Source: Bradyrhizobium sp.
GTDB lineage: Bacteria > Pseudomonadota > Alphaproteobacteria > Rhizobiales > Xanthobacteraceae
Assembly: GCA_040392305.1 (NCBI GenBank)
Contig: JBEBWH010000001.1
Location: 1 to 52,259, forward strand
DNA length: 52,259 nucleotides
Direction: 5' to 3'
In this document: in pieces, positions 1 to 52,259 of the stretch
How positions within the stretch are numbered: the stretch's first letter is position 1
Layout of the letters: each line of letters opens with the position of its first letter
Notes under the pieces: generated by a model
Told to the model about the DNA's origin: nothing
The model's database searches: none
What the model saw: the letters and a program-made list of their open reading frames with translations, nothing else
Translations under genes and position numbers: made by a program

Positions 1-1070
1 AGGCCGGGGCCTACAAGGCATTGTGCGCGCATGACTTCGAGCCGGAATGGATCGCCGGGATTTCGATCGGCGCGATCAATGCGGCGATCATCGCCGGCAA
101 TCCGCGCGAACAGCGCGTGGCGCGGCTCGAGGAATTCTGGAATCTGGTGTCGGCTCCGGTGCCGTGGACGCCGAAGCTGACCAGCGATCACGGCCGTTCG
201 TTTTTCAACGAGGCAAGCGCGGCGACGGTGGCGGCGCTCGGCGTGCCGGGATTTTTCATGCCGCGCATCCCGCCCGCGCAGTTTCTGCCGTCGGCGCGGG
301 TCGATCAGCTCAGCTATTACGACACCAAGCCGCTGCGCGCGACGCTGGAGCGGCTGGTCGATTTCGACCGCATCAATTCCGGCGTGACGCGGCTGAGCGT
401 GGGCGCCGTCCATATCAAGACCGGCAACTTCGTCTATTTCGACAATACGCGCTGCAAGATCGGTCCGGAGCATATCATGGCGTCCGGCGCGCTGCCGCCC
501 GGCTTGCCGGCGGTGGAGATCGACGGCGAGTTCTACTGGGACGGCGGCGTCGCCTCCAACACGCCGCTCGACTACGTGCTGGACCAGAACGCGCGCGACG
601 ATCTGCTGATCTTCCAGATCGACCTGTTCAGCGCGCGCGGGCCGCTGCCGACCACGCTGCTCGAGGTGACGGAGCGCGAGAAGGACATCCGCTATTCCAG
701 CCGGACCCGGCTCAATACCGATCTCAACAAGCGCATCCGGCAGGCGCGTCACGCGGTGCAGGCGCTGATCGACAAGCTGCCGGACGACCTCAGATCGGAC
801 CCCACGGTCGCTTTTCTGAGCGAGGCCGCCAAAGAGAACAGCGTGACGGTGGTGCATCTGATCTACCGGCGCAAGACCCATCAGTCGTCGTCGAAGGACT
901 ATGATTTTTCGCGGCTGAGCGTGCTGGACCATTGGCGCGCGGGCGAAGAGGACGTCCATCGCTCGGTGCGCGCCCCCGAGAAGTTCATTCATCGGCCGCA
1001 TGACGACACGATGGTGGCGCTCGACCTCACGCCGCAGAACGGCAGTACGGAACATTCAGGTGAAGACTAG
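1..1070 (+). CDS. patatin-like phospholipase family protein (5' end cut by window edge)
   Basis: Reading frame is open to the window edge. GxSxG nucleophile motif (GISIG). DGG catalytic-Asp motif (YWDGGVASNTP). C-terminal part resembles the extension seen in bacterial patatins. Confidence 0.85.
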   Translation, partial: AGAYKALCAHDFEPEWIAGISIGAINAAIIAGNPREQRVARLEEFWNLVSAPVPWTPKLTSDHGRSFFNEASAATVAALGVPGFFMPRIPPAQFLPSARVDQLSYYDTKPLRATLERLVDFDRINSGVTRLSVGAVHIKTGNFVYFDNTRCKIGPEHIMASGALPPGLPAVEIDGEFYWDGGVASNTPLDYVLDQNARDDLLIFQIDLFSARGPLPTTLLEVTEREKDIRYSSRTRLNTDLNKRIRQARHAVQALIDKLPDDLRSDPTVAFLSEAAKENSVTVVHLIYRRKTHQSSSKDYDFSRLSVLDHWRAGEEDVHRSVRAPEKFIHRPHDDTMVALDLTPQNGSTEHSGED

Positions 1071-1085
1071 AGCAAGGAGCGGAAC

Positions 1086-1874
1086 ATGGTGTCGCTGACG
1101 AACAGGACGGCGGTGGTGACGGGATCGACCAGCGGCATCGGGCTCGCCTATGCGCGGGCGCTGGCCAGCGCGGGCGCCAATGTCGTCATCAACGGCTTCG
1201 GCGATGCGGCCGAGATCGAGCAGGCGCGCGCCGGCATCGAGGCGGAGTTCAAGGTCAAGGCGGTCTACTCGCCCGCCGACATGACCAAGCCCGCCGAGAT
1301 CGCGGAAATGGTGGCGCTCGGCGAAAAGACCTTCGGCGCGGTCGATATCCTCATCAACAATGCCGGCATCCAGTTCGTGTCGCCGGTTGAGGAATTCCCG
1401 GCCGAGAAATGGGACGCGATCATCGCCATCAACCTGTCGTCGGCGTTTCATGCGATCCACGCGGCCGTGCCCGGCATGAAGAAGCGCGGCTGGGGCCGCA
1501 TCATCAACACGGCGTCGGCGCATTCGCTGGTGGCTTCGCCCTTCAAGGCGGCCTATGTCGCGGCCAAGCATGGCATTGCCGGGCTGACCAAGACGGTGGC
1601 GCTGGAGCTTGCGCCGTTCAAGATCACCTGCAACTGCATCTCGCCGGGCTATGTCTGGACGCCGCTGGTGGAGAAGCAGATTCCCGACACCATGAAGTCG
1701 CGCAACCTGACGCGGGACCAGGTCATCAAGGACGTGCTGCTGGCGGCTCAGCCGACCAAGGAGTTCGTGACCTCCGAGCAGGTGGCGGCGCTCGCGCTCT
1801 ATCTGTGCGGCGATGAGGCGAGCCAGATCACTGGCGCCAACCTGTCGATGGATGGCGGCTGGACCGCCGCCTGA
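1086..1874 (+). CDS. bdhA: 3-hydroxybutyrate dehydrogenase (short-chain dehydrogenase/reductase)
   Basis: 262 aa. TGSTSGIG Rossmann motif, NNAG, YxxxK (YVAAKHG). Overall pattern is that of BdhA-type SDRs. Start is 16 nt after the previous stop, with GGAG upstream. Confidence 0.8.
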   Translation: MVSLTNRTAVVTGSTSGIGLAYARALASAGANVVINGFGDAAEIEQARAGIEAEFKVKAVYSPADMTKPAEIAEMVALGEKTFGAVDILINNAGIQFVSPVEEFPAEKWDAIIAINLSSAFHAIHAAVPGMKKRGWGRIINTASAHSLVASPFKAAYVAAKHGIAGLTKTVALELAPFKITCNCISPGYVWTPLVEKQIPDTMKSRNLTRDQVIKDVLLAAQPTKEFVTSEQVAALALYLCGDEASQITGANLSMDGGWTAA

Positions 1875-1916
1875 ACCCTCAAGCCGGGAGCGGACGGGGC
1901 ACGGTTTTGCGGAATG

Positions 1917-3305
1917 TCAGGTGGTCGCGCGGCCGCGACCGCCGAACGGCAGCACATGAAGCCCGAGCCGGCGCCGTGTGATCCAGAACAGCAGCACGCT
2001 TTCGAAGGTGAGCGCGATCGAGGTGGCGGCGGCCGCGCCATAGCCGCCATAGTCCGGCACGAGCAGCACGCACAGCGTCAGATTCACGACGAAGGCGAGC
2101 GCATAGGCGAGCGCGCACATGTTCTGGTGGCCGAGCATGTTGAGAAGACGCTCGACCGGGCCGACCGCGCCGCGCACCACGAGGCCGACGGCGGCGACGA
2201 ACATCATGCCGTAGCCGGCGACGAATTGCGGGCCGAACAGCCACAACAGCGGCCTGCCGAGCGCGAGCAGCACGAGCATCGCGGCCACCGTCGGCCAGAA
2301 CGTCCATTTGATGGAGGAGGCGACATAGGCCGCGAGCCCGGCGGTGTCGCCGGTGGCGTGATAGCTGGCGAAGCGATGCGCGGTGGTCGCCGCCATCGCG
2401 TAATGGATGAACGACACCAGCGCCAGCGTCTTGACCACCGCGAAATAGATGCCGACCTCCTCGGACGAGCGGAACTGCTGCAGCACCAGGACGTCGCTGT
2501 AGGACAGCAGCAGATAGAATCCTTCCACCATCATGATCGGCAGCGACACCGCGACCCAGCCGCGGATGTCGTGGGTCTTGTCGCCGTCCGGCACGGTCGC
2601 GCGCAGCCGCCGGTTGAGGGTGACGAGCTGGCCGATCATCGCCACCCACACCGCGATCAGGCTCGCCAGCATCGCACCGGTGGCGTCGACATCGAAGCCG
2701 AGCGCGATCGCGCCGGCGAGCAGCCCGATCAGCAGTGTCTGGCGCATGATGAACTGCGGCAGCAGCGCGAGCTTCATCCAGTCGTAGGTGCGTGCGATGC
2801 CGTCCTGCGTATTGGCGACGACGAAAGCCGGCAGCACGGCGCAGCCGAGATAGAGCGGCATCACCGTTTCGGCGTCGATCCATGGCGTCAGCAGCCAGAC
2901 CAGCGCGGCCAATAGCAGCGACACCGCGGTCGATACCGCAAGCGTCAGCCAGCGGCTGCCGGAGAGAAAGCCGCGCAGCGCCGCCATGTCGCCATGCGCG
3001 CGGTATTCCGGGATCAGCTTCTGCGCGCCGACGGCGATGCCGAAATCCATCATGCTGCCGAGCAGCAGCACCCAGGTCCAGACATAGACATAGACGCCGT
3101 AGTCGGTGCCGCCCATCCAGCGCGCCAGCAGCACCTGCGCGAAATAGGCGAGGCTTGCGCTGAGCACGCGGATGATGAAGACGATGCTGGCGAGGCGGTT
3201 GGTGGTCGAGGCGGCGCTGGTGCCGGTCACGGTCGCGCGCAACCGCGCGAGCAGGCCGCGCGGACCGATGGCAGTATCGCTTCCGGGATCAGCGCTCATC
3301 GACAT
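1917..3305 (-). CDS. polysaccharide/oligosaccharide flippase-like membrane protein (MOP/Wzx-type)
   Basis: 462 aa, multi-pass hydrophobic protein with the layout of Wzx/MOP-superfamily polysaccharide biosynthesis proteins. No catalytic motifs. Confidence 0.65.
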   Translation of the reverse strand: MSMSADPGSDTAIGPRGLLARLRATVTGTSAASTTNRLASIVFIIRVLSASLAYFAQVLLARWMGGTDYGVYVYVWTWVLLLGSMMDFGIAVGAQKLIPEYRAHGDMAALRGFLSGSRWLTLAVSTAVSLLLAALVWLLTPWIDAETVMPLYLGCAVLPAFVVANTQDGIARTYDWMKLALLPQFIMRQTLLIGLLAGAIALGFDVDATGAMLASLIAVWVAMIGQLVTLNRRLRATVPDGDKTHDIRGWVAVSLPIMMVEGFYLLLSYSDVLVLQQFRSSEEVGIYFAVVKTLALVSFIHYAMAATTAHRFASYHATGDTAGLAAYVASSIKWTFWPTVAAMLVLLALGRPLLWLFGPQFVAGYGMMFVAAVGLVVRGAVGPVERLLNMLGHQNMCALAYALAFVVNLTLCVLLVPDYGGYGAAAATSIALTFESVLLFWITRRRLGLHVLPFGGRGRATT

Positions 3306-3408
3306 TCAATGGTGAAGGGTGGCCGGGCTCGCCGAACACGGCATCGGCGGTCCGGCGCATCACTATCGCAACCATTCGTTAAGATAGCGTTGGATCGGCC
3401 GCCGAAAC

Positions 3409-3978
3409 TCAGCCGGCGAAGCCGCCTTCGGCGAGGAAGGTGGCTTCCTCCGGCGTGGTGGCGCGGCCGAGCACGGCGTTGCGATGCGGGAAACGGCCGA
3501 AGCGCTTGATGATGTCGAGATGCAGGTCGGCCCATTTCAGGCTCTCGGCGTCGCCCATGGCGCGGAACAGCGCAACGCTGCGTTCCTGGTCGGCCATCGC
3601 TTCCGAATGCTCGAACGGCAGATACATGAAGGCGCGCAAGGCCGGTTCGATGCGCTGATCGGCGCTGCGCGCGATCGCGCGCTCGGCGATCTCGCGCGCC
3701 AGCGCGTCGGCGGAGAAGGCGCGCGCGTCGTCGCGGAACATGTTGCGCGAGAACTGGTCGAGGACGAGGATCAGCGCCAGCGTGCCCTCGTCGCTTTCTT
3801 CCCATGCGCGGAGACGTCCGGCGCTGGCGGCCTCCCATGTCGGAAGGAAGCGCCGGCGCAGTTCGTCATCGAAGGCGGTGTCCTTCGCATACCAGCGCGC
3901 CGGCCCGGCCTCGCGCCAGAAGGCGACAATATCGGCGGGCGAGGCGAGCATGGCATCGGTCATCGTCAGGTCATCCAT
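3409..3978 (-). CDS. DUF924 family protein
   Basis: 189 aa. N-terminal 'IVAFWREAGPARWYAKDTAFDDELRRRF' and 'LVLDQFSRNMFR' are typical of DUF924. Confidence 0.8.
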   Translation of the reverse strand: MDDLTMTDAMLASPADIVAFWREAGPARWYAKDTAFDDELRRRFLPTWEAASAGRLRAWEESDEGTLALILVLDQFSRNMFRDDARAFSADALAREIAERAIARSADQRIEPALRAFMYLPFEHSEAMADQERSVALFRAMGDAESLKWADLHLDIIKRFGRFPHRNAVLGRATTPEEATFLAEGGFAG

Positions 3979-4104
3979 GGTTGTTGAAGGGTGCTGCGGG
4001 GTGCGGCCCGAATGCCTAGCTAGCAGGTCGCGGCAGGATGATCCACCGCCGCGCCGGTCAGGGCAGGCCGTGCAATGAGCATCTCATGAAGCGCGAAAGC
4101 GCAC

Positions 4105-4137
4105 AAAAAATGGCCGGATCGCTTCCGGCCATTTTTC
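4105..4137 (-). terminator. rho-independent terminator downstream of fadD (A-run/hairpin/T-run, could act on either strand)
   Basis: AAAAAA-TGGCCGGA-tcgct-TCCGGCCA-TTTTT. 8-bp GC-rich stem with a 5-nt loop. On the minus strand it is followed by a T6 run, about 60 nt after the fadD stop. Confidence 0.7.
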
Positions 4138-4196
4138 AAACGTGTTGCGCGCTCCACGCAAGTCGCGCCGCTTGCGGCGACCGTGCGGAAATGGCG

Positions 4197-5894
4197 TCAG
4201 GCCACGGCCTTCTGCGTCTCGTCGCGCAGCTCGCGGCGCAGGATCTTGCCGACATTGCTCTTCGGCAATTCAGTGCGGAATTCGATATGCTTCGGCACCT
4301 TGTAGTTGGTGAGCTGCGTGGCCGCGAACTTGATGATGTCCTGCGCGGTGACGTTGGGGTCCTTCTTGACCACGAAGGCTTTCACCACCTCGGTCGATTT
4401 CGCATCCGGGATGCCGATCACCGCGCATTCCAGCACGCCGGGATGGCTGGCGATCACTTCCTCGATCTCGTTCGGATAGACGTTGAAGCCCGAGACCAGG
4501 ATCATGTCCTTCTTGCGATCGACGATCTTGGTGTAGCCGTTCTCGTCCATGATGCCGATGTCGCCGGTGCGGAAATAGCCGTCCGGCGTCGTCACCTTGG
4601 CGGTCTCGTCGGGCCGGTTCCAGTAGCCTGGCATCACCTGCGGACCCTTGGCGCAGATTTCGCCGGGCTGGCCGAGCGGCACCTCGTTGTTGTCGTCGTC
4701 GCGGATCGAGATCCAGGTCGAGGGCACCGGCAGGCCGATCGAGCCGGTATAGCGGTCGGTGTCGGCCGGGTTGCAGGTCAAGACCGGCGAGGTTTCCGAC
4801 AGGCCGTAGCCTTCCGACAGCGCCGTCCCGGTAGCCTTCAGCCACGCCTCGGCGACCGGCTTCTGCACCGCCATGCCGCCGCCGAACGAGACCTTGAGCT
4901 TGGAGAAGTCGATCTTGCCGAAATCGGGATGGTGGACCAGCGCGTTGTAGAGCGTGTTGACGGCCGGGAAGCTGTTGACCTGATACTTCTGCAATTCCTT
5001 GATGAAGCCCGGAATGTCGCGCGGGTTGGGAATCAGCAGGTTGACGCCGCCGGTGCGCACGCCGAGCAGGAAGCACGCGGTCAGGGCGAAGATGTGATAG
5101 AGCGGCAGCGCGCAGACAATCATGAGCTGATCGACGACCGGGGGCTTCTTCAGCGCCGGCTGAAGCCAGGCGTCGTTCTGCAGCATATTGGCGACGATGT
5201 TGCGATGGAGCAGCATCGCGCCCTTGGAAACGCCGGTGGTGCCGCCGGTATATTGCAGGAAGGCGATGTCGTCGGGGCCGAGCTCGGGCTTGCTGAACTT
5301 CATCTGGCGGCCGGCGCTGATGGCGTCGTTGAAGGCGACGGAGCCCGGCAGCGAGAACGACGGCACCATCTTCTTCACCCGGCGCACGACGAAATTGACG
5401 ATCATCCCCTTGAAGCCGAGCAGATCGCCCATCGTGCCGACGACGACGTGCTTGACGCTGGTCTGGCTGATCACCTTGTCCAGCGTCGCGGCGAAGTTCT
5501 CGAGAATGATGATGGCTTCCGCGCCGGAGTCGGTGAGCTGATGCAGCAGTTCGCGCGAGGTGTAGAGCGGATTGACGTTCACCACGGTGTAGCCCGCGCG
5601 CAGAATGGCGGCGCTGGCGATCGGGTTCTGCAGCACGTTCGGCATCATGATGGCGACGCGCGCGCCTTTCTTCAGGCCCTTGCTTTGCAGCCAGGCGCCG
5701 AGCGCCAGCGACATTTCGCCGAGCTCGCCATAGGTGATCGCCTTGTCCATGCAGATGAACGCCTTGCGGTCGCGGAATTTGGCAAAGCTTTCCTCGAGCA
5801 GTTCGACCAGCGAAGCGTATTGCGTGACGTCGATGTCGTGCGGCACGCCCTCCGGGTAGTGCTTCAGCCAGATCCGCTCCATTTTTCTCTCCAT
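4197..5894 (-). CDS. fadD: long-chain fatty acid--CoA ligase
   Basis: AMP-binding signature LQYTGGTTGVSKGA, then GYGLSETSP, TGDIG, and C-terminal PKSNVGKILRREL. Start chosen at MERKMERIW (ATG 5894, alternative 5882) rather than the longest ORF start at 5987. Confidence 0.9.
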   Translation of the reverse strand: MERKMERIWLKHYPEGVPHDIDVTQYASLVELLEESFAKFRDRKAFICMDKAITYGELGEMSLALGAWLQSKGLKKGARVAIMMPNVLQNPIASAAILRAGYTVVNVNPLYTSRELLHQLTDSGAEAIIILENFAATLDKVISQTSVKHVVVGTMGDLLGFKGMIVNFVVRRVKKMVPSFSLPGSVAFNDAISAGRQMKFSKPELGPDDIAFLQYTGGTTGVSKGAMLLHRNIVANMLQNDAWLQPALKKPPVVDQLMIVCALPLYHIFALTACFLLGVRTGGVNLLIPNPRDIPGFIKELQKYQVNSFPAVNTLYNALVHHPDFGKIDFSKLKVSFGGGMAVQKPVAEAWLKATGTALSEGYGLSETSPVLTCNPADTDRYTGSIGLPVPSTWISIRDDDNNEVPLGQPGEICAKGPQVMPGYWNRPDETAKVTTPDGYFRTGDIGIMDENGYTKIVDRKKDMILVSGFNVYPNEIEEVIASHPGVLECAVIGIPDAKSTEVVKAFVVKKDPNVTAQDIIKFAATQLTNYKVPKHIEFRTELPKSNVGKILRRELRDETQKAVA

Positions 5895-6056
5895 GGTCGT
5901 TACATGCCCTTGTCCAGCGGGCATTTTGCGCCTGCTTCCAAGGCTGTCAGACAGCGGAAGTATTGGCGAAGCAGCTGCAACTCGCAAGCATGGCGTGAAC
6001 CGTCATTGCCGCAGGGGTGCGCAGTCTTCCGCTGTGCGGATGGCGAGAACGGCTGC

Positions 6057-7622
6057 TCAGGAGCCGGGGCGGGGCGCGCCGGCCGTTTTCGGCGCGGCGG
6101 CCTTTGGCGCTGCTGCTTTCGGCGCGGCTTTGGGTTTGGCGTGGGCCGGCGCGGCGGGCTTGGCCTGCGATGACGCCGCGGCCGGGCCATTCTGCCGTGG
6201 TGCGGCCGGTTTCACCGCCGCCTTGCCGTCGGTCTTGGTGTCGACCGTCACCGCGACCTTGGGCTTGGTGCCCTTCGCGGCCTGATCCTTGTCGGCGGCG
6301 CCCTTGTCAGCCTGCGCCTTGGCGGCGCGCTTCTTGTTGCGGGCGGCCGCGATGCGGGCCTTGCGCGCCTGCACGGCGGCCTCCTGCCGCTGCGCTTCTT
6401 CCTCGGCGGCGGCGATCAGCGCCGCGCCCGAGCGCGCGGGGCCGGTATGAACGATCACCGGTTCGGCCGGCGCGGCGGGCAGCGCCAGCAGCTCGGCCGG
6501 CTTCAGGCTGCCGGGCGGCTGGAAGCCGGCCGCGAACAGCTTGAAGCCGCTGTCCTCGCCGCCGGCAATCTCGTCCTCGTTCTCCGCCGCCGGGCGCTTG
6601 CGCTTCGGGCCGCACACCTCGTCGCGCAGGTTGGGCGGCGCGGCCTCGATCGGCGCGAGATTTTCAACGGTGCCGAGCGCCGGCCTGAGCCAGGTCAGGT
6701 TGCCGCCGGAGAAGCCGTTGTCGAGCAGCTGCGCCGCCTTCACCGCGCGCAGATGCGACGACGGCGCGCCCATCACGACCGCGATCAGCCGCTTGTTGCC
6801 GCGCGTCGCCGACGCCACGAGGTTGAAGCCGGAAGCGCAGATGAAGCCGGTCTTCATGCCGTCCGCACCGGGATAGCGGCCGATCAGCTTGTTGAAGTTC
6901 TGCGTCACGCGGCGGCCGAACTTGATCGCCTGGATGTGGACGAAATATTCGTATTCGGGCAGGTCGCGGATGATCGCGCGCGACAGGATCGCCATATCGC
7001 GGGCGGATGTGACCTGGCCGTCGGCGGGCAGGCCGTTGGGATTGACGAAATGGGACTGCGTCATGCCGAGCCGCTGCGCGGTGCGGTTCATCTGTTCGGA
7101 GAAGCCGTCGATGGAGCCGCCGACCCCTTCCGCCAGCACCACCGCCATATCGTTGGCGGACTTCACCATCATCATCTTGAGCGCGTTATCGACGGTGACC
7201 TGCGTGCCGGCGGCGAAGCCCATCTTGGAGGGCTGCTGGGCGGTCGCGTTGGGCGAAACCTTCAACAGCGTGTCGAGCGAGAGCCGCTTCTCCTTCACCG
7301 CCTGCAGCGTGACATAGGCCGTCATCAGCTTGGTCAGCGAGGCGGGATACCACGGATAGGTCGCATTCTCCGCCTGCAGCACCTTGCCGGTGTCGGCCTC
7401 GATCAGCAGCAGCGCCTCGGCGGCGCGCGCGGCGGGGGCCGACAATGCAGTGGCCGTAACGGCAGCGGCGGCGAGCCATCGCGGCAGGCGGCGCGAAATC
7501 AGCGATAAAAGACGGGATGCAGAAGAAGATGCCACAGTCTCGTTCCGGTTGTTCCAGTTCGCGCTGTCGGGCGACCTGATCCGCATCTCGACGGATGCCG
7601 GCCACTCTTGTCCTCGGGACAT
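6057..7622 (-). CDS. D-alanyl-D-alanine carboxypeptidase (PBP5/6-type serine peptidase) with Ala/Lys/Pro-rich C-terminal tail
   Basis: SxxK (ASLTKLM), SxN (KSANDM) and KTG (MKTGF) motifs in order. Signal peptide ends ...APAARA-AEA. The true start is probably internal, e.g. GTG at 7535. Confidence 0.85.
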   Translation of the reverse strand: MSRGQEWPASVEMRIRSPDSANWNNRNETVASSSASRLLSLISRRLPRWLAAAAVTATALSAPAARAAEALLLIEADTGKVLQAENATYPWYPASLTKLMTAYVTLQAVKEKRLSLDTLLKVSPNATAQQPSKMGFAAGTQVTVDNALKMMMVKSANDMAVVLAEGVGGSIDGFSEQMNRTAQRLGMTQSHFVNPNGLPADGQVTSARDMAILSRAIIRDLPEYEYFVHIQAIKFGRRVTQNFNKLIGRYPGADGMKTGFICASGFNLVASATRGNKRLIAVVMGAPSSHLRAVKAAQLLDNGFSGGNLTWLRPALGTVENLAPIEAAPPNLRDEVCGPKRKRPAAENEDEIAGGEDSGFKLFAAGFQPPGSLKPAELLALPAAPAEPVIVHTGPARSGAALIAAAEEEAQRQEAAVQARKARIAAARNKKRAAKAQADKGAADKDQAAKGTKPKVAVTVDTKTDGKAAVKPAAPRQNGPAAASSQAKPAAPAHAKPKAAPKAAAPKAAAPKTAGAPRPGS

Positions 7623-7895
7623 TCAACGCATCATCCGATACAGGGAACGTCCCTCGCATGCCGCAGCCGACAGGGCCGAAGACCGGCGCACCATCGTTCC
7701 TACCGCTTGCCGTGATGATCGTGACATTCGCGGTCACGACCGATGCCGTTTCGCTGACGCCGCCATCGCACATGTGATGACGGTGGTTGCGACGCCGTCG
7801 CCGGCTGCCGCGGTTGTGACCTTATACCGGACGTTGCGCCCCGAACAGGGGCAACTGGTTTCATTCCCAAGGAAAGGGGCCAAATTTCGACCGTG

Positions 7896-9719
7896 TCAGG
7901 GTTCGTGGGGCGGATTATCGGCAGATGCGATGGTTGCTCCGTCGGGTGTGGCAGCGGTTCCCTGCGTCATGAACTGCGCCTGCGCCAGTTTGGCGAAGTG
8001 GCCGCCCTGCGCCACCAGTTCGTCGAAGGTGCCGCTTTCGATGATGCGGCCATCTTCGAACACCAGAATGCGCGTCGCATTGCGGATGGTGGAAAGGCGG
8101 TGCGCAATGACGAAAGTGGTGCGGCCTTTCATCACCTCATCGAGCGCGGCGTTGACCTTGGCTTCGGTCACGGCGTCGAGTGCGCTGGTCGCCTCATCGA
8201 GGATCAGGATCGGCGGGTTTTTCAAAAGCGCGCGGGCGATCGACAGGCGCTGGCGCTCGCCGCCCGACAGCATGCGGCCGCGCTCGCCGGCATTGGTGTC
8301 GAATTTCGCGCTCGCCCGCTCGATGAACTCCAGCGCCTGCGCGCGCCCGGCGGCGATCCGCATCTCCGCTTCGGTGGCGTCGGGTTTGCCGACGCGCAGG
8401 TTATCGGCGATGGTGCGGTTGAACAGCAGCGCTTCCTGGAACACGACGCCGATATTCCGCCGCAGCGAGGCCAGCGTGATGCCGCGGATGTCCATGCCGT
8501 CGATCTTGATCAGCCCGGACTGCGGGTCGAAGGCGCGATGCAACAGCGCGATCGCGGTCGACTTGCCCGCGCCGGTCGGGCCGACCAGCGCGATGGTCTG
8601 GCCGGGCAGCGCGGTGAAGGTGAGATCGGCGACTGCGGGCCGCTTGCCGTCATAGGAAAACGACACGTCCTGAAATTCGACGAGGCCCTGCATGTGGCCG
8701 ACGTCGATAGCGCCGGGGCGGTCATGCACCACCGGCACGGCGTCGAGCACGTCGAAGAATTCCTGCAGGCGCGGCGCTTCCATGAACACGTTGTTGATGA
8801 AGCCGACCACCTGCTCCAGCTTCTGGATCAGCAGCGTGGCGAACGACACGAACATCACGATCTCGCCGACGGTGGTTTGCCCGCGCGCGTGCAGATAGAT
8901 GCCGACGGTGAAGATCGCGAGCACGGTGATGGTGGTCGAGGCCCGCGTCATCACCGTTACCAGCGCCCACCACGACAGCACCGGCATCTGCACCGACAAC
9001 AGCTTGTCGGCGACGCCGCGCAGGCCCGCCACCTCGGCATCGATGCGCACGAAGCTCTGCACCAGCGCCACGTTGCCGAGCGCATCGGAGGCGCGCGCCG
9101 ACAGGTTGCTGTAGTGTTCCTCGACTTCGCTCTGCAGGCCGTAAGTCTTGCGCACCACCAGCGTGGTCAGCGCGGTGAAGACGATGCACAGCGCGAACAA
9201 TAGCGAGGCCAGCCGCCAGTTGATCGTGAAGGCGAGCGGCAGCAGCACGATGAGCGAGACGATGGCGGCGAAATGCTCGCGGAAGAAGCCGAGCCACAGC
9301 CGCCACAGCGCATCGGTGCCCTGCAGCATCACCTTCATCAGCCGTCCCGAATGGGTGCCGGTGTGAAAGGTCAGCGGCAGTTGCAGGATGTGTTCGAAAT
9401 AGCCGGTCAGCACCGCCTGCCGCTGGCGATGGGCAAGGCGGTCGGCATGCAGCGCCACCACCGCGCCGCAGACGATGGTGAACAGCCCGAATGCGACCCA
9501 GGCGGCAAGCAGCGGCCAGGGCGATCCGTCTCCCCAGAACGAGGCCGCCTTATCTGCGGTCGCGGGGGCGGACAGCACGTCGATGATGCGGCCGAACAGC
9601 ACCGGCTCGGCGAACTGCGCCGCCGCCAGCAGCAGATTGGCGCCGGCAAGGATCCAGCCGAGCCGGGCCTCCTTGCCGAGCAGGCCGAGAACGCGGGAAT
9701 AAATGCGGACGAGCGACAT
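7896..9719 (-). CDS. ndvA: ABC exporter, fused permease/ATPase, NdvA/ChvA-like (cyclic beta-1,2-glucan export family)
   Basis: 607 aa. N-terminus [14 protein letters not shown]...[14 protein letters not shown] resembles the NdvA/ChvA N-terminus. Walker [10 protein letters not shown], signature LSGGERQR, Walker [13 protein letters not shown]. Confidence 0.7.
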
Positions 9720-9909
9720 GAGATGTCCCCAGACGATGCGATTTTATACAGGGAAGAGGACGACGGAAATCGGCTTTCGCGGCCATCCCAAGGAACGGAA
9801 GAGGCGAGACGGGCTCTTTCGGCGGTTCATGGCTGCGATGAGCGAGACGGGGGACTTGCTCTCCACGCATTTCTGACGCGGGACCGGTGTCCGCTCCGCT
9901 CGAAAACGC

Positions 9910-11028
9910 CTAGCGTTGCTGCAGGGTGCGGCTTGCCTGCGGCGGCAGGAAGGAGCCGTCGAAGATGTCGGCCAGCGCCGGCTTCTTCCGAAGCTTGATG
10001 CCTTCGGAAAGCAGGTCCACCGTGGCGGCGAAGCGTTCCGCGTTGATCCCGCCCAGTCCGTTGCGGCGCACCTCCTCGGTGAGAACATTGTTGTCGAGAA
10101 TGTTCCGAAGGCGCTCCAGCTCGACGTCGTGCGCGCCGCTCGGCATATGGGCGAGCACGTCGTCGACCGCTTTTGCCGGCGAGCGGATGGCGAAGCGCAG
10201 CGCGGCGTTGACCGCGCGCAGAAACCCGCGCACCGCCTCCGGCTTCTCGACGGCGAATTTCGGGCCGACAAGCACCGCAAGTCCGTAGGCGGCGACGCCG
10301 AACTCGTCGTAGCGAAACACCGCAAGATCGGCCGCCGGAATGCCGCGGTCCTTCAGGTTGACCGGCGACAGATAGGCGAGGCCCATCACGGCGTCGATCT
10401 GGCCTGCGGACAGCATCGGCTCGCGCACCGCCGCGCCGATGCGCTGCAGGCCGACCTGATCGCGGGGGACGTTGTTGAGCCGCGCCAGCGCCGGCCAGAA
10501 CGCTGTCGCGGGATCGCCGTCGGCATAGCCGAGGGACTTGCCGTCGAGGTCGTCGAGATCCTGGATGCCGCGGCTTTTTCGCGCCATGATGGCGTATCCG
10601 GCGGCGTTGAGCACGACATAGACCGCCTTTATCTCGGCGGCGTTGGCGCGGTCGCGGTAGCGGATCAGCGCATTGATGTCGGCCAGCGCGACGTCGCCTT
10701 CGCCGGCCGCGAGCCGGGAGATCGCGTCGGAATTGCCATTGGCCGCGCCGTTGCCGGGGATGACATTGACGTTGAGATCCTCGGCCCGGAACAGGTTCTG
10801 TTCGAGCGCGGTAAACACCGGTGTCGAGGCGGCGTCGATCGGCCGGTCGAGCAGCACGCGGACCGTCTCGGCGGCCCAAGACGGCGCGATACCGCCGAAC
10901 ACCAGCGCCAGCGTCGCGATCGTTGCGGCGAGCCGGTGGCGGGATCGACGGGCGGAGGCGGGCTGATGCGCCGTCACGGCGAACTCACTTTTTTGTAACT
11001 GCCGGCGCGAGATCGCGGCCATCGGCAA
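9910..11028 (-). CDS. ABC transporter substrate-binding protein (NMT1/THI5-like, nitrate/sulfonate/taurine class)
   Basis: 372 aa. N-terminal signal sequence (ATIATLALVFGGIAPSWA-AE). Periplasmic binding-protein-like composition. Family assignment rests on general resemblance only. Confidence 0.6.
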   Translation of the reverse strand: MPMAAISRRQLQKSEFAVTAHQPASARRSRHRLAATIATLALVFGGIAPSWAAETVRVLLDRPIDAASTPVFTALEQNLFRAEDLNVNVIPGNGAANGNSDAISRLAAGEGDVALADINALIRYRDRANAAEIKAVYVVLNAAGYAIMARKSRGIQDLDDLDGKSLGYADGDPATAFWPALARLNNVPRDQVGLQRIGAAVREPMLSAGQIDAVMGLAYLSPVNLKDRGIPAADLAVFRYDEFGVAAYGLAVLVGPKFAVEKPEAVRGFLRAVNAALRFAIRSPAKAVDDVLAHMPSGAHDVELERLRNILDNNVLTEEVRRNGLGGINAERFAATVDLLSEGIKLRKKPALADIFDGSFLPPQASRTLQQR

Positions 11029-11184
11029 TACGGCTCTTCAAACCGCGCCTGAATGCAAATGGCAAGCCCCGCGGATGCGGGTAACGCAGTTTGCATCGGA
11101 ACATGGCCGGGAACCGGTGCTGCGGCTGCGGGGTTGTCATTATTGGCAATCAAGGCGATCGAGACCGGGCAGGAGGTTTAGACA

Positions 11185-11598
11185 ATGTCGTCACGGATGG
11201 AATTAGGTTCAGCACGCCGGCTGACCTTTGCGGTCGCGCTGGCCGGGCTCGCGGGCGCGGCGCTGGTGGCGTCCCCTGCTGTGGCGGAGCCGGCGGCGTC
11301 GCGGGCGACGGCTACTGCGCTCGACAGGACGGCGACGCTGACCGATGTCAGCGCGGCCAAGCGCAAGAAGACGCGGCGTTCCGCGCGGCGGCACGGGTCC
11401 TCGGCCGCCGGCATGGCGTTCATGGGCATGGCGATGGGCATGATCGGCAGCGCCATCGCCGAGTCGCAGCGGCGCGACTACTACGACCGCTATTACGGCT
11501 ACCGGCCGCACTATTATGACGGCGGCGGCTATTACGGCCGGCCCTTTGGCTATCGCGGCTATTATGGGCGGCCGGGCTACGGCTATTACGGCTACTGA
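11185..11598 (+). CDS. secreted/membrane-anchored hypothetical protein with Tyr/Gly/Arg-rich C-terminal tail
   Basis: 137 aa. GGAGG 7 nt upstream of the ATG. Signal peptide ending PAVA-EP. Hydrophobic Met/Gly segment. C-terminus YYDRYYGYRPHYYDGGGYYGRPFGYRGYYGRPGYGYYGY. Confidence 0.55.
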   Translation: MSSRMELGSARRLTFAVALAGLAGAALVASPAVAEPAASRATATALDRTATLTDVSAAKRKKTRRSARRHGSSAAGMAFMGMAMGMIGSAIAESQRRDYYDRYYGYRPHYYDGGGYYGRPFGYRGYYGRPGYGYYGY

Positions 11599-11677
11599 GG
11601 CGGCCGCGCGGAGAGTCAGCCGCCCGCGGAGGCGATATTAACGCGCTGGCCATGAATTTCGGCTAGCGTGATGTGTT

Positions 11678-12076
11678 ATGCGGGAGTCGCTCGATCGACT
11701 GTATGAAGCGGTGGAGGCAGCCAGGGATCGTGACCCGGCCGCGTCGCGCACGGCGCGCCTGCTGCAGCAGGGACCGGGCAAGGCCGCCAAGAAGATGGCG
11801 GAAGAGGCCATCGAGGTGGTGATCGACGCCGTCGCCGCCGACACCGCGGGCGTCGTCCGCGAGAGTGCCGACCTGCTCTACAATCTCACCGTGCTGTGGG
11901 CCGCACTCGGCGTCCGCCCCCAGGACGTGTGGGACGAAATGAAGCGGCGTGAAAATCTCCTTGGAATCGCCGAAAAGATGCCAAAAGCGGGCGCCAGAGC
12001 GGCCAAGCGCGAAGGCGACGGCGCCGGGCGGCGGATTGTCGCTCTGGACAGCGCCCGCTTGCGCAAGCATAGCTAG
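11678..12076 (+). CDS. hisE: phosphoribosyl-ATP pyrophosphatase
   Basis: HisE-like 'TARLLQQGPGKAAKKMAEEAIEVVIDA' and 'ESADLLYNLTVLWAALGVRPQDVWDEM'. Carries a basic C-terminal extension of about 25 aa. Confidence 0.85.
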   Translation: MRESLDRLYEAVEAARDRDPAASRTARLLQQGPGKAAKKMAEEAIEVVIDAVAADTAGVVRESADLLYNLTVLWAALGVRPQDVWDEMKRRENLLGIAEKMPKAGARAAKREGDGAGRRIVALDSARLRKHS

Positions 12077-12128
12077 CCCGCCGGCGCCCTTCCTGCCGCT
12101 CCCCAGGACACATCACCCCCGACCGCAG

Positions 12129-12710
12129 ATGTTGAGACGTATTTACGACTGGTGCATCGCCGCCGCCGACAAACCGTATGCGTTGTGGATGATGGCCATG
12201 GTGTCGTTTGCGGAAAGCTCGTTCTTTCCGGTCCCGCCCGACGTCATGCTGATCCCGATGTCGCTGGCCCGGCCCAACAAGGCCTGGTTCTATGCGCTGC
12301 TCTGCACCGTCACCTCGGTCGCCGGCGGCGTGGCCGGCTATGCGATCGGCGCGCTGCTGTATGATTCCGTCGGCCACTGGCTGATTTCGCTCTACGGCTA
12401 CGGCGACAAGGTCGAGGCGTTCCGTGCGTCCTATGCGCAATACGGGGCGTGGATCATCCTGCTCAAGGGCCTGACGCCGATCCCCTACAAGATCGTGACC
12501 ATCACCTCCGGTTTCGCCGGTTACGACGTCTGGCTGTTCATCCTGTTTTCCTTCATCGCGCGCGGCGGGCGCTTCTTCGTCGTGGCGATCCTGCTCAACC
12601 GCTACGGCGCGGTCATTCGCGAGCAGCTCGAAAAGCGGCTCGGGATGTGGGTGGCGATCGGGGCAGTCCTGCTGATCGCCGGGTTCGTGATTGTCTACGG
12701 CCTGTTCTAG
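12129..12710 (+). CDS. YqaA/DedA-type membrane protein
   Basis: Start set at ATG 12129 (MLRRIYDW...). 'SFAESSFFPVPPDVMLIPM' is the hallmark of the YqaA family. 4-5 TM segments. Confidence 0.8.
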   Translation: MLRRIYDWCIAAADKPYALWMMAMVSFAESSFFPVPPDVMLIPMSLARPNKAWFYALLCTVTSVAGGVAGYAIGALLYDSVGHWLISLYGYGDKVEAFRASYAQYGAWIILLKGLTPIPYKIVTITSGFAGYDVWLFILFSFIARGGRFFVVAILLNRYGAVIREQLEKRLGMWVAIGAVLLIAGFVIVYGLF

Positions 12711-12756
12711 GCTGACGGGTCTTTCCCCGCCGTTGCGGGGGCGATACGCTGGACCC

Positions 12757-13335
12757 ATGGTTCGCGGCCTTTTCGACATCGCATCCGGCGGCAGGCTGCC
12801 GCTGAGGCTCGGCGCAATCCTGCTTGCGCCGCTGTTGCTGTTTGGCGCGCCGCGCATGGTGGCCGGACAGGCGCCCGTTCCGGGCGCGGGAAGCCCCGCC
12901 GCCGCGCCGCCCGCCGCCTCGCCCACAGTCCCTCCGCCTGTCGCCGCGCCCGCGCCGCAGGGCCGGACCGGATTGATCGGTGAACTGAACAAGCTGTTCG
13001 AGACCTCGAACCCGCTGCCGCCGCTCAAATCGCCGGCCGAAGTGATCGAGGAGTGGAACGCCAAGGCGCGCGACGCAGGCGAGGATTTCAACAACCGGCT
13101 CGGCAAGTCGCTGGTCGTGACCGGTCGCGTCATCTGCCCGGTCTCCGCCAATGGCGCGCCGGACTGCGAGCCGGCCGCCGGCCAGCTCTGTCGCGACAAG
13201 GGCTTCAAGGGCGGCAGGGGCCTCGACATCGACAGCGCCCGTGTGTGCTCGCCGCAGGCGGTGCTGTCAGGCCGCACCAGCGAGCCGAACGCCTGCCGCA
13301 TGGAGAACTACGTGACCCGTGCGCTGTGCCAGTGA
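12757..13335 (+). CDS. secreted hypothetical protein (Pro/Ala-rich linker, Cys-containing C-terminal domain)
   Basis: ATG 12757 followed by a signal-like LPLRLGAILLAPLLLFGAP. Six Cys in the last ~80 aa. No family recognised. Confidence 0.5.
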   Translation: MVRGLFDIASGGRLPLRLGAILLAPLLLFGAPRMVAGQAPVPGAGSPAAAPPAASPTVPPPVAAPAPQGRTGLIGELNKLFETSNPLPPLKSPAEVIEEWNAKARDAGEDFNNRLGKSLVVTGRVICPVSANGAPDCEPAAGQLCRDKGFKGGRGLDIDSARVCSPQAVLSGRTSEPNACRMENYVTRALCQ

Positions 13336-13436
13336 TCTCCGCCGTCCCGATTGCCTGCCACGGCCTGCGTCTGGCATCGTCCGCGCTGCGCCTGCCGATC
13401 GTCAATTCCATCATAAACAATAAAGGATCCGCCTGA

Positions 13437-14405
13437 ATGTCGATGCCGGCCCTGTTCAAGAACCGCCTGACGCTCCCGGTGATCGGTGCGCCGCTGTTCA
13501 TCATTTCGGTGCCCGATCTCGTAATCGCGCAATGCAAGGCCGGTATCGTCGGGGCCTTCCCCGCGCTCAACGCGCGGCCCGCCGCGCTGCTCGACGAATG
13601 GCTGGCGCGCATCAAGGAAGAACTCGCCGCCTACGACAAGGCGCATCCGGAGCGGCCGTCGGCGCCGTTTGCGGTCAACCAGATCGTGCATCGCTCCAAC
13701 AACCGCCTCGAACAGGATCTGGCGCTGTGCGAGAAGTACAAGGTGCCGATGTTGATCACCTCGCTCGGCGCGCGCGAGGAGGTCAACCAGGCGGCGCATG
13801 GCTGGGGCGGCATCGTATTTCACGACGTCATCAACCAGAAATTCGCGCACAAGGCGGTGGAGAAGGGCGCCGACGGCCTGATCCTCGTCGCCGCCGGGGC
13901 CGGCGGCCATGCCGGCACCATCTCGCCGTTCCCGTTCGTGGCGGAGACGCGGGCCTGGTTCGACGGACCGATCGCGCTGTCCGGCGCTATCGCCACCGGG
14001 CGCGCCATTCGTGCCGCGCGCGTCCTCGGCGCGGACTTCGCCTATATCGGCTCCGCCTTCATCGCCACCAGGGAGGCGAACGCGGTCGACCGCTACAAGG
14101 AGATGATCGCCTCGGCGTCGGCTGAAGACATCGTCTACTCCAACCTGTTTACCGGCGTGCACGGCAATTATCTCAAGCCGTCGATCGCGGCCGCGGGGAT
14201 GGACCCGGACAATCTGCCGGAATCCGATCCGAGCACGATGAATTTCGGCACCGACGCCAGCGGCGAACGGCAGCGGCCGAAGGCGTGGAAGGAAATCTGG
14301 GGCAGCGGGCAGGGCGTCGGCAGCGTCGACGGCATCGTGCCGGCGGCCGAACTGATCGCGCGCCTCAGGGCCGAATATCTCGCGGCCGAAGACCAGCCGC
14401 TGTGA
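13437..14405 (+). CDS. nitronate monooxygenase (2-nitropropane dioxygenase-like, FMN)
   Basis: 322 aa. N-terminus 'LPVIGAPLFIISVPDLVIAQCKAGIVGAFP' and 'GADGLILVAAGAGGHAG' match the NMO family pattern. Confidence 0.85.
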   Translation: MSMPALFKNRLTLPVIGAPLFIISVPDLVIAQCKAGIVGAFPALNARPAALLDEWLARIKEELAAYDKAHPERPSAPFAVNQIVHRSNNRLEQDLALCEKYKVPMLITSLGAREEVNQAAHGWGGIVFHDVINQKFAHKAVEKGADGLILVAAGAGGHAGTISPFPFVAETRAWFDGPIALSGAIATGRAIRAARVLGADFAYIGSAFIATREANAVDRYKEMIASASAEDIVYSNLFTGVHGNYLKPSIAAAGMDPDNLPESDPSTMNFGTDASGERQRPKAWKEIWGSGQGVGSVDGIVPAAELIARLRAEYLAAEDQPL

Positions 14406-14416
14406 CGGTTCGGCCG

Positions 14417-15211
14417 ATGAGCGAAGATCAGGACGCCGGCCTCGACGGCTGCGTTTTTCGCGTCGAGGGCGATCGCGTCACCACCAGCCCTCACGCCGCC
14501 GGACCGTGGGACGCCACCATGCAGCATGGCGGCGCGCCGGCCGCGCTCGTGACATGGGTGGCCGAACAGATGCCCGCGCCCGTGCCGATGCGGGTGGCGC
14601 GGCTGACGCTGAACCTGATGCGGCCGGTGCCGGTCGCCCCGCTCACGATCGAGCGCGAGGTGTTGCGGCAGGGCCGCAAGATTCAGCTCTGCGCCGTGCG
14701 GCTGCTGGCGGACGGCAAGGAGGTGGTGCGCGCCAGCGTTCTCAAGGTCCGGCACGAGGCGCAGGCCTTGCCCGACGACGTGGTCGAGACGCCGCTCGAT
14801 ATTCCGTTGCCGGAGCACTGCAACACGCTCGACGCCGCGGTGATGAATCCCTTCACCTCCGGCCTGTCGTTGCGCAGCGCGCGCGGCAGCCTCATCGAGC
14901 CGCGCGGCGCACCGGTCTGGTTTCGCATCGAACGGGACATCATCGCGGGCGCGGTGGTGTCGCAGGCGATGCGCGCCGCTGTGGCGGCCGACTTCTGCAA
15001 CACCTCCTCGCCGCTCGATTTTTATGCGTGGCGCTTTCTCAATGCCGATCTCACGGTCAGCCTCGCGCGCGAGCCGGTCGGCGACTGGATCTTGCTCAAC
15101 GCCGAAACCTGGATCGGGCCTGACGGCGCGGGGATCGCGGCCGGGCGGCTCGGCGATCGCCTGGGCTATTTCGGCCGCGCGGTGCAAAGCCTTGTGATCG
15201 AGAAACGCTGA
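14417..15211 (+). CDS. acyl-CoA thioesterase-like (double hot-dog) protein
   Basis: ATG 14417. 'GPWDATMQHGGAPAALV' and the second half resemble TesB-like/4HBT_3 thioesterases. Confidence 0.6.
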   Translation: MSEDQDAGLDGCVFRVEGDRVTTSPHAAGPWDATMQHGGAPAALVTWVAEQMPAPVPMRVARLTLNLMRPVPVAPLTIEREVLRQGRKIQLCAVRLLADGKEVVRASVLKVRHEAQALPDDVVETPLDIPLPEHCNTLDAAVMNPFTSGLSLRSARGSLIEPRGAPVWFRIERDIIAGAVVSQAMRAAVAADFCNTSSPLDFYAWRFLNADLTVSLAREPVGDWILLNAETWIGPDGAGIAAGRLGDRLGYFGRAVQSLVIEKR

Positions 15212-15297
15212 AACCGCCCTGATCCGGTCACAAAGGGTTAACCAATTCATCACACAACAGGGTGACTGATTGGTGAACCGATTTGGAGGCCTCGATC

Positions 15298-16059
15298 ATG
15301 AGCGAACACACTTCTGGTCCGTCTGCCGAGGGCGACAGCAAGGCTGGCGCGCCGCGCGAGCCGACCGAGATCGTGGTGTTCCGCAACGCCGCGCAGGGCG
15401 ACGCTTCGGACGATTGGCGCGCCTCGCATCATGACTTCGCCGCCGCACCCGCCGCCCCCGCGGCGCGGAGCGGTTGGGGCAGCCGGATCGTCGCGCTGGT
15501 TGCGGTGGCGGCGCTGGTCGGCGCGGTCGGCGGCTCGCTGGCGGCGACGGGGCTTGGCCATGTCATCGGCAAGGAGGCTCCGGCCGCGGCGGCGGTCGCG
15601 TCAGCCGATGAACTGAAATCGGCGCGCGAGGCCATCACCCGGCTGGAATCCCAGGTGGCGGCGCTGAAGGCTGACGCGGACAAGACCTCCAAGACGCGTA
15701 GCGCGCAGATTGGCAAGCTCGGCGAGCGCCTCGACAAGGCCGAGAAGGCGCATGACGATACGGCGGGCCGGCTCGCCAAACTCGCCGAGGCGCAGGACAA
15801 GGATCGCAAGGCGGCGGCCGACGTGACCGGCTCGGTGCCGAGGGCGGCCGCCAAGGCATCGAGTGGCCCGCAAGTCGTCGAGGGCTGGCGGCTCAACCGT
15901 ATCGTGCGCGGCGGCGCGGAAGTGGAATTCGACGGCGTGCGCTATGCGGTCTATCCGGGCGACCCGCTGCCGGGCGTCGGCACCGTTTCGGGCCTGAAGC
16001 GGATCGAGGACGGCCGCTGGGCGCTCGTGACCTCCAAGGGCCTGATCATCGGGCGGTAG
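15298..16059 (+). CDS. single-pass membrane protein with coiled-coil segment (hypothetical)
   Basis: ATG 15298 with GGAGG upstream. One TM segment (IVALVAVAALVGAVGGSLAA). Heptad-like Ala/Lys/Glu segment. Conserved-looking C-terminal beta-rich end. Confidence 0.5.
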   Translation: MSEHTSGPSAEGDSKAGAPREPTEIVVFRNAAQGDASDDWRASHHDFAAAPAAPAARSGWGSRIVALVAVAALVGAVGGSLAATGLGHVIGKEAPAAAAVASADELKSAREAITRLESQVAALKADADKTSKTRSAQIGKLGERLDKAEKAHDDTAGRLAKLAEAQDKDRKAAADVTGSVPRAAAKASSGPQVVEGWRLNRIVRGGAEVEFDGVRYAVYPGDPLPGVGTVSGLKRIEDGRWALVTSKGLIIGR

Positions 16060-16103
16060 GCTCACGAGTGGTCACAGCCCGGCCGAACCATAATTGTTTC
16101 GTC

Positions 16104-16126
16104 ATGGCCGGGCTTGACCCGGCCAT
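16104..16126. repeat. REP-like perfect hairpin ATGGCCGGG-cttga-CCCGGCCAT
   Basis: 9-bp perfect stem between convergent genes. The motif resembles palindromic intergenic repeats common in high-GC alphaproteobacteria. Confidence 0.5.
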
Positions 16127-16156
16127 CCATCGTGCCTGCTTCATAAGGAAAGATGG

Positions 16157-16179
16157 ATGCGCGGATCAGGTCCGCGCAT
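16157..16179. repeat. second intergenic hairpin ATGCGCGG-atcaggt-CCGCGCAT
   Basis: 8-bp perfect stem about 20 nt after the lysA stop (minus strand). Likely a transcription stop/stability element. No U-tract. Confidence 0.45.
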
Positions 16180-16197
16180 GACGACTGGAGGCACCCC

Positions 16198-17460
16198 TCA
16201 CAGCCACGGCGCGATGCGGTCCATCGCGATCAGCTGTTCGACCTCCACGCGCGGACGCACCACGGCGCAGTCCGCGCCGTTGACCAGCACTTCGGGCACC
16301 AGCGGGCGCGTGTTGTACGTGCCCGCCTGCACCGCGCCATAGGCGCCGGCCGTCATGATCGCGATCAGGTCGCCGGACTTCGGCTCGTCCATCGTGCGAT
16401 CGAGCGCGAGATAGTCGCCGGTCTCGCACACCGGGCCGACCACATCGGCGACGAAGCCGCGCGCGGAGGCGGATTCGCGCACCGGCAGGATGTCGTGATG
16501 CGCCTCGTAGAGCGTGGGGCGGATCAGGTCGTTCATCGCGGCGTCGATCACCACGAAGTTCTTGGCCTCGCCGTGCTTCACATGGATAACGCGCGAAACA
16601 AGGATGCCTGCATTGCCGACGATCATCCGGCCGGGCTCGAACAGCAGCCGGCAGTCGAGCCCCTTCACGGCGTTCTTGACGATCTCGGCATAGGCGACCG
16701 GCTCCGGCGGCGCGCTGCGGTCGGCGTGATAGGGGATGCCGAGGCCGCCGCCGAAATCGATGTGATCGATGGCGTGACCGTCGGCGCGCAGCTCGCGCAC
16801 GAAGGCGGCCAATAGCGCGAAGGCGTCCGCCATCGGCGCAAGATCGGTGATCTGGCTGCCGATATGCATATCGACGCCGGTGACGTCGAGGCCGGGAAGC
16901 GTCGACGCGCGGGCATAGACCTCGCGGGCGCGGGAGATCGGAATGCCGAACTTGTTCTCCGACTTGCCGGTGGCGATTTTGGCGTGGGTCTTGGCGTCGA
17001 CATCCGGATTGACGCGCACCGAGATGCGGGCGCGGCGGCCGGCCCCCGAGGCGAGCCGCGACAGCGTTTCAAGCTCGGGCTCGGATTCGACGTTGATGCA
17101 GAGAATGTTTTCAGCCAACGCAAGGCGGAGTTCGTCCTCGGTCTTGCCGACGCCGGAAAACACGATCTTCGCGGCCGGAATGCCGGCGGCGCGCGCCCGC
17201 CTCAGCTCACCGCCGGAGACGACATCCGCGCCCGCGCCGAGCCGCGCCAGCGTGCGCAGCACCGACTGGTTGGAATTGGCCTTCATCGCGTAGCAGACCA
17301 GCGAATCGACGTCGGCGAAGGCCTCGCTGAACACCCGATAGTGCCGCTCCAGCGTGGCGGTGGAGTAGCAGTAGAACGGCGTGCCGACCGCCTCCGCGAT
17401 GGAGGGCAGGCTGACGCCTTCGGCGTGGAGCACGCCGTCGCGATAGGCAAAGTGATGCAT
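16198..17460 (-). CDS. lysA: diaminopimelate decarboxylase
   Basis: 420 aa. PLP-lysine context YAMKANSN, GGGLGIPY, and CETGD near the C-terminus. Sits in the argH-lipoprotein-lysA arrangement. Confidence 0.92.
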   Translation of the reverse strand: MHHFAYRDGVLHAEGVSLPSIAEAVGTPFYCYSTATLERHYRVFSEAFADVDSLVCYAMKANSNQSVLRTLARLGAGADVVSGGELRRARAAGIPAAKIVFSGVGKTEDELRLALAENILCINVESEPELETLSRLASGAGRRARISVRVNPDVDAKTHAKIATGKSENKFGIPISRAREVYARASTLPGLDVTGVDMHIGSQITDLAPMADAFALLAAFVRELRADGHAIDHIDFGGGLGIPYHADRSAPPEPVAYAEIVKNAVKGLDCRLLFEPGRMIVGNAGILVSRVIHVKHGEAKNFVVIDAAMNDLIRPTLYEAHHDILPVRESASARGFVADVVGPVCETGDYLALDRTMDEPKSGDLIAIMTAGAYGAVQAGTYNTRPLVPEVLVNGADCAVVRPRVEVEQLIAMDRIAPWL

Positions 17461-17481
17461 GACGGTTCTGGTCCGGCCGGT

Positions 17482-17760
17482 TTAGTCGAGCAGGGGGTCG
17501 AGAACGAATCCTCGCTTACGCCCTTTCGCCGCCGTCGGAAGCTCGGGATCGGTGGCGGCGGGGTTGAACAGGCTGCGCCCTTTCTCCTCGGCCGAATTGC
17601 CAGTGGCCGGCGCCTGCGCCGTCTGGGCGTCGGGCTCGGCACCGGCGCTCGGCGGCAGGTCGAGGCCGCCCTTGCGGCCGCAACCGGCAAGCGCCAGCGC
17701 GGTGACGATCAGCGCGGCGAGGGTGAGGACAGGGCGGGTGGAGCGAAGGGTCTTGGTCAC
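17482..17760 (-). CDS. small lipoprotein (LptM/YifL-like)
   Basis: GTG 17760 preceded by AAGGAA. Lipobox LALAGC followed by GRKGGLDLP, as in small lipoproteins found next to lysA/dapF. Confidence 0.6.
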   Translation of the reverse strand: MTKTLRSTRPVLTLAALIVTALALAGCGRKGGLDLPPSAGAEPDAQTAQAPATGNSAEEKGRSLFNPAATDPELPTAAKGRKRGFVLDPLLD

Positions 17761-17837
17761 GGTCGTTCCTTGAGTTCGCGCCACCCTAGCGAAGCCGCCG
17801 GAATTTGGCGAGCCCCGCGGATGGTCGCAGCGCAGAC

Positions 17838-19235
17838 TCATTGACGCTGTTGCTCTTTTTCAAGCCGCTTGAGCCAGCCCCGCGCCTGCGCGCGCACATT
17901 TTTGCCGGCGGTTCCGCCGTAGCTGACGCGGCTTTTGACCGACGCTTCCACCGAAAGCACGTTGAACACATCCTCGGTGATGCGCGGTTCCACCGCCTGC
18001 ATGGCGGCGAGCGGCAGCTTGTGGAGCGCGACGCCCTGTCCGGCGGCCTCGGCGACGATGCGGCCGGTGACGTGATGGGCCTCGCGGAACGGCATTTTCA
18101 GCGTCCGAACCAGCCAGTCGGCGAGGTCGGTCGCGGTCGAATAGCCGTCGCCCGCGGTCGCCTTCATCCGCTTCTTGTCGGGGATCAGATCGCGCACCAT
18201 CCCGGTCATCGCCCGGACCGCCAGCGACAGCGCGGCAAAGGCGGCCATGGCGCCTTCCTTGTCCTCCTGCATGTCCTTCTGATAGGCGAGCGGCAGCCCC
18301 TTCATCACGATCAGCAGCGCGTTGAGCGAGCCGATGATGCGTCCGGTCTTGGCGCGCACCAGTTCGGCGGCGTCCGGGTTGCGCTTCTGCGGCATGATCG
18401 AGGAGCCGGTGGTGAACTTGTCCGACAGCCGCACCAGCCCAACCAGCGGCGAGGTCCAGATCACGATCTCTTCGGCGAAGCGCGACAGGTGCACCGAGGC
18501 GATGGCGGCCGCCGCCAGCGTTTCGAGCACGAAGTCGCGATCCGACACCGCATCGAGCGAATTGGCCATCGGGCGAGCGAAGCCGAGCGCCTTGGCGGTC
18601 GCCTCGCGGTCGATCGGGAACGAGGTGCCGGCCAGCGCCGCAGCACCCAGCGGGCTTTCGTTGAGGCGCTTGCGGGCATCGGCCAGCCGGCCGCGGTCGC
18701 GCGCCGCCATTTCGACATAGGCCATCAGGTGATGGCCGAACGTCACCGGCTGCGCCGTCTGCAGATGGGTGAAGCCGGGCATCACCGTGTCGGCATGTTC
18801 CAGCGCGCGTTCGGCCAGCGCCTGCTGGAAATCGGCGAAGGCGAGATCGAGCGAATCGAGCGTATCGCGTACATAGAGGCGAAAATCGGTTGCAACCTGA
18901 TCGTTGCGCGAGCGCGCGGTGTGCAGCCGCCCCGCGGCGGGGCCGATCAGCTCGGCCAGACGGCTTTCGACATTCATATGGATGTCTTCGAGCGCGCGCT
19001 TGAAGGTGAATTTGCCGTCGGCGATTTCTGACAGAATCGTGTCTAGACCCTGCGCGATGTTTTTTGCATCGTCCGGCGCGATGATGCCCTGAGCGGCCAG
19101 CATTGCGGCGTGCGCCTTCGAGGCGGCGATATCCTGCGCGTAAAGGTGACGATCGACGTCGATCGAGACGTTGATGTCCTCCATGATCGCGGCGGGGCTG
19201 TCCGTGAATCGCCCGCCCCACATTGTGTTGCTCAT
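17838..19235 (-). CDS. argH: argininosuccinate lyase
   Basis: 465 aa. MWGGRF N-terminus. Fumarate-lyase signature [12 protein letters not shown]. Confidence 0.95.
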
Positions 19236-19312
19236 GTCCGCTCGCTTAAACCTTCATTCCGGTGGCGGCCCCTGCCGGAGCCATCCTTTCGTATGGAGCC
19301 TCGTCCGAGATC

Positions 19313-20020
19313 ATGACCGACCCCAAGTCCGCCTCCAAGCCCGACCCCAACTCCGCCTCCAAGTCTGACCTCAAGTTGGCTCAGTCGCGTCCGCGCCGCC
19401 TGCTGATCGTGGTTGCCGCCGTTCTGGTCGGGGCGGTGATCGGCTATGCCGGGGTATACGGGATCGGCGGGGCGATGCGCAATGCAGGCGGCGATCCGGT
19501 CTGCCGTCCGGCGACGGCGCTGGCTGGCCGGCTTGCCCCGCTGGTGAAGGGCGAGGTGGCGGCGGTGACGATGGCGACGAAGCCGCTGCGGCTGCCCGAT
19601 CTGGCCTTCACCAATGCCGCGGGCGAGGCGAAAAAGCTCTCCGACTGGCGCGGGCGCACGGTCCTGCTCAATCTGTGGGCGACCTGGTGCGTGCCCTGCC
19701 GCAAGGAAATGCCGGCGCTCGACGCCTTGCAGGCCAGGCTCGGATCAACGGATTTCGAGGTGGTGGCGGTCAATATCGATACTCGCGACCTCGACAAGCC
19801 GAAGGCCTTCTACAAGGACACGGATTTGCGCCATCTCGCCTTTTTCAGCGACAGCAAGGCCAAGGTGTTCCAGGATCTGAAAAGCATCGGCCGCGCGCTC
19901 GGCATGCCGACCACGGTGCTGATCGATGCAGAAGGCTGCGAGATCGGCAGTCTCGCCGGTCCGGCGGAATGGGCCAGCGACGACGCCATCCGCCTGATTT
20001 CGGCCGCGCTCGGCAAATAA
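19313..20020 (+). CDS. tlpA: thiol:disulfide interchange protein TlpA (membrane-anchored thioredoxin-like)
   Basis: ATG 19313. One TM anchor. WATWCVPC active site. Divergent from argH, as described for Bradyrhizobium tlpA. Confidence 0.85.
   Translation: MTDPKSASKPDPNSASKSDLKLAQSRPRRLLIVVAAVLVGAVIGYAGVYGIGGAMRNAGGDPVCRPATALAGRLAPLVKGEVAAVTMATKPLRLPDLAFTNAAGEAKKLSDWRGRTVLLNLWATWCVPCRKEMPALDALQARLGSTDFEVVAVNIDTRDLDKPKAFYKDTDLRHLAFFSDSKAKVFQDLKSIGRALGMPTTVLIDAEGCEIGSLAGPAEWASDDAIRLISAALGK
19319..19366 (+). repeat. 24-bp tandem duplication (2 units, 21/24 identical) in the tlpA 5' coding region
   Basis: gaccccaagtccgcctccaagccc / gaccccaactccgcctccaagtct, encoding DPKSASKP/DPNSASKS. Confidence 0.8.
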
Positions 20021-20119
20021 AGCAGACCGGACAGAAAATTTTTTCGGAGCTTGTCGGGGCTGGCGTGCCCGAAGCGTCCTTCGGGCAGGTCGGCCGATGC
20101 CGCAACCGGAGGATTGTCC

Positions 20120-20866
20120 ATGCAACCGCATCAGATCGCATCGCGTGACGAATGGCTGATCGCGCGCAAGGAACTGCTGGCGCGCGAGAAGGAATTGACG
20201 CGGGCCCGCGACGAACTCAGCCGCCGCCGTCGCGCGCTGCCCTGGGTCAAAATCGAGAAGCCCTATCTGTTCGACGGACCGAATGGCAGGGAGACGCTGT
20301 CCGATCTGTTCGGCGGCAACAGTCAGCTCATCGTCCAGCATTTCATGTTCGCGCCCGGCTGGAGCGAAGGCTGCGTCGGCTGCTCGTTCAGCGCCGATCA
20401 TGTCGACGGCGCGCGCCGGCATTTTGAACATCACGACGTGTCGTTCGTCGCGGTGTCGCGCGCGCCGCTGGCGGAGCTAGAGGCCTATCGCAAGCGGATG
20501 GGCTGGGGCTTCAAATGGGTATCGTCCTACGGCAGCGACTTCAACTACGATTTCAACGTGTCGTTCTCGCCAGAGCAACTGGCGCAGGGCAGCGTGATCT
20601 ACAATTACGAGCCGACGTCGCAGGCGACGGAAGAAGAGCCCGGCTACAGCGTGTTCTTCAAGGACGAGGGCGGCGACATCTATCATACCTATTCGAGCTA
20701 CGGCCGCGGCAACGAGGAAATCATCGGGACCTATATGTTCCTCGACCTCACGCCCAAGGGACGCAACGAAGGCCCTGACGGCGATCTGACCGATTGGGTC
20801 AAGCGGCACGACGTCTACGATGGCGGCGCAGAATCCTGCTGCGGTTCGATGCGGGCCGCATCTTAA
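20120..20866 (+). CDS. DUF899 domain-containing (thioredoxin-fold) protein
   Basis: ATG 20120. 'SRDEWLIARKELLAREKELTRARDELSRRRRALPWV' and 'CVGCS' are typical of DUF899. Confidence 0.85.
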   Translation: MQPHQIASRDEWLIARKELLAREKELTRARDELSRRRRALPWVKIEKPYLFDGPNGRETLSDLFGGNSQLIVQHFMFAPGWSEGCVGCSFSADHVDGARRHFEHHDVSFVAVSRAPLAELEAYRKRMGWGFKWVSSYGSDFNYDFNVSFSPEQLAQGSVIYNYEPTSQATEEEPGYSVFFKDEGGDIYHTYSSYGRGNEEIIGTYMFLDLTPKGRNEGPDGDLTDWVKRHDVYDGGAESCCGSMRAAS

Positions 20867-20906
20867 GAAGAAACCGATTTCAACGCGAAGATTGCAAGGA
20901 GAGGAT

Positions 20907-21266
20907 ATGGCTTACGTTGACGGATTCATCGTTCCGGTGCCGAAAAAGAATGTCGACGACTATCGTCGCATCGCGCGCAAGGCCGGCAAGGTGTGGCGCG
21001 AGCATGGCGCGCTCGACTATCAGGAATGCATCGCCGACGATGTGAAGGTCGGCAAATGGACCTCGTTTCCGCGCAGCGTGAAGCTGAAGGCGGGCGAGAC
21101 GGTGGTGTTCTCCTGGATCACCTACAAGTCGCGCGCGCACCGCGACCGCGTCAACGCCAAGGTGATGAAAGACCCGCGCCTCGCCAAAATGATGGACCCC
21201 GCCGCCATGCCGTTCGACGGCAAGCGCATGATCTATGGCGGCTTCAAGTCATTCGTCAGCGCCTGA
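20907..21266 (+). CDS. DUF1428 domain-containing protein
   Basis: ATG 20907 with GGAGAGG upstream. MAYVDGFIVPVPKKN... is a classic DUF1428 N-terminus. Confidence 0.85.
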   Translation: MAYVDGFIVPVPKKNVDDYRRIARKAGKVWREHGALDYQECIADDVKVGKWTSFPRSVKLKAGETVVFSWITYKSRAHRDRVNAKVMKDPRLAKMMDPAAMPFDGKRMIYGGFKSFVSA

Positions 21267-21440
21267 CGCCGGCCGCATGATGAGGGCGATGATCACGACC
21301 ATCAGTTTCGACGTTGCCGCTCTCCGAGGCGCCTATGCCTCGGCATGAGGCCGCGCGGACTGGGGGGGCGTCTTTACGCGCCGGTGCTGCGGGCCGCGTG
21401 GCGCAGCGCGATCGCGGCGATGCATCAGGGAGAAGATACG

Positions 21441-21818
21441 ATGACAGCTCATGGCCGGTTTCACTGGAATGAACTGCGCACGCGCGACGTGGAGCGCGCC
21501 AAGCGTTTCTACGGCGAAGCGGTTGGCTGGACCTTCGCGCCGATGCCCGCCGGGGACGGCTCGACCTATTGGATCGCGCAGATGGATGGCCAGCCCGTCG
21601 CCGGGCTGTTTGCGATCGATCAGCCGCGTTTCGAGGGCGTGCCTGAAAGCTGGATCCCGTTCCTCGCGGTGGATGACGTCGATGCGCGGGTCGAGCAGGC
21701 GGTCGCGGCGGGAGCGACCCTGGTGATGCCGATCTTCGACGTGCCCGACGTCGGACGCATCGCGATGCTGCGCGAGCCGGGCGGAGCCGGGATCGGCTGG
21801 ATGACGCCGGTGGCGTAA
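21441..21818 (+). CDS. VOC (glyoxalase/bleomycin-resistance fold) family protein
   Basis: ATG 21441 with GGGAGAAG upstream. 'FHWNELRTRDVERAKRFYGEAVGW' and the C-terminal 'GRIAMLREPGGAGIGW' pattern. Confidence 0.8.
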   Translation: MTAHGRFHWNELRTRDVERAKRFYGEAVGWTFAPMPAGDGSTYWIAQMDGQPVAGLFAIDQPRFEGVPESWIPFLAVDDVDARVEQAVAAGATLVMPIFDVPDVGRIAMLREPGGAGIGWMTPVA

Positions 21819-21821
21819 GGG

Positions 21822-22019
21822 TCAGGCGGTGATGTCGAGCTGGCTGCCGACGCCGGGCGCAAGGCCCGCTTGCGAGGGGGCCGTGGCGGGCGCGCCGAGC
21901 AGGGTCTGCACCGCTTCGGCTTCGGCCTGCGCATTCATCTTCAGCATGCGCATCGCCATCGCCTGCTGCAACTGACCGTTCTGCAGGCTGATCGCGGCCA
22001 TCACGAGACTCATATCCAT
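21822..22019 (-). CDS. YjfB-like small protein ('putative motility protein' family)
   Basis: 65 aa. 'MAAISLQNGQLQQAMAMRMLKMNAQAEAEAVQTLL' resembles the YjfB family core. Confidence 0.55.
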   Translation of the reverse strand: MDMSLVMAAISLQNGQLQQAMAMRMLKMNAQAEAEAVQTLLGAPATAPSQAGLAPGVGSQLDITA

Positions 22020-22088
22020 ACGCGATACCCCCGCGTCCGTTTTAGGGCGCGGGAGTTAACAAGCACTCGACGCTTCCGGCTGCCGGTG

Positions 22089-23300
22089 TCAGTCCGGGCA
22101 GGCCTGCCTGTTCTGTGGCAGGAAGGCGTCGGCGGCGGGGATGACCTTGACCGGGTCGTAGAGGTCCCATTGCGCCTTGCTCTCGGCGGGTTTCTTCACG
22201 CGATACAGCATGAGATCGTAGAGCACGCGGCCGTCGCCGCGAATGGTCGCGGGCTTGCCGAAATAATCGACCGGCATGGCGCGCATCTGCTTGTTGACGG
22301 CGACGCCGTCATCCGTCCCGGCGGCGTCCATCGCGCGCAGATAATGCAGCACGGCAGTGTAGATCTCGGCCTGGTTCTTCGAGGGCATGGCGTTGCGCTT
22401 CTCATAAAACCGTTTGGCGAAGGTCCGCGCCTTGTCGTTCTGGTCCCAGTAGAAGCCGCTGGTGACGGCGATGTTCTGCGCCGCCTCAAGGCCCAGCGCG
22501 TGGATGTCGTTGATGTAGACGAGGAAGGCGATCAGCGACTGCTTGCCGTCGAGCCCGATGCGGAATTCGTGCGCCTGCTTGATGGCGCTGACGAGATCGT
22601 TGCCGACGCTGGCGAGCCCGATGCGCTCGGCGCCGGAAGCCTGCGCTTTCAGCAGGAGCGAGGCGAAATCGACGTTGCCGACCGGATGTTTCGAATAGCC
22701 TACGACCTTGCCGCCGCCGGCCTCGATCACCTCGGTGGCGTCGCGCTGCAACGCCGCGCCGAAGGCGATATCGACAGTGATGAAATACCAGCTCTTGCCG
22801 CCCGCGGCCATGATCGCCTTGGCGGTGCCGGCGGCCAGCGCGTGGCTGTCGTCAGCCCAGTGGGTCGAGGTCGGCGAGCAAGTCTTCGAGGTGAAGTCGG
22901 CGGTAGCCGAGGCCGTGATCATCACGGTCTTGTTCTTCTGCTTGGCGAGCTGCTGCACGGCGAAGGCGATCGGCGTCACCGGCAGATCGACGATCGCCGA
23001 GACGTTCTCGTTCTCGTACCAGCGCCGCGCGATCGCGGCGGCGACATCCGGCTTGTTCTGGGTATCGGCGTGGATGATCTCGATCTTGCGGCCTTTGACG
23101 GCGCCGCCGAAATCAGCGGCCGCCATTTCCGCGGCGAGGATCGAGCCCGGCCCGGCCGAGTCGGCATAGGGGCCGGTTTCATCGGTCAGCACGCCGATCT
23201 TCACGGTGGGGTTGGCGAACTGCGCGGCGGATGGTCCGCTCAGCGCGAGGCAAATGACGACGGCCGCCGCTGCTGCGGCGAGATCGCGGGCGAATTGCAC
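22089..23300 (-). CDS. ABC transporter substrate-binding protein (branched-chain amino acid/LivJ-like)
   Basis: Start set at GTG 23300, preceded by AGGGAGG. Signal peptide ...ALSGPSAA-QF. 'VKIGVLTDETGPYADSAGPGS' is typical of type I periplasmic binding proteins. Confidence 0.8.
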   Translation of the reverse strand: MQFARDLAAAAAAVVICLALSGPSAAQFANPTVKIGVLTDETGPYADSAGPGSILAAEMAAADFGGAVKGRKIEIIHADTQNKPDVAAAIARRWYENENVSAIVDLPVTPIAFAVQQLAKQKNKTVMITASATADFTSKTCSPTSTHWADDSHALAAGTAKAIMAAGGKSWYFITVDIAFGAALQRDATEVIEAGGGKVVGYSKHPVGNVDFASLLLKAQASGAERIGLASVGNDLVSAIKQAHEFRIGLDGKQSLIAFLVYINDIHALGLEAAQNIAVTSGFYWDQNDKARTFAKRFYEKRNAMPSKNQAEIYTAVLHYLRAMDAAGTDDGVAVNKQMRAMPVDYFGKPATIRGDGRVLYDLMLYRVKKPAESKAQWDLYDPVKVIPAADAFLPQNRQACPD

Positions 23301-23445
23301 GGGAGCCTCCCTGAATACCTTTTTTAGCCTTCTTACGGCGTCAGGGGCAGGCTGTCGAGGGTGTCCAGGTAGCGCAGGCGCGCATTTATATGCGCCGAAT
23401 CGCGGCGCACGCTGTGCTGACGACGGGAGGGAGGCTGCCGCCCGC

Positions 23446-24327
23446 TCAGCGGGTCGGCATCGGCTTGTCGCCGCGATAGTCGTAGAAGCCGCGCTGCGTC
23501 TTGCGGCCGAGCCAGCCCGCTTCGACATATTTCACCAGCAGCGGGCAGGGGCGATATTTGGAATCGGCCAGTCCCTCATGCAGCACCTGCATGATGGAGA
23601 GGCAGGTATCCAGCCCGATGAAGTCGGCCAGCTCCAGCGGTCCCATCGGGTGATGCGCGCCGAGCCGCATCGCCGCGTCGATCGCCTCGACATTGCCGAC
23701 GCCTTCATAGAGCGTGTAGATCGCCTCGTTGATCATCGGCAGCAGGATGCGGTTGACGATGAAGGCGGGGAAATCCTCGGCGACCGCGATCTGCTTGCCG
23801 AGCTTGGTGACGAACGCCTTCGCGGTCTCGAACGTCGCGTCGTCGGTGGCGATGCCGCGGATCAGTTCGACGAGATCCATCACCGGCACCGGATTCATGA
23901 AATGGATGCCGATGAAACGTTCCGGGCGGTCGGTTGCCGCCGCAAGGCGCGTGATCGAGATCGAGGACGTATTGGAGCCGATCAGCGCATCCGGCTTCAG
24001 CACCGCGCACAGTTCATGAAAGATCGCGCGCTTGACCTCTTCCTTCTCGGTCGCGCTTTCGAGCACGATGTCGCAGTCAGCCAGACCGCTCATCGTTTCC
24101 GTCGAGCTGATGCGCGCCAGGGCGGCCTTGCGGTCATCCTCGGAGATGATCTTGCGCGCGACCTGGCGGGCAAGGTTGCCGTTGATGGTGGCCATCGCCT
24201 CTTTGAGACGGTCGGCGGAGACGTCGTAAAGGATGACATCGAGGCCCGCCAGCGCTGCGACATGCGCGACGCCGTTGCCCATCTGGCCCGCACCAATCAC
24301 GCCCACCGTCTTGATCTTGTCCACCAT
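23446..24327 (-). CDS. hbd: 3-hydroxybutyryl-CoA dehydrogenase
   Basis: ATG 24327. GVIGAGQMGNGVA NAD fold, SNTSSISIT, HFMNPVP, GRKTQRGFYDY. Lies downstream of etfBA. Confidence 0.9.
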   Translation of the reverse strand: MVDKIKTVGVIGAGQMGNGVAHVAALAGLDVILYDVSADRLKEAMATINGNLARQVARKIISEDDRKAALARISSTETMSGLADCDIVLESATEKEEVKRAIFHELCAVLKPDALIGSNTSSISITRLAAATDRPERFIGIHFMNPVPVMDLVELIRGIATDDATFETAKAFVTKLGKQIAVAEDFPAFIVNRILLPMINEAIYTLYEGVGNVEAIDAAMRLGAHHPMGPLELADFIGLDTCLSIMQVLHEGLADSKYRPCPLLVKYVEAGWLGRKTQRGFYDYRGDKPMPTR

Positions 24328-24468
24328 CTTTTCATCTCGCCGCGAACGGCCGCCTCCACGGCTGCGCCCGAACCACAAACGTCCTTCTCTTATCGCAGTT
24401 TTTTGATTTCGCGAAATCGCCGCGAAAAGCAACCGGCCGGCGCAAGCGCCGGCCGGTTCGCGTCACGC

Positions 24469-25416
24469 TCAGCGGCCGATCTTGGCCAGTTCGTCGGTCA
24501 GTTCGGGCACCGCCTGATAGAGATCGGCGACGAGGCCGTAGTCGGCGACCTGGAAGATCGGCGCGTCCTCGTCCTTGTTGATCGCGACGATGACCTTGGA
24601 GTCCTTCATGCCGGCGAGATGCTGGATCGCGCCGGAGATGCCGACGGCGATATACAGTTCCGGCGCCACCACCTTGCCGGTCTGCCCGACCTGCCAGTCG
24701 TTCGGCGCATAGCCGGCATCGACCGCCGCGCGCGAGGCGCCGACGCCCGCGCCGAGCTTGTCGGCCAGCGGTTCGATGTATTTGGCGAAGTTCTCGCGGC
24801 TCTGCATGGCGCGGCCGCCGGAGACGATGATCTTGGCCGAGGTCAGCTCGGGGCGGTCGCTCTTGGCGACCTCTTCACCGACGAAGCTCGACAGGCCGGG
24901 ATCGGCCGCCGCCGCGACGTTCTCCACCGCCGCGCTGCCGCCTTCGCCGGCCGCCTGGAAGGTCGAGGTCCGCACCGTGATGACCTTCTTGGCGTCCCTG
25001 GCCTTCACCGTCTGGATCGCGTTGCCGGCGTAGATCGGCCGCTCATAGGTGTCGGGCGCCACCACCTTGATGATCTCCGACACCTGCATGACGTCGAGCA
25101 GGGCCGCGACGCGCGGCAGCGTGTTCTTGAAGCGCGTCGTCGCCGGCGCGACGATGGCGTCGTAGCTGCCCGCGAGCGAGACGATCAGGTCGGCCAGCGG
25201 CTCGGCCAGATCATGCGCATAGGCGGCGTTGTCGGCCAGCAGCACCTTGGTCACGCCGTTGAGCTTGGCGGCAGCGTCGGCGGCAGCCTTGGCGTTCTCG
25301 CCGGCGACCAGCACATGCACCTCGCCGCCGAGCTGCGCGGCTGCGGTCAGCGCCTTCGGCGTGGCGTCCTTGAGCGAGGCGTTGTCGTGTTCGGCAATCA
25401 GCAGCGTCGTCATCAC
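24469..25416 (-). CDS. etfA: electron transfer flavoprotein subunit alpha
   Basis: 315 aa. C-terminal FAD-binding '[31 protein letters not shown]'. 4-nt overlap with etfB. Confidence 0.93.
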
Positions 25417-26162
25417 AGCACCCCGGCTTCGTTCTTGAGCTTGGCCACCAGTTCGGCGGCGGAGGCGACCTTGACGCCGGCCTTGCGGCCCGGCGGCTCG
25501 GTGGTCTTGAGGATTTCGAGGCGCGGCGCGAGGTCGACGCCGTACTGATCGGCGGTCTTTTCGTCGATCGGCTTCTTCTTCGCCTTCATGATGTTGGGCA
25601 GGCTCGCATAGCGCGGCTCGTTGAGGCGCAGGTCGGTGGTGACGATCGCCGGTCCCTTGAGCTTCACCGTCTGCAAGCCGCCATCGACCTCGCGCGTCAC
25701 GGTGACGTCGGCGCCGTCCACCTCGACCTTGGAGGCGAAGGTCGCCTGCGCCCAGCCGAGCAGCGCCGCCAGCATCTGGCCGGTCTGGTTGGAGTCGTCG
25801 TCGATCGCCTGCTTGCCGAGAATGATCAGGCCCGGCTTTTCTTCATCGGCCACGGCCTTGGGGATCTTCGCCACGGCGAGCGGCTCGACCGCGCCATCGG
25901 CCTTGACCAGGATGCCGCGGTCGGCGCCCATCGCAAGCCCGGTGCGGATCGTTTCCGACGCCTGCGCCGGCCCGATCGACACCACGACCACCTCAGTCGC
26001 CTTGCCGGCCTCCTTCAGCCGAAGCGCTTCCTCGACGGCGATCTCATCGAACGGATTCATCGACATCTTGACATTGGCAAGTTCGACGCCCGAACCGTCG
26101 CTTTTGACCCGGATCTTGACGTTGTAGTCAACGACTCGCTTGACTGGCACCAGAACCTTCAT
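25413..26162 (-). CDS. etfB: electron transfer flavoprotein subunit beta
   Basis: 249 aa. '[19 protein letters not shown]' and '[17 protein letters not shown]' are canonical EtfB. Confidence 0.93.
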
Positions 26163-26255
26163 CGGTTCCCCTTCCGCTTGATAAATGCTGTCATACGGCG
26201 GCGGAACCTAATCGTCCGGCATCGCGCGGTCAACGCGTGACCCGAAGCCGCCGAT

Positions 26256-26828
26256 TCAGCGATGCTGCCCCGGCACCCAGAGCACGTCGCCGGTTCCATT
26301 GCCGTTCGCCGCGCGCGCCGCCACAAACAGAAAGTCGGACAGACGGTTGACGTAGTGAATTGCCTCCGGATTGACCTCCTCGGAGGGCTGGGCCGCCAAT
26401 TCCACCATCAGCCGTTCCGCTCGGCGGCAAATGGTCCGCGCCAGATGCAGATGGGCGGCGGCCGGGCTGCCGCCGGGCAGGATGAAAGAGCGCAGTTCGG
26501 CAAGCGGCGCGTTCAGCGTGTCGATGTCCTGCTCGAGCCGCGCCACCTGCGTCACCGCCACGCGCAGCCGCTCGGCCTTGCCTTCGCGCTTCGGCACGGC
26601 GAGATCGGCGCCGAGATCGAACAGATCGTTCTGGATGCGGCCGGCCATCGCGTCGATCGCGGGCAGGTCGGCGAGGTGCAGCCGCGCCACGCCGATCGCG
26701 GCGTTGGTTTCGTCGACCGTGCCATAGGCGGCGACACGCAGATCGTATTTGGGCCGGCGCTCGCCGCTGCCGAGCGCGGTCGAGCCGTCGTCGCCGGTGC
26801 GGGTGTAGATGCGGTTGATCAGCACCAT
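26256..26828 (-). CDS. cob(I)yrinic acid a,c-diamide adenosyltransferase, PduO type
   Basis: 190 aa. 'IYTRTGDDGSTAL' N-terminus and 'FILPGGSPAAAHLHLARTICRRAER'. Confidence 0.88.
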   Translation of the reverse strand: MVLINRIYTRTGDDGSTALGSGERRPKYDLRVAAYGTVDETNAAIGVARLHLADLPAIDAMAGRIQNDLFDLGADLAVPKREGKAERLRVAVTQVARLEQDIDTLNAPLAELRSFILPGGSPAAAHLHLARTICRRAERLMVELAAQPSEEVNPEAIHYVNRLSDFLFVAARAANGNGTGDVLWVPGQHR

Positions 26829-26829
26829 G

Positions 26830-27024
26830 TCAGCGCCCCATTACCCAGATCGCGGTCATGGCGATGATGATTGCGACGAACTGCAGCAGCACGCGCCATC
26901 GCATCAGGCGCTGCGACAGGTTGGGCGAGCCGCCGCGCATCATGTTGATGAGGCCGAGCAGCAGGACGAATGCGACGGCGCCGACGGCGATCGGCAGCAC
27001 CACGAAACTGAGAGCGGATGACAT
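26830..27024 (-). CDS. twin transmembrane helix small protein (HIG1 domain)
   Basis: 64 aa, two TM helices, 'NMMRGGSPNLSQRLMRWRV' loop typical of the bacterial HIG1 family. Stop codon lies 1 nt from the next gene's start. Confidence 0.75.
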   Translation of the reverse strand: MSSALSFVVLPIAVGAVAFVLLLGLINMMRGGSPNLSQRLMRWRVLLQFVAIIIAMTAIWVMGR

Positions 27025-27077
27025 GGGGAGCGTTCATAGCACCGCGCGCCTCGCCGCGCCATCGTGCGTAAGATCAA

Positions 27078-28049
27078 TTGCGTATGGGCGTCCTGCTTTC
27101 AAGGCCGGGCGGCGGATGCTACATTTCCACCGTCATTGACCCCTTCAGGTTCCCCGTGAAAGCGCTGCGCAAGGCGTTCGACGTCGGCCTCGATGCATTC
27201 TACCAGTTCCTGGCCGATGACGGCTGGGCCATCGCCAGCCATATCGCGCTTTCGACGCTGATGGCGCTGTTTCCTTTCCTCATCGTGCTGACCTCGCTCG
27301 CGGGCTTCTTCGGCTCGAAGGACCTGGCCGATCAGGCGGCGACGCTGATGCTGGATATCTGGCCGGCGCAGGTGGCGAGCACGCTGTCCGGCGAGATCCA
27401 CGACGTGCTGACGACGACGCGCGGCGATGCGCTGACGATCGGCGCGGTGCTGGCGCTGTACTTCGCTTCGAACGGCGTTGAGAGCTTCCGCGTCGCGCTC
27501 AACCGCGCCTATCGCGTGACCGAAACGCGCGCCTGGTACTGGCTGCGGCTGGAGTCGATCGGCTATACGCTGGTGGCCGCCTTCACGGCGCTGGCGATGG
27601 CGTTTCTGATCGTGCTCGGGCCGCTCCTGATCGCGACCGCGCGCTATTACCTGCCGCTGATGATGGAATCCAGCGAGGGCCTTCTCAACGTCGCGCGCTA
27701 TGGCGTCGCCGTCACGGCGCTGATCGCCGCGCTGTTCATCCTGCACGCCTGGCTGCCCGCCGGCCGGCGCTCGTTCGCCCAGATCCTGCCGGGCATCGCT
27801 TTCACCTTCGTCGCCTCGCTGGTGTCCGGCATCGGCTTCGGCATGTATCTGGCGCGTTTCGCCAGCAATTACGTGTCGATGTATGCCGGCCTTGCCTCGG
27901 TGATCATCGCGCTGGTGTTTCTCTACTTCATCGCCGCGATCTTCGTGTATGGCGGCGAGCTCAACGCCGCCATCATCAAGGCGCGTCTGCCGCGCGGCGC
28001 GACACTGCAAGAAGCGCAGTCGCCAGCGAGCGCGGGGACGTCGGCTTGA
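27078..28049 (+). CDS. YihY/BrkB (ribonuclease BN-like) family membrane protein
   Basis: 323 aa, six hydrophobic segments. 'FLADDGWAIASHIALSTLMALFPFLIVL' and 'IFVYGGELNAA' match YihY. Exact start uncertain. Confidence 0.8.
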   Translation: MRMGVLLSRPGGGCYISTVIDPFRFPVKALRKAFDVGLDAFYQFLADDGWAIASHIALSTLMALFPFLIVLTSLAGFFGSKDLADQAATLMLDIWPAQVASTLSGEIHDVLTTTRGDALTIGAVLALYFASNGVESFRVALNRAYRVTETRAWYWLRLESIGYTLVAAFTALAMAFLIVLGPLLIATARYYLPLMMESSEGLLNVARYGVAVTALIAALFILHAWLPAGRRSFAQILPGIAFTFVASLVSGIGFGMYLARFASNYVSMYAGLASVIIALVFLYFIAAIFVYGGELNAAIIKARLPRGATLQEAQSPASAGTSA

Positions 28050-29193
28050 CGATGAAATCATCGGCCCCGGCGCGGCGCGCCTTGCGCGCGTCCTCGCTGC
28101 GGCCGGACACCGCGATGATCGGGGTTTGGCCGTGCGGCGGCGGCAGCGCGCGAATGCGGCGGATCGCTTCGATGCCGCCGATGCCGGGCAGCATGAGGTC
28201 CATCAGCACGGCGTCGTAGGGCGTCTGCGCGAGGCGCTCACAGGCCTCCTCGCCGCGGCCGACGAATTCGATCCGGTGGCCGAGTTCGGTCAGGATGGTG
28301 CTCAGCACCACGCGACCGAACGGGTTGTCCTCGACGCCGAGCAGATGCAGGGCGCGATGCGTTGCGGGCGCGGCGTCGGAGGAGGTGTCGGCGGGCAGCG
28401 GCGCTGGCGTCAGCAGCACCGTCAGCGTGAAGGTCGCGCCGTTGCGGCGCGCGGTGGCGACGACGTCGCCGCCCATGGCGCGGGCGAGGCGTTTGACCGA
28501 TGTAAGGCCAAGTCCTGCGCCGCCGAAGCGTTTGGCGATCGCCGCGCTCGCCTGCGAGAACGGCCGGAACAGGCGCTTGATCTCGGCTTCGGTCAGGCCG
28601 ATGCCGCTGTCGGCGACGGCGAAGCTCACTTTGAGCCTGCCTTTCGTCGCCCGGCCCGCGCTTACCTTCAGCGCGACGCGTCCGCGCGCGGTGAATTTCA
28701 CCGCATTGTCGATCAGGTTTTCAAGCGCCGCGCGCAGTCGGACAAGGTCGCCGACGACATGCGCCGGCAGCGTGTCGGCGATCGTGACCGTAGCCTGCAA
28801 TCCTTTCGCTGTGGCGCGTCCGACCAGTGCGTCGCCGACCTGGCGCGACAGCGCGCGCAGATCGAAAAAATCCTCGCGCGTTTGCAGGGCGCCGCCGTTG
28901 ACGCGGGCGGCATCGACGAACAGCGTCGCCAGCGCGGCGAGATGTTCGGCGCTTGTCTTGATGGTTTCGGCCCAGCGCCGCTCGCGCTCGGGCAGGCCCG
29001 AGGTCGCCAGCAGATCGCTGATGGCGAGGATGCCGGTCAGCGGCGTGCGCACCTCATGGGCGAACGCCGCCAGCGCCGTCTCGACGTCGCAGGCGCGCGA
29101 CGTCGCGGCCCGTGATGTCGACGAGCGAATCTTGCGCGGTGCGCGCGATTTCGGTGCCATGCATGTCCCCAACCCGGCGAGCGATTGTCGCAT
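27976..29193 (-). CDS. hybrid sensor histidine kinase/response regulator lacking an obvious input domain
   Basis: H-box FAHEVRTPL about 35 aa from the N-terminus, N-box NLIDNAVKF, G-boxes DSGIGL/GGAGLGL. C-terminal receiver (DAVLMDLMLPGIGG ... KP). Start may be ATG 29160. Confidence 0.85.
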   Translation of the reverse strand: MRQSLAGLGTCMAPKSRAPRKIRSSTSRAATSRACDVETALAAFAHEVRTPLTGILAISDLLATSGLPERERRWAETIKTSAEHLAALATLFVDAARVNGGALQTREDFFDLRALSRQVGDALVGRATAKGLQATVTIADTLPAHVVGDLVRLRAALENLIDNAVKFTARGRVALKVSAGRATKGRLKVSFAVADSGIGLTEAEIKRLFRPFSQASAAIAKRFGGAGLGLTSVKRLARAMGGDVVATARRNGATFTLTVLLTPAPLPADTSSDAAPATHRALHLLGVEDNPFGRVVLSTILTELGHRIEFVGRGEEACERLAQTPYDAVLMDLMLPGIGGIEAIRRIRALPPPHGQTPIIAVSGRSEDARKARRAGADDFIVKPTSPRSLATALLAVSRRAADAP

Positions 29194-29223
29194 GGCTGCG
29201 GAAGGGTCGCAACGCGTAGCTGT

Positions 29224-30117
29224 TCACAACGGGCAACCCGCCATGGCGCGGATATCGGCAGGCGTATGGCCGGCGGCGCGCAGCTCGCGCAGGCCGGTGG
29301 CGCGGGTCGATTTCGAGAGCTTGCGCCCGTCCGCATCCAGAACCAGCGGGTGATGCCGGTAGCGCGGGGCGGGCAGGCCGAGCAGCGCCTGTAGCAGGCG
29401 GTGCACGCTGGTCGCCCGGAACAGGTCGCAGCCGCGCACGACGTCGGTGATGTCTTGCGCCGCGTCGTCGACCACCACCGCGAGGTGATAACTGGTCGGC
29501 GTCTCCTTGCGCGCCAGGATCACGTCGCCCCATTCCTGCGGCCTGGCGGCGATCGGGCCGGTTTCGCCGTCAGGGCCGGCGCCCGTCTCGTCCCAGTGGA
29601 GCGGGCCGGCTTGCGCCAATGCCGCCGCCATGTCGAGCCGCAGGGCGTAGGGCTCGCCGGCCGCGATCCGTCGCCGCCGCTCATCGGGCGGCAGCAGACG
29701 GCTGCCGCCAGGATAGAGCGGCGCGCCATCGGGGTCGCGCGGCCAGTGTCCGGTGCGGTCGCGTTCGGCGACGAGGCGGGCGATCTCGGCGCGGCTCTCG
29801 AAGGCCGGATAGATCAGCCCCGCGCGGTCGAGCCGGTCGAGCGCCGCGCGATAGAGCGGCAGATGCTCGGACTGCCGCCACACCGGCGTCTCCCATGTCA
29901 GGCCGAGCCAGGCGAGATCCTCATGGATTGCGGTCTCGTAGTCCGGCCGGCAGCGCGTGGCGTCGATATCCTCGATGCGCAGCAGGAAGCGGCCGCCGCT
30001 TCGGCGGGCGAGTTCGGCGTTGAGCAGGGCCGAGCGTGCGTGGCCGAGATGCAGGAAGCCGTTGGGGCTGGGGGCGAAGCGGAAAACGGGTGGCGGCATG
30101 GCGGGCCGGGCGAGCAA
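29224..30117 (-). CDS. gluQ: tRNA glutamyl-Q(34) synthetase
   Basis: 297 aa. 'FRFAPSPNGFLHLGHA' (HIGH-type), truncated GluRS catalytic domain without an anticodon-binding domain, 'KLSKS' motif. Confidence 0.9.
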   Translation of the reverse strand: MLARPAMPPPVFRFAPSPNGFLHLGHARSALLNAELARRSGGRFLLRIEDIDATRCRPDYETAIHEDLAWLGLTWETPVWRQSEHLPLYRAALDRLDRAGLIYPAFESRAEIARLVAERDRTGHWPRDPDGAPLYPGGSRLLPPDERRRRIAAGEPYALRLDMAAALAQAGPLHWDETGAGPDGETGPIAARPQEWGDVILARKETPTSYHLAVVVDDAAQDITDVVRGCDLFRATSVHRLLQALLGLPAPRYRHHPLVLDADGRKLSKSTRATGLRELRAAGHTPADIRAMAGCPL

Positions 30118-30174
30118 TGGAGGAAGCTTCTCCTATTTGCACAACCGGCGGATTGCCGCCATGCTTGCCGCCCG

Positions 30175-30930
30175 ATGACCTGCCATCTCCACACGCAAGC
30201 CGATCTCGACGCCGCGATTCAGGCGCTGGTGGCGCGGGACCCGCGCCTTGCGCCGGTGTTCGAGCTGACCGGGCTGCCGGCGCTGCGGCGTCGCGAGCCG
30301 GGCTTTGCGGGGCTGGCCTCGACCATCTGCGGCCAGCAGCTTTCGACCAAGGCGGCGGCGGCGATCTGGGGCCGGCTGACGGCTGCCTATGATCCGCTGC
30401 ATCACGACCACATCCGCCGCGCCCGTGCCGACCGGCTCGGGCGGCTCGGCCTGTCGGCCGCGAAGATCAGGACGCTGAAATTCATTGCCGGCGAAATCGC
30501 CAAGGGGCGGCTCGATCTCGTCGCGCTGGCGGATGCGCCGGCCGATGCGGCGCATGCGGCGCTGACGGCGCTGCACGGTATCGGGCCGTGGACCGCGGAC
30601 ATCTATTTGCTGTTCTGCCTCGGCCATGGCGACGCCTGGCCGGCCGGCGATCTGGCCGTGCAGGAGGCGATCCGCATTGCGCTCGACCTCGAGGCGCGTC
30701 CGACTGTTAAAGAGATGGCGGTGCTGGGCGAGGCATGGCGACCGTGGCGCGGCGCGGCCGCGCACCTGTTCTGGGCCTATTACAAGGTGGTCAAGACGCC
30801 CGGCTTCGAGGCGATGCTGCCTGCGCCGGCGGCCGCGCCCACGCCTGCGCGGCCGGTCACGGGGAAGCCGGTGGCGGGCGCGCGCGCCGCAACCGTCCCG
30901 CGCACGGGCCGCCGGGCGCGTTCGGGGTAG
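30175..30930 (+). CDS. DNA-3-methyladenine glycosylase 2 family protein (HhH-GPD, AlkA-like)
   Basis: ATG 30175. 'ICGQQLSTKAAAAIWGRL', HhH 'LTALHGIGPWTADIYLLF', and catalytic-Asp context 'WPAGDLAVQ'. Pro/Ala-rich tail. Confidence 0.8.
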   Translation: MTCHLHTQADLDAAIQALVARDPRLAPVFELTGLPALRRREPGFAGLASTICGQQLSTKAAAAIWGRLTAAYDPLHHDHIRRARADRLGRLGLSAAKIRTLKFIAGEIAKGRLDLVALADAPADAAHAALTALHGIGPWTADIYLLFCLGHGDAWPAGDLAVQEAIRIALDLEARPTVKEMAVLGEAWRPWRGAAAHLFWAYYKVVKTPGFEAMLPAPAAAPTPARPVTGKPVAGARAATVPRTGRRARSG

Positions 30931-31089
30931 ATTCGACCTGCCTTGAACGTGGCGTCGTTCGGGCGAGGCGGCCAGGCCGCGCATCAGCGGTGAGTTTGCC
31001 GCAGACGGGCCTTCACAATGCCGTCACGGTCCCTGTAGTATGCCACCGCAAGCTGCTTTGCAGCCGACTCGGGGGGTCAGGAGCGTTAC

Positions 31090-31644
31090 TTGAACGCACA
31101 TGTCTCACACGGTTGGCCGGTCTTGGTTCTGAACGCCGATTTCCGACCGCTTAGCTATTATCCGCTGTCCCTGTGGTCATGGCAGGACGCGATCAAGGCG
31201 GTGTTTCTCGAACGGGTCAACATCGTCGAACACTACGACCGCGCTGTTCGCAGCCCTTCGTTCGAGATGCAATTGCCGAGCGTGGTGTCGCTCAAATCCT
31301 TCGTCAAGCCGACCACGCATCCCGCCTTCACCCGCTTCAATGTTTTCCTTCGCGACAAGTTCACCTGCCAGTATTGCGGCGCGCATGACGATCTGACCTT
31401 CGACCACATCGTTCCGCGCTCGCGTGGCGGCCAGACGACGTGGGAGAATGTCGTTGCCGCCTGTTCGCCGTGCAATCTGCGCAAGTCCAACATGACGATG
31501 GCGCAGGCGCATATGTTTCCACGCCAGTTTCCGTTCGCGCCGACGGTGCACCAGCTTCATCGCAACGGCCGGCTGTTTCCGCCCAACCATCTGCACGAAA
31601 GCTGGCTCGACTATCTCTACTGGGACACCGAACTCGATCCGTAA
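31090..31644 (+). CDS. HNH endonuclease
   Basis: 184 aa. 'CQYCG...LTFDHIVPRSRGGQTTWENVVAACSPCNLRKS' is a complete HNH/Cys-box motif. TTG start in the ORF track. Confidence 0.85.
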   Translation: MNAHVSHGWPVLVLNADFRPLSYYPLSLWSWQDAIKAVFLERVNIVEHYDRAVRSPSFEMQLPSVVSLKSFVKPTTHPAFTRFNVFLRDKFTCQYCGAHDDLTFDHIVPRSRGGQTTWENVVAACSPCNLRKSNMTMAQAHMFPRQFPFAPTVHQLHRNGRLFPPNHLHESWLDYLYWDTELDP

Positions 31645-31849
31645 CATCGCTCCTCGTCCTCCGCACGACTGCATTCCCGGTCAGCGCCCGGCACCGGGCG
31701 GCATGCCGCTTCCCCGAACCGCCGGTTGAAAACGCATCGACGGGAGGGGGCGGCTTTTGCCCGGACCGGCCCGCTCTGGTAACGGTGGCGCCACGAGGAA
31801 GACGCTGCCCGCGGCATCGCGCGCGCAAGACAGGAAGAGAGGACGAACC

Positions 31850-32707
31850 ATGATCGAATCCGTTGGCATCATCGGCGCAGGAACCATGGGAAACGGCATT
31901 GCGCAGGTGTGCGCGGCGGCCGGTCTTGCGGTGACCATGACCGACATTTCCGATAGCGCGGTCGCGCGCGGGTTGTCGGTGATCGACAAGAGCCTCGAAC
32001 GGCTGGTCAACAAGCAGAAGATGAGCGAGGCCGATCGCGCCGCCACGCTGGCGCGGATCACCGGCACCACCGACAAGGCGACGCTCTCGGTCTGCGATCT
32101 CGTCATCGAAGCCGCCACCGAAAACGAGGATCTGAAGGTCAAGATTCTCAGGGATCTGTGCGCGACCCTGCGCCCGCAGACGCTGGTCGCCACCAACACC
32201 TCGTCGATCTCGATCACCAAGCTTGCCGCCGCGACCGACCGTCCGGACCGCTTCATCGGCATGCATTTCTTCAATCCCGTGCCGCTGATGGCGCTACTCG
32301 AACTGATCCGCGGCCTGCAGACCTCCGACGACACGCATGCCAAGGCGGCGGAGTTCGCACGACGGATCGGCAAGGTGGCGATCACCGCCAGGAACAGCCC
32401 GGGCTTCGCGGTCAACCGCATCCTGTGCCCGATGATCAATGAGGCCATCTTCGCGCTGCAGGAAGGCATTGCCAGCGCCGAGGATATCGACGCCGGCATG
32501 AAGCTCGGCTGCAACCATCCGATCGGACCGCTGGCGCTGGCCGACATGATCGGCCTCGACACCATGCTGTCGGTGATGGAGGTCTTCTATGACGGCTTCA
32601 ACGATCCGAAGTATCGCGCCGCGCCGCTGCTCAAGGAAATGGTCGCGGCCGGCCATCTCGGCCGCAAGACCGGCCGGGGCTTCTACGACTACGGCGGTGC
32701 TGCCTGA
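31850..32707 (+). CDS. 3-hydroxybutyryl-CoA dehydrogenase (second paralog)
   Basis: ATG 31850 with GAGAGGA upstream. GIIGAGTMGNGIA, TNTSSISIT, HFFNPVP, GRKTGRGFYDY. Clearly homologous to 23446..24327 but diverged. Confidence 0.9.
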   Translation: MIESVGIIGAGTMGNGIAQVCAAAGLAVTMTDISDSAVARGLSVIDKSLERLVNKQKMSEADRAATLARITGTTDKATLSVCDLVIEAATENEDLKVKILRDLCATLRPQTLVATNTSSISITKLAAATDRPDRFIGMHFFNPVPLMALLELIRGLQTSDDTHAKAAEFARRIGKVAITARNSPGFAVNRILCPMINEAIFALQEGIASAEDIDAGMKLGCNHPIGPLALADMIGLDTMLSVMEVFYDGFNDPKYRAAPLLKEMVAAGHLGRKTGRGFYDYGGAA

Positions 32708-32727
32708 TCAAGCCGCCGCGGCGCAGG

Positions 32728-32743
32728 GGCAAAATATTTTGCC
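32728..32743. promoter_or_regulatory. perfect 16-bp palindrome GGCAAAATATTTTGCC
   Basis: Self-complementary 16-mer 21 nt after the hbd-paralog stop. AT-rich centre in a GC-rich background. Function unknown (protein-binding site or weak hairpin). Confidence 0.35.
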
Positions 32744-32778
32744 TCCGCGCTGCGGTCGGGCGTCATGAATCCGAACCT

Positions 32779-32809
32779 GGCATCGGCTCTGCGAGGAAGA
32801 GCCGATGCC
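32779..32809. terminator. 12-bp perfect hairpin between convergent genes
   Basis: GGCATCGGCTCT-gcgagga-AGAGCCGATGCC. Lies 19 nt beyond the stop of the minus-strand gene 32828..33265 and 72 nt beyond the plus-strand stop. No U-tract. Confidence 0.55.
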
Positions 32810-32827
32810 GCTCCGATACGGTGAAGC

Positions 32828-33265
32828 TCAGCTCTTGAGGCGCTTGTTGCACTCGCTGTAATAGCCGCCGCCCTTCTGAATCCATTTCAGCCCGCCATTG
32901 GCGTTGGCCGCCTTGTTGGCGTTGTACTGGTCGACGCAGGTGTGCATGCGCGCCTTGGAAGGCTTCTCCTTCGCGTATTTGGGCGCGATCGCGGTCGGGA
33001 AAACGGCGTTGCCGGATGGCGCCGCCGCCGCGGCCTTCGAAGCCGCCGCAGGCTTGGCGGCCGCCGCCGGTGTGACCGCCGCGGTGTCGCCGCATTGCGA
33101 TTTGCGGAAGTCGTTCCAGGTCTGGCTGCCGAGCGTGCCGGCCGCCTTTGCCGCCTGATACTTCGCGCTGCATTCCTGCGCCGTCAAAGCCTGCGCCGGC
33201 ATCGCCGCCAGCAGTCCCAATCCGGATGCAATGGCAAGGCACCAGAGTTTCGATCGGGCCGTCAT
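32828..33265 (-). CDS. secreted hypothetical protein with duplicated two-Cys module
   Basis: ATG 33265. Signal peptide ...LLAAMPAQA-LT. Two related modules (C..KY.AAKAAG....W.DFRK..C and C.DQYNANKAANANGGLKW.......EC) separated by an Ala/Pro-rich linker. Confidence 0.5.
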   Translation of the reverse strand: MTARSKLWCLAIASGLGLLAAMPAQALTAQECSAKYQAAKAAGTLGSQTWNDFRKSQCGDTAAVTPAAAAKPAAASKAAAAAPSGNAVFPTAIAPKYAKEKPSKARMHTCVDQYNANKAANANGGLKWIQKGGGYYSECNKRLKS

Positions 33266-33477
33266 TGGAAATCTCCCCACAATGTTGCCGGGCAAGTCGC
33301 AATGCGCTGAACGTGGATTTGCCCCCGGCGCATCCTAGCCGAACGCGGGTTCCTGACAACGTCGGACAGACACGGAAAACTGATCGCCGCCGTGCCGGAA
33401 CCGCATAGCGAATTCATCGGTCATTCAGCTTGGCGGACCGACGCTGGACCCTCATGCAAACACCATGAGGTGATGCC

Positions 33478-33747
33478 ATGAGGACGATATCTTCACTGTG
33501 TCTCGCCGGCGCATTCGCGATGACGCTGTTCACCGGCGCCGCGGTGGCGCAATACACCTCGACCCCCGCGCCGGCTTCGCCGCCGGCTGCAAAGATGGCG
33601 CCGGCCGCTCCGACGGCCGCTGCGAAGCCCGCGAGGAGAGCGGCTTCGCTCGATTGCTCGAGACAGGCTGACGCCAAAGGGCTGCACGGCAAGGAGCGCA
33701 GGAAATTCCGCTCTGCCTGCCTCAAGGGTCCGAGCAAGGCGATGTGA
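33478..33747 (+). CDS. PsiF-like small secreted protein
   Basis: 89 aa. Signal peptide ...GAAVA-QY. Ala/Pro linker. C-terminal 'CSRQADAKGLHGKERRKFRSACLKG' matches the PsiF repeat pattern. Confidence 0.65.
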   Translation: MRTISSLCLAGAFAMTLFTGAAVAQYTSTPAPASPPAAKMAPAAPTAAAKPARRAASLDCSRQADAKGLHGKERRKFRSACLKGPSKAM

Positions 33748-33920
33748 TGCCGCGCGGTCGCTGACCCCGTCATCCTGCTGATCGTGCCCGTCGTCGCTCG
33801 CCGGAGCCGGGGGTGCCGAACAGACCGATCTGCACCGGGCCGGTCGCTGGCGGCCGCCACGGCGGATTTGTCGGCGTGAGTGAGATTTGCCATAACGGCC
33901 GGCCACACCAAGCCGCCGCG

Positions 33921-34985
33921 ATGTCCTTTGCCCGTCCCACCCGCGCCGATATTCTGTCCACCGCCGAAACCCTGCTGATCGGGACGGCGGGCGGCCTGCT
34001 GTTCGAAGCCGCGGCGCTGCCCGGCGGGCTGATCTCCGGCGCGATGATCGCGGTCGCGGTGGCCGCCGTCGCGGGGCGTCCGTTGCGGCTGCCTGTCCCG
34101 GTGGCGGCGTCGATCCTGATCGTGCTCGGCATGTCGCTCGGCTCGATGGTGACGCGCGACCTGGTGCAGAACGCGATCGCCTATCCGGTCACCATCGCGC
34201 TGCTGGCGCTGGCGACGTTTGGCGCCACCTTCGGGTCGAGCCTCTATTTGCAGCGCCTGCATGGCTGGGACCGGACGTCGGCGCTTTTGGCCGGCAGCCC
34301 CGGCGCGCTGTCGCAGGTGCTGATGATCGCCCATGACAGGCGCGCCGACGTTCCCGGCATTGCGGTGGTGCAGACCATCCGCATCATGATCCTGACCGCA
34401 GGGCTGCCGCTGCTGCTGGCGCTGGGCGGCTTTGCGCATCACGCCGCGCCCGGCATGCCGGCGGCCGTCGCCGGGCCGCTGGCGCTCGGTGCTCTCGCCG
34501 CCGCCTCGGTTGCGACCGCATGGCTGCTGCGCCGGGCGCGCTTTCCGGCAAGCTGGATGTTCGGCGCGATGCTGGCGTCGGGTCTGGCGCATGGCTCCGG
34601 TCTCATCGAAGGTGGCCTGCCGGTGTGGGGCCGGGCGGCGGCGCTGATCGGCATCGGCGCGCTGATCGGCACCCGGTTCGCGCGCATCTCGATGCGCACG
34701 ATCCTCGGCTACATCGCCGCGGCGTTCGGGTCGTTCGCCGTCGCGATCGGGGTTTCGGCGGTGTTTGTCGGTATCGTGCTTTTGATCACGCCGGTGCGTT
34801 TCAGCGATGCGGTGGTCGCCTTCTCGCCGGGGGCGATGGATGCGATGCTGGCGCTGGCGCTGACATTGCATATCGACCCGGTGTTCGTCGGGGTTCATCA
34901 CCTGTCGCGCTTCGTGTTCGTTTCGGTGGCGACGCCGGGGATCGTGCAACTGTTCGGGCGGCCGCAGCAGGATGCCGACGATTAG
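33921..34985 (+). CDS. AbrB-family membrane protein (putative ammonia monooxygenase-like, duplicated 5-TM)
   Basis: ATG 33921. Highly hydrophobic 354 aa with internal duplication. 'GGLISGAMIAVAV' and 'ASWMFGAMLASGL' repeat starts are typical of PF05145-type proteins. Confidence 0.7.
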   Translation: MSFARPTRADILSTAETLLIGTAGGLLFEAAALPGGLISGAMIAVAVAAVAGRPLRLPVPVAASILIVLGMSLGSMVTRDLVQNAIAYPVTIALLALATFGATFGSSLYLQRLHGWDRTSALLAGSPGALSQVLMIAHDRRADVPGIAVVQTIRIMILTAGLPLLLALGGFAHHAAPGMPAAVAGPLALGALAAASVATAWLLRRARFPASWMFGAMLASGLAHGSGLIEGGLPVWGRAAALIGIGALIGTRFARISMRTILGYIAAAFGSFAVAIGVSAVFVGIVLLITPVRFSDAVVAFSPGAMDAMLALALTLHIDPVFVGVHHLSRFVFVSVATPGIVQLFGRPQQDADD

Positions 34986-35530
34986 TCCGCTGCCGTCCGC
35001 GTCAGTATGTTGCGCGCGGCCGACGCCGCGATCAGCGTCATCAGGAGCGACAGCAGCACGTTGTATCCCGCCAGTGATAGGCCGATAAAGCGCCACTGTA
35101 CGGCGTCGCAGCGCACCACATCGGCCGACTTCAGCCGCTCGAACAGGCTTGCGGCGTCGCCGAAATCGGTGACCGGGCCGGAGCACGCGGTCGGGCCTTG
35201 CCACCAGCCCCATTCGACCCCGGCGTGATAGGCGCCGAGCCCGGCATTGGCGAGCATGGCGAGTGCGACGACGGCGAAGCCTGCCGTCAGCGCCCAGCGC
35301 GGCGCGCCTTTGGCCGCACCGAACGCGACCAGCAGCGCGAGCGGGATGGCGAGGTAATAGGCATAGCGTTGCTGGAGGCAGAGCGGGCAGGGGAGGATGT
35401 TCAGAACCAGCTCGAAGAACCACGCGCCGGCGATGGTCGCCGCGCCGATCGCCGCGATCGTCAGCGCGGCCGTGACGGCGGGCCGGGCGGGGTGGAGCGT
35501 TTGCGGTGAGGTCGTCGTTATGCCGGTCAT
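34982..35530 (-). CDS. dsbB: disulfide bond formation protein B family
   Basis: ATG 35530. 4 TM segments. First periplasmic loop CPLCLQQR (CxxC) and a second Cys pair region. Confidence 0.8.
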   Translation of the reverse strand: MTGITTTSPQTLHPARPAVTAALTIAAIGAATIAGAWFFELVLNILPCPLCLQQRYAYYLAIPLALLVAFGAAKGAPRWALTAGFAVVALAMLANAGLGAYHAGVEWGWWQGPTACSGPVTDFGDAASLFERLKSADVVRCDAVQWRFIGLSLAGYNVLLSLLMTLIAASAARNILTRTAAD

Positions 35531-35697
35531 CGGCTTTCCTTGGCGTGACGCTGGTGCGTATCGTGCCTGCGCCGCGCTGTCGAGACGCCGCCAATCACAA
35601 AGAACGGCGCAGCGGCGGTCGATCCGCCTTGACCCGGCATCGCCCATCGCTATGATCCGCCGCGCTTCGCGACCCCGCCACGGCGGCGGCCCCGGAG

Positions 35698-35782
35698 GCC
35701 CCTGTGGCGGAACTGGTAGACGCGCTCGACTCAAAATCGAGTTCCGCAAGGAGTGCTGGTTCGATTCCGGCCAGGGGCACCA
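35698..35782 (+). tRNA. tRNA-Leu (anticodon CAA)
   Basis: Hand-folded. Acceptor GCCCCTG/CAGGGGC. D-arm GCGG..AACTGGTAGA. Anticodon stem CTCGA/TCGAG with loop CT-CAA-AA. Long variable arm TTCCGCAAGGAGT. T-arm GCTGG-TTCGATT-CCGGC. Discriminator A and encoded CCA. Confidence 0.9.
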
Positions 35783-35905
35783 ACACACTGTTTCCATACG
35801 TGTGTCAAAGTCCCTCAACGACTTTTTGTTCTAACTGGATCAAATGAATACCCTGAGCTCCTGCCTTAGGGTGGCCATTATAGTCTACCAGCGTCCAAAC
35901 ATTTA

Positions 35906-35943
35906 TGTGGTATTTTTGTTGGTAGTTTCGGACAGTGTTGGTA
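35906..35943 (+). promoter_or_regulatory. three direct TGT(T)GGTA repeats upstream of the integrase (candidate arm-type/int-promoter sites)
   Basis: TGTGGTA 35906-35912, TGTTGGTA 35917-35924, TGTTGGTA 35936-35943. They lie 23-60 nt upstream of the int ATG. Confidence 0.35.
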
Positions 35944-35965
35944 TTGCCAACCTCGATCGTCGCCC

Positions 35966-37168
35966 ATGCCAGCACGCACTGAGTTAACGTTCCGAAACGC
36001 CAAGCCGGCAGAAAAGCCGTTCAAATTGTCGGATGGCGGCGGCCTTTTTTTGCTCATCCAACCAAGCGGCTCGAAGCTTTGGAGGCTCGCTTATCGCTAT
36101 GGTGGCCGTCAGAAGCTTCTTGCACTCGGCAGCTACCCACTCGTCTCCTTGGCTGATGCGCGCACGGCTCGGGAAGCAGCAAAGAAACTTTTATCTGACG
36201 GCATTGATCCGTCCGAAGCTCGAAAGTCAGAACGTCGCGCGCAGAAGATATCCCGAGTTAATACGTTTGGCTCGATCGCTCACGAGTGTCTTATCAAGTG
36301 GCAGGCCGAAGGTGCATCATCGCGGACGCTCACAAAAAAGAATTGGCTCCTAGAATTTCCTATAAGAGATTTTGGAAATCGCCCTATCGCTGAGATCAAG
36401 ACCGCCGACCTTCTCGACAGCCTTCGCAAAATTGAGAAGAACGGCCGACATGAGACAGCTCTGCGCGTCAGAAGTGTCGTCGGTGAAGTTTTTCGATATG
36501 CAATCGCGACGAGCCGTGCAGAACGCGATATCGCGGCAGACCTTCGTGGTGCATTGATCGCGCCGAAAGTCAAGCATCATGCCGCAATCACCGACCCGAA
36601 GAAAATCGGAGCGTTAATGAGGGCAATCCACGATTTCGACGGCCAGCATACCACTCGCGCCGCCTTGAAGCTTGCACCGCTTGTGTTCGTCCGGCCGGGC
36701 GAACTTCGCATGGCTGAATGGTCCGAAATCGATCTGACAGCCCGTGTATGGCGCATTCCGGGAAGACGCATGAAGATGGGCGGCGATCACATCGTTCCCC
36801 TTTCCGACCAGGCCGTCTCTATCCTTTCTGAACTGAAACAGCTAACCGGCAGTTCGAAACTCCTCTTTCCCTCGATACGATCGTGGCATCGGCCTATTTC
36901 CGAAAATACACTGAATGCGGCGTTGCGTCGGCTCGGATATTCCACAGAGGAGATGACGACGCATGGCTTTCGGACGATGGCTTCAACGCGATTAAACGAA
37001 AGTGGAAAATTCAACTCCGATGCCATCGAGCGGCAACTTGCCCATCAAGAGAAGAACGAGGTCCGTCGCGCATACAACGCTGCGCAGTATCTGCTCGAAC
37101 GAACGCGAATGATGCAAGAGTGGGCCGATTATCTCGACGAGCTTAGGGAAGAAAAGCATCGCGGCTGA
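35966..37168 (+). CDS. int: tyrosine-type site-specific integrase (P4-like, DUF4102 N-terminal domain)
   Basis: 400 aa. 'LTFRNAKPAEKPFKLSDGGGLFLLIQPSGSKLWRLAYRYGGRQKLLALGSYP' is the classic P4-integrase arm-binding domain. C-terminal HGFRTMAST...ERQLAH...VRRAYN catalytic residues. Confidence 0.93.
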   Translation: MPARTELTFRNAKPAEKPFKLSDGGGLFLLIQPSGSKLWRLAYRYGGRQKLLALGSYPLVSLADARTAREAAKKLLSDGIDPSEARKSERRAQKISRVNTFGSIAHECLIKWQAEGASSRTLTKKNWLLEFPIRDFGNRPIAEIKTADLLDSLRKIEKNGRHETALRVRSVVGEVFRYAIATSRAERDIAADLRGALIAPKVKHHAAITDPKKIGALMRAIHDFDGQHTTRAALKLAPLVFVRPGELRMAEWSEIDLTARVWRIPGRRMKMGGDHIVPLSDQAVSILSELKQLTGSSKLLFPSIRSWHRPISENTLNAALRRLGYSTEEMTTHGFRTMASTRLNESGKFNSDAIERQLAHQEKNEVRRAYNAAQYLLERTRMMQEWADYLDELREEKHRG

Positions 37169-37330
37169 CAGGTACTTTGTCAACCTTACGCGAAGGGCGG
37201 GATTGGCCAACGGGGTTGTCGCGATTGTTCCGGTCTATAGGATTCGCAACGAGGACGCGGCAACATGCTTGAGGGGACCTTAGTATGATGCGAGAGTTGT
37301 CCGATCCTGCGAATCAAACTTCGGGCAGCC

Positions 37331-37870
37331 ATGACCAAGCCAAAGAGAAAGCCAAAGCATTATCGTCCGCAGCGCCCTTATCGTGGGCAGCTCGCCAAGA
37401 GCATTGAGGTGTCTGAGATCAAGACTTATCGCAACGGCGAAAGCTTCTATGAACTGGACAAACGCGAACTTGAAACGGCGATAAAAATCCAGGCTGATAG
37501 GATGACGTTTGTCTTTGAACATTTCGGGATTGAACAGGAAGACAAAAACAAGTGGCGTTCCGTCGCGATGGCCATTGCAGAAAATTGCATTCCCGGCGTG
37601 GGGGTCGTCTTGGTCAGGCGCGCCGGCCAACCCAGAAAGATCAAAGGCAACGAGCGGCAGTTTCTCGACCGTATCGGTGAACTTGAAAGCGAGGGCGCGT
37701 CTCACGATGATGCTCGCAAAAAGGCGGCACGCGAATTTGGCTCGACCGCAGGACCGCGCGCACTTCGAAACATGGAAAGTGCAGCCAGAACCAAGGTCAA
37801 CTTCTTCAACCTGCGTCTTGAACGATACTTTTCCGACGATCCCGAATTTTTGCGATCGCTTCGTCTTTGA
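37331..37870 (+). CDS. hypothetical protein (island orphan)
   Basis: 179 aa. Charged, non-repetitive composition. The opposite-strand ORF 37280..37705 looks non-protein-like. Weak RBS. No family recognised. Confidence 0.5.
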   Translation: MTKPKRKPKHYRPQRPYRGQLAKSIEVSEIKTYRNGESFYELDKRELETAIKIQADRMTFVFEHFGIEQEDKNKWRSVAMAIAENCIPGVGVVLVRRAGQPRKIKGNERQFLDRIGELESEGASHDDARKKAAREFGSTAGPRALRNMESAARTKVNFFNLRLERYFSDDPEFLRSLRL

Positions 37871-37873
37871 CGA

Positions 37874-37912
37874 TCACAAATAACTGGGCAAACTTGGGGT
37901 CTTTATTTGTGA
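37874..37912. promoter_or_regulatory. 10-bp perfect inverted repeat TCACAAATAA-N19-TTATTTGTGA
   Basis: Starts 3 nt after the stop of 37331..37870 and ends 63 nt upstream of the AlpA-like gene. AT-rich arms. Operator or terminator-like. Confidence 0.4.
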
Positions 37913-37974
37913 GCGTCACGTGCACATTGTCCTGTTGATTGAGGCCACGGTGGTCTCAGCAACGGAGACACGCA

Positions 37975-38226
37975 ATGGCTTACGAAGACAAAAAGACCAA
38001 ACAGCAGGACCAGAAACAGGATGATGGCACCTGCCCCGACTCAGTCGCTAAAGACCAAGCGCCGCAGAAGAAGGCTTTCAGCGTCAGGGAATTCTGCGCG
38101 GCGTACGGCGTCAGCCGCTCTCACGCTTATAATGAGATAAAGGCCGGTCGTCTTAAGTCTCATAATCCCGGACGGCGCCGCCTCATCGGGATCGACGATG
38201 CCGACGATTGGTTTGACCGTTCGTAG
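37975..38226 (+). CDS. AlpA/excisionase-like helix-turn-helix DNA-binding protein
   Basis: ATG 37975 with GGAGA upstream. 'FSVREFCAAYGVSRSHAYNEIKAGRLKSHNPGRRRLIGIDDADDWF' matches the HTH_17/AlpA pattern. Acidic/Lys-rich N-terminal tail. Confidence 0.65.
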   Translation: MAYEDKKTKQQDQKQDDGTCPDSVAKDQAPQKKAFSVREFCAAYGVSRSHAYNEIKAGRLKSHNPGRRRLIGIDDADDWFDRS

Positions 38227-38939
38227 TGCGCGCCCGTCGGAGTAAGCCTTCGCGATCGAGGGCTTCGTCGCTTGCAGGCTGCGCTCTAAAGCCAACCAAT
38301 CACACTCGACCTCATTGAACTCAAAATGATTAGAAGGGCATTCCTCCGGGAATGAACGATAAACTATGCCTATTTCAATCAATACGGGACTATATACCCC
38401 ATTGATCATCGACAAGATCACCATCCTACAGTCAAAGCCTGACTCGCTGAGTCCTGGAACGGATGACAGCATTCGGGGGATCGAGCGGCGACTGAGACCG
38501 AGCTGTCTCGGATGTGATCCGGCCCATCTCCCGAACCCATTCACTAAAATCCGGGTAATCTCGACCGAACAGCTGCGCCCGGCCATCGGCGATAGCGCCG
38601 AACTGTTCTTTGACTGCGCTAGACGACGCCGCATCAAAAGCGCGATGGCGACGTTGCGATCTCCACAGAGGCAGGCAGTCGCCGCAGTCGACGATCCCGA
38701 TAAGGTCCCCCGCAGACCTCTGGGACCATTGGCCTGATTGTCTGACATCATCTGGACTTGGCGATACAGCGCAGCCTTAACCGCCATCTAAAAGGGCTGC
38801 ACTGCCGCTGTCTCTGACGTCCGCCGCTGGCTCTGGTGATAGCGCCCCGAAGCCTCGCACTTACCCGGGAAAGGCAGCGCCACATTTCCATCATTCATTT
38901 CTCGCGCACGAGAGCGCAAGACCTTTTTGGAGAAAGAAC

Positions 38940-39296
38940 ATGAAGTTTAACGGCGATTTTAAAGACTTAATGGCAATCGTCGCCATCACAGGAAGCGCGG
39001 GCACTTGGTCCGGAACCGATCCGCATGACTATAGGGCTACGGACGGCGCTATCCTGAAGTGGTGGCCCTCGACAAAAACGGTTCTCTTCCAAGGTCCCCC
39101 AGCTGCGCGTGATAAGCTTAAGAGCGCTGTGATCCGGGCTATTAAACAACGGGCTCTCGACCAGGCGTCGGCCGAGAAGCAGTCGACCGGATCAACAGCG
39201 GCACCACAGATCGCAAGTGCGCCCGACCGCGCGGTCTACATAGTCAAGGTCGAACTTGTTCAGGTCGCGACGGTTCCGGTGAATGGCGAGAAGTAA
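38940..39296 (+). CDS. hypothetical protein (possible RNase HIII N-terminal-like/TBP-like small domain)
   Basis: 118 aa. GGAGA 8 nt upstream. 'GAILKWWPSTKTVLFQGPPAA' resembles the '...Y.SGKVLFQGK.A' motif of RNase HIII N-domains (weak). The stop is 1 nt before the next ATG. Confidence 0.55.
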   Translation: MKFNGDFKDLMAIVAITGSAGTWSGTDPHDYRATDGAILKWWPSTKTVLFQGPPAARDKLKSAVIRAIKQRALDQASAEKQSTGSTAAPQIASAPDRAVYIVKVELVQVATVPVNGEK

Positions 39297-39297
39297 C

Positions 39298-39783
39298 ATG
39301 GTCAAGAACAAACTGGTGGTGAAGTCAAGGCATCCGGCCGCTCTTAATCTGCTGAAGAATCACGCCCCCGAGTGCGTCGATGATCTTGCGTGGCCAAAGG
39401 ACTTTCGTGAGCTTCTGGGCCAAATCATCGAAACAAAGCGGATTCGCGTCATTGCTGCCGGTACTCCCGGCGTTGGGAAGACTTGCGGAGCAGAACTCCT
39501 AATTCGTCTATTGGACCTCGACGCCATCTGGCTCCGTGGCATCAAAGGCGGCGGAATTGACGAAATCAAGGAGGCGGTCGTTGCGGCAAGCATGGTGTCC
39601 CTGGAGGGCAAGCGGCGTGCGATCATTATCGACGAAGCCGACTCCTATAGCTCCCATGCACTGAACGTGCTTCGCGGCGACACGATGGAAGACGATGACG
39701 TTGCGTTCATCATCATGTGCAACGATGCCGCAAAAATTCCGGATGCGGTGAGATCGCGATATGTTCATCTTCGACGCAAGTGA
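39298..39783 (+). CDS. RFC/DnaX-like AAA+ ATPase core, apparently truncated before the lid domain
   Basis: Walker A GTPGVGKT, GIDEIKE, Walker B IIIDEAD, NVLRGDTME, IIMCN, and RSR (SRC-like) in clamp-loader order. Stops 10 codons after RSR. Confidence 0.65.
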   Translation: MVKNKLVVKSRHPAALNLLKNHAPECVDDLAWPKDFRELLGQIIETKRIRVIAAGTPGVGKTCGAELLIRLLDLDAIWLRGIKGGGIDEIKEAVVAASMVSLEGKRRAIIIDEADSYSSHALNVLRGDTMEDDDVAFIIMCNDAAKIPDAVRSRYVHLRRK

Positions 39784-41158
39784 CAAGGCTCAGGCCAACG
39801 CGCTTCAACGAGAGCAATTGCGCCGCGCCCTCGAAATTCTCGAGGCCGAAGGCATCGCAGCCGACCCAGATCAGGTGAAGGCCGTGCTCGCTCCTCACAA
39901 AACTGATTTCCGAAGTGGCTTACGTGCGCTCGAACGATGGATGAGCCGGCTCGGAAGCGAAGCCACAACGGCGTCCTCGAATATCACGGTTCCAACACAG
40001 TGTTTGACTGCGGACGTCGACGACGAGATCGACAAAGACGCTGCCACGAATTCAGATTACGACGACACAGTCGGCAATTACCCAGCAATTGGTGGCGATA
40101 CTGACGGACATGCGCGAGTCGCGAATGAAACGTCAGCGCTGCTCAGTACTATACGAGGTATATTCGAAGAACACCTTGTTTTGCCGTCCGGCGGATCGAC
40201 AGCACTTGCCCTATTCACGATGCTTGCGTATGCCAAGGATGCCGTGGATTACATGCCAATTCTTGCGATCGTGTCCCCGCAGAAGGAATGTGGCAAAACT
40301 GCCACCCTCGACCTCTTAAGTATGTTGATCGATGGTGCTGTTTCGACTGTAAATATCACGCCCGCGGCTGTGTTTGAAAAGGCCGATGAAGGAGTTCCCC
40401 TCCTCATCGATGAAGCTGACCTGTTTCTCTCAAAGAACAGCGACCTGATTCGCCTTCTAAATGGCGGCATTAGGCGGAGTTCTGCGAAAGTCTATCGGGC
40501 AGGTAACAAGTCTTACAGCGTCTGGTGTCCGAAAATCATTGCACGCATCGGTGCGATTGAACCGGCGACGCTCGCAAGCCGTTGCATCAAGATCAGAATG
40601 CGGCGAAGTTTGCCCGATGAAGTCCGCGCCCGCGTTCGACCACAACTCGAAGAGGCCTTTGCTCCGCTGCGCGAACGCCGCGAAAGTTGGGTGGCAAACT
40701 CGAAAAAGATCATTGAGATGTCTGACCCGCAGATGCCGACAGGCTTTCGGGGCCGGCTGGCCGATAATTGGCGGGGACTCCTTGCGATTGCGGATCTTGC
40801 CGGCAAACACTGGGGCGCGCTGGCTCGCACCGCTGCGATGGCTCTCGAGGATATGGGCGGAGCCGAACTAGACCTCGGAACTCTTCTCCTCCAGGATATT
40901 CGCGAAATCTTGGCCGATGGCGGAATTCAACAGATATTTTCGGCAGACCTAGCCGATCTTTTGCGGAAGAAGGCGGATCGGCCATGGGTCACATGGTCAA
41001 GATATCCGCAACGCGAGATTGCGAAAATCCTCGATCCGTATGGCATTCGCCCGAAGAACATTAGAATTTTTCCCAGACAGGCTAAGGGTTATACCGCCGA
41101 TCAATTTGAAGATACCTTTCGACGATTTCTTAACGGTCAGTCGGCGGAAGCGGCCTAG
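39761..41158 (+). CDS. DUF3631 domain protein (P-loop NTPase plus C-terminal winged-helix-like part). N-terminus looks like the missing AAA+ lid.
   Basis: 465 aa. Overlaps the previous ORF by 23 nt in the +1 frame. 'SPQKECGKT' and 'LLIDEADLF'. C-terminal 'RLADNWRGLLAIADLAG..W' and 'GIRPKNIRI...KGYTADQFEDTFRRFL' are hallmark DUF3631 segments. Confidence 0.8.
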   Translation: MFIFDASDKAQANALQREQLRRALEILEAEGIAADPDQVKAVLAPHKTDFRSGLRALERWMSRLGSEATTASSNITVPTQCLTADVDDEIDKDAATNSDYDDTVGNYPAIGGDTDGHARVANETSALLSTIRGIFEEHLVLPSGGSTALALFTMLAYAKDAVDYMPILAIVSPQKECGKTATLDLLSMLIDGAVSTVNITPAAVFEKADEGVPLLIDEADLFLSKNSDLIRLLNGGIRRSSAKVYRAGNKSYSVWCPKIIARIGAIEPATLASRCIKIRMRRSLPDEVRARVRPQLEEAFAPLRERRESWVANSKKIIEMSDPQMPTGFRGRLADNWRGLLAIADLAGKHWGALARTAAMALEDMGGAELDLGTLLLQDIREILADGGIQQIFSADLADLLRKKADRPWVTWSRYPQREIAKILDPYGIRPKNIRIFPRQAKGYTADQFEDTFRRFLNGQSAEAA

Positions 41159-41172
41159 TTCGCCTGGGCCGG

Positions 41173-41190
41173 TGGGACGGTTGGGACGGT
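41173..41190 (+). repeat. 9-bp tandem repeat TGGGACGGT x2
   Basis: Perfect tandem copies 15 nt after the DUF3631 stop. Confidence 0.6.
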
Positions 41191-41431
41191 CACCACCGCC
41201 GTGGTCGAGACGAAAGCCGACCTCCGGTAGAAGTTGCGGCTTAACTCAAGGCGTAAGCGCCTAAGATGGCTTCCTCACCCATACGATTGCGCAAGCATCG
41301 GTCGCGAATCCAGCCACCTTAAAGACTGCAGCAATCGTCTGCAAAGGAGCCCGCATTGAGCTTGATTTACGACATTTATGGATTTTATTCCTAATTTATT
41401 ATATGCTATTGCTTTTGCCACGGAGCCATTC

Positions 41432-42016
41432 ATGAGTCTTATTGGGTATGCACGCGTTTCGACTGCCGACCAGAATCCTGCATTACAAACAGACGCGCTG
41501 AGGACGGTTGGATGCAGCCGCGTTTTTGTCGAAACGGCATCGGGGGCTCTCAATGACCGCCCTCAACTCAACGCTGCGCTCGACTACCTTCGGGCCGGCG
41601 ACACGCTGGTTGTCTGGAAGCTTGATCGGCTCGCTCGCTCGATCAACCATTTGATTGCAACCATCGATAAACTGCAGCAGCTGGGCTGCGGGTTTCAGTC
41701 GCTGACGGAATCGATCGACACCACGACCCCCACCGGCAAGCTGACCTTTCACGTCTTTAGTGCCCTAACTGAATTTGAGCGCAGCATCATCCGAGAACGC
41801 ACTTTAGCCGGGCTTGTGTCGGCTAGAGCCCGGGGTCGGGTGGGTGGACGGCCACGAAGTCTTTCAAGCCAAGATATCGTAGCTGCGAAAGCGCTTATTC
41901 GCGATGGCACACTCACCATTGCGGATGTGGCCCGCCGGGTCGGGGTTTCCGACGCAACGCTTTACAAATACATCCCCCACCCGCGCAACAGCATGGTTGA
42001 AGGGATGCCAGATTGA
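41432..42016 (+). CDS. serine recombinase (resolvase/invertase family) with C-terminal HTH
   Basis: ATG 41432. 'IGYARVSTADQNPALQ' catalytic Ser, 'LVVWKLDRLARS', 'ALTEFERSIIRERT', 'GRVGGRP', and a C-terminal HTH 'IADVARRVGVSDATLYKYI'. Confidence 0.9.
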   Translation: MSLIGYARVSTADQNPALQTDALRTVGCSRVFVETASGALNDRPQLNAALDYLRAGDTLVVWKLDRLARSINHLIATIDKLQQLGCGFQSLTESIDTTTPTGKLTFHVFSALTEFERSIIRERTLAGLVSARARGRVGGRPRSLSSQDIVAAKALIRDGTLTIADVARRVGVSDATLYKYIPHPRNSMVEGMPD

Positions 42017-42189
42017 GAAGCTCCGCAACGGTTGCGTTGGATGAATTTAATGCGGCGCGATGTCTGATGAGGATGTAGCCATCATTGTCGATCCGATGGT
42101 GTTATCGCTTGGTCGACGACATTCTAGATATGTGTGGGGACGCTGCCACGGCGTCGCCGATGCATATCCGTTTAATTGGTGAGAGAGAC

Positions 42190-42425
42190 GAGGACGCCCG
42201 CTGCGAAGCGGCAAGCTGTCGCGCCTCTCGTGGCCGATCACGGGATGAGCGAACGCCGGGCGTGTAAAGCCATCGGCTCCTGCCGCATGACGATCAGATA
42301 CCAGACGATCCGCACGGACGACACCGACCCTGCGCGAGCGCATGAGGGCCATCGCGCAGGAGCGTCGGCGCTTTGGCTAACGGCGCATCCATGTGTTGCT
42401 CAAACGGGAGCGCTTCGTGGTCTGC
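42190..42425 (+). pseudogene. IS3-family transposase (OrfB N-terminal) fragment
   Basis: 'VADHGMSERRACKAIGSCRMTIRYQ' then, after a frame change near 42320-42330, 'LRERMRAIAQERRRFG*RRIHVLLKRERFVV' with an in-frame TAA (42378-42380) where IS3 transposases have Tyr. No DDE region follows. Confidence 0.65.
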
Positions 42426-42534
42426 CGAAGGCTCCGCGCCAGCCCCCGTCGCTTCCACCGCCCGATCGGGCAAATCCAACCGCCGGAGCGAACTCCAAAT
42501 TGGATAAAACCCGAGGGGCAACGTCACACCAGAT

Positions 42535-42985
42535 CGCCAGCGCTGACCTCAATCACGTCATACGAAAGGTCTCGGCCATTTGCTGCGGTTGCGACGTCAA
42601 TCTGAAGATTCGTAGCGGCAGCATTCATGCGTTGATCGGCCCCAATGGGGCCGGCAAGACGAACTGTTTCAATCTGCTGACCAGGTTCCTGCAGCTATCC
42701 GCCGGGCATGGCTCCCGCCGATGTCTCGCGGCTCGGCTTGGTGCGCTCGTTCCAGATTTCGGCGGTGTTTCCGCATCTGACGGCGCTGGAGAACGTCCGC
42801 ATAGCGCTGCAGCGTCAGCACAGCGACTCTTTCGATTTCTGGCGTTCAAGAGCGTGCTCGACTGCTTCAATATGCGCGCGGAGGAACTGCTGGATGACGT
42901 GGGCTTGGGTGAATTCGCTAAGGCGCCGGCGGGTGAAGTGCCTTTCCGCAGGGTTCCATTGGCTTTTGCTTGGCGGTGGCTGTAG
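42535..42985 (+). pseudogene. LivG-like ABC transporter ATP-binding protein remnant
   Basis: 'IHALIGPNGAGKTNCFNLLTRFL' (Walker A), then an internal deletion/frame change. 'PADVSRLGLVRSFQISAVFPHLTALENVRIALQ' (Q-loop) follows in another frame, then a third frame for 'AEELLDDVGLGEFA'. No signature motif or Walker B. Confidence 0.7.
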
Positions 42986-43006
42986 CGCCGCCGAGCTGCG
43001 TCGTCG

Positions 43007-44398
43007 TCAGATCATTCGGAGTGGATCCAGCGCCGCCTCCAAGGCCTCGACCTCAACTAATCCACTATCGGCCAGAGTGTCATGCAAGGCCAGGCCGGTC
43101 GCTAAAGCTTTCTTCGCAAGCAACGCTGCCCGTTCATAGCCGATAATAGGAACGAGTGCCGTTACCAGCCCGGTGCTGCGATCGAGATGATGCCGACAGT
43201 GATCTCTATTAGCGGCAACTCCATTAATACAACGTTCGGTGAGCGTAGCAGTTGCTTTGGTTAATAGCTTCTGAGACATTAGCAGATTGAAGACGATCAA
43301 GGGCTCCATTGCGTTAAGCTGAAGCTGCCCAGCCTCTGCTGCGAAAGTCACGGCCAAGTCGTTTCCTATTACTTGAAAGCACACCTGATTCATCAATTCT
43401 GGGATAACCGGATTTACCTTTCCGGGCATGATAGATGAGCCTGGCTGCTGGTCGGGCAAATGAATTTCGCCGAAGCCGCCGCGCGGGCCGCTCGATAACA
43501 AGCGAAGATCGTTCGAAATTTTGGAAAGCTTAGTCGCGGTTCTTTTGAGCATTCCTGAATACAGAACGAATGCCCCGGTGTCCCAGTTCGCCTCGATCAG
43601 ATTGTTCGAAGGCCGAATATTGACGCCGCTCACTCGAGCCAGCTCCTCGAGAGCAAGCTTTCGGTAGACAGGAGAGGCATTCAGGGCGGTCCCAATCGCA
43701 GTGCCGCCGAGGTGAATCTCCTTTAGAAGGTCAGCTATTTCGCGTCCCCGTTCAATGTCTTCGGTCATTGTCGTCGCATACGCTAGGAATTCCTGTCCCA
43801 ATGTCATGGGCACCGCATCCTGCAGTTGGGTGCGTCCCAACTTGATAACGTCCTTAAATTCGAACCCTTTCGCCTGGAATGCGCTGACCAGACGCGAAAG
43901 TTCTTTATCGAGGAGCGCGTGACTAAAAACAATCGCAAGCCGGCAAGCCGTTGGGTACACATCGTTTGTAGATTGCGACATGTTTACATGATCATTGGGG
44001 TGGACTCTTTCCGGCACTCCATTGTTGGAGAGCGTCCGGTTTGCAAGCGTCGCGATGACCTCGTTCGCATTCATGTTAAATGATGTGCCGGCACCACCTT
44101 GAATCATGTCGAGTGGAAACTCGTTGTCCCAATGATTGTCGATGATCTCATCGCAGGCCGTTCGGATAGCGGCATGTCGATGAGCATCGAGATTTCCTGC
44201 CTTCTGATTTGCATCGGCTGCTGCACGTTTCACCATTCCGATAGCGCGTATAAGAAGGGGGAACTGCGAGGCTTTGATATCTGATACTCGAAAGTTCTCC
44301 AAGGCACGTTGGGTCTGTGCGCCCCACAATCTGTTGGGCTGGATGGAAATCGGACCCAGTGAATCAATTTCGATTCTGTCGTCGCAAACCGTCTTCAT
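43007..44398 (-). CDS. aspA: aspartate ammonia-lyase (aspartase/fumarase class II superfamily)
   Basis: 463 aa. GAGGAG RBS. 'GGAGTSFNMNANEVI', and a signature loop 'GSSIMPGKVNPVIPELMNQVCFQVIGND' that is closer to AspA (..NPV.PE..NQVCF.V.GND) than to FumC. Confidence 0.85.
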   Translation of the reverse strand: MKTVCDDRIEIDSLGPISIQPNRLWGAQTQRALENFRVSDIKASQFPLLIRAIGMVKRAAADANQKAGNLDAHRHAAIRTACDEIIDNHWDNEFPLDMIQGGAGTSFNMNANEVIATLANRTLSNNGVPERVHPNDHVNMSQSTNDVYPTACRLAIVFSHALLDKELSRLVSAFQAKGFEFKDVIKLGRTQLQDAVPMTLGQEFLAYATTMTEDIERGREIADLLKEIHLGGTAIGTALNASPVYRKLALEELARVSGVNIRPSNNLIEANWDTGAFVLYSGMLKRTATKLSKISNDLRLLSSGPRGGFGEIHLPDQQPGSSIMPGKVNPVIPELMNQVCFQVIGNDLAVTFAAEAGQLQLNAMEPLIVFNLLMSQKLLTKATATLTERCINGVAANRDHCRHHLDRSTGLVTALVPIIGYERAALLAKKALATGLALHDTLADSGLVEVEALEAALDPLRMI

Positions 44399-44781
44399 AA
44401 CGAACTGTGCTCCTCCGTAATGGGCTTTTGGGTGAAATGTTAGTTTAGAGACTGCAATTTTAATGTCTCTCTGGTGTGGGGCAGACAGGCTTCGGGGCGG
44501 CGGCTGATATCTCGGTGATGAGTCTGGGGTCGTCGTATTATCATGACATCGCCGGTTTCGATCACGATCGCGCCTCCTTCAGTTGCTCTGGACCAGAATG
44601 TTTTGTTCACGACCAATTCAATCTTGGAGCGCATCCTCTACGAACGCAGTATCATTGTCTGAACATATGGGCCCAGGGATGCTCGCGAGAGAAGCAACTC
44701 GCACAGTGCCTCGATGATGTCTCAAGGCCGTTATTCGCTGGCGCGGTGAGCCGCTCTTCTCTAGTGTTCGGACGAACAGTT

Positions 44782-45747
44782 TCATATTGGGCTTGTATCG
44801 TTACTGAGTCGAACGAAGCGCTCGCTAAGGGATGCCGCCTTCTCCACGCGACTGAGATTTTTTCGCACAATTTCCGGTCGAGCATGAACACAGGATGCCA
44901 GTAAGAGATTGGTAAGGGCTACGGCAGCAACAAAGGAATTGCCATAAAAATCCGAAATGGCGGGTGCGATAAGGCTGTAGTCGCAGAGCTGCGCGGCTGG
45001 CGCGCTCAGCGAGTCAGTAAGCGCTCCGGTGCGCGTGCCAGATGATTTTGCAATCTGGATCGCATCAATCGTTTGTTTGCTATATCGAGGAAACGAGTAA
45101 GCGATTAAAACGTCTTCCCTGTCTATCCAACTCAATTGTTCGAACATGGTATCGCTCGAGTCAATGACAATGACTTTGGGTGCGATCTTTGTGAGGTAGT
45201 GACCCAGCAAAGTGGCAAGCGCCCGCGACGAACGCAGTCCTACTATGTAACAGGTCTCGGCAGCGCAAACGGCTTCGATAAGGTTGTGCAGGGCTGTGCG
45301 ATCGATGCGTTCAAGCGCCGCTTGGAGATTGAGAGTCTCCCGCTCTGCCAAGTGCGTAATTAGATTCGATTCATCCTTGATCTCATCGTGGCCTATAAGT
45401 CGATCAATCGGAGAAAGCGTTTCGAGCAATCCCTCGCGCAAAAACTCCTGCAGTTCAGGATATCCGTGGAATCCGAGCATTCTCGCAAAGCGCACTACTG
45501 TCGATTCGCTAGCGTTGACGCTCGAAGCGATCTCTGCCGCGGTTAGAAATGCAGCCTTGTGCCCACTTTTCAATAAGAAGGCGGCGATCTTGTTTTGGGT
45601 GGCCGATAAAGATCGCTCGATACTGTTTAGACGGTCGAGCAAGGATCGTTCGCGCAAATTCAATCTCCTTTTTAAAGCTCTGCCTGATGGGTAGACATAA
45701 CACAATACTTGCACCAATGGTGGAATTATGTCATCCTTAACGTGCAC
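44782..45747 (-). CDS. MurR/RpiR family transcriptional regulator (HTH plus SIS domain)
   Basis: 'LSATQNKIAAFLLKSGHKAAFLTAAEIASSVNASESTVVRFARMLGFHGYPELQ' HTH_6 region, then a SIS domain (CYIVGLRSS..., IAYSFPRYS). The true start is probably downstream of 45747. Confidence 0.85.
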   Translation of the reverse strand: MHVKDDIIPPLVQVLCYVYPSGRALKRRLNLRERSLLDRLNSIERSLSATQNKIAAFLLKSGHKAAFLTAAEIASSVNASESTVVRFARMLGFHGYPELQEFLREGLLETLSPIDRLIGHDEIKDESNLITHLAERETLNLQAALERIDRTALHNLIEAVCAAETCYIVGLRSSRALATLLGHYLTKIAPKVIVIDSSDTMFEQLSWIDREDVLIAYSFPRYSKQTIDAIQIAKSSGTRTGALTDSLSAPAAQLCDYSLIAPAISDFYGNSFVAAVALTNLLLASCVHARPEIVRKNLSRVEKAASLSERFVRLSNDTSPI

Positions 45748-45845
45748 TTCTGAAGCCGCGACTTAGGGCGCCAAATAACACGAAATGAAGTTGGATATGG
45801 GGGTTGAACGGCCGCGCCTGCGAATGACCTGGCCTCGCGACGTTT

Positions 45846-45871
45846 GCAGTGCACTCAGGCAGTGCACTCAG
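45846..45871. promoter_or_regulatory. perfect 13-bp tandem repeat GCAGTGCACTCAG x2, each containing the palindrome AGTGCACT
   Basis: Located in the 229-bp divergent region between the RpiR regulator and the molybdenum-hydroxylase operon. Confidence 0.5.
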
Positions 45872-45976
45872 TAAGTGTCCTTGGGTGGTTCAATGGTGTC
45901 TTTCGGTGGCAACTCCTGCTGTCGGAGACCCATGTGGCGCTACGGCGAGCGGTCTTAAGAACCGTCAGGAGATGAA

Positions 45977-46861
45977 ATGAAGCTGCCTAACTTTGAGTAC
46001 GCTTCCCCTTCGACGATATCTGAAGCGATAAGCTTGCTCGCTTCACGCGACGGCAATGCAACGGTCATATCCGGCGGGCAAAGTTTGATGCCAATGTTGG
46101 CATTCCGGCTTGCCTCGCCTGAATTGCTCGTCGATCTCAAGCGATTGAAGGGTCTCGATACCATCGATATTCGCGACGATGGCGTGCGGCTGGGAGCCAA
46201 GGTCCGTTGGTGCGATATTGAAAGCAACAGTCGATTGACGCGGAGCCATCCGTTACTGGCCGAGGCGATCAAGCACGTAGCCCACTATCAGGTTCGCAAC
46301 CGAGGGACGGTGGGTGGGTCGTTGGCGCATGCAGACCCATCGGCGGAAATGCCGGGCGTGACAATGGCCTGCGATGGATCGATTACCATTGTCGGGAGTC
46401 GCGGCGTGAGGATTGAAAAGGCCGCCGATTTCTTCGTCGGTCCGTTGACTACCTCTCTTGAGCCAGACGAGATCATCACGGAAGTGCATCTTCCGAGCTG
46501 GCCCGCCGACAGACGATGGGCGTTTTGTGAATTTGCTCGCAGAAAGGGCGATTTCGCCATGGCGGGCGTGGCATTGTTCTATGATCTTGATGAGCAAGAT
46601 CGTGCAGTCGATGCTCGCATTGGTGTCATCGGCGTTTCGGATTGTCCCAAAAGATTGACTGAGGCTGAGGCATCGCTGAATGGTAATGCGGTCACCGAGG
46701 AAGTTATCTCGGCTGTTGTGGCTGCCGCAAAAGATTCTGTTGATCCGCCATCCGACATTCATGCGTCGGGAGCTTACCGACGTGCCTTGCTAGGCACGCT
46801 GCTGAGTCGTGCTCTCCAGCAGTCGGCTTCACGGGAAAAAAACAATGCAAGTCCAGTTTGA
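45977..46861 (+). CDS. molybdenum hydroxylase FAD-binding (medium, CoxM/XdhB-like) subunit
   Basis: 294 aa. AGGAGA RBS. 'FEYASPSTISEAISLLA....ATVISGGQSLMPMLAFRL' and 'RNRGTVGGSLAHADP' are canonical for the FAD_binding_5 family. Confidence 0.88.
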   Translation: MKLPNFEYASPSTISEAISLLASRDGNATVISGGQSLMPMLAFRLASPELLVDLKRLKGLDTIDIRDDGVRLGAKVRWCDIESNSRLTRSHPLLAEAIKHVAHYQVRNRGTVGGSLAHADPSAEMPGVTMACDGSITIVGSRGVRIEKAADFFVGPLTTSLEPDEIITEVHLPSWPADRRWAFCEFARRKGDFAMAGVALFYDLDEQDRAVDARIGVIGVSDCPKRLTEAEASLNGNAVTEEVISAVVAAAKDSVDPPSDIHASGAYRRALLGTLLSRALQQSASREKNNASPV

Positions 46862-47315
46862 ACTGAACGGAGAGGCTGTCGTCGCGGACGTCGAGCCTCG
46901 CACTACGCTTGCCGATTGTCTACGGGATGGCTTGCGGAAAACTGGAACTCACGTCGGATGCGAGCACGGTGTATGTGGCGCCTGTACCGTTCTCGTTAAT
47001 GGCGATGCTGTGCGTTCTTGTCTTGTGTTAGCTGTTCAGGTGGAGGGCGATAAGGTCGTGACTATCGAGGGGCTGTCAGGAGATGAGCTTTCACCGTTGC
47101 AGGCGGCATTTCGCAAGCATCACGCACTTCAGTGCGGTTTCTGTACCCCAGGATTCATCACGACGGCCCATGCACTGCTCACCAAAGAATCCAATGTAGA
47201 TGCTGAGCGGGTCCGGAATGTCCTCTCCGGCAATCTTTGCAGGTGTACCGGCTATCTTCCGATTGTCGAGGCTGTTCTGGACGCTCGCATCCATTATGCA
47301 CCGAGCGAGAAATAG
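46845..47315 (+). CDS. (2Fe-2S)-binding small subunit (CoxS-like)
   Basis: ATG 46845 (17-nt overlap with the previous gene). 'GCEHGVCGACTV' and 'QCGFCTPGF...CRCTGY' cluster motifs. Confidence 0.9.
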   Translation: MQVQFELNGEAVVADVEPRTTLADCLRDGLRKTGTHVGCEHGVCGACTVLVNGDAVRSCLVLAVQVEGDKVVTIEGLSGDELSPLQAAFRKHHALQCGFCTPGFITTAHALLTKESNVDAERVRNVLSGNLCRCTGYLPIVEAVLDARIHYAPSEK

Positions 47316-47318
47316 ACG

Positions 47319-49613
47319 ATGAAGGTGTCGAACTCCCACATCGGGCGACCGATGGAGCGTATCGAAGATTTGCGCATGGTGCGAGGACGGGGCACCTATG
47401 TTGCCGACGTCAATCGATCCGACCAGCTCTATGCGGTGATAATGCGCAGCTCTGTTGCGCACGGAAAAATCCACTCGATCGAATTTAGCCGGGCTCTTGA
47501 ATTGCCGGGTGTGAAGCTTGTCCTGACCGCTGCGGATCTAGGTGCGGCTGTACCGCGGATTCCTGTTCGCTTGCAGCCGCTGCCGGAGCTTGAGCCATTT
47601 CACCAGCCGATGCTTGCAGACGGGAAAGTTCGCTACGTCGGTGAACCTGTCGCTGTCGTGATTGCCGAAAGCGCAGCTATCGCGGAAGACGCACTGGAGC
47701 ATATCGACCTTAACATTGAGCGTTTGCGCGCAATTACCAACCGGGAGCAAGTCGAGGCTGCGCCGTCGGTACTCTTCGAAGATCATGGCTCCAACACCGC
47801 GATCACATGGAAGGCGTTTCTTGGAGACGCTGACGCAGCATTTAAGGCCGCAGAGTATATTCGCAGGGAAAAATTCCAGATTCAGCGCCACACTGCGATG
47901 TTTATGGAGCCCAGAGGATTTGTCGCGGAGTGGGACAGCAATGCGTCGAATTTGACGGTGTGGGGAGCTGCAAAGCTAGCGTGGCACAATCGTCGTGTGC
48001 TCGCCGCGGCGCTAGGCGTGAACGAAGACGCCGTGAATCTCGTTGAGGTCGATGTGGGAGGCGGGTTCGGGTCTCGTGGAGAATTCTATCCCGAGGACTA
48101 TCTAATTCCCGCGGCGGCCCGGATTGTGCGTCGCCCCGTGAAATGGACGGAGGATCGGCGCGAGCACATGATGAGTTCCAACCATGCGCGCGAAATCGAA
48201 TGTGACGTTGAGATCGCTTTGAGCAAGGACGGACGTTTTCTCGGGCTTCGCGGTCAGATTTGGGCTGATATCGGTGCTTACTTGCGAACCAATGGCTCGA
48301 TGGGGCCAAGAAACGTCGCGCAGTTCCTGTGTGGTCCGTATTGTTTCGACAACATTGATCTGAAGTGTTCGATGCTGACGACGAACAAGACGCCTAGCGG
48401 CAGCTATCGGGGGCCAGGCAGGTTCGAGGCTGATTTTATCCGGGAGCGCTTGATCGATATCGTCGCGAAAGAACTGGACATCGATCGCCTCGAAATACGT
48501 CGCCGCAATCTGGTCGCGGACAGCCAGATGCCATACCGGCTGCCGTACATCACCCCGTCCGATAGTTCAAACGAACTCGACAGCGGAGATTACCATGCAG
48601 TGTTCGAACGTTGTCTTCAGGAGTTTAATTGGGAGGAAAAGAGCAAGCTGCGGGGGAAGCTGATAGAGGGCTACTATCACGGCCTCGGAATCGGCAGTTT
48701 TATCGAAGGAGGCGCTGCCGGGCCTAAGGAGGATGCTCGTCTCGTCCTTGAGGTTGACGGTTCTCTCTCGGTGTATCTCGGTTCTTCGGCGATCGGCCAG
48801 GGTCTGGAAACGATTATGGCTCAGATCGCGGCGGACGCGACCGAGCTTCCAATCGAGAAGATCACCGTCAATCATGGATCGACGAGCGATGTAAAGGATG
48901 GCTACGGCTCCTATCATTCTCGCTCCACTGTCATGGGCGGCTCGTCGATTTTACTCGCGGCAGAGAAACTGAAGGAATTGATACGCGAAACCGCAGCGAA
49001 GCGGTTCAACTGCCGCCCTGCTGAAGTTCTTATCGAGGGCGAGGAAATTAGTTGTGCGGGCAGTCGTCTGTCGCTTTCAATGCTGTCAGACGAGCCGTTG
49101 GAGGTCGAAGCCTCTTTCTACAATGCCAAGCACACGTGGGCTTATGGGACGCAGGCGGCGCATGTCGCGGTGGATCCGGAAACCGGAGAAGTCAAGGTGA
49201 TTGACTATCTTTCGATCGAAGACGTTGGCCGAATGATCAATCCCCTGACACTACATGGACAGGCGGTCGGGTCCATCGTTCAAGGTCTTGGCGGAGCGCT
49301 TCTGGAGCACCTTGTTTACGATGCAGAAGGTCAGCTTCTCACCGGATCGTTTGCCGATTACTTGTTGCCGACGGCGTCCGACTTCCCGAGCATTCGTTCG
49401 ATCACGCTTGAGTTGAAGCCGTGTCCCAACAATCCATTGGGGGCGAAAGGTGCAGGCGAGGGTGGCGTAATTCCGGTGGGAGGAGTTATCGGTAATGCGG
49501 TTGCGGATGCGCTGTCTCATTTCAATGTGCAGCCGTCGGAGCTACCGCTATCTCCCCCTCGGGTCTGGGAATTGATTGAACAGGCGCGCCAGCACAAATC
49601 TGGTCTTACTTAG
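47319..49613 (+). CDS. molybdopterin-binding large subunit (xanthine dehydrogenase/CoxL family, non-CODH active-site loop)
   Basis: 764 aa. 'GGGFGSRGEFYPED', 'PSGSYRGPGRFEADF', 'GAKGAGEGGVIP'. Lacks the AYxCSFR motif of genuine CO dehydrogenases. Confidence 0.9.
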   Translation: MKVSNSHIGRPMERIEDLRMVRGRGTYVADVNRSDQLYAVIMRSSVAHGKIHSIEFSRALELPGVKLVLTAADLGAAVPRIPVRLQPLPELEPFHQPMLADGKVRYVGEPVAVVIAESAAIAEDALEHIDLNIERLRAITNREQVEAAPSVLFEDHGSNTAITWKAFLGDADAAFKAAEYIRREKFQIQRHTAMFMEPRGFVAEWDSNASNLTVWGAAKLAWHNRRVLAAALGVNEDAVNLVEVDVGGGFGSRGEFYPEDYLIPAAARIVRRPVKWTEDRREHMMSSNHAREIECDVEIALSKDGRFLGLRGQIWADIGAYLRTNGSMGPRNVAQFLCGPYCFDNIDLKCSMLTTNKTPSGSYRGPGRFEADFIRERLIDIVAKELDIDRLEIRRRNLVADSQMPYRLPYITPSDSSNELDSGDYHAVFERCLQEFNWEEKSKLRGKLIEGYYHGLGIGSFIEGGAAGPKEDARLVLEVDGSLSVYLGSSAIGQGLETIMAQIAADATELPIEKITVNHGSTSDVKDGYGSYHSRSTVMGGSSILLAAEKLKELIRETAAKRFNCRPAEVLIEGEEISCAGSRLSLSMLSDEPLEVEASFYNAKHTWAYGTQAAHVAVDPETGEVKVIDYLSIEDVGRMINPLTLHGQAVGSIVQGLGGALLEHLVYDAEGQLLTGSFADYLLPTASDFPSIRSITLELKPCPNNPLGAKGAGEGGVIPVGGVIGNAVADALSHFNVQPSELPLSPPRVWELIEQARQHKSGLT

Positions 49614-49773
49614 AATGTTCGCGGCAGTGGGGAGCGCCTGAAGCCATTGCGTACTTTATAATCTAAGCTGAGGTTCGTGCTCGCAAAGGCCATTCTGTCT
49701 CAGTCTTGCATCGATTTTCGCAGAAAACTTGCATCTATGACGGAATTATGCTGTTAAGAAACTCCGAAGGCCA

Positions 49774-50919
49774 GTGAGAGGTAAAACTGTGGAGTGTTTG
49801 AACATTTCCGACGATGCTGACTGGCTCGGAGAGGCTCTTGTCCAGGAAGCGCGGGCGATCTGCCGCATTCCTTCTCCGACCTTCGCGGAAGGAAAGCGTG
49901 CGGAGTATGTGGCTGGCCGTCTCAAGGAAATGGGCCTGCAAGCGGAAATTGACGATCTGCACAATGTGACGGCGGTACTTTCCGCGGGGGGGGGCGGGGC
50001 GGCGATCATGCTGGTCGCTCACATCGATACCGTATTCCCCGAAGGAACCGATGTTGAGCCCCGTTGGGATGGTCGATTTTGGCGTGCGCCCGGCATCCGG
50101 GACAATAGTGCATCCGCTGCAATCGTGCTTCTGTTTCCGGAGTTGCTGCGCCGTAAGGCTGTGAAACTGTCAAGCGATGTTAGGTTGGCGTTTTCCGTTG
50201 GGGAAGAAGGGTTGGGTAATCTTCGCGGAATTCGCGCTTTAATGGATCGATATGCTGATGACGTCTCGGCAGTGATCGCCGTGGATGGAAACTTGGGAGT
50301 CGTCAATCACGTCGCTATCAGTGTTCGGCGGCTGGAAATTTCTATCAAAACGGAAGGTGGACATAGCTGGGCGGATGCTGGAAAGCCGAGCGCTATCCAT
50401 GTACTCGCGCGCATCGCCGGAAAGATAAGTGAAATCGCAATTCCCTCAAATCCGAAGAGCGTTCTCAATATCGGTACGGTGAGCGGCGGGACATCAGTTA
50501 ACGCAATCGCCCAACGGGCTCAGTTCTCGCTTGATATCAGGTCCGTCGACAATGCCGTTGTTGAGGAACTGGAAGCGAAAGTTCGGGGGATCATCGGATC
50601 CCTGCCTCGTGATGAGCGAGTGGGCATTGAGGTTGCCGTCATTGGAGATCGTCCTGGTGGAATGATTTCATCCGATCATCCATTGGTCGAGTCGATCCTG
50701 ACAGGTTATGCAAAAGCCGGGATTGAACCGGTGTTGTTGCCCGGAAGTACCGACGCCAACATCCCGCTCTCACGCGGCATTCCAGCTGCTTCAATGGGAG
50801 TGACCGCCGGGGGAAGTATTCACACCCTGCAGGAGTTCTTAGATCCAAAAAGTTTGCCTATTGGCGCTCTTGCGCTTTTGGAAGCCGTGATCTCGCTACA
50901 GAATGGCGCTCAACGATGA
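49774..50919 (+). CDS. M20 family metallopeptidase/amidohydrolase
   Basis: 'MLVAHIDTVFP' (HxD), 'GIRDNSAS', 'SVGEEGLGNLRG' (EE), 'GGTSVNAIA', 'GGSIHTLQEFL'. GTG start uncertain. Stop overlaps the next ATG (ATGA). Confidence 0.8.
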   Translation: MRGKTVECLNISDDADWLGEALVQEARAICRIPSPTFAEGKRAEYVAGRLKEMGLQAEIDDLHNVTAVLSAGGGGAAIMLVAHIDTVFPEGTDVEPRWDGRFWRAPGIRDNSASAAIVLLFPELLRRKAVKLSSDVRLAFSVGEEGLGNLRGIRALMDRYADDVSAVIAVDGNLGVVNHVAISVRRLEISIKTEGGHSWADAGKPSAIHVLARIAGKISEIAIPSNPKSVLNIGTVSGGTSVNAIAQRAQFSLDIRSVDNAVVEELEAKVRGIIGSLPRDERVGIEVAVIGDRPGGMISSDHPLVESILTGYAKAGIEPVLLPGSTDANIPLSRGIPAASMGVTAGGSIHTLQEFLDPKSLPIGALALLEAVISLQNGAQR

Positions 50920-52070
50920 TTACCCTGCTGCGAAATTGTCGTCTTCATGCTCCCCGTGATATGGGCACCAAGGATCTGCTGATCGCGGGCCATCGTATTG
51001 CCGCCATCGCGGACTCGTTACCGCGTTCTGCTTTTCCCAATGTCTTGGAAGTCGACTGTCAGGGAAAGGTGGTTGCGCCTGGATTTATCGACAGTCATGT
51101 TCATATCCTTGGAGGTGGCGGCAGCAATGGTCCGATTACCCGCGGCCCTGAATTAAAGTTGACCGAATTTACTCTCAACGGAACGACCACCGTCGTGGGC
51201 CTGTTAGGCGCGGACGGTTTAACACGGGACCTGATGGGACTTCTGGCCAAGGCACGGGCACTCGAACTCGAGGGCATGTCGGCCTACATTCTAATCGGCG
51301 CCTACGACTTGCCGCTTCCTTCGTTTACGGGCGATCTGAAGAAAGACATTGTTCTTGTTTCGAACGCTCTCGGCATCGGCGAGGTCGCCATCGCCGACAT
51401 GCGATCGTCACAACCGACACGTCAGGAGATCATTCGGATCGGCGCCGACGCCTGCATTGCCGGACGTCTTGCTGGGCGGGGCGGGATCGTCAACGTTCAT
51501 ATCGGACCTGGGAAGAACGGGATCGAGCTTCTTTTCGAGGCGGTAGAGCAAAGCGATCTTCCGGCGAACACCTACCTGCCAACTCACTGTAATCGAAACA
51601 GCGCGGTCCTCGACCAGATGGTGAGGTGGGCAAAGCTTGGCGGCCCTATCGACCTCACGACTATCAGGGTCATCCCGGAGTTTGTCACATGTCCTGACGC
51701 GGTGAAATACCTTTTGGCAAATCACGTCCCGCTTGAGTGCATCAGCATGAGCACTGATGGTGGCGGCGTCTTCCCGCATCTGTCAGGCAAGGATGGGAAG
51801 CCCGGGATGGCGCGATGGGAGGCCAGCGCTCTCCATCTTGAGTTCAAGGACATTGTTGATAATGGTTTGGACCTCGCATCCGCCCTCCATCTCGTAACTG
51901 CAAACCCGGCCAGACATCTGCGGCTCTATCCGCAGAAGGGAGCGATTGCGGTCGGCTCCGATGCCGATCTTGTCGTTCTGAATGAGGATCTGACGATCGA
52001 TAAAGTCATCGCTATGGGGAAGCTGATGGTCAATCAGGGGCAGGCTGTCATCCGCGGGCTTTTCGAATAG
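50916..52070 (+). CDS. iadA: beta-aspartyl (isoaspartyl) dipeptidase
   Basis: 384 aa. 'APGFIDSHVHILGGGGSNGPITRGPE...TTVVGLLGADGLTR...LLAKARALELEGMSAYILIGAY' closely follows the IadA pattern (GFID.HVH..GGGGE.GP.TR.PE). Confidence 0.85.
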   Translation: MITLLRNCRLHAPRDMGTKDLLIAGHRIAAIADSLPRSAFPNVLEVDCQGKVVAPGFIDSHVHILGGGGSNGPITRGPELKLTEFTLNGTTTVVGLLGADGLTRDLMGLLAKARALELEGMSAYILIGAYDLPLPSFTGDLKKDIVLVSNALGIGEVAIADMRSSQPTRQEIIRIGADACIAGRLAGRGGIVNVHIGPGKNGIELLFEAVEQSDLPANTYLPTHCNRNSAVLDQMVRWAKLGGPIDLTTIRVIPEFVTCPDAVKYLLANHVPLECISMSTDGGGVFPHLSGKDGKPGMARWEASALHLEFKDIVDNGLDLASALHLVTANPARHLRLYPQKGAIAVGSDADLVVLNEDLTIDKVIAMGKLMVNQGQAVIRGLFE

Positions 52071-52225
52071 CTGCGCGGTGACGTGACTTCAGACGTATTT
52101 ATTAATCGTGTGTGCGAGACGGGGGCGAGATCGATGACCACGCTTTCGGCGACGTTTCGAAGCCACGAGAGACATGGCGCATCGGTTTGAGACGAGAACA
52201 GGAAACAGGGAGGAGGAAATAAATA

Positions 52226-52259
52226 ATGACCAGTTTAGGCCGCATATTATTGGTTTCGA
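52226..52259 (+). CDS. 5' end of an unidentified gene (cut by window edge)
   Basis: ATG preceded by a strong RBS GGGAGGAGG. Only 11 codons visible (MTSLGRILLVS), hydrophobic. Confidence 0.3.
   Translation, partial: MTSLGRILLVS

Follow-up and report, generated by a model that had tools for sequence, protein, structure and literature searches.

The window, that is the whole stretch of 52,259 nucleotides of Bradyrhizobium sp. contig JBEBWH010000001.1 analysed here, has a GC content of 66.5% up to 35.6 kb and of 52-56% beyond. The shift from 66.5% to ~55% lies at a tRNA-Leu(CAA) gene (35698..35782, plus strand, detected with ARAGORN), the left attachment site of an island, and a tyrosine integrase gene follows (35966..37168, plus strand; Pfam Arm-DNA-bind_3, Phage_int_M and Phage_integrase). 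An earlier, sequence-only reading had described a low-GC island with a compact gene cluster. The GC drop, the tRNA gene and the integrase bear the island out as an insertion of ~55% GC at the tRNA-Leu gene of a host with 66.5% GC, and all the genes named in that reading were found where it had placed them.

The first of these genes is aspA on the minus strand (43007..44398; Lyase_1 and FumaraseC_C), whose product scores 637 bits against the NCBIfam model for aspartate ammonia-lyase, NF008909 (cut-off 510). A gap of 384 bp separates it from the gene of an RpiR/MurR-family regulator with Pfam HTH_6 and SIS domains (minus strand, ORF 44782-45747). The ribosome binding site AAGGAG and the length of the relatives (287-291 aa, against 293 aa here) place the start of rpiR probably at TTG 45663, giving a probable gene of 44782..45663. 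The description of this regulator as divergent holds with respect to coxM but not to aspA, which runs in the same direction.

On the plus strand, the three subunits of a molybdenum hydroxylase are encoded by coxM (45977..46861; FAD-binding subunit, Pfam FAD_binding_5 and CO_deh_flav_C), coxS (46845..47315, in an ORF from 46809; [2Fe-2S] subunit, Fer2 and Fer2_2) and coxL (47319..49613; molybdopterin subunit, Ald_Xan_dh_C and MoCoBD_1/2). The likely coxS start codon, ATG 46845, is just inside the 3' end of coxM. Next comes an M20 metallohydrolase gene (49789..50919; Pfam M20 and M20_dimer), whose ORF opens at GTG 49774 and whose start is probably GTG 49789 with the ribosome binding site GAGAGG. 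The start codon of the following IadA-family amidohydrolase gene (50916..52070, plus strand; TIGR01975) lies over the M20 stop codon, so that the ATGA overlap is real. The last gene had been noted as one with a strong ribosome binding site running off the window. It indeed begins with GGAGGAGG and an ATG at 52226, and we read it as the 5' end (52226..52259, plus strand) of a TctC-type binding-protein gene of a tripartite tricarboxylate transporter (TTT), truncated where the window stops. The first 11 encoded residues, MTSLGRILLVS, are similar to the signal peptide of the TctC whose gene follows IadA in relatives, e.g. MIKLSRILLSA at the same position in Bradyrhizobium sp. URHD0069.

Comparison with related loci was informative about which of these genes belong together. 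Bradyrhizobium sp. URHD0069 (L001) and a metagenome contig (L003) carry rpiR beside CoxMSL-M20-IadA-TctC and a luciferase-like oxidoreductase gene (LLM), and Bradyrhizobium sp. dw_78 (L012) carries rpiR beside LLM-CoxMSL-M20-IadA-TctC-TctB-TctA-FbiC-NpdG. Protein identities to the window are 65-90% in these three loci, which differ by one rearrangement. Two further loci, L005 and L010, have M20, IadA and LLM without the Mo hydroxylase; in L010, rpiR abuts M20 directly. RpiR orthologues (55-86% identical) adjoin the cluster in L001, L003, L010 and L012.

A 28-bp promoter/operator-like element is shared by the two putative transcription units. The first copy, P1 (CTTGCACCAATGGTGGAATTATGTCATC, 45708..45735, plus strand), lies upstream of both rpiR, whose start is 45-72 nt away, and coxM, at a distance of ~240 nt, and occupies the same position beside rpiR in five distinct loci. 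The second copy, P2 (CTTGCATCTATGACGGAATTATGCTGTT, 49728..49755, plus strand), lies in the coxL-M20 spacer, with an extra half-site, CTTGCATCGAT, nearby at 49705-49715; P2 is present in this spacer in all four cox-containing loci, with ~40 bp conserved. Each cox-containing locus thus carries the element twice, upstream of coxM and upstream of M20, and in dw_78 the first copy is upstream of the LLM gene, which there precedes coxM. The pattern has two matches in the window against 0.00 expected, and no further match was found on either strand of ~1.04 Mb searched. P1 overlaps a minus-strand sigma-70-like site with the -10 sequence CATAAT. Both units are probably controlled by the RpiR-type regulator, for which this element would be the operator; its lack of clear dyad symmetry speaks against this. 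A known RpiR-type repressor is HpxU, which represses allantoate catabolism, a ureido-acid pathway (PMC11014249).

The recurrence in three other independent loci, together with the shared duplicated element, shows that the core of RpiR, CoxM-S-L, M20, IadA-like protein and TctC is no chance juxtaposition. The sequence-only reading would have been contradicted if these genes were never co-conserved elsewhere; the hydroxylase, M20 and IadA-like genes are, together with that of the regulator. The same comparison removes aspA from the cluster. It was not found in any of the related loci L001, L003, L010 and L012, the shared element was not found upstream of it, and its nearest relative (80% identity) sits in an unrelated gene neighbourhood. 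aspA is therefore a neighbour specific to this island and not a conserved cluster member.

Regarding the hydroxylase, the translation of CoxL contains the SYRGPGR motif (GSYRGPGRFE), as had been pointed out, and not the CO dehydrogenase motif VAYRCSFR; the catalytic Glu lies in GAGEGG. Among proteins of solved structure, CoxL is closest to 6-hydroxypseudooxynicotine dehydrogenase (7DQX, 467 bits) and next to quinoline 2-oxidoreductase, thus to enzymes that act as hydroxylases on pyridine or quinoline rings. In the cluster, the Mo hydroxylase represents an add-on present only in the closest relatives; the distant M20-IadA-LLM loci are without it. This bears on the idea that the locus consists of two functionally independent modules with one common regulator, in which the hydroxylase would oxidise an aromatic or heteroaromatic acid or aldehyde for a pathway of its own, like orthologues elsewhere, M20-IadA-TctC-LLM would form a separate amide or peptide module, and the promoter would have been duplicated when coxMSL entered an ancestral locus between rpiR and M20. 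Consistent with it, besides the arrangement in L005 and L010, are ~55 metagenome loci with CoxL 69-82% identical to that of the window, in none of which M20, IadA, LLM or RpiR was found near CoxL. Part of these loci carry TetR, ALDH, alpha/beta-hydrolase, Amidohydro_2, cupin and NMT1-type ABC transporter genes alongside, others CoA ligase, thioesterase, Rieske oxygenase and TctC. However, the insertion and both promoter copies were kept despite identities of only 74-75% for CoxL and 65% for RpiR, and survived the dw_78 rearrangement. Moreover, the IadA-linked CoxLs are a lineage apart, falling outside the clade of the ~55 orthologues from aromatic-acid clusters (neighbour-joining bootstrap 84/100 for the latter clade and 87/100 for window, L001 and L012), which implies that the linkage to IadA is old or repeated and not a recent accident. 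Altogether, we regard two independent modules as unlikely.

The M20 protein has one close characterised relative, the poly(aspartic acid) hydrolase PahZ2 (PDB 7LJH; E 2.9e-49, 34% identity over 341 aa), and the next PDB match drops to 50 bits. Its metal-ligand motifs align with those of PahZ2, an enzyme that breaks oligo-Asp with alpha or beta linkages down to free Asp (PMC13017698). That PahZ2 acts on peptides and not on carbamoyl or acyl groups speaks against a deacylating role of M20. The IadA-like protein matches isoaspartyl dipeptidases in the PDB with 270-287 bits. It retains the metal ligands, Y137, R169 and R233, and belongs to a distinct subclade with the changes E77S, T106A and S289V. 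In a residue table of 120 homologues, all subclade members covering these positions have E77 replaced by S or N, T106 by A and S289 by V or I, whereas canonical IadAs keep E77 in 97/99 cases and S289 in 97/99. In solved IadAs, E77 and T106 hold the alpha-amino nitrogen of beta-Asp (PMC5517026, PMC10206079). Because these two residues and S289 are replaced, and both amino-binding residues are now smaller, the substrate is, as judged from the residues, probably a beta-aspartyl amide that is either N-substituted or cyclic. The same changes fit an IadA-like enzyme acting before M20, and so the suggested order of amidohydrolase followed by deacylation through a PahZ2-like M20 seems compatible with the sequences. 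Against this, the protein still passes the NCBIfam isoaspartyl-dipeptidase equivalog cut-off (TIGR01975, 389.9 bits; cut-off 331) despite its substitutions.

The loss of E77 and T106 would also fit an alpha-nitrogen acylated within a peptide. N-blocked or internal isoaspartyl peptides, or oligo-aspartates, could be imported and used: the IadA-like enzyme would cut beta-aspartyl bonds in which the preceding residue acylates the alpha-nitrogen, the M20 enzyme would trim the products to free aspartate, and LLM and the Mo hydroxylase would act on a non-aspartyl part (e.g. a dehydro-residue or aromatic cap) or in side reactions. In favour of this, beta-aspartyl dipeptide hydrolysis defines the IadA family, the sole close characterised relative of M20 is an oligo-aspartate exohydrolase, and there is precedent for a luciferase-like hydride transferase (LLHT) acting on peptides, by reduction of dehydroalanine (PMC8498797). 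Additionally, distant IadA-like/LLM loci, in which no Mo hydroxylase was found, carry peptide ABC transporters (Opp/Dpp-type, SBP_bac_5), M24, M55, M28 and GGT peptidases, dipeptide-epimerase-like MR_MLE genes, Asp/Glu-racemase-type genes and an MslH-like epimerase; these transporters and peptidases can be read as peptide catabolism. Yet cyclic-amide metabolism would account just as well for many of the neighbours (hydantoinase A/B, creatininase, M24, the Asp/Glu/hydantoin racemase family), the Bradyrhizobium-type loci carry a TTT carboxylate system and not a peptide ABC system, and the co-regulated N-heterocycle-type Mo hydroxylase would be left without a role. Peptide use is thus a possible but doubtful explanation.

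Beyond the window end, the conserved cluster of the relatives includes LLM, a Mer-like, F420-type enzyme, whose gene lies beside or a few genes from the IadA-like gene in 7/8 distinct loci of the subclade, across phyla. Among family models and PDB entries alike, LLM is matched best by F420-dependent enzymes of the Mer type, and we infer that it depends on F420, although its scores are under every curated F420-family cut-off. In two relatives the cluster is flanked by F420/FO biosynthesis genes, both with FO synthase and Fno and one also with CofC/CofD. L005 has the order cofH-npdG-cofD-cofC-M20-IadA-TctC-LLM, with the cofC stop codon overlapping the M20 start, and in dw_78 fbiC-npdG (FO synthase, Fno) follow TctA. 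This proximity, and the GGT and PGA_cap genes of distant loci, would suit a cofactor-related function, in which LLM binds a deazaflavin (F420) or pterin cofactor and M20 and the IadA-like enzyme process or salvage its oligo-glutamyl or acidic tail. We consider this very improbable: the IadA family recognises beta-aspartyl and not gamma-glutamyl amides, the relative of M20 releases aspartate, the presence of a binding protein for uptake and of a repressor of catabolic type favours nutrient use, and F420 genes were not found in L001, L003 or the 52-kb window, i.e. in 3/5 cluster loci. This absence, and the position of the LLM gene beyond the window, also count against the F420-type step in the reading that follows.

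As a tentative reading, to which we give somewhat less than an even chance, the cluster would be a horizontally acquired catabolic regulon of two units, through which a substrate would be hydroxylated, reduced by an F420-type enzyme, hydrolysed at an amide or in its ring, and deacylated to aspartate. Unit 1, behind P1, would supply the three-subunit hydroxylase of the branch acting on N-heteroaromatic rings. Unit 2, behind P2, would supply a cytoplasmic PahZ2-like M20, the variant IadA amidohydrolase and the TctC binding protein; TctBA and the F420-type hydride transferase are seen in relatives only. The cluster thereby points to an undescribed breakdown pathway in which a Mo hydroxylase and two unusual hydrolases would work with, in relatives, a deazaflavin-type enzyme; our literature search found no paper linking these enzymes.

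The steps may be ordered as follows, with aspartate as the presumed product. The TTT system would import a carboxylated N-heterocycle or other N-substituted aspartyl compound, which the Mo enzyme, where needed, would hydroxylate beside the ring nitrogen to a lactam. LLM would then reduce it through hydride transfer; for LLHT enzymes with Fno, reduction of cyclic imines and of electron-poor aromatic rings is known (PMC8498797). Subsequently, the IadA-like enzyme would cleave a beta-aspartyl-type amide with a substituted alpha-nitrogen, with dihydroorotate-like chemistry as the template, and M20 would remove the N-acyl or N-carbamoyl group to give L-aspartate. The overall interpretation of the sequence-only reading, a route from a hydroxylated substrate through IadA and M20 to aspartate and then through AspA to fumarate, is supported in part, for the hydroxylase, M20, IadA-like and regulator genes but not for aspA. 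In this island, the adjacent aspA, outside the conserved unit, could yield fumarate and ammonium.

Beyond about 35.6 kb, the GC content of the window drops from 66.5% to 52-56%. This break coincides with a tRNA-Leu(CAA) gene (35698-35782), at which the island starts, and a P4-type tyrosine integrase gene (35966-37168). As all three features lie at one point, the low-GC island proposed in the sequence-only reading is real: the tRNA gene, adjacent integrase and compositional shift of a tRNA-associated island are all present, with the far border lying beyond the window. After the integrase, the island carries genes for a DUF3631 protein (39761-41158) and a serine resolvase (41378-42016). The GC content of the island, 55-56%, equals that of L001 (a locus of Bradyrhizobium sp. 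URHD0069) and L003 (a metagenome contig) with their flanks (~56%), against 66.5% for the host backbone. This match suggests that the donor was probably related to these Bradyrhizobium-labelled genomes and lower in GC, and the case shows such a module being carried into a host of far higher GC by an island at tRNA-Leu.

Every gene that had been listed as island cargo was found: aspA (43007-44398, minus strand), the gene of an RpiR/SIS regulator (ORF 44782-45747, minus strand, likely start TTG 45663), the CoxM-, CoxS- and CoxL-like genes (45977-49613, plus strand, likely coxS start ATG 46845), an M20 hydrolase gene (49774-50919, plus strand, likely start GTG 49789) and the gene of an amidohydrolase of the isoaspartyl dipeptidase (IadA) family (50916-52070, plus strand). 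The rpiR gene has the same orientation as aspA and, as described earlier, is divergent from coxM. The ATGA overlap of the M20 stop and the IadA start was borne out by the sequence. The gene thought to run off the window was also recovered, with a GGAGGAGG site, then an ATG at 52226, before it is cut by the window end.

When neighbourhoods were compared, the suspected association of these genes proved to be conserved at its core. The arrangement RpiR–CoxMSL–M20–IadA–TctC is common to the window and three further loci, one of them rearranged, whose proteins show 65-90% identity to those of the window. In L001 and L003, RpiR is followed by CoxM-S-L – M20 – IadA – TctC – LLM, where LLM denotes a luciferase-like, Mer-like oxidoreductase of F420 type. 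In the case of L012, a locus of Bradyrhizobium sp. dw_78, RpiR is followed by LLM – CoxM-S-L – M20 – IadA – TctC – TctB – TctA – FbiC(CofGH) – NpdG(Fno). Two other relatives have no Mo hydroxylase: L005 reads CofH – NpdG – CofD – CofC – M20 – IadA – TctC – LLM, and in L010 RpiR is followed by M20 – IadA – peptide-type ABC transporter – LLM. At greater distance, loci retain just the IadA-like and LLM genes. TctC, which is the binding protein of a tripartite tricarboxylate transporter (TTT) with TctB and TctA as its membrane subunits, occupies the position of the gene at 52226, of which only 11 codons lie inside the window, in L001, L003, L005 and L012; TctB and TctA follow it in L012, and the window holds no TctA/B genes. 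Close relatives of the IadA-like protein form 21 clusters at at least 60% identity, after which a gap leads to ordinary IadAs at 50% identity or less. A genome scan with this protein found close cluster relatives in only 2 of ~185,000 species genomes, so that the cluster is rare among sequenced species, and the assembly collection has no exact match to the window protein on record.

To describe the regulation of the cluster, the rpiR-proximal intergenic regions of five loci were compared, from which a 28-bp block was derived. Its consensus CTTGCATCAATGACGGAATACTGTTATC was then scanned in the window and 94 loci (~1.04 Mb, both strands), allowing up to 8 substitutions. Matches occurred only beside rpiR (5 of 5 distinct loci) and in the coxL–M20 spacer (4 of 4 cox-containing loci). 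The degenerate pattern has exactly two matches in the window, P1 (45708-45735) and P2 (49728-49755), versus 0.00 expected. None of the 80 metagenome loci carrying CoxL relatives contains the element, and the L005 locus has neither an RpiR gene nor the element. The P2 copy is conserved over ~40 bp and reads TTGCAT-N17-TATCAT-like with a conserved spacer, an architecture that, from its sequence, would fit a promoter overlapped by a regulator site. A generic promoter/terminator scan, which gave no enrichment over shuffles, revealed no terminator between coxL and M20. We do not claim a clear palindromic operator within the element, since its arms are weak (3-5 nt). An extra half-site, CTTGCATCGAT, lies at 49705-49715, 23 bp upstream of P2, and is absent from the P2 regions of L001, L003 and L012.

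The regulator itself combines an N-terminal HTH_6 with a C-terminal SIS domain (Pfam), as is characteristic of the RpiR/MurR family; its best NCBIfam matches, HexR, AlsR and MurR (65-67 bits), are far under their cut-offs. We infer that it is this RpiR protein that binds the 28-bp element. That one regulon comprises both the hydroxylase unit and the M20–IadA unit is supported most strongly by the shared element. A cluster controlled by an RpiR-type protein, HpxU, in Klebsiella pneumoniae includes an M20-family allantoate amidohydrolase. HpxU is described as an RpiR-type repressor of the catabolism of allantoate, a ureido acid (PMC11014249, citing Guzman et al. 2013). The likeness is one of regulator type.

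The place of aspA in the cluster, which the sequence-only reading had assumed, did not hold. The gene is absent beside rpiR in L003, L010 and L012, the 28-bp element is missing upstream of it, and in L001 the 396 bp beyond rpiR are without similarity to the aspA–rpiR spacer of the window. Membership of aspA in the conserved unit was rejected on three grounds: no linkage in relatives, no element, and an 80% identical relative in another context. The protein scores 637 bits with NF008909 (cut-off 510), misses the stricter TIGR00839 (552 vs 681) and has the SS-loop (GSSxMPxKxN) as GSSIMPGKVNP. Its subgroup is small, with 75-80% identity inside and then ~60% to ordinary rhizobial aspartases. The 80% relative lies in L099 (7334-17288), flanked by three M20 deacylases of ArgE/DapE type, which at 36 bits are unlike PahZ2, together with an ACAD-like gene, a GntR regulator, an unrelated ABC transporter (SBP_bac_1), DUF1028 proteins, SHMT and a serine dehydratase. 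This neighbourhood may be a separate N-acyl-amino-acid module ending in aspartate. Just left of aspA in the window, a degenerate ORF (42176-42985), in which transposase-like text is fused to an ABC ATPase fragment, looks like a recombination scar and suggests that aspA and the cluster were joined secondarily. It is plausible that aspA acts after aspartate release on this island, and the comparison gives no support for it. An aspartase-like gene with 53% identity to the window aspA was also seen in L050 (301-1700), ~6 kb upstream of a coxM in an aromatic context; it is absent from the other aromatic-context loci that extend as far. In the host part of the window, 18327-18926 (minus strand) has weak Lyase_1-family similarity to aspA (31% over 215 aa) and presumably represents another member of the fumarase/argininosuccinate lyase superfamily.

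Turning to the hydroxylase, CoxMSL shows the Pfam domains of the Mo-hydroxylase family, namely an FAD subunit, a two-[2Fe-2S] subunit and a MoCo subunit with a/b-hammerhead and MoCoBD domains. The catalytic Glu of CoxL lies in 'GAKGAGEGG' near the C-terminus. As noticed earlier, its motif is GSYRGPGRFE, without the CODH loop VAYRCSFR and its Cu-binding Cys. Form I CO dehydrogenase is ruled out (TIGR02416 390 bits vs 991; group-5 model 555 vs 950), and the identities CO, xanthine and glyceraldehyde dehydrogenase and 4-hydroxybenzoyl-CoA reductase were rejected as all scores are under the curated cut-offs. Because CoxL misses every curated NCBIfam cut-off, no known substrate class is assignable. 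Its best PDB relatives are 6-hydroxypseudooxynicotine dehydrogenase Kdh (7DQX, 467 bits) and quinoline 2-oxidoreductase (1T3Q, 363 bits), with which it shares the three subunits (FAD, 2x[2Fe-2S], MoCo), a YRGxGR-type motif and the catalytic Glu. Unlike N-heteroaromatic Mo hydroxylases, the window genes have the order M-S-L, and their partners are amidohydrolases instead of ring-cleavage dioxygenases.

Relatives of CoxL were gathered by a metagenome locus scan, which gave ~55 loci with 69-82% identity to the window protein. No M20, IadA, LLM or RpiR gene lies near CoxL in these loci. Two contexts could be distinguished: firstly, TetR, aldehyde dehydrogenase, alpha/beta-hydrolase, Amidohydro_2, cupin and an NMT1-type ABC transporter; secondly, TctC, Zn-ADH, thioesterase, CoA ligase, a Rieske/LigXa-like oxygenase and again TctC. 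In a neighbour-joining tree both contexts form one clade (84/100) with the IadA-linked CoxLs outside; among the latter, the window, L001 and L012 are grouped (87/100), with L003 taking the basal position in 75/100 replicates. The IadA-linked CoxLs, standing outside the aromatic-acid clade, therefore represent a lineage of their own, and the tree rejects the idea that coxMSL was acquired recently from the widespread aromatic-acid clusters. These data also bear on the idea that hydroxylase and hydrolases are two independent modules under one regulator. Each unit does occur apart from the other, the hydrolases in L005 and L010 and CoxL relatives in the ~55 loci; the joint arrangement in four loci and the separate CoxL lineage stand on the other side, and we regard such independence as decidedly improbable.

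For the M20 hydrolase, a PDB search placed poly(aspartic acid) hydrolase-2 (PahZ2) of Sphingomonas sp. KT-1 (7LJH) far ahead (E 2.9e-49, 34% identity over 341 residues, 171 bits), the next match reaching 50 bits. The HxD, bridging-D, EE and C-terminal H motifs of the M20/M28 di-zinc site match in the alignment. PahZ2 frees monomeric aspartate from alpha- and beta-linked oligo-aspartate (PMC13017698). A periplasmic enzyme, it acts together with the serine hydrolase PahZ1, their substrate being a synthetic polymer. The M20 of the window, in contrast, has no hydrophobic signal peptide by inspection of its N-terminus (the alignment runs from residue 20 versus PahZ2 residue 48) and is translationally coupled to the IadA-like gene, and the genes annotated in the cluster and in related loci include none that is PahZ1-like. 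The two proteins are thus homologous, yet too distant to assume the same substrate.

In the case of the IadA-like protein (MEROPS M38 family), the score of 389.9 bits passes the TIGR01975 equivalog cut-off of 331.25, and solved IadAs are matched with 270-287 bits. It retains the ligands of the binuclear metal centre (H68, H70, H201, H230, D285) and, like LmIadA, has Glu at the bridging position 162; Y137, R169 and R233 are, like the ligands, invariant in our alignment and a 120-sequence table. Solved IadA structures show the alpha-amino nitrogen of the beta-aspartyl group held by E77 and T106 (PMC5517026; PMC10206079). The window protein has S77, A106 and V289 in place of E77, T106 and S289, and so lacks the three residues (E77, T106, S289/Cys) through which beta-Asp is contacted at its free alpha-amino group and the oxygen next to it. 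The exchanges run throughout the 21-member subclade (E77 to S/N, T106 to A, S289 to V/I), against other homologues, where E77 and S289 are each kept in 97 of 99. Compared with the known IadAs of E. coli (1ONW/1YBQ), Colwellia (CpsIadA) and Leucothrix (LmIadA), fold and family are the same; the canonical IadA gene stands alone, whereas the IadA-like gene is paired with an LLM oxidoreductase. The loss of these residues argues that the protein probably cleaves a beta-aspartyl-type amide whose alpha-nitrogen is substituted, being either acylated or part of a ring, and such a substrate would place it before M20, with aspartate released by M20 afterwards. For the subclade, the label 'isoaspartyl dipeptidase' is therefore doubtful, despite the passed equivalog score; its members are currently auto-annotated as 'beta-aspartyl peptidase'.

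The LLM gene lies beside the IadA-like gene, or a few genes from it, in 7 of 8 distinct subclade loci and is more conserved (66-86% identity) than the neighbouring proteins. It lies outside the window; in the related loci its top 11 NCBIfam matches are F420-type, all under their cut-offs (Mer 145 bits), and Mer is the best PDB match. Genes for F420/FO biosynthesis and Fno are contiguous with the cluster in L005 and L012, with 73-77% identity between the two for FO synthase and NpdG/Fno; L001, L003 and the window, also elsewhere in its sequence, have none. In L005 (2-7816), M20-IadA-TctC-LLM follows cofH, npdG, cofD and cofC without a break, the stop codon of cofC overlapping the start of M20. 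In L012 (12410-17642), the cluster extends through TctB and TctA to an FO synthase of fused type (CofGH/FbiC, 803 aa) and NpdG/Fno, and no cofC or cofD occurs in the 3.5 kb beyond. The hydrolases could also be seen as processing a cofactor tail. The contiguity in L005 and L012 would speak for such a role, and beside it stand L001, L003 and the window with no F420 genes; we consider it highly improbable.

F420-dependent luciferase-like hydride transferases with Fno reduce electron-poor aromatic rings, cyclic imines and dehydro-amino acids by hydride transfer (PMC8498797). As of this 2021 review, no F420-dependent bacterial enzyme had been studied experimentally outside Actinobacteria, and roles in Proteobacteria were uninvestigated. 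The related loci resemble the npd system for picrate and dinitrophenol of Rhodococcus and Nocardioides in their F420-type LLM and, in two loci, NpdG/Fno and FO synthase nearby; they differ in that they are of Alphaproteobacteria type and their LLM, outside the window, is below all curated cut-offs.

Altogether, we tentatively favour a catabolic route, at somewhat less than an even chance. Gene content, its conservation between loci, the 28-bp element, the residue exchanges and the closest characterised relatives are observed; the cofactor, step order and product of the route, like the pairing of regulator and element, are predicted. The tripartite tricarboxylate transporter would take up a carboxylated N-heterocycle or an N-substituted aspartyl compound, which CoxMSL would hydroxylate and to which the F420-type LLM would transfer a hydride. 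The IadA variant would then hydrolyse the resulting N-substituted or cyclic beta-aspartyl amide, in chemistry like that of dihydroorotate, and the PahZ2-like M20 would release aspartate, which on this island the neighbouring aspA might optionally deaminate. The logic of enzyme types is that of known routes. The nicotinate fermentation of Eubacterium barkeri uses a Mo nicotinate dehydrogenase, 6-hydroxynicotinate reductase and enamidase; orotate fermentation and reductive pyrimidine degradation use ring reduction, dihydroorotase or dihydropyrimidinase, and a ureido-acid amidohydrolase. Common to this logic are a Mo hydroxylase, a ring reductase, a cyclic amidohydrolase from the dihydroorotase/hydantoinase superfamily and an amidohydrolase whose family also includes ureido-acid hydrolases. 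As a cyclic beta-aspartyl amide whose alpha-nitrogen carries a substituent, dihydroorotate matches the altered IadA pocket. None of the enzymes here is known to be orthologous to enzymes of the nicotinate, orotate or pyrimidine routes; in our model an F420-type LLM would serve as reductase, an IadA variant would hydrolyse the ring and a PahZ2-like enzyme would carry out the last hydrolysis.

If the model holds, a single regulon joins a Mo hydroxylase to a hydride transferase of F420 type and two hydrolases directed at aspartate, and the three-residue signature S77/A106/V289 marks a new IadA specificity class. It would also provide a tractable system for the role of F420 in Alphaproteobacteria, since two Bradyrhizobium strains are in culture, the operon is compact and a candidate operator is available. 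The most far-reaching version, a deazaflavin (F420/FO)-dependent route for N-heterocyclic carboxylates in Alphaproteobacteria, with the Mo hydroxylase at the start, a luciferase-like hydride transferase as ring reductase, a dihydroorotase-like IadA, an M20 hydrolase of N-carbamoyl- or N-acyl-aspartate and aspartate at the end, appears clearly unlikely to us; if true, it would be the first defined physiological F420 role in Proteobacteria and a new function of the IadA family. A search of a literature library found no paper linking IadA-type enzymes with Mo hydroxylases or LLM enzymes. The cluster combines known enzyme families in an undescribed way, with a new IadA specificity class and a first F420 role in Alphaproteobacteria as possible outcomes.

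The wider surroundings of LLM bear on another reading, the use of N-blocked isoaspartyl peptides. At 60-68% identity, LLM relatives lie beside peptide ABC transporters, M28/M20/GGT peptidases, MR_MLE, hydantoinase A/B and creatininase, a context that fits either unusual-peptide or cyclic-amide metabolism. An acylated alpha-nitrogen and the peptide-type transporter of L010 would agree with peptide use, and the hydroxylase conserved in four loci is the part that the catabolic route proposed here accommodates; peptide use seems somewhat unlikely to us. PGA_cap proteins adjoin the IadA-like/LLM pair in L010 (8155-9453), L008 and L097. The L010 protein, the only copy scanned, reaches 387 bits with the model of the lasso-peptide C-terminal epimerase MslH (cut-off 700), a possible sign of peptide epimerisation in the more remote forms of the module.
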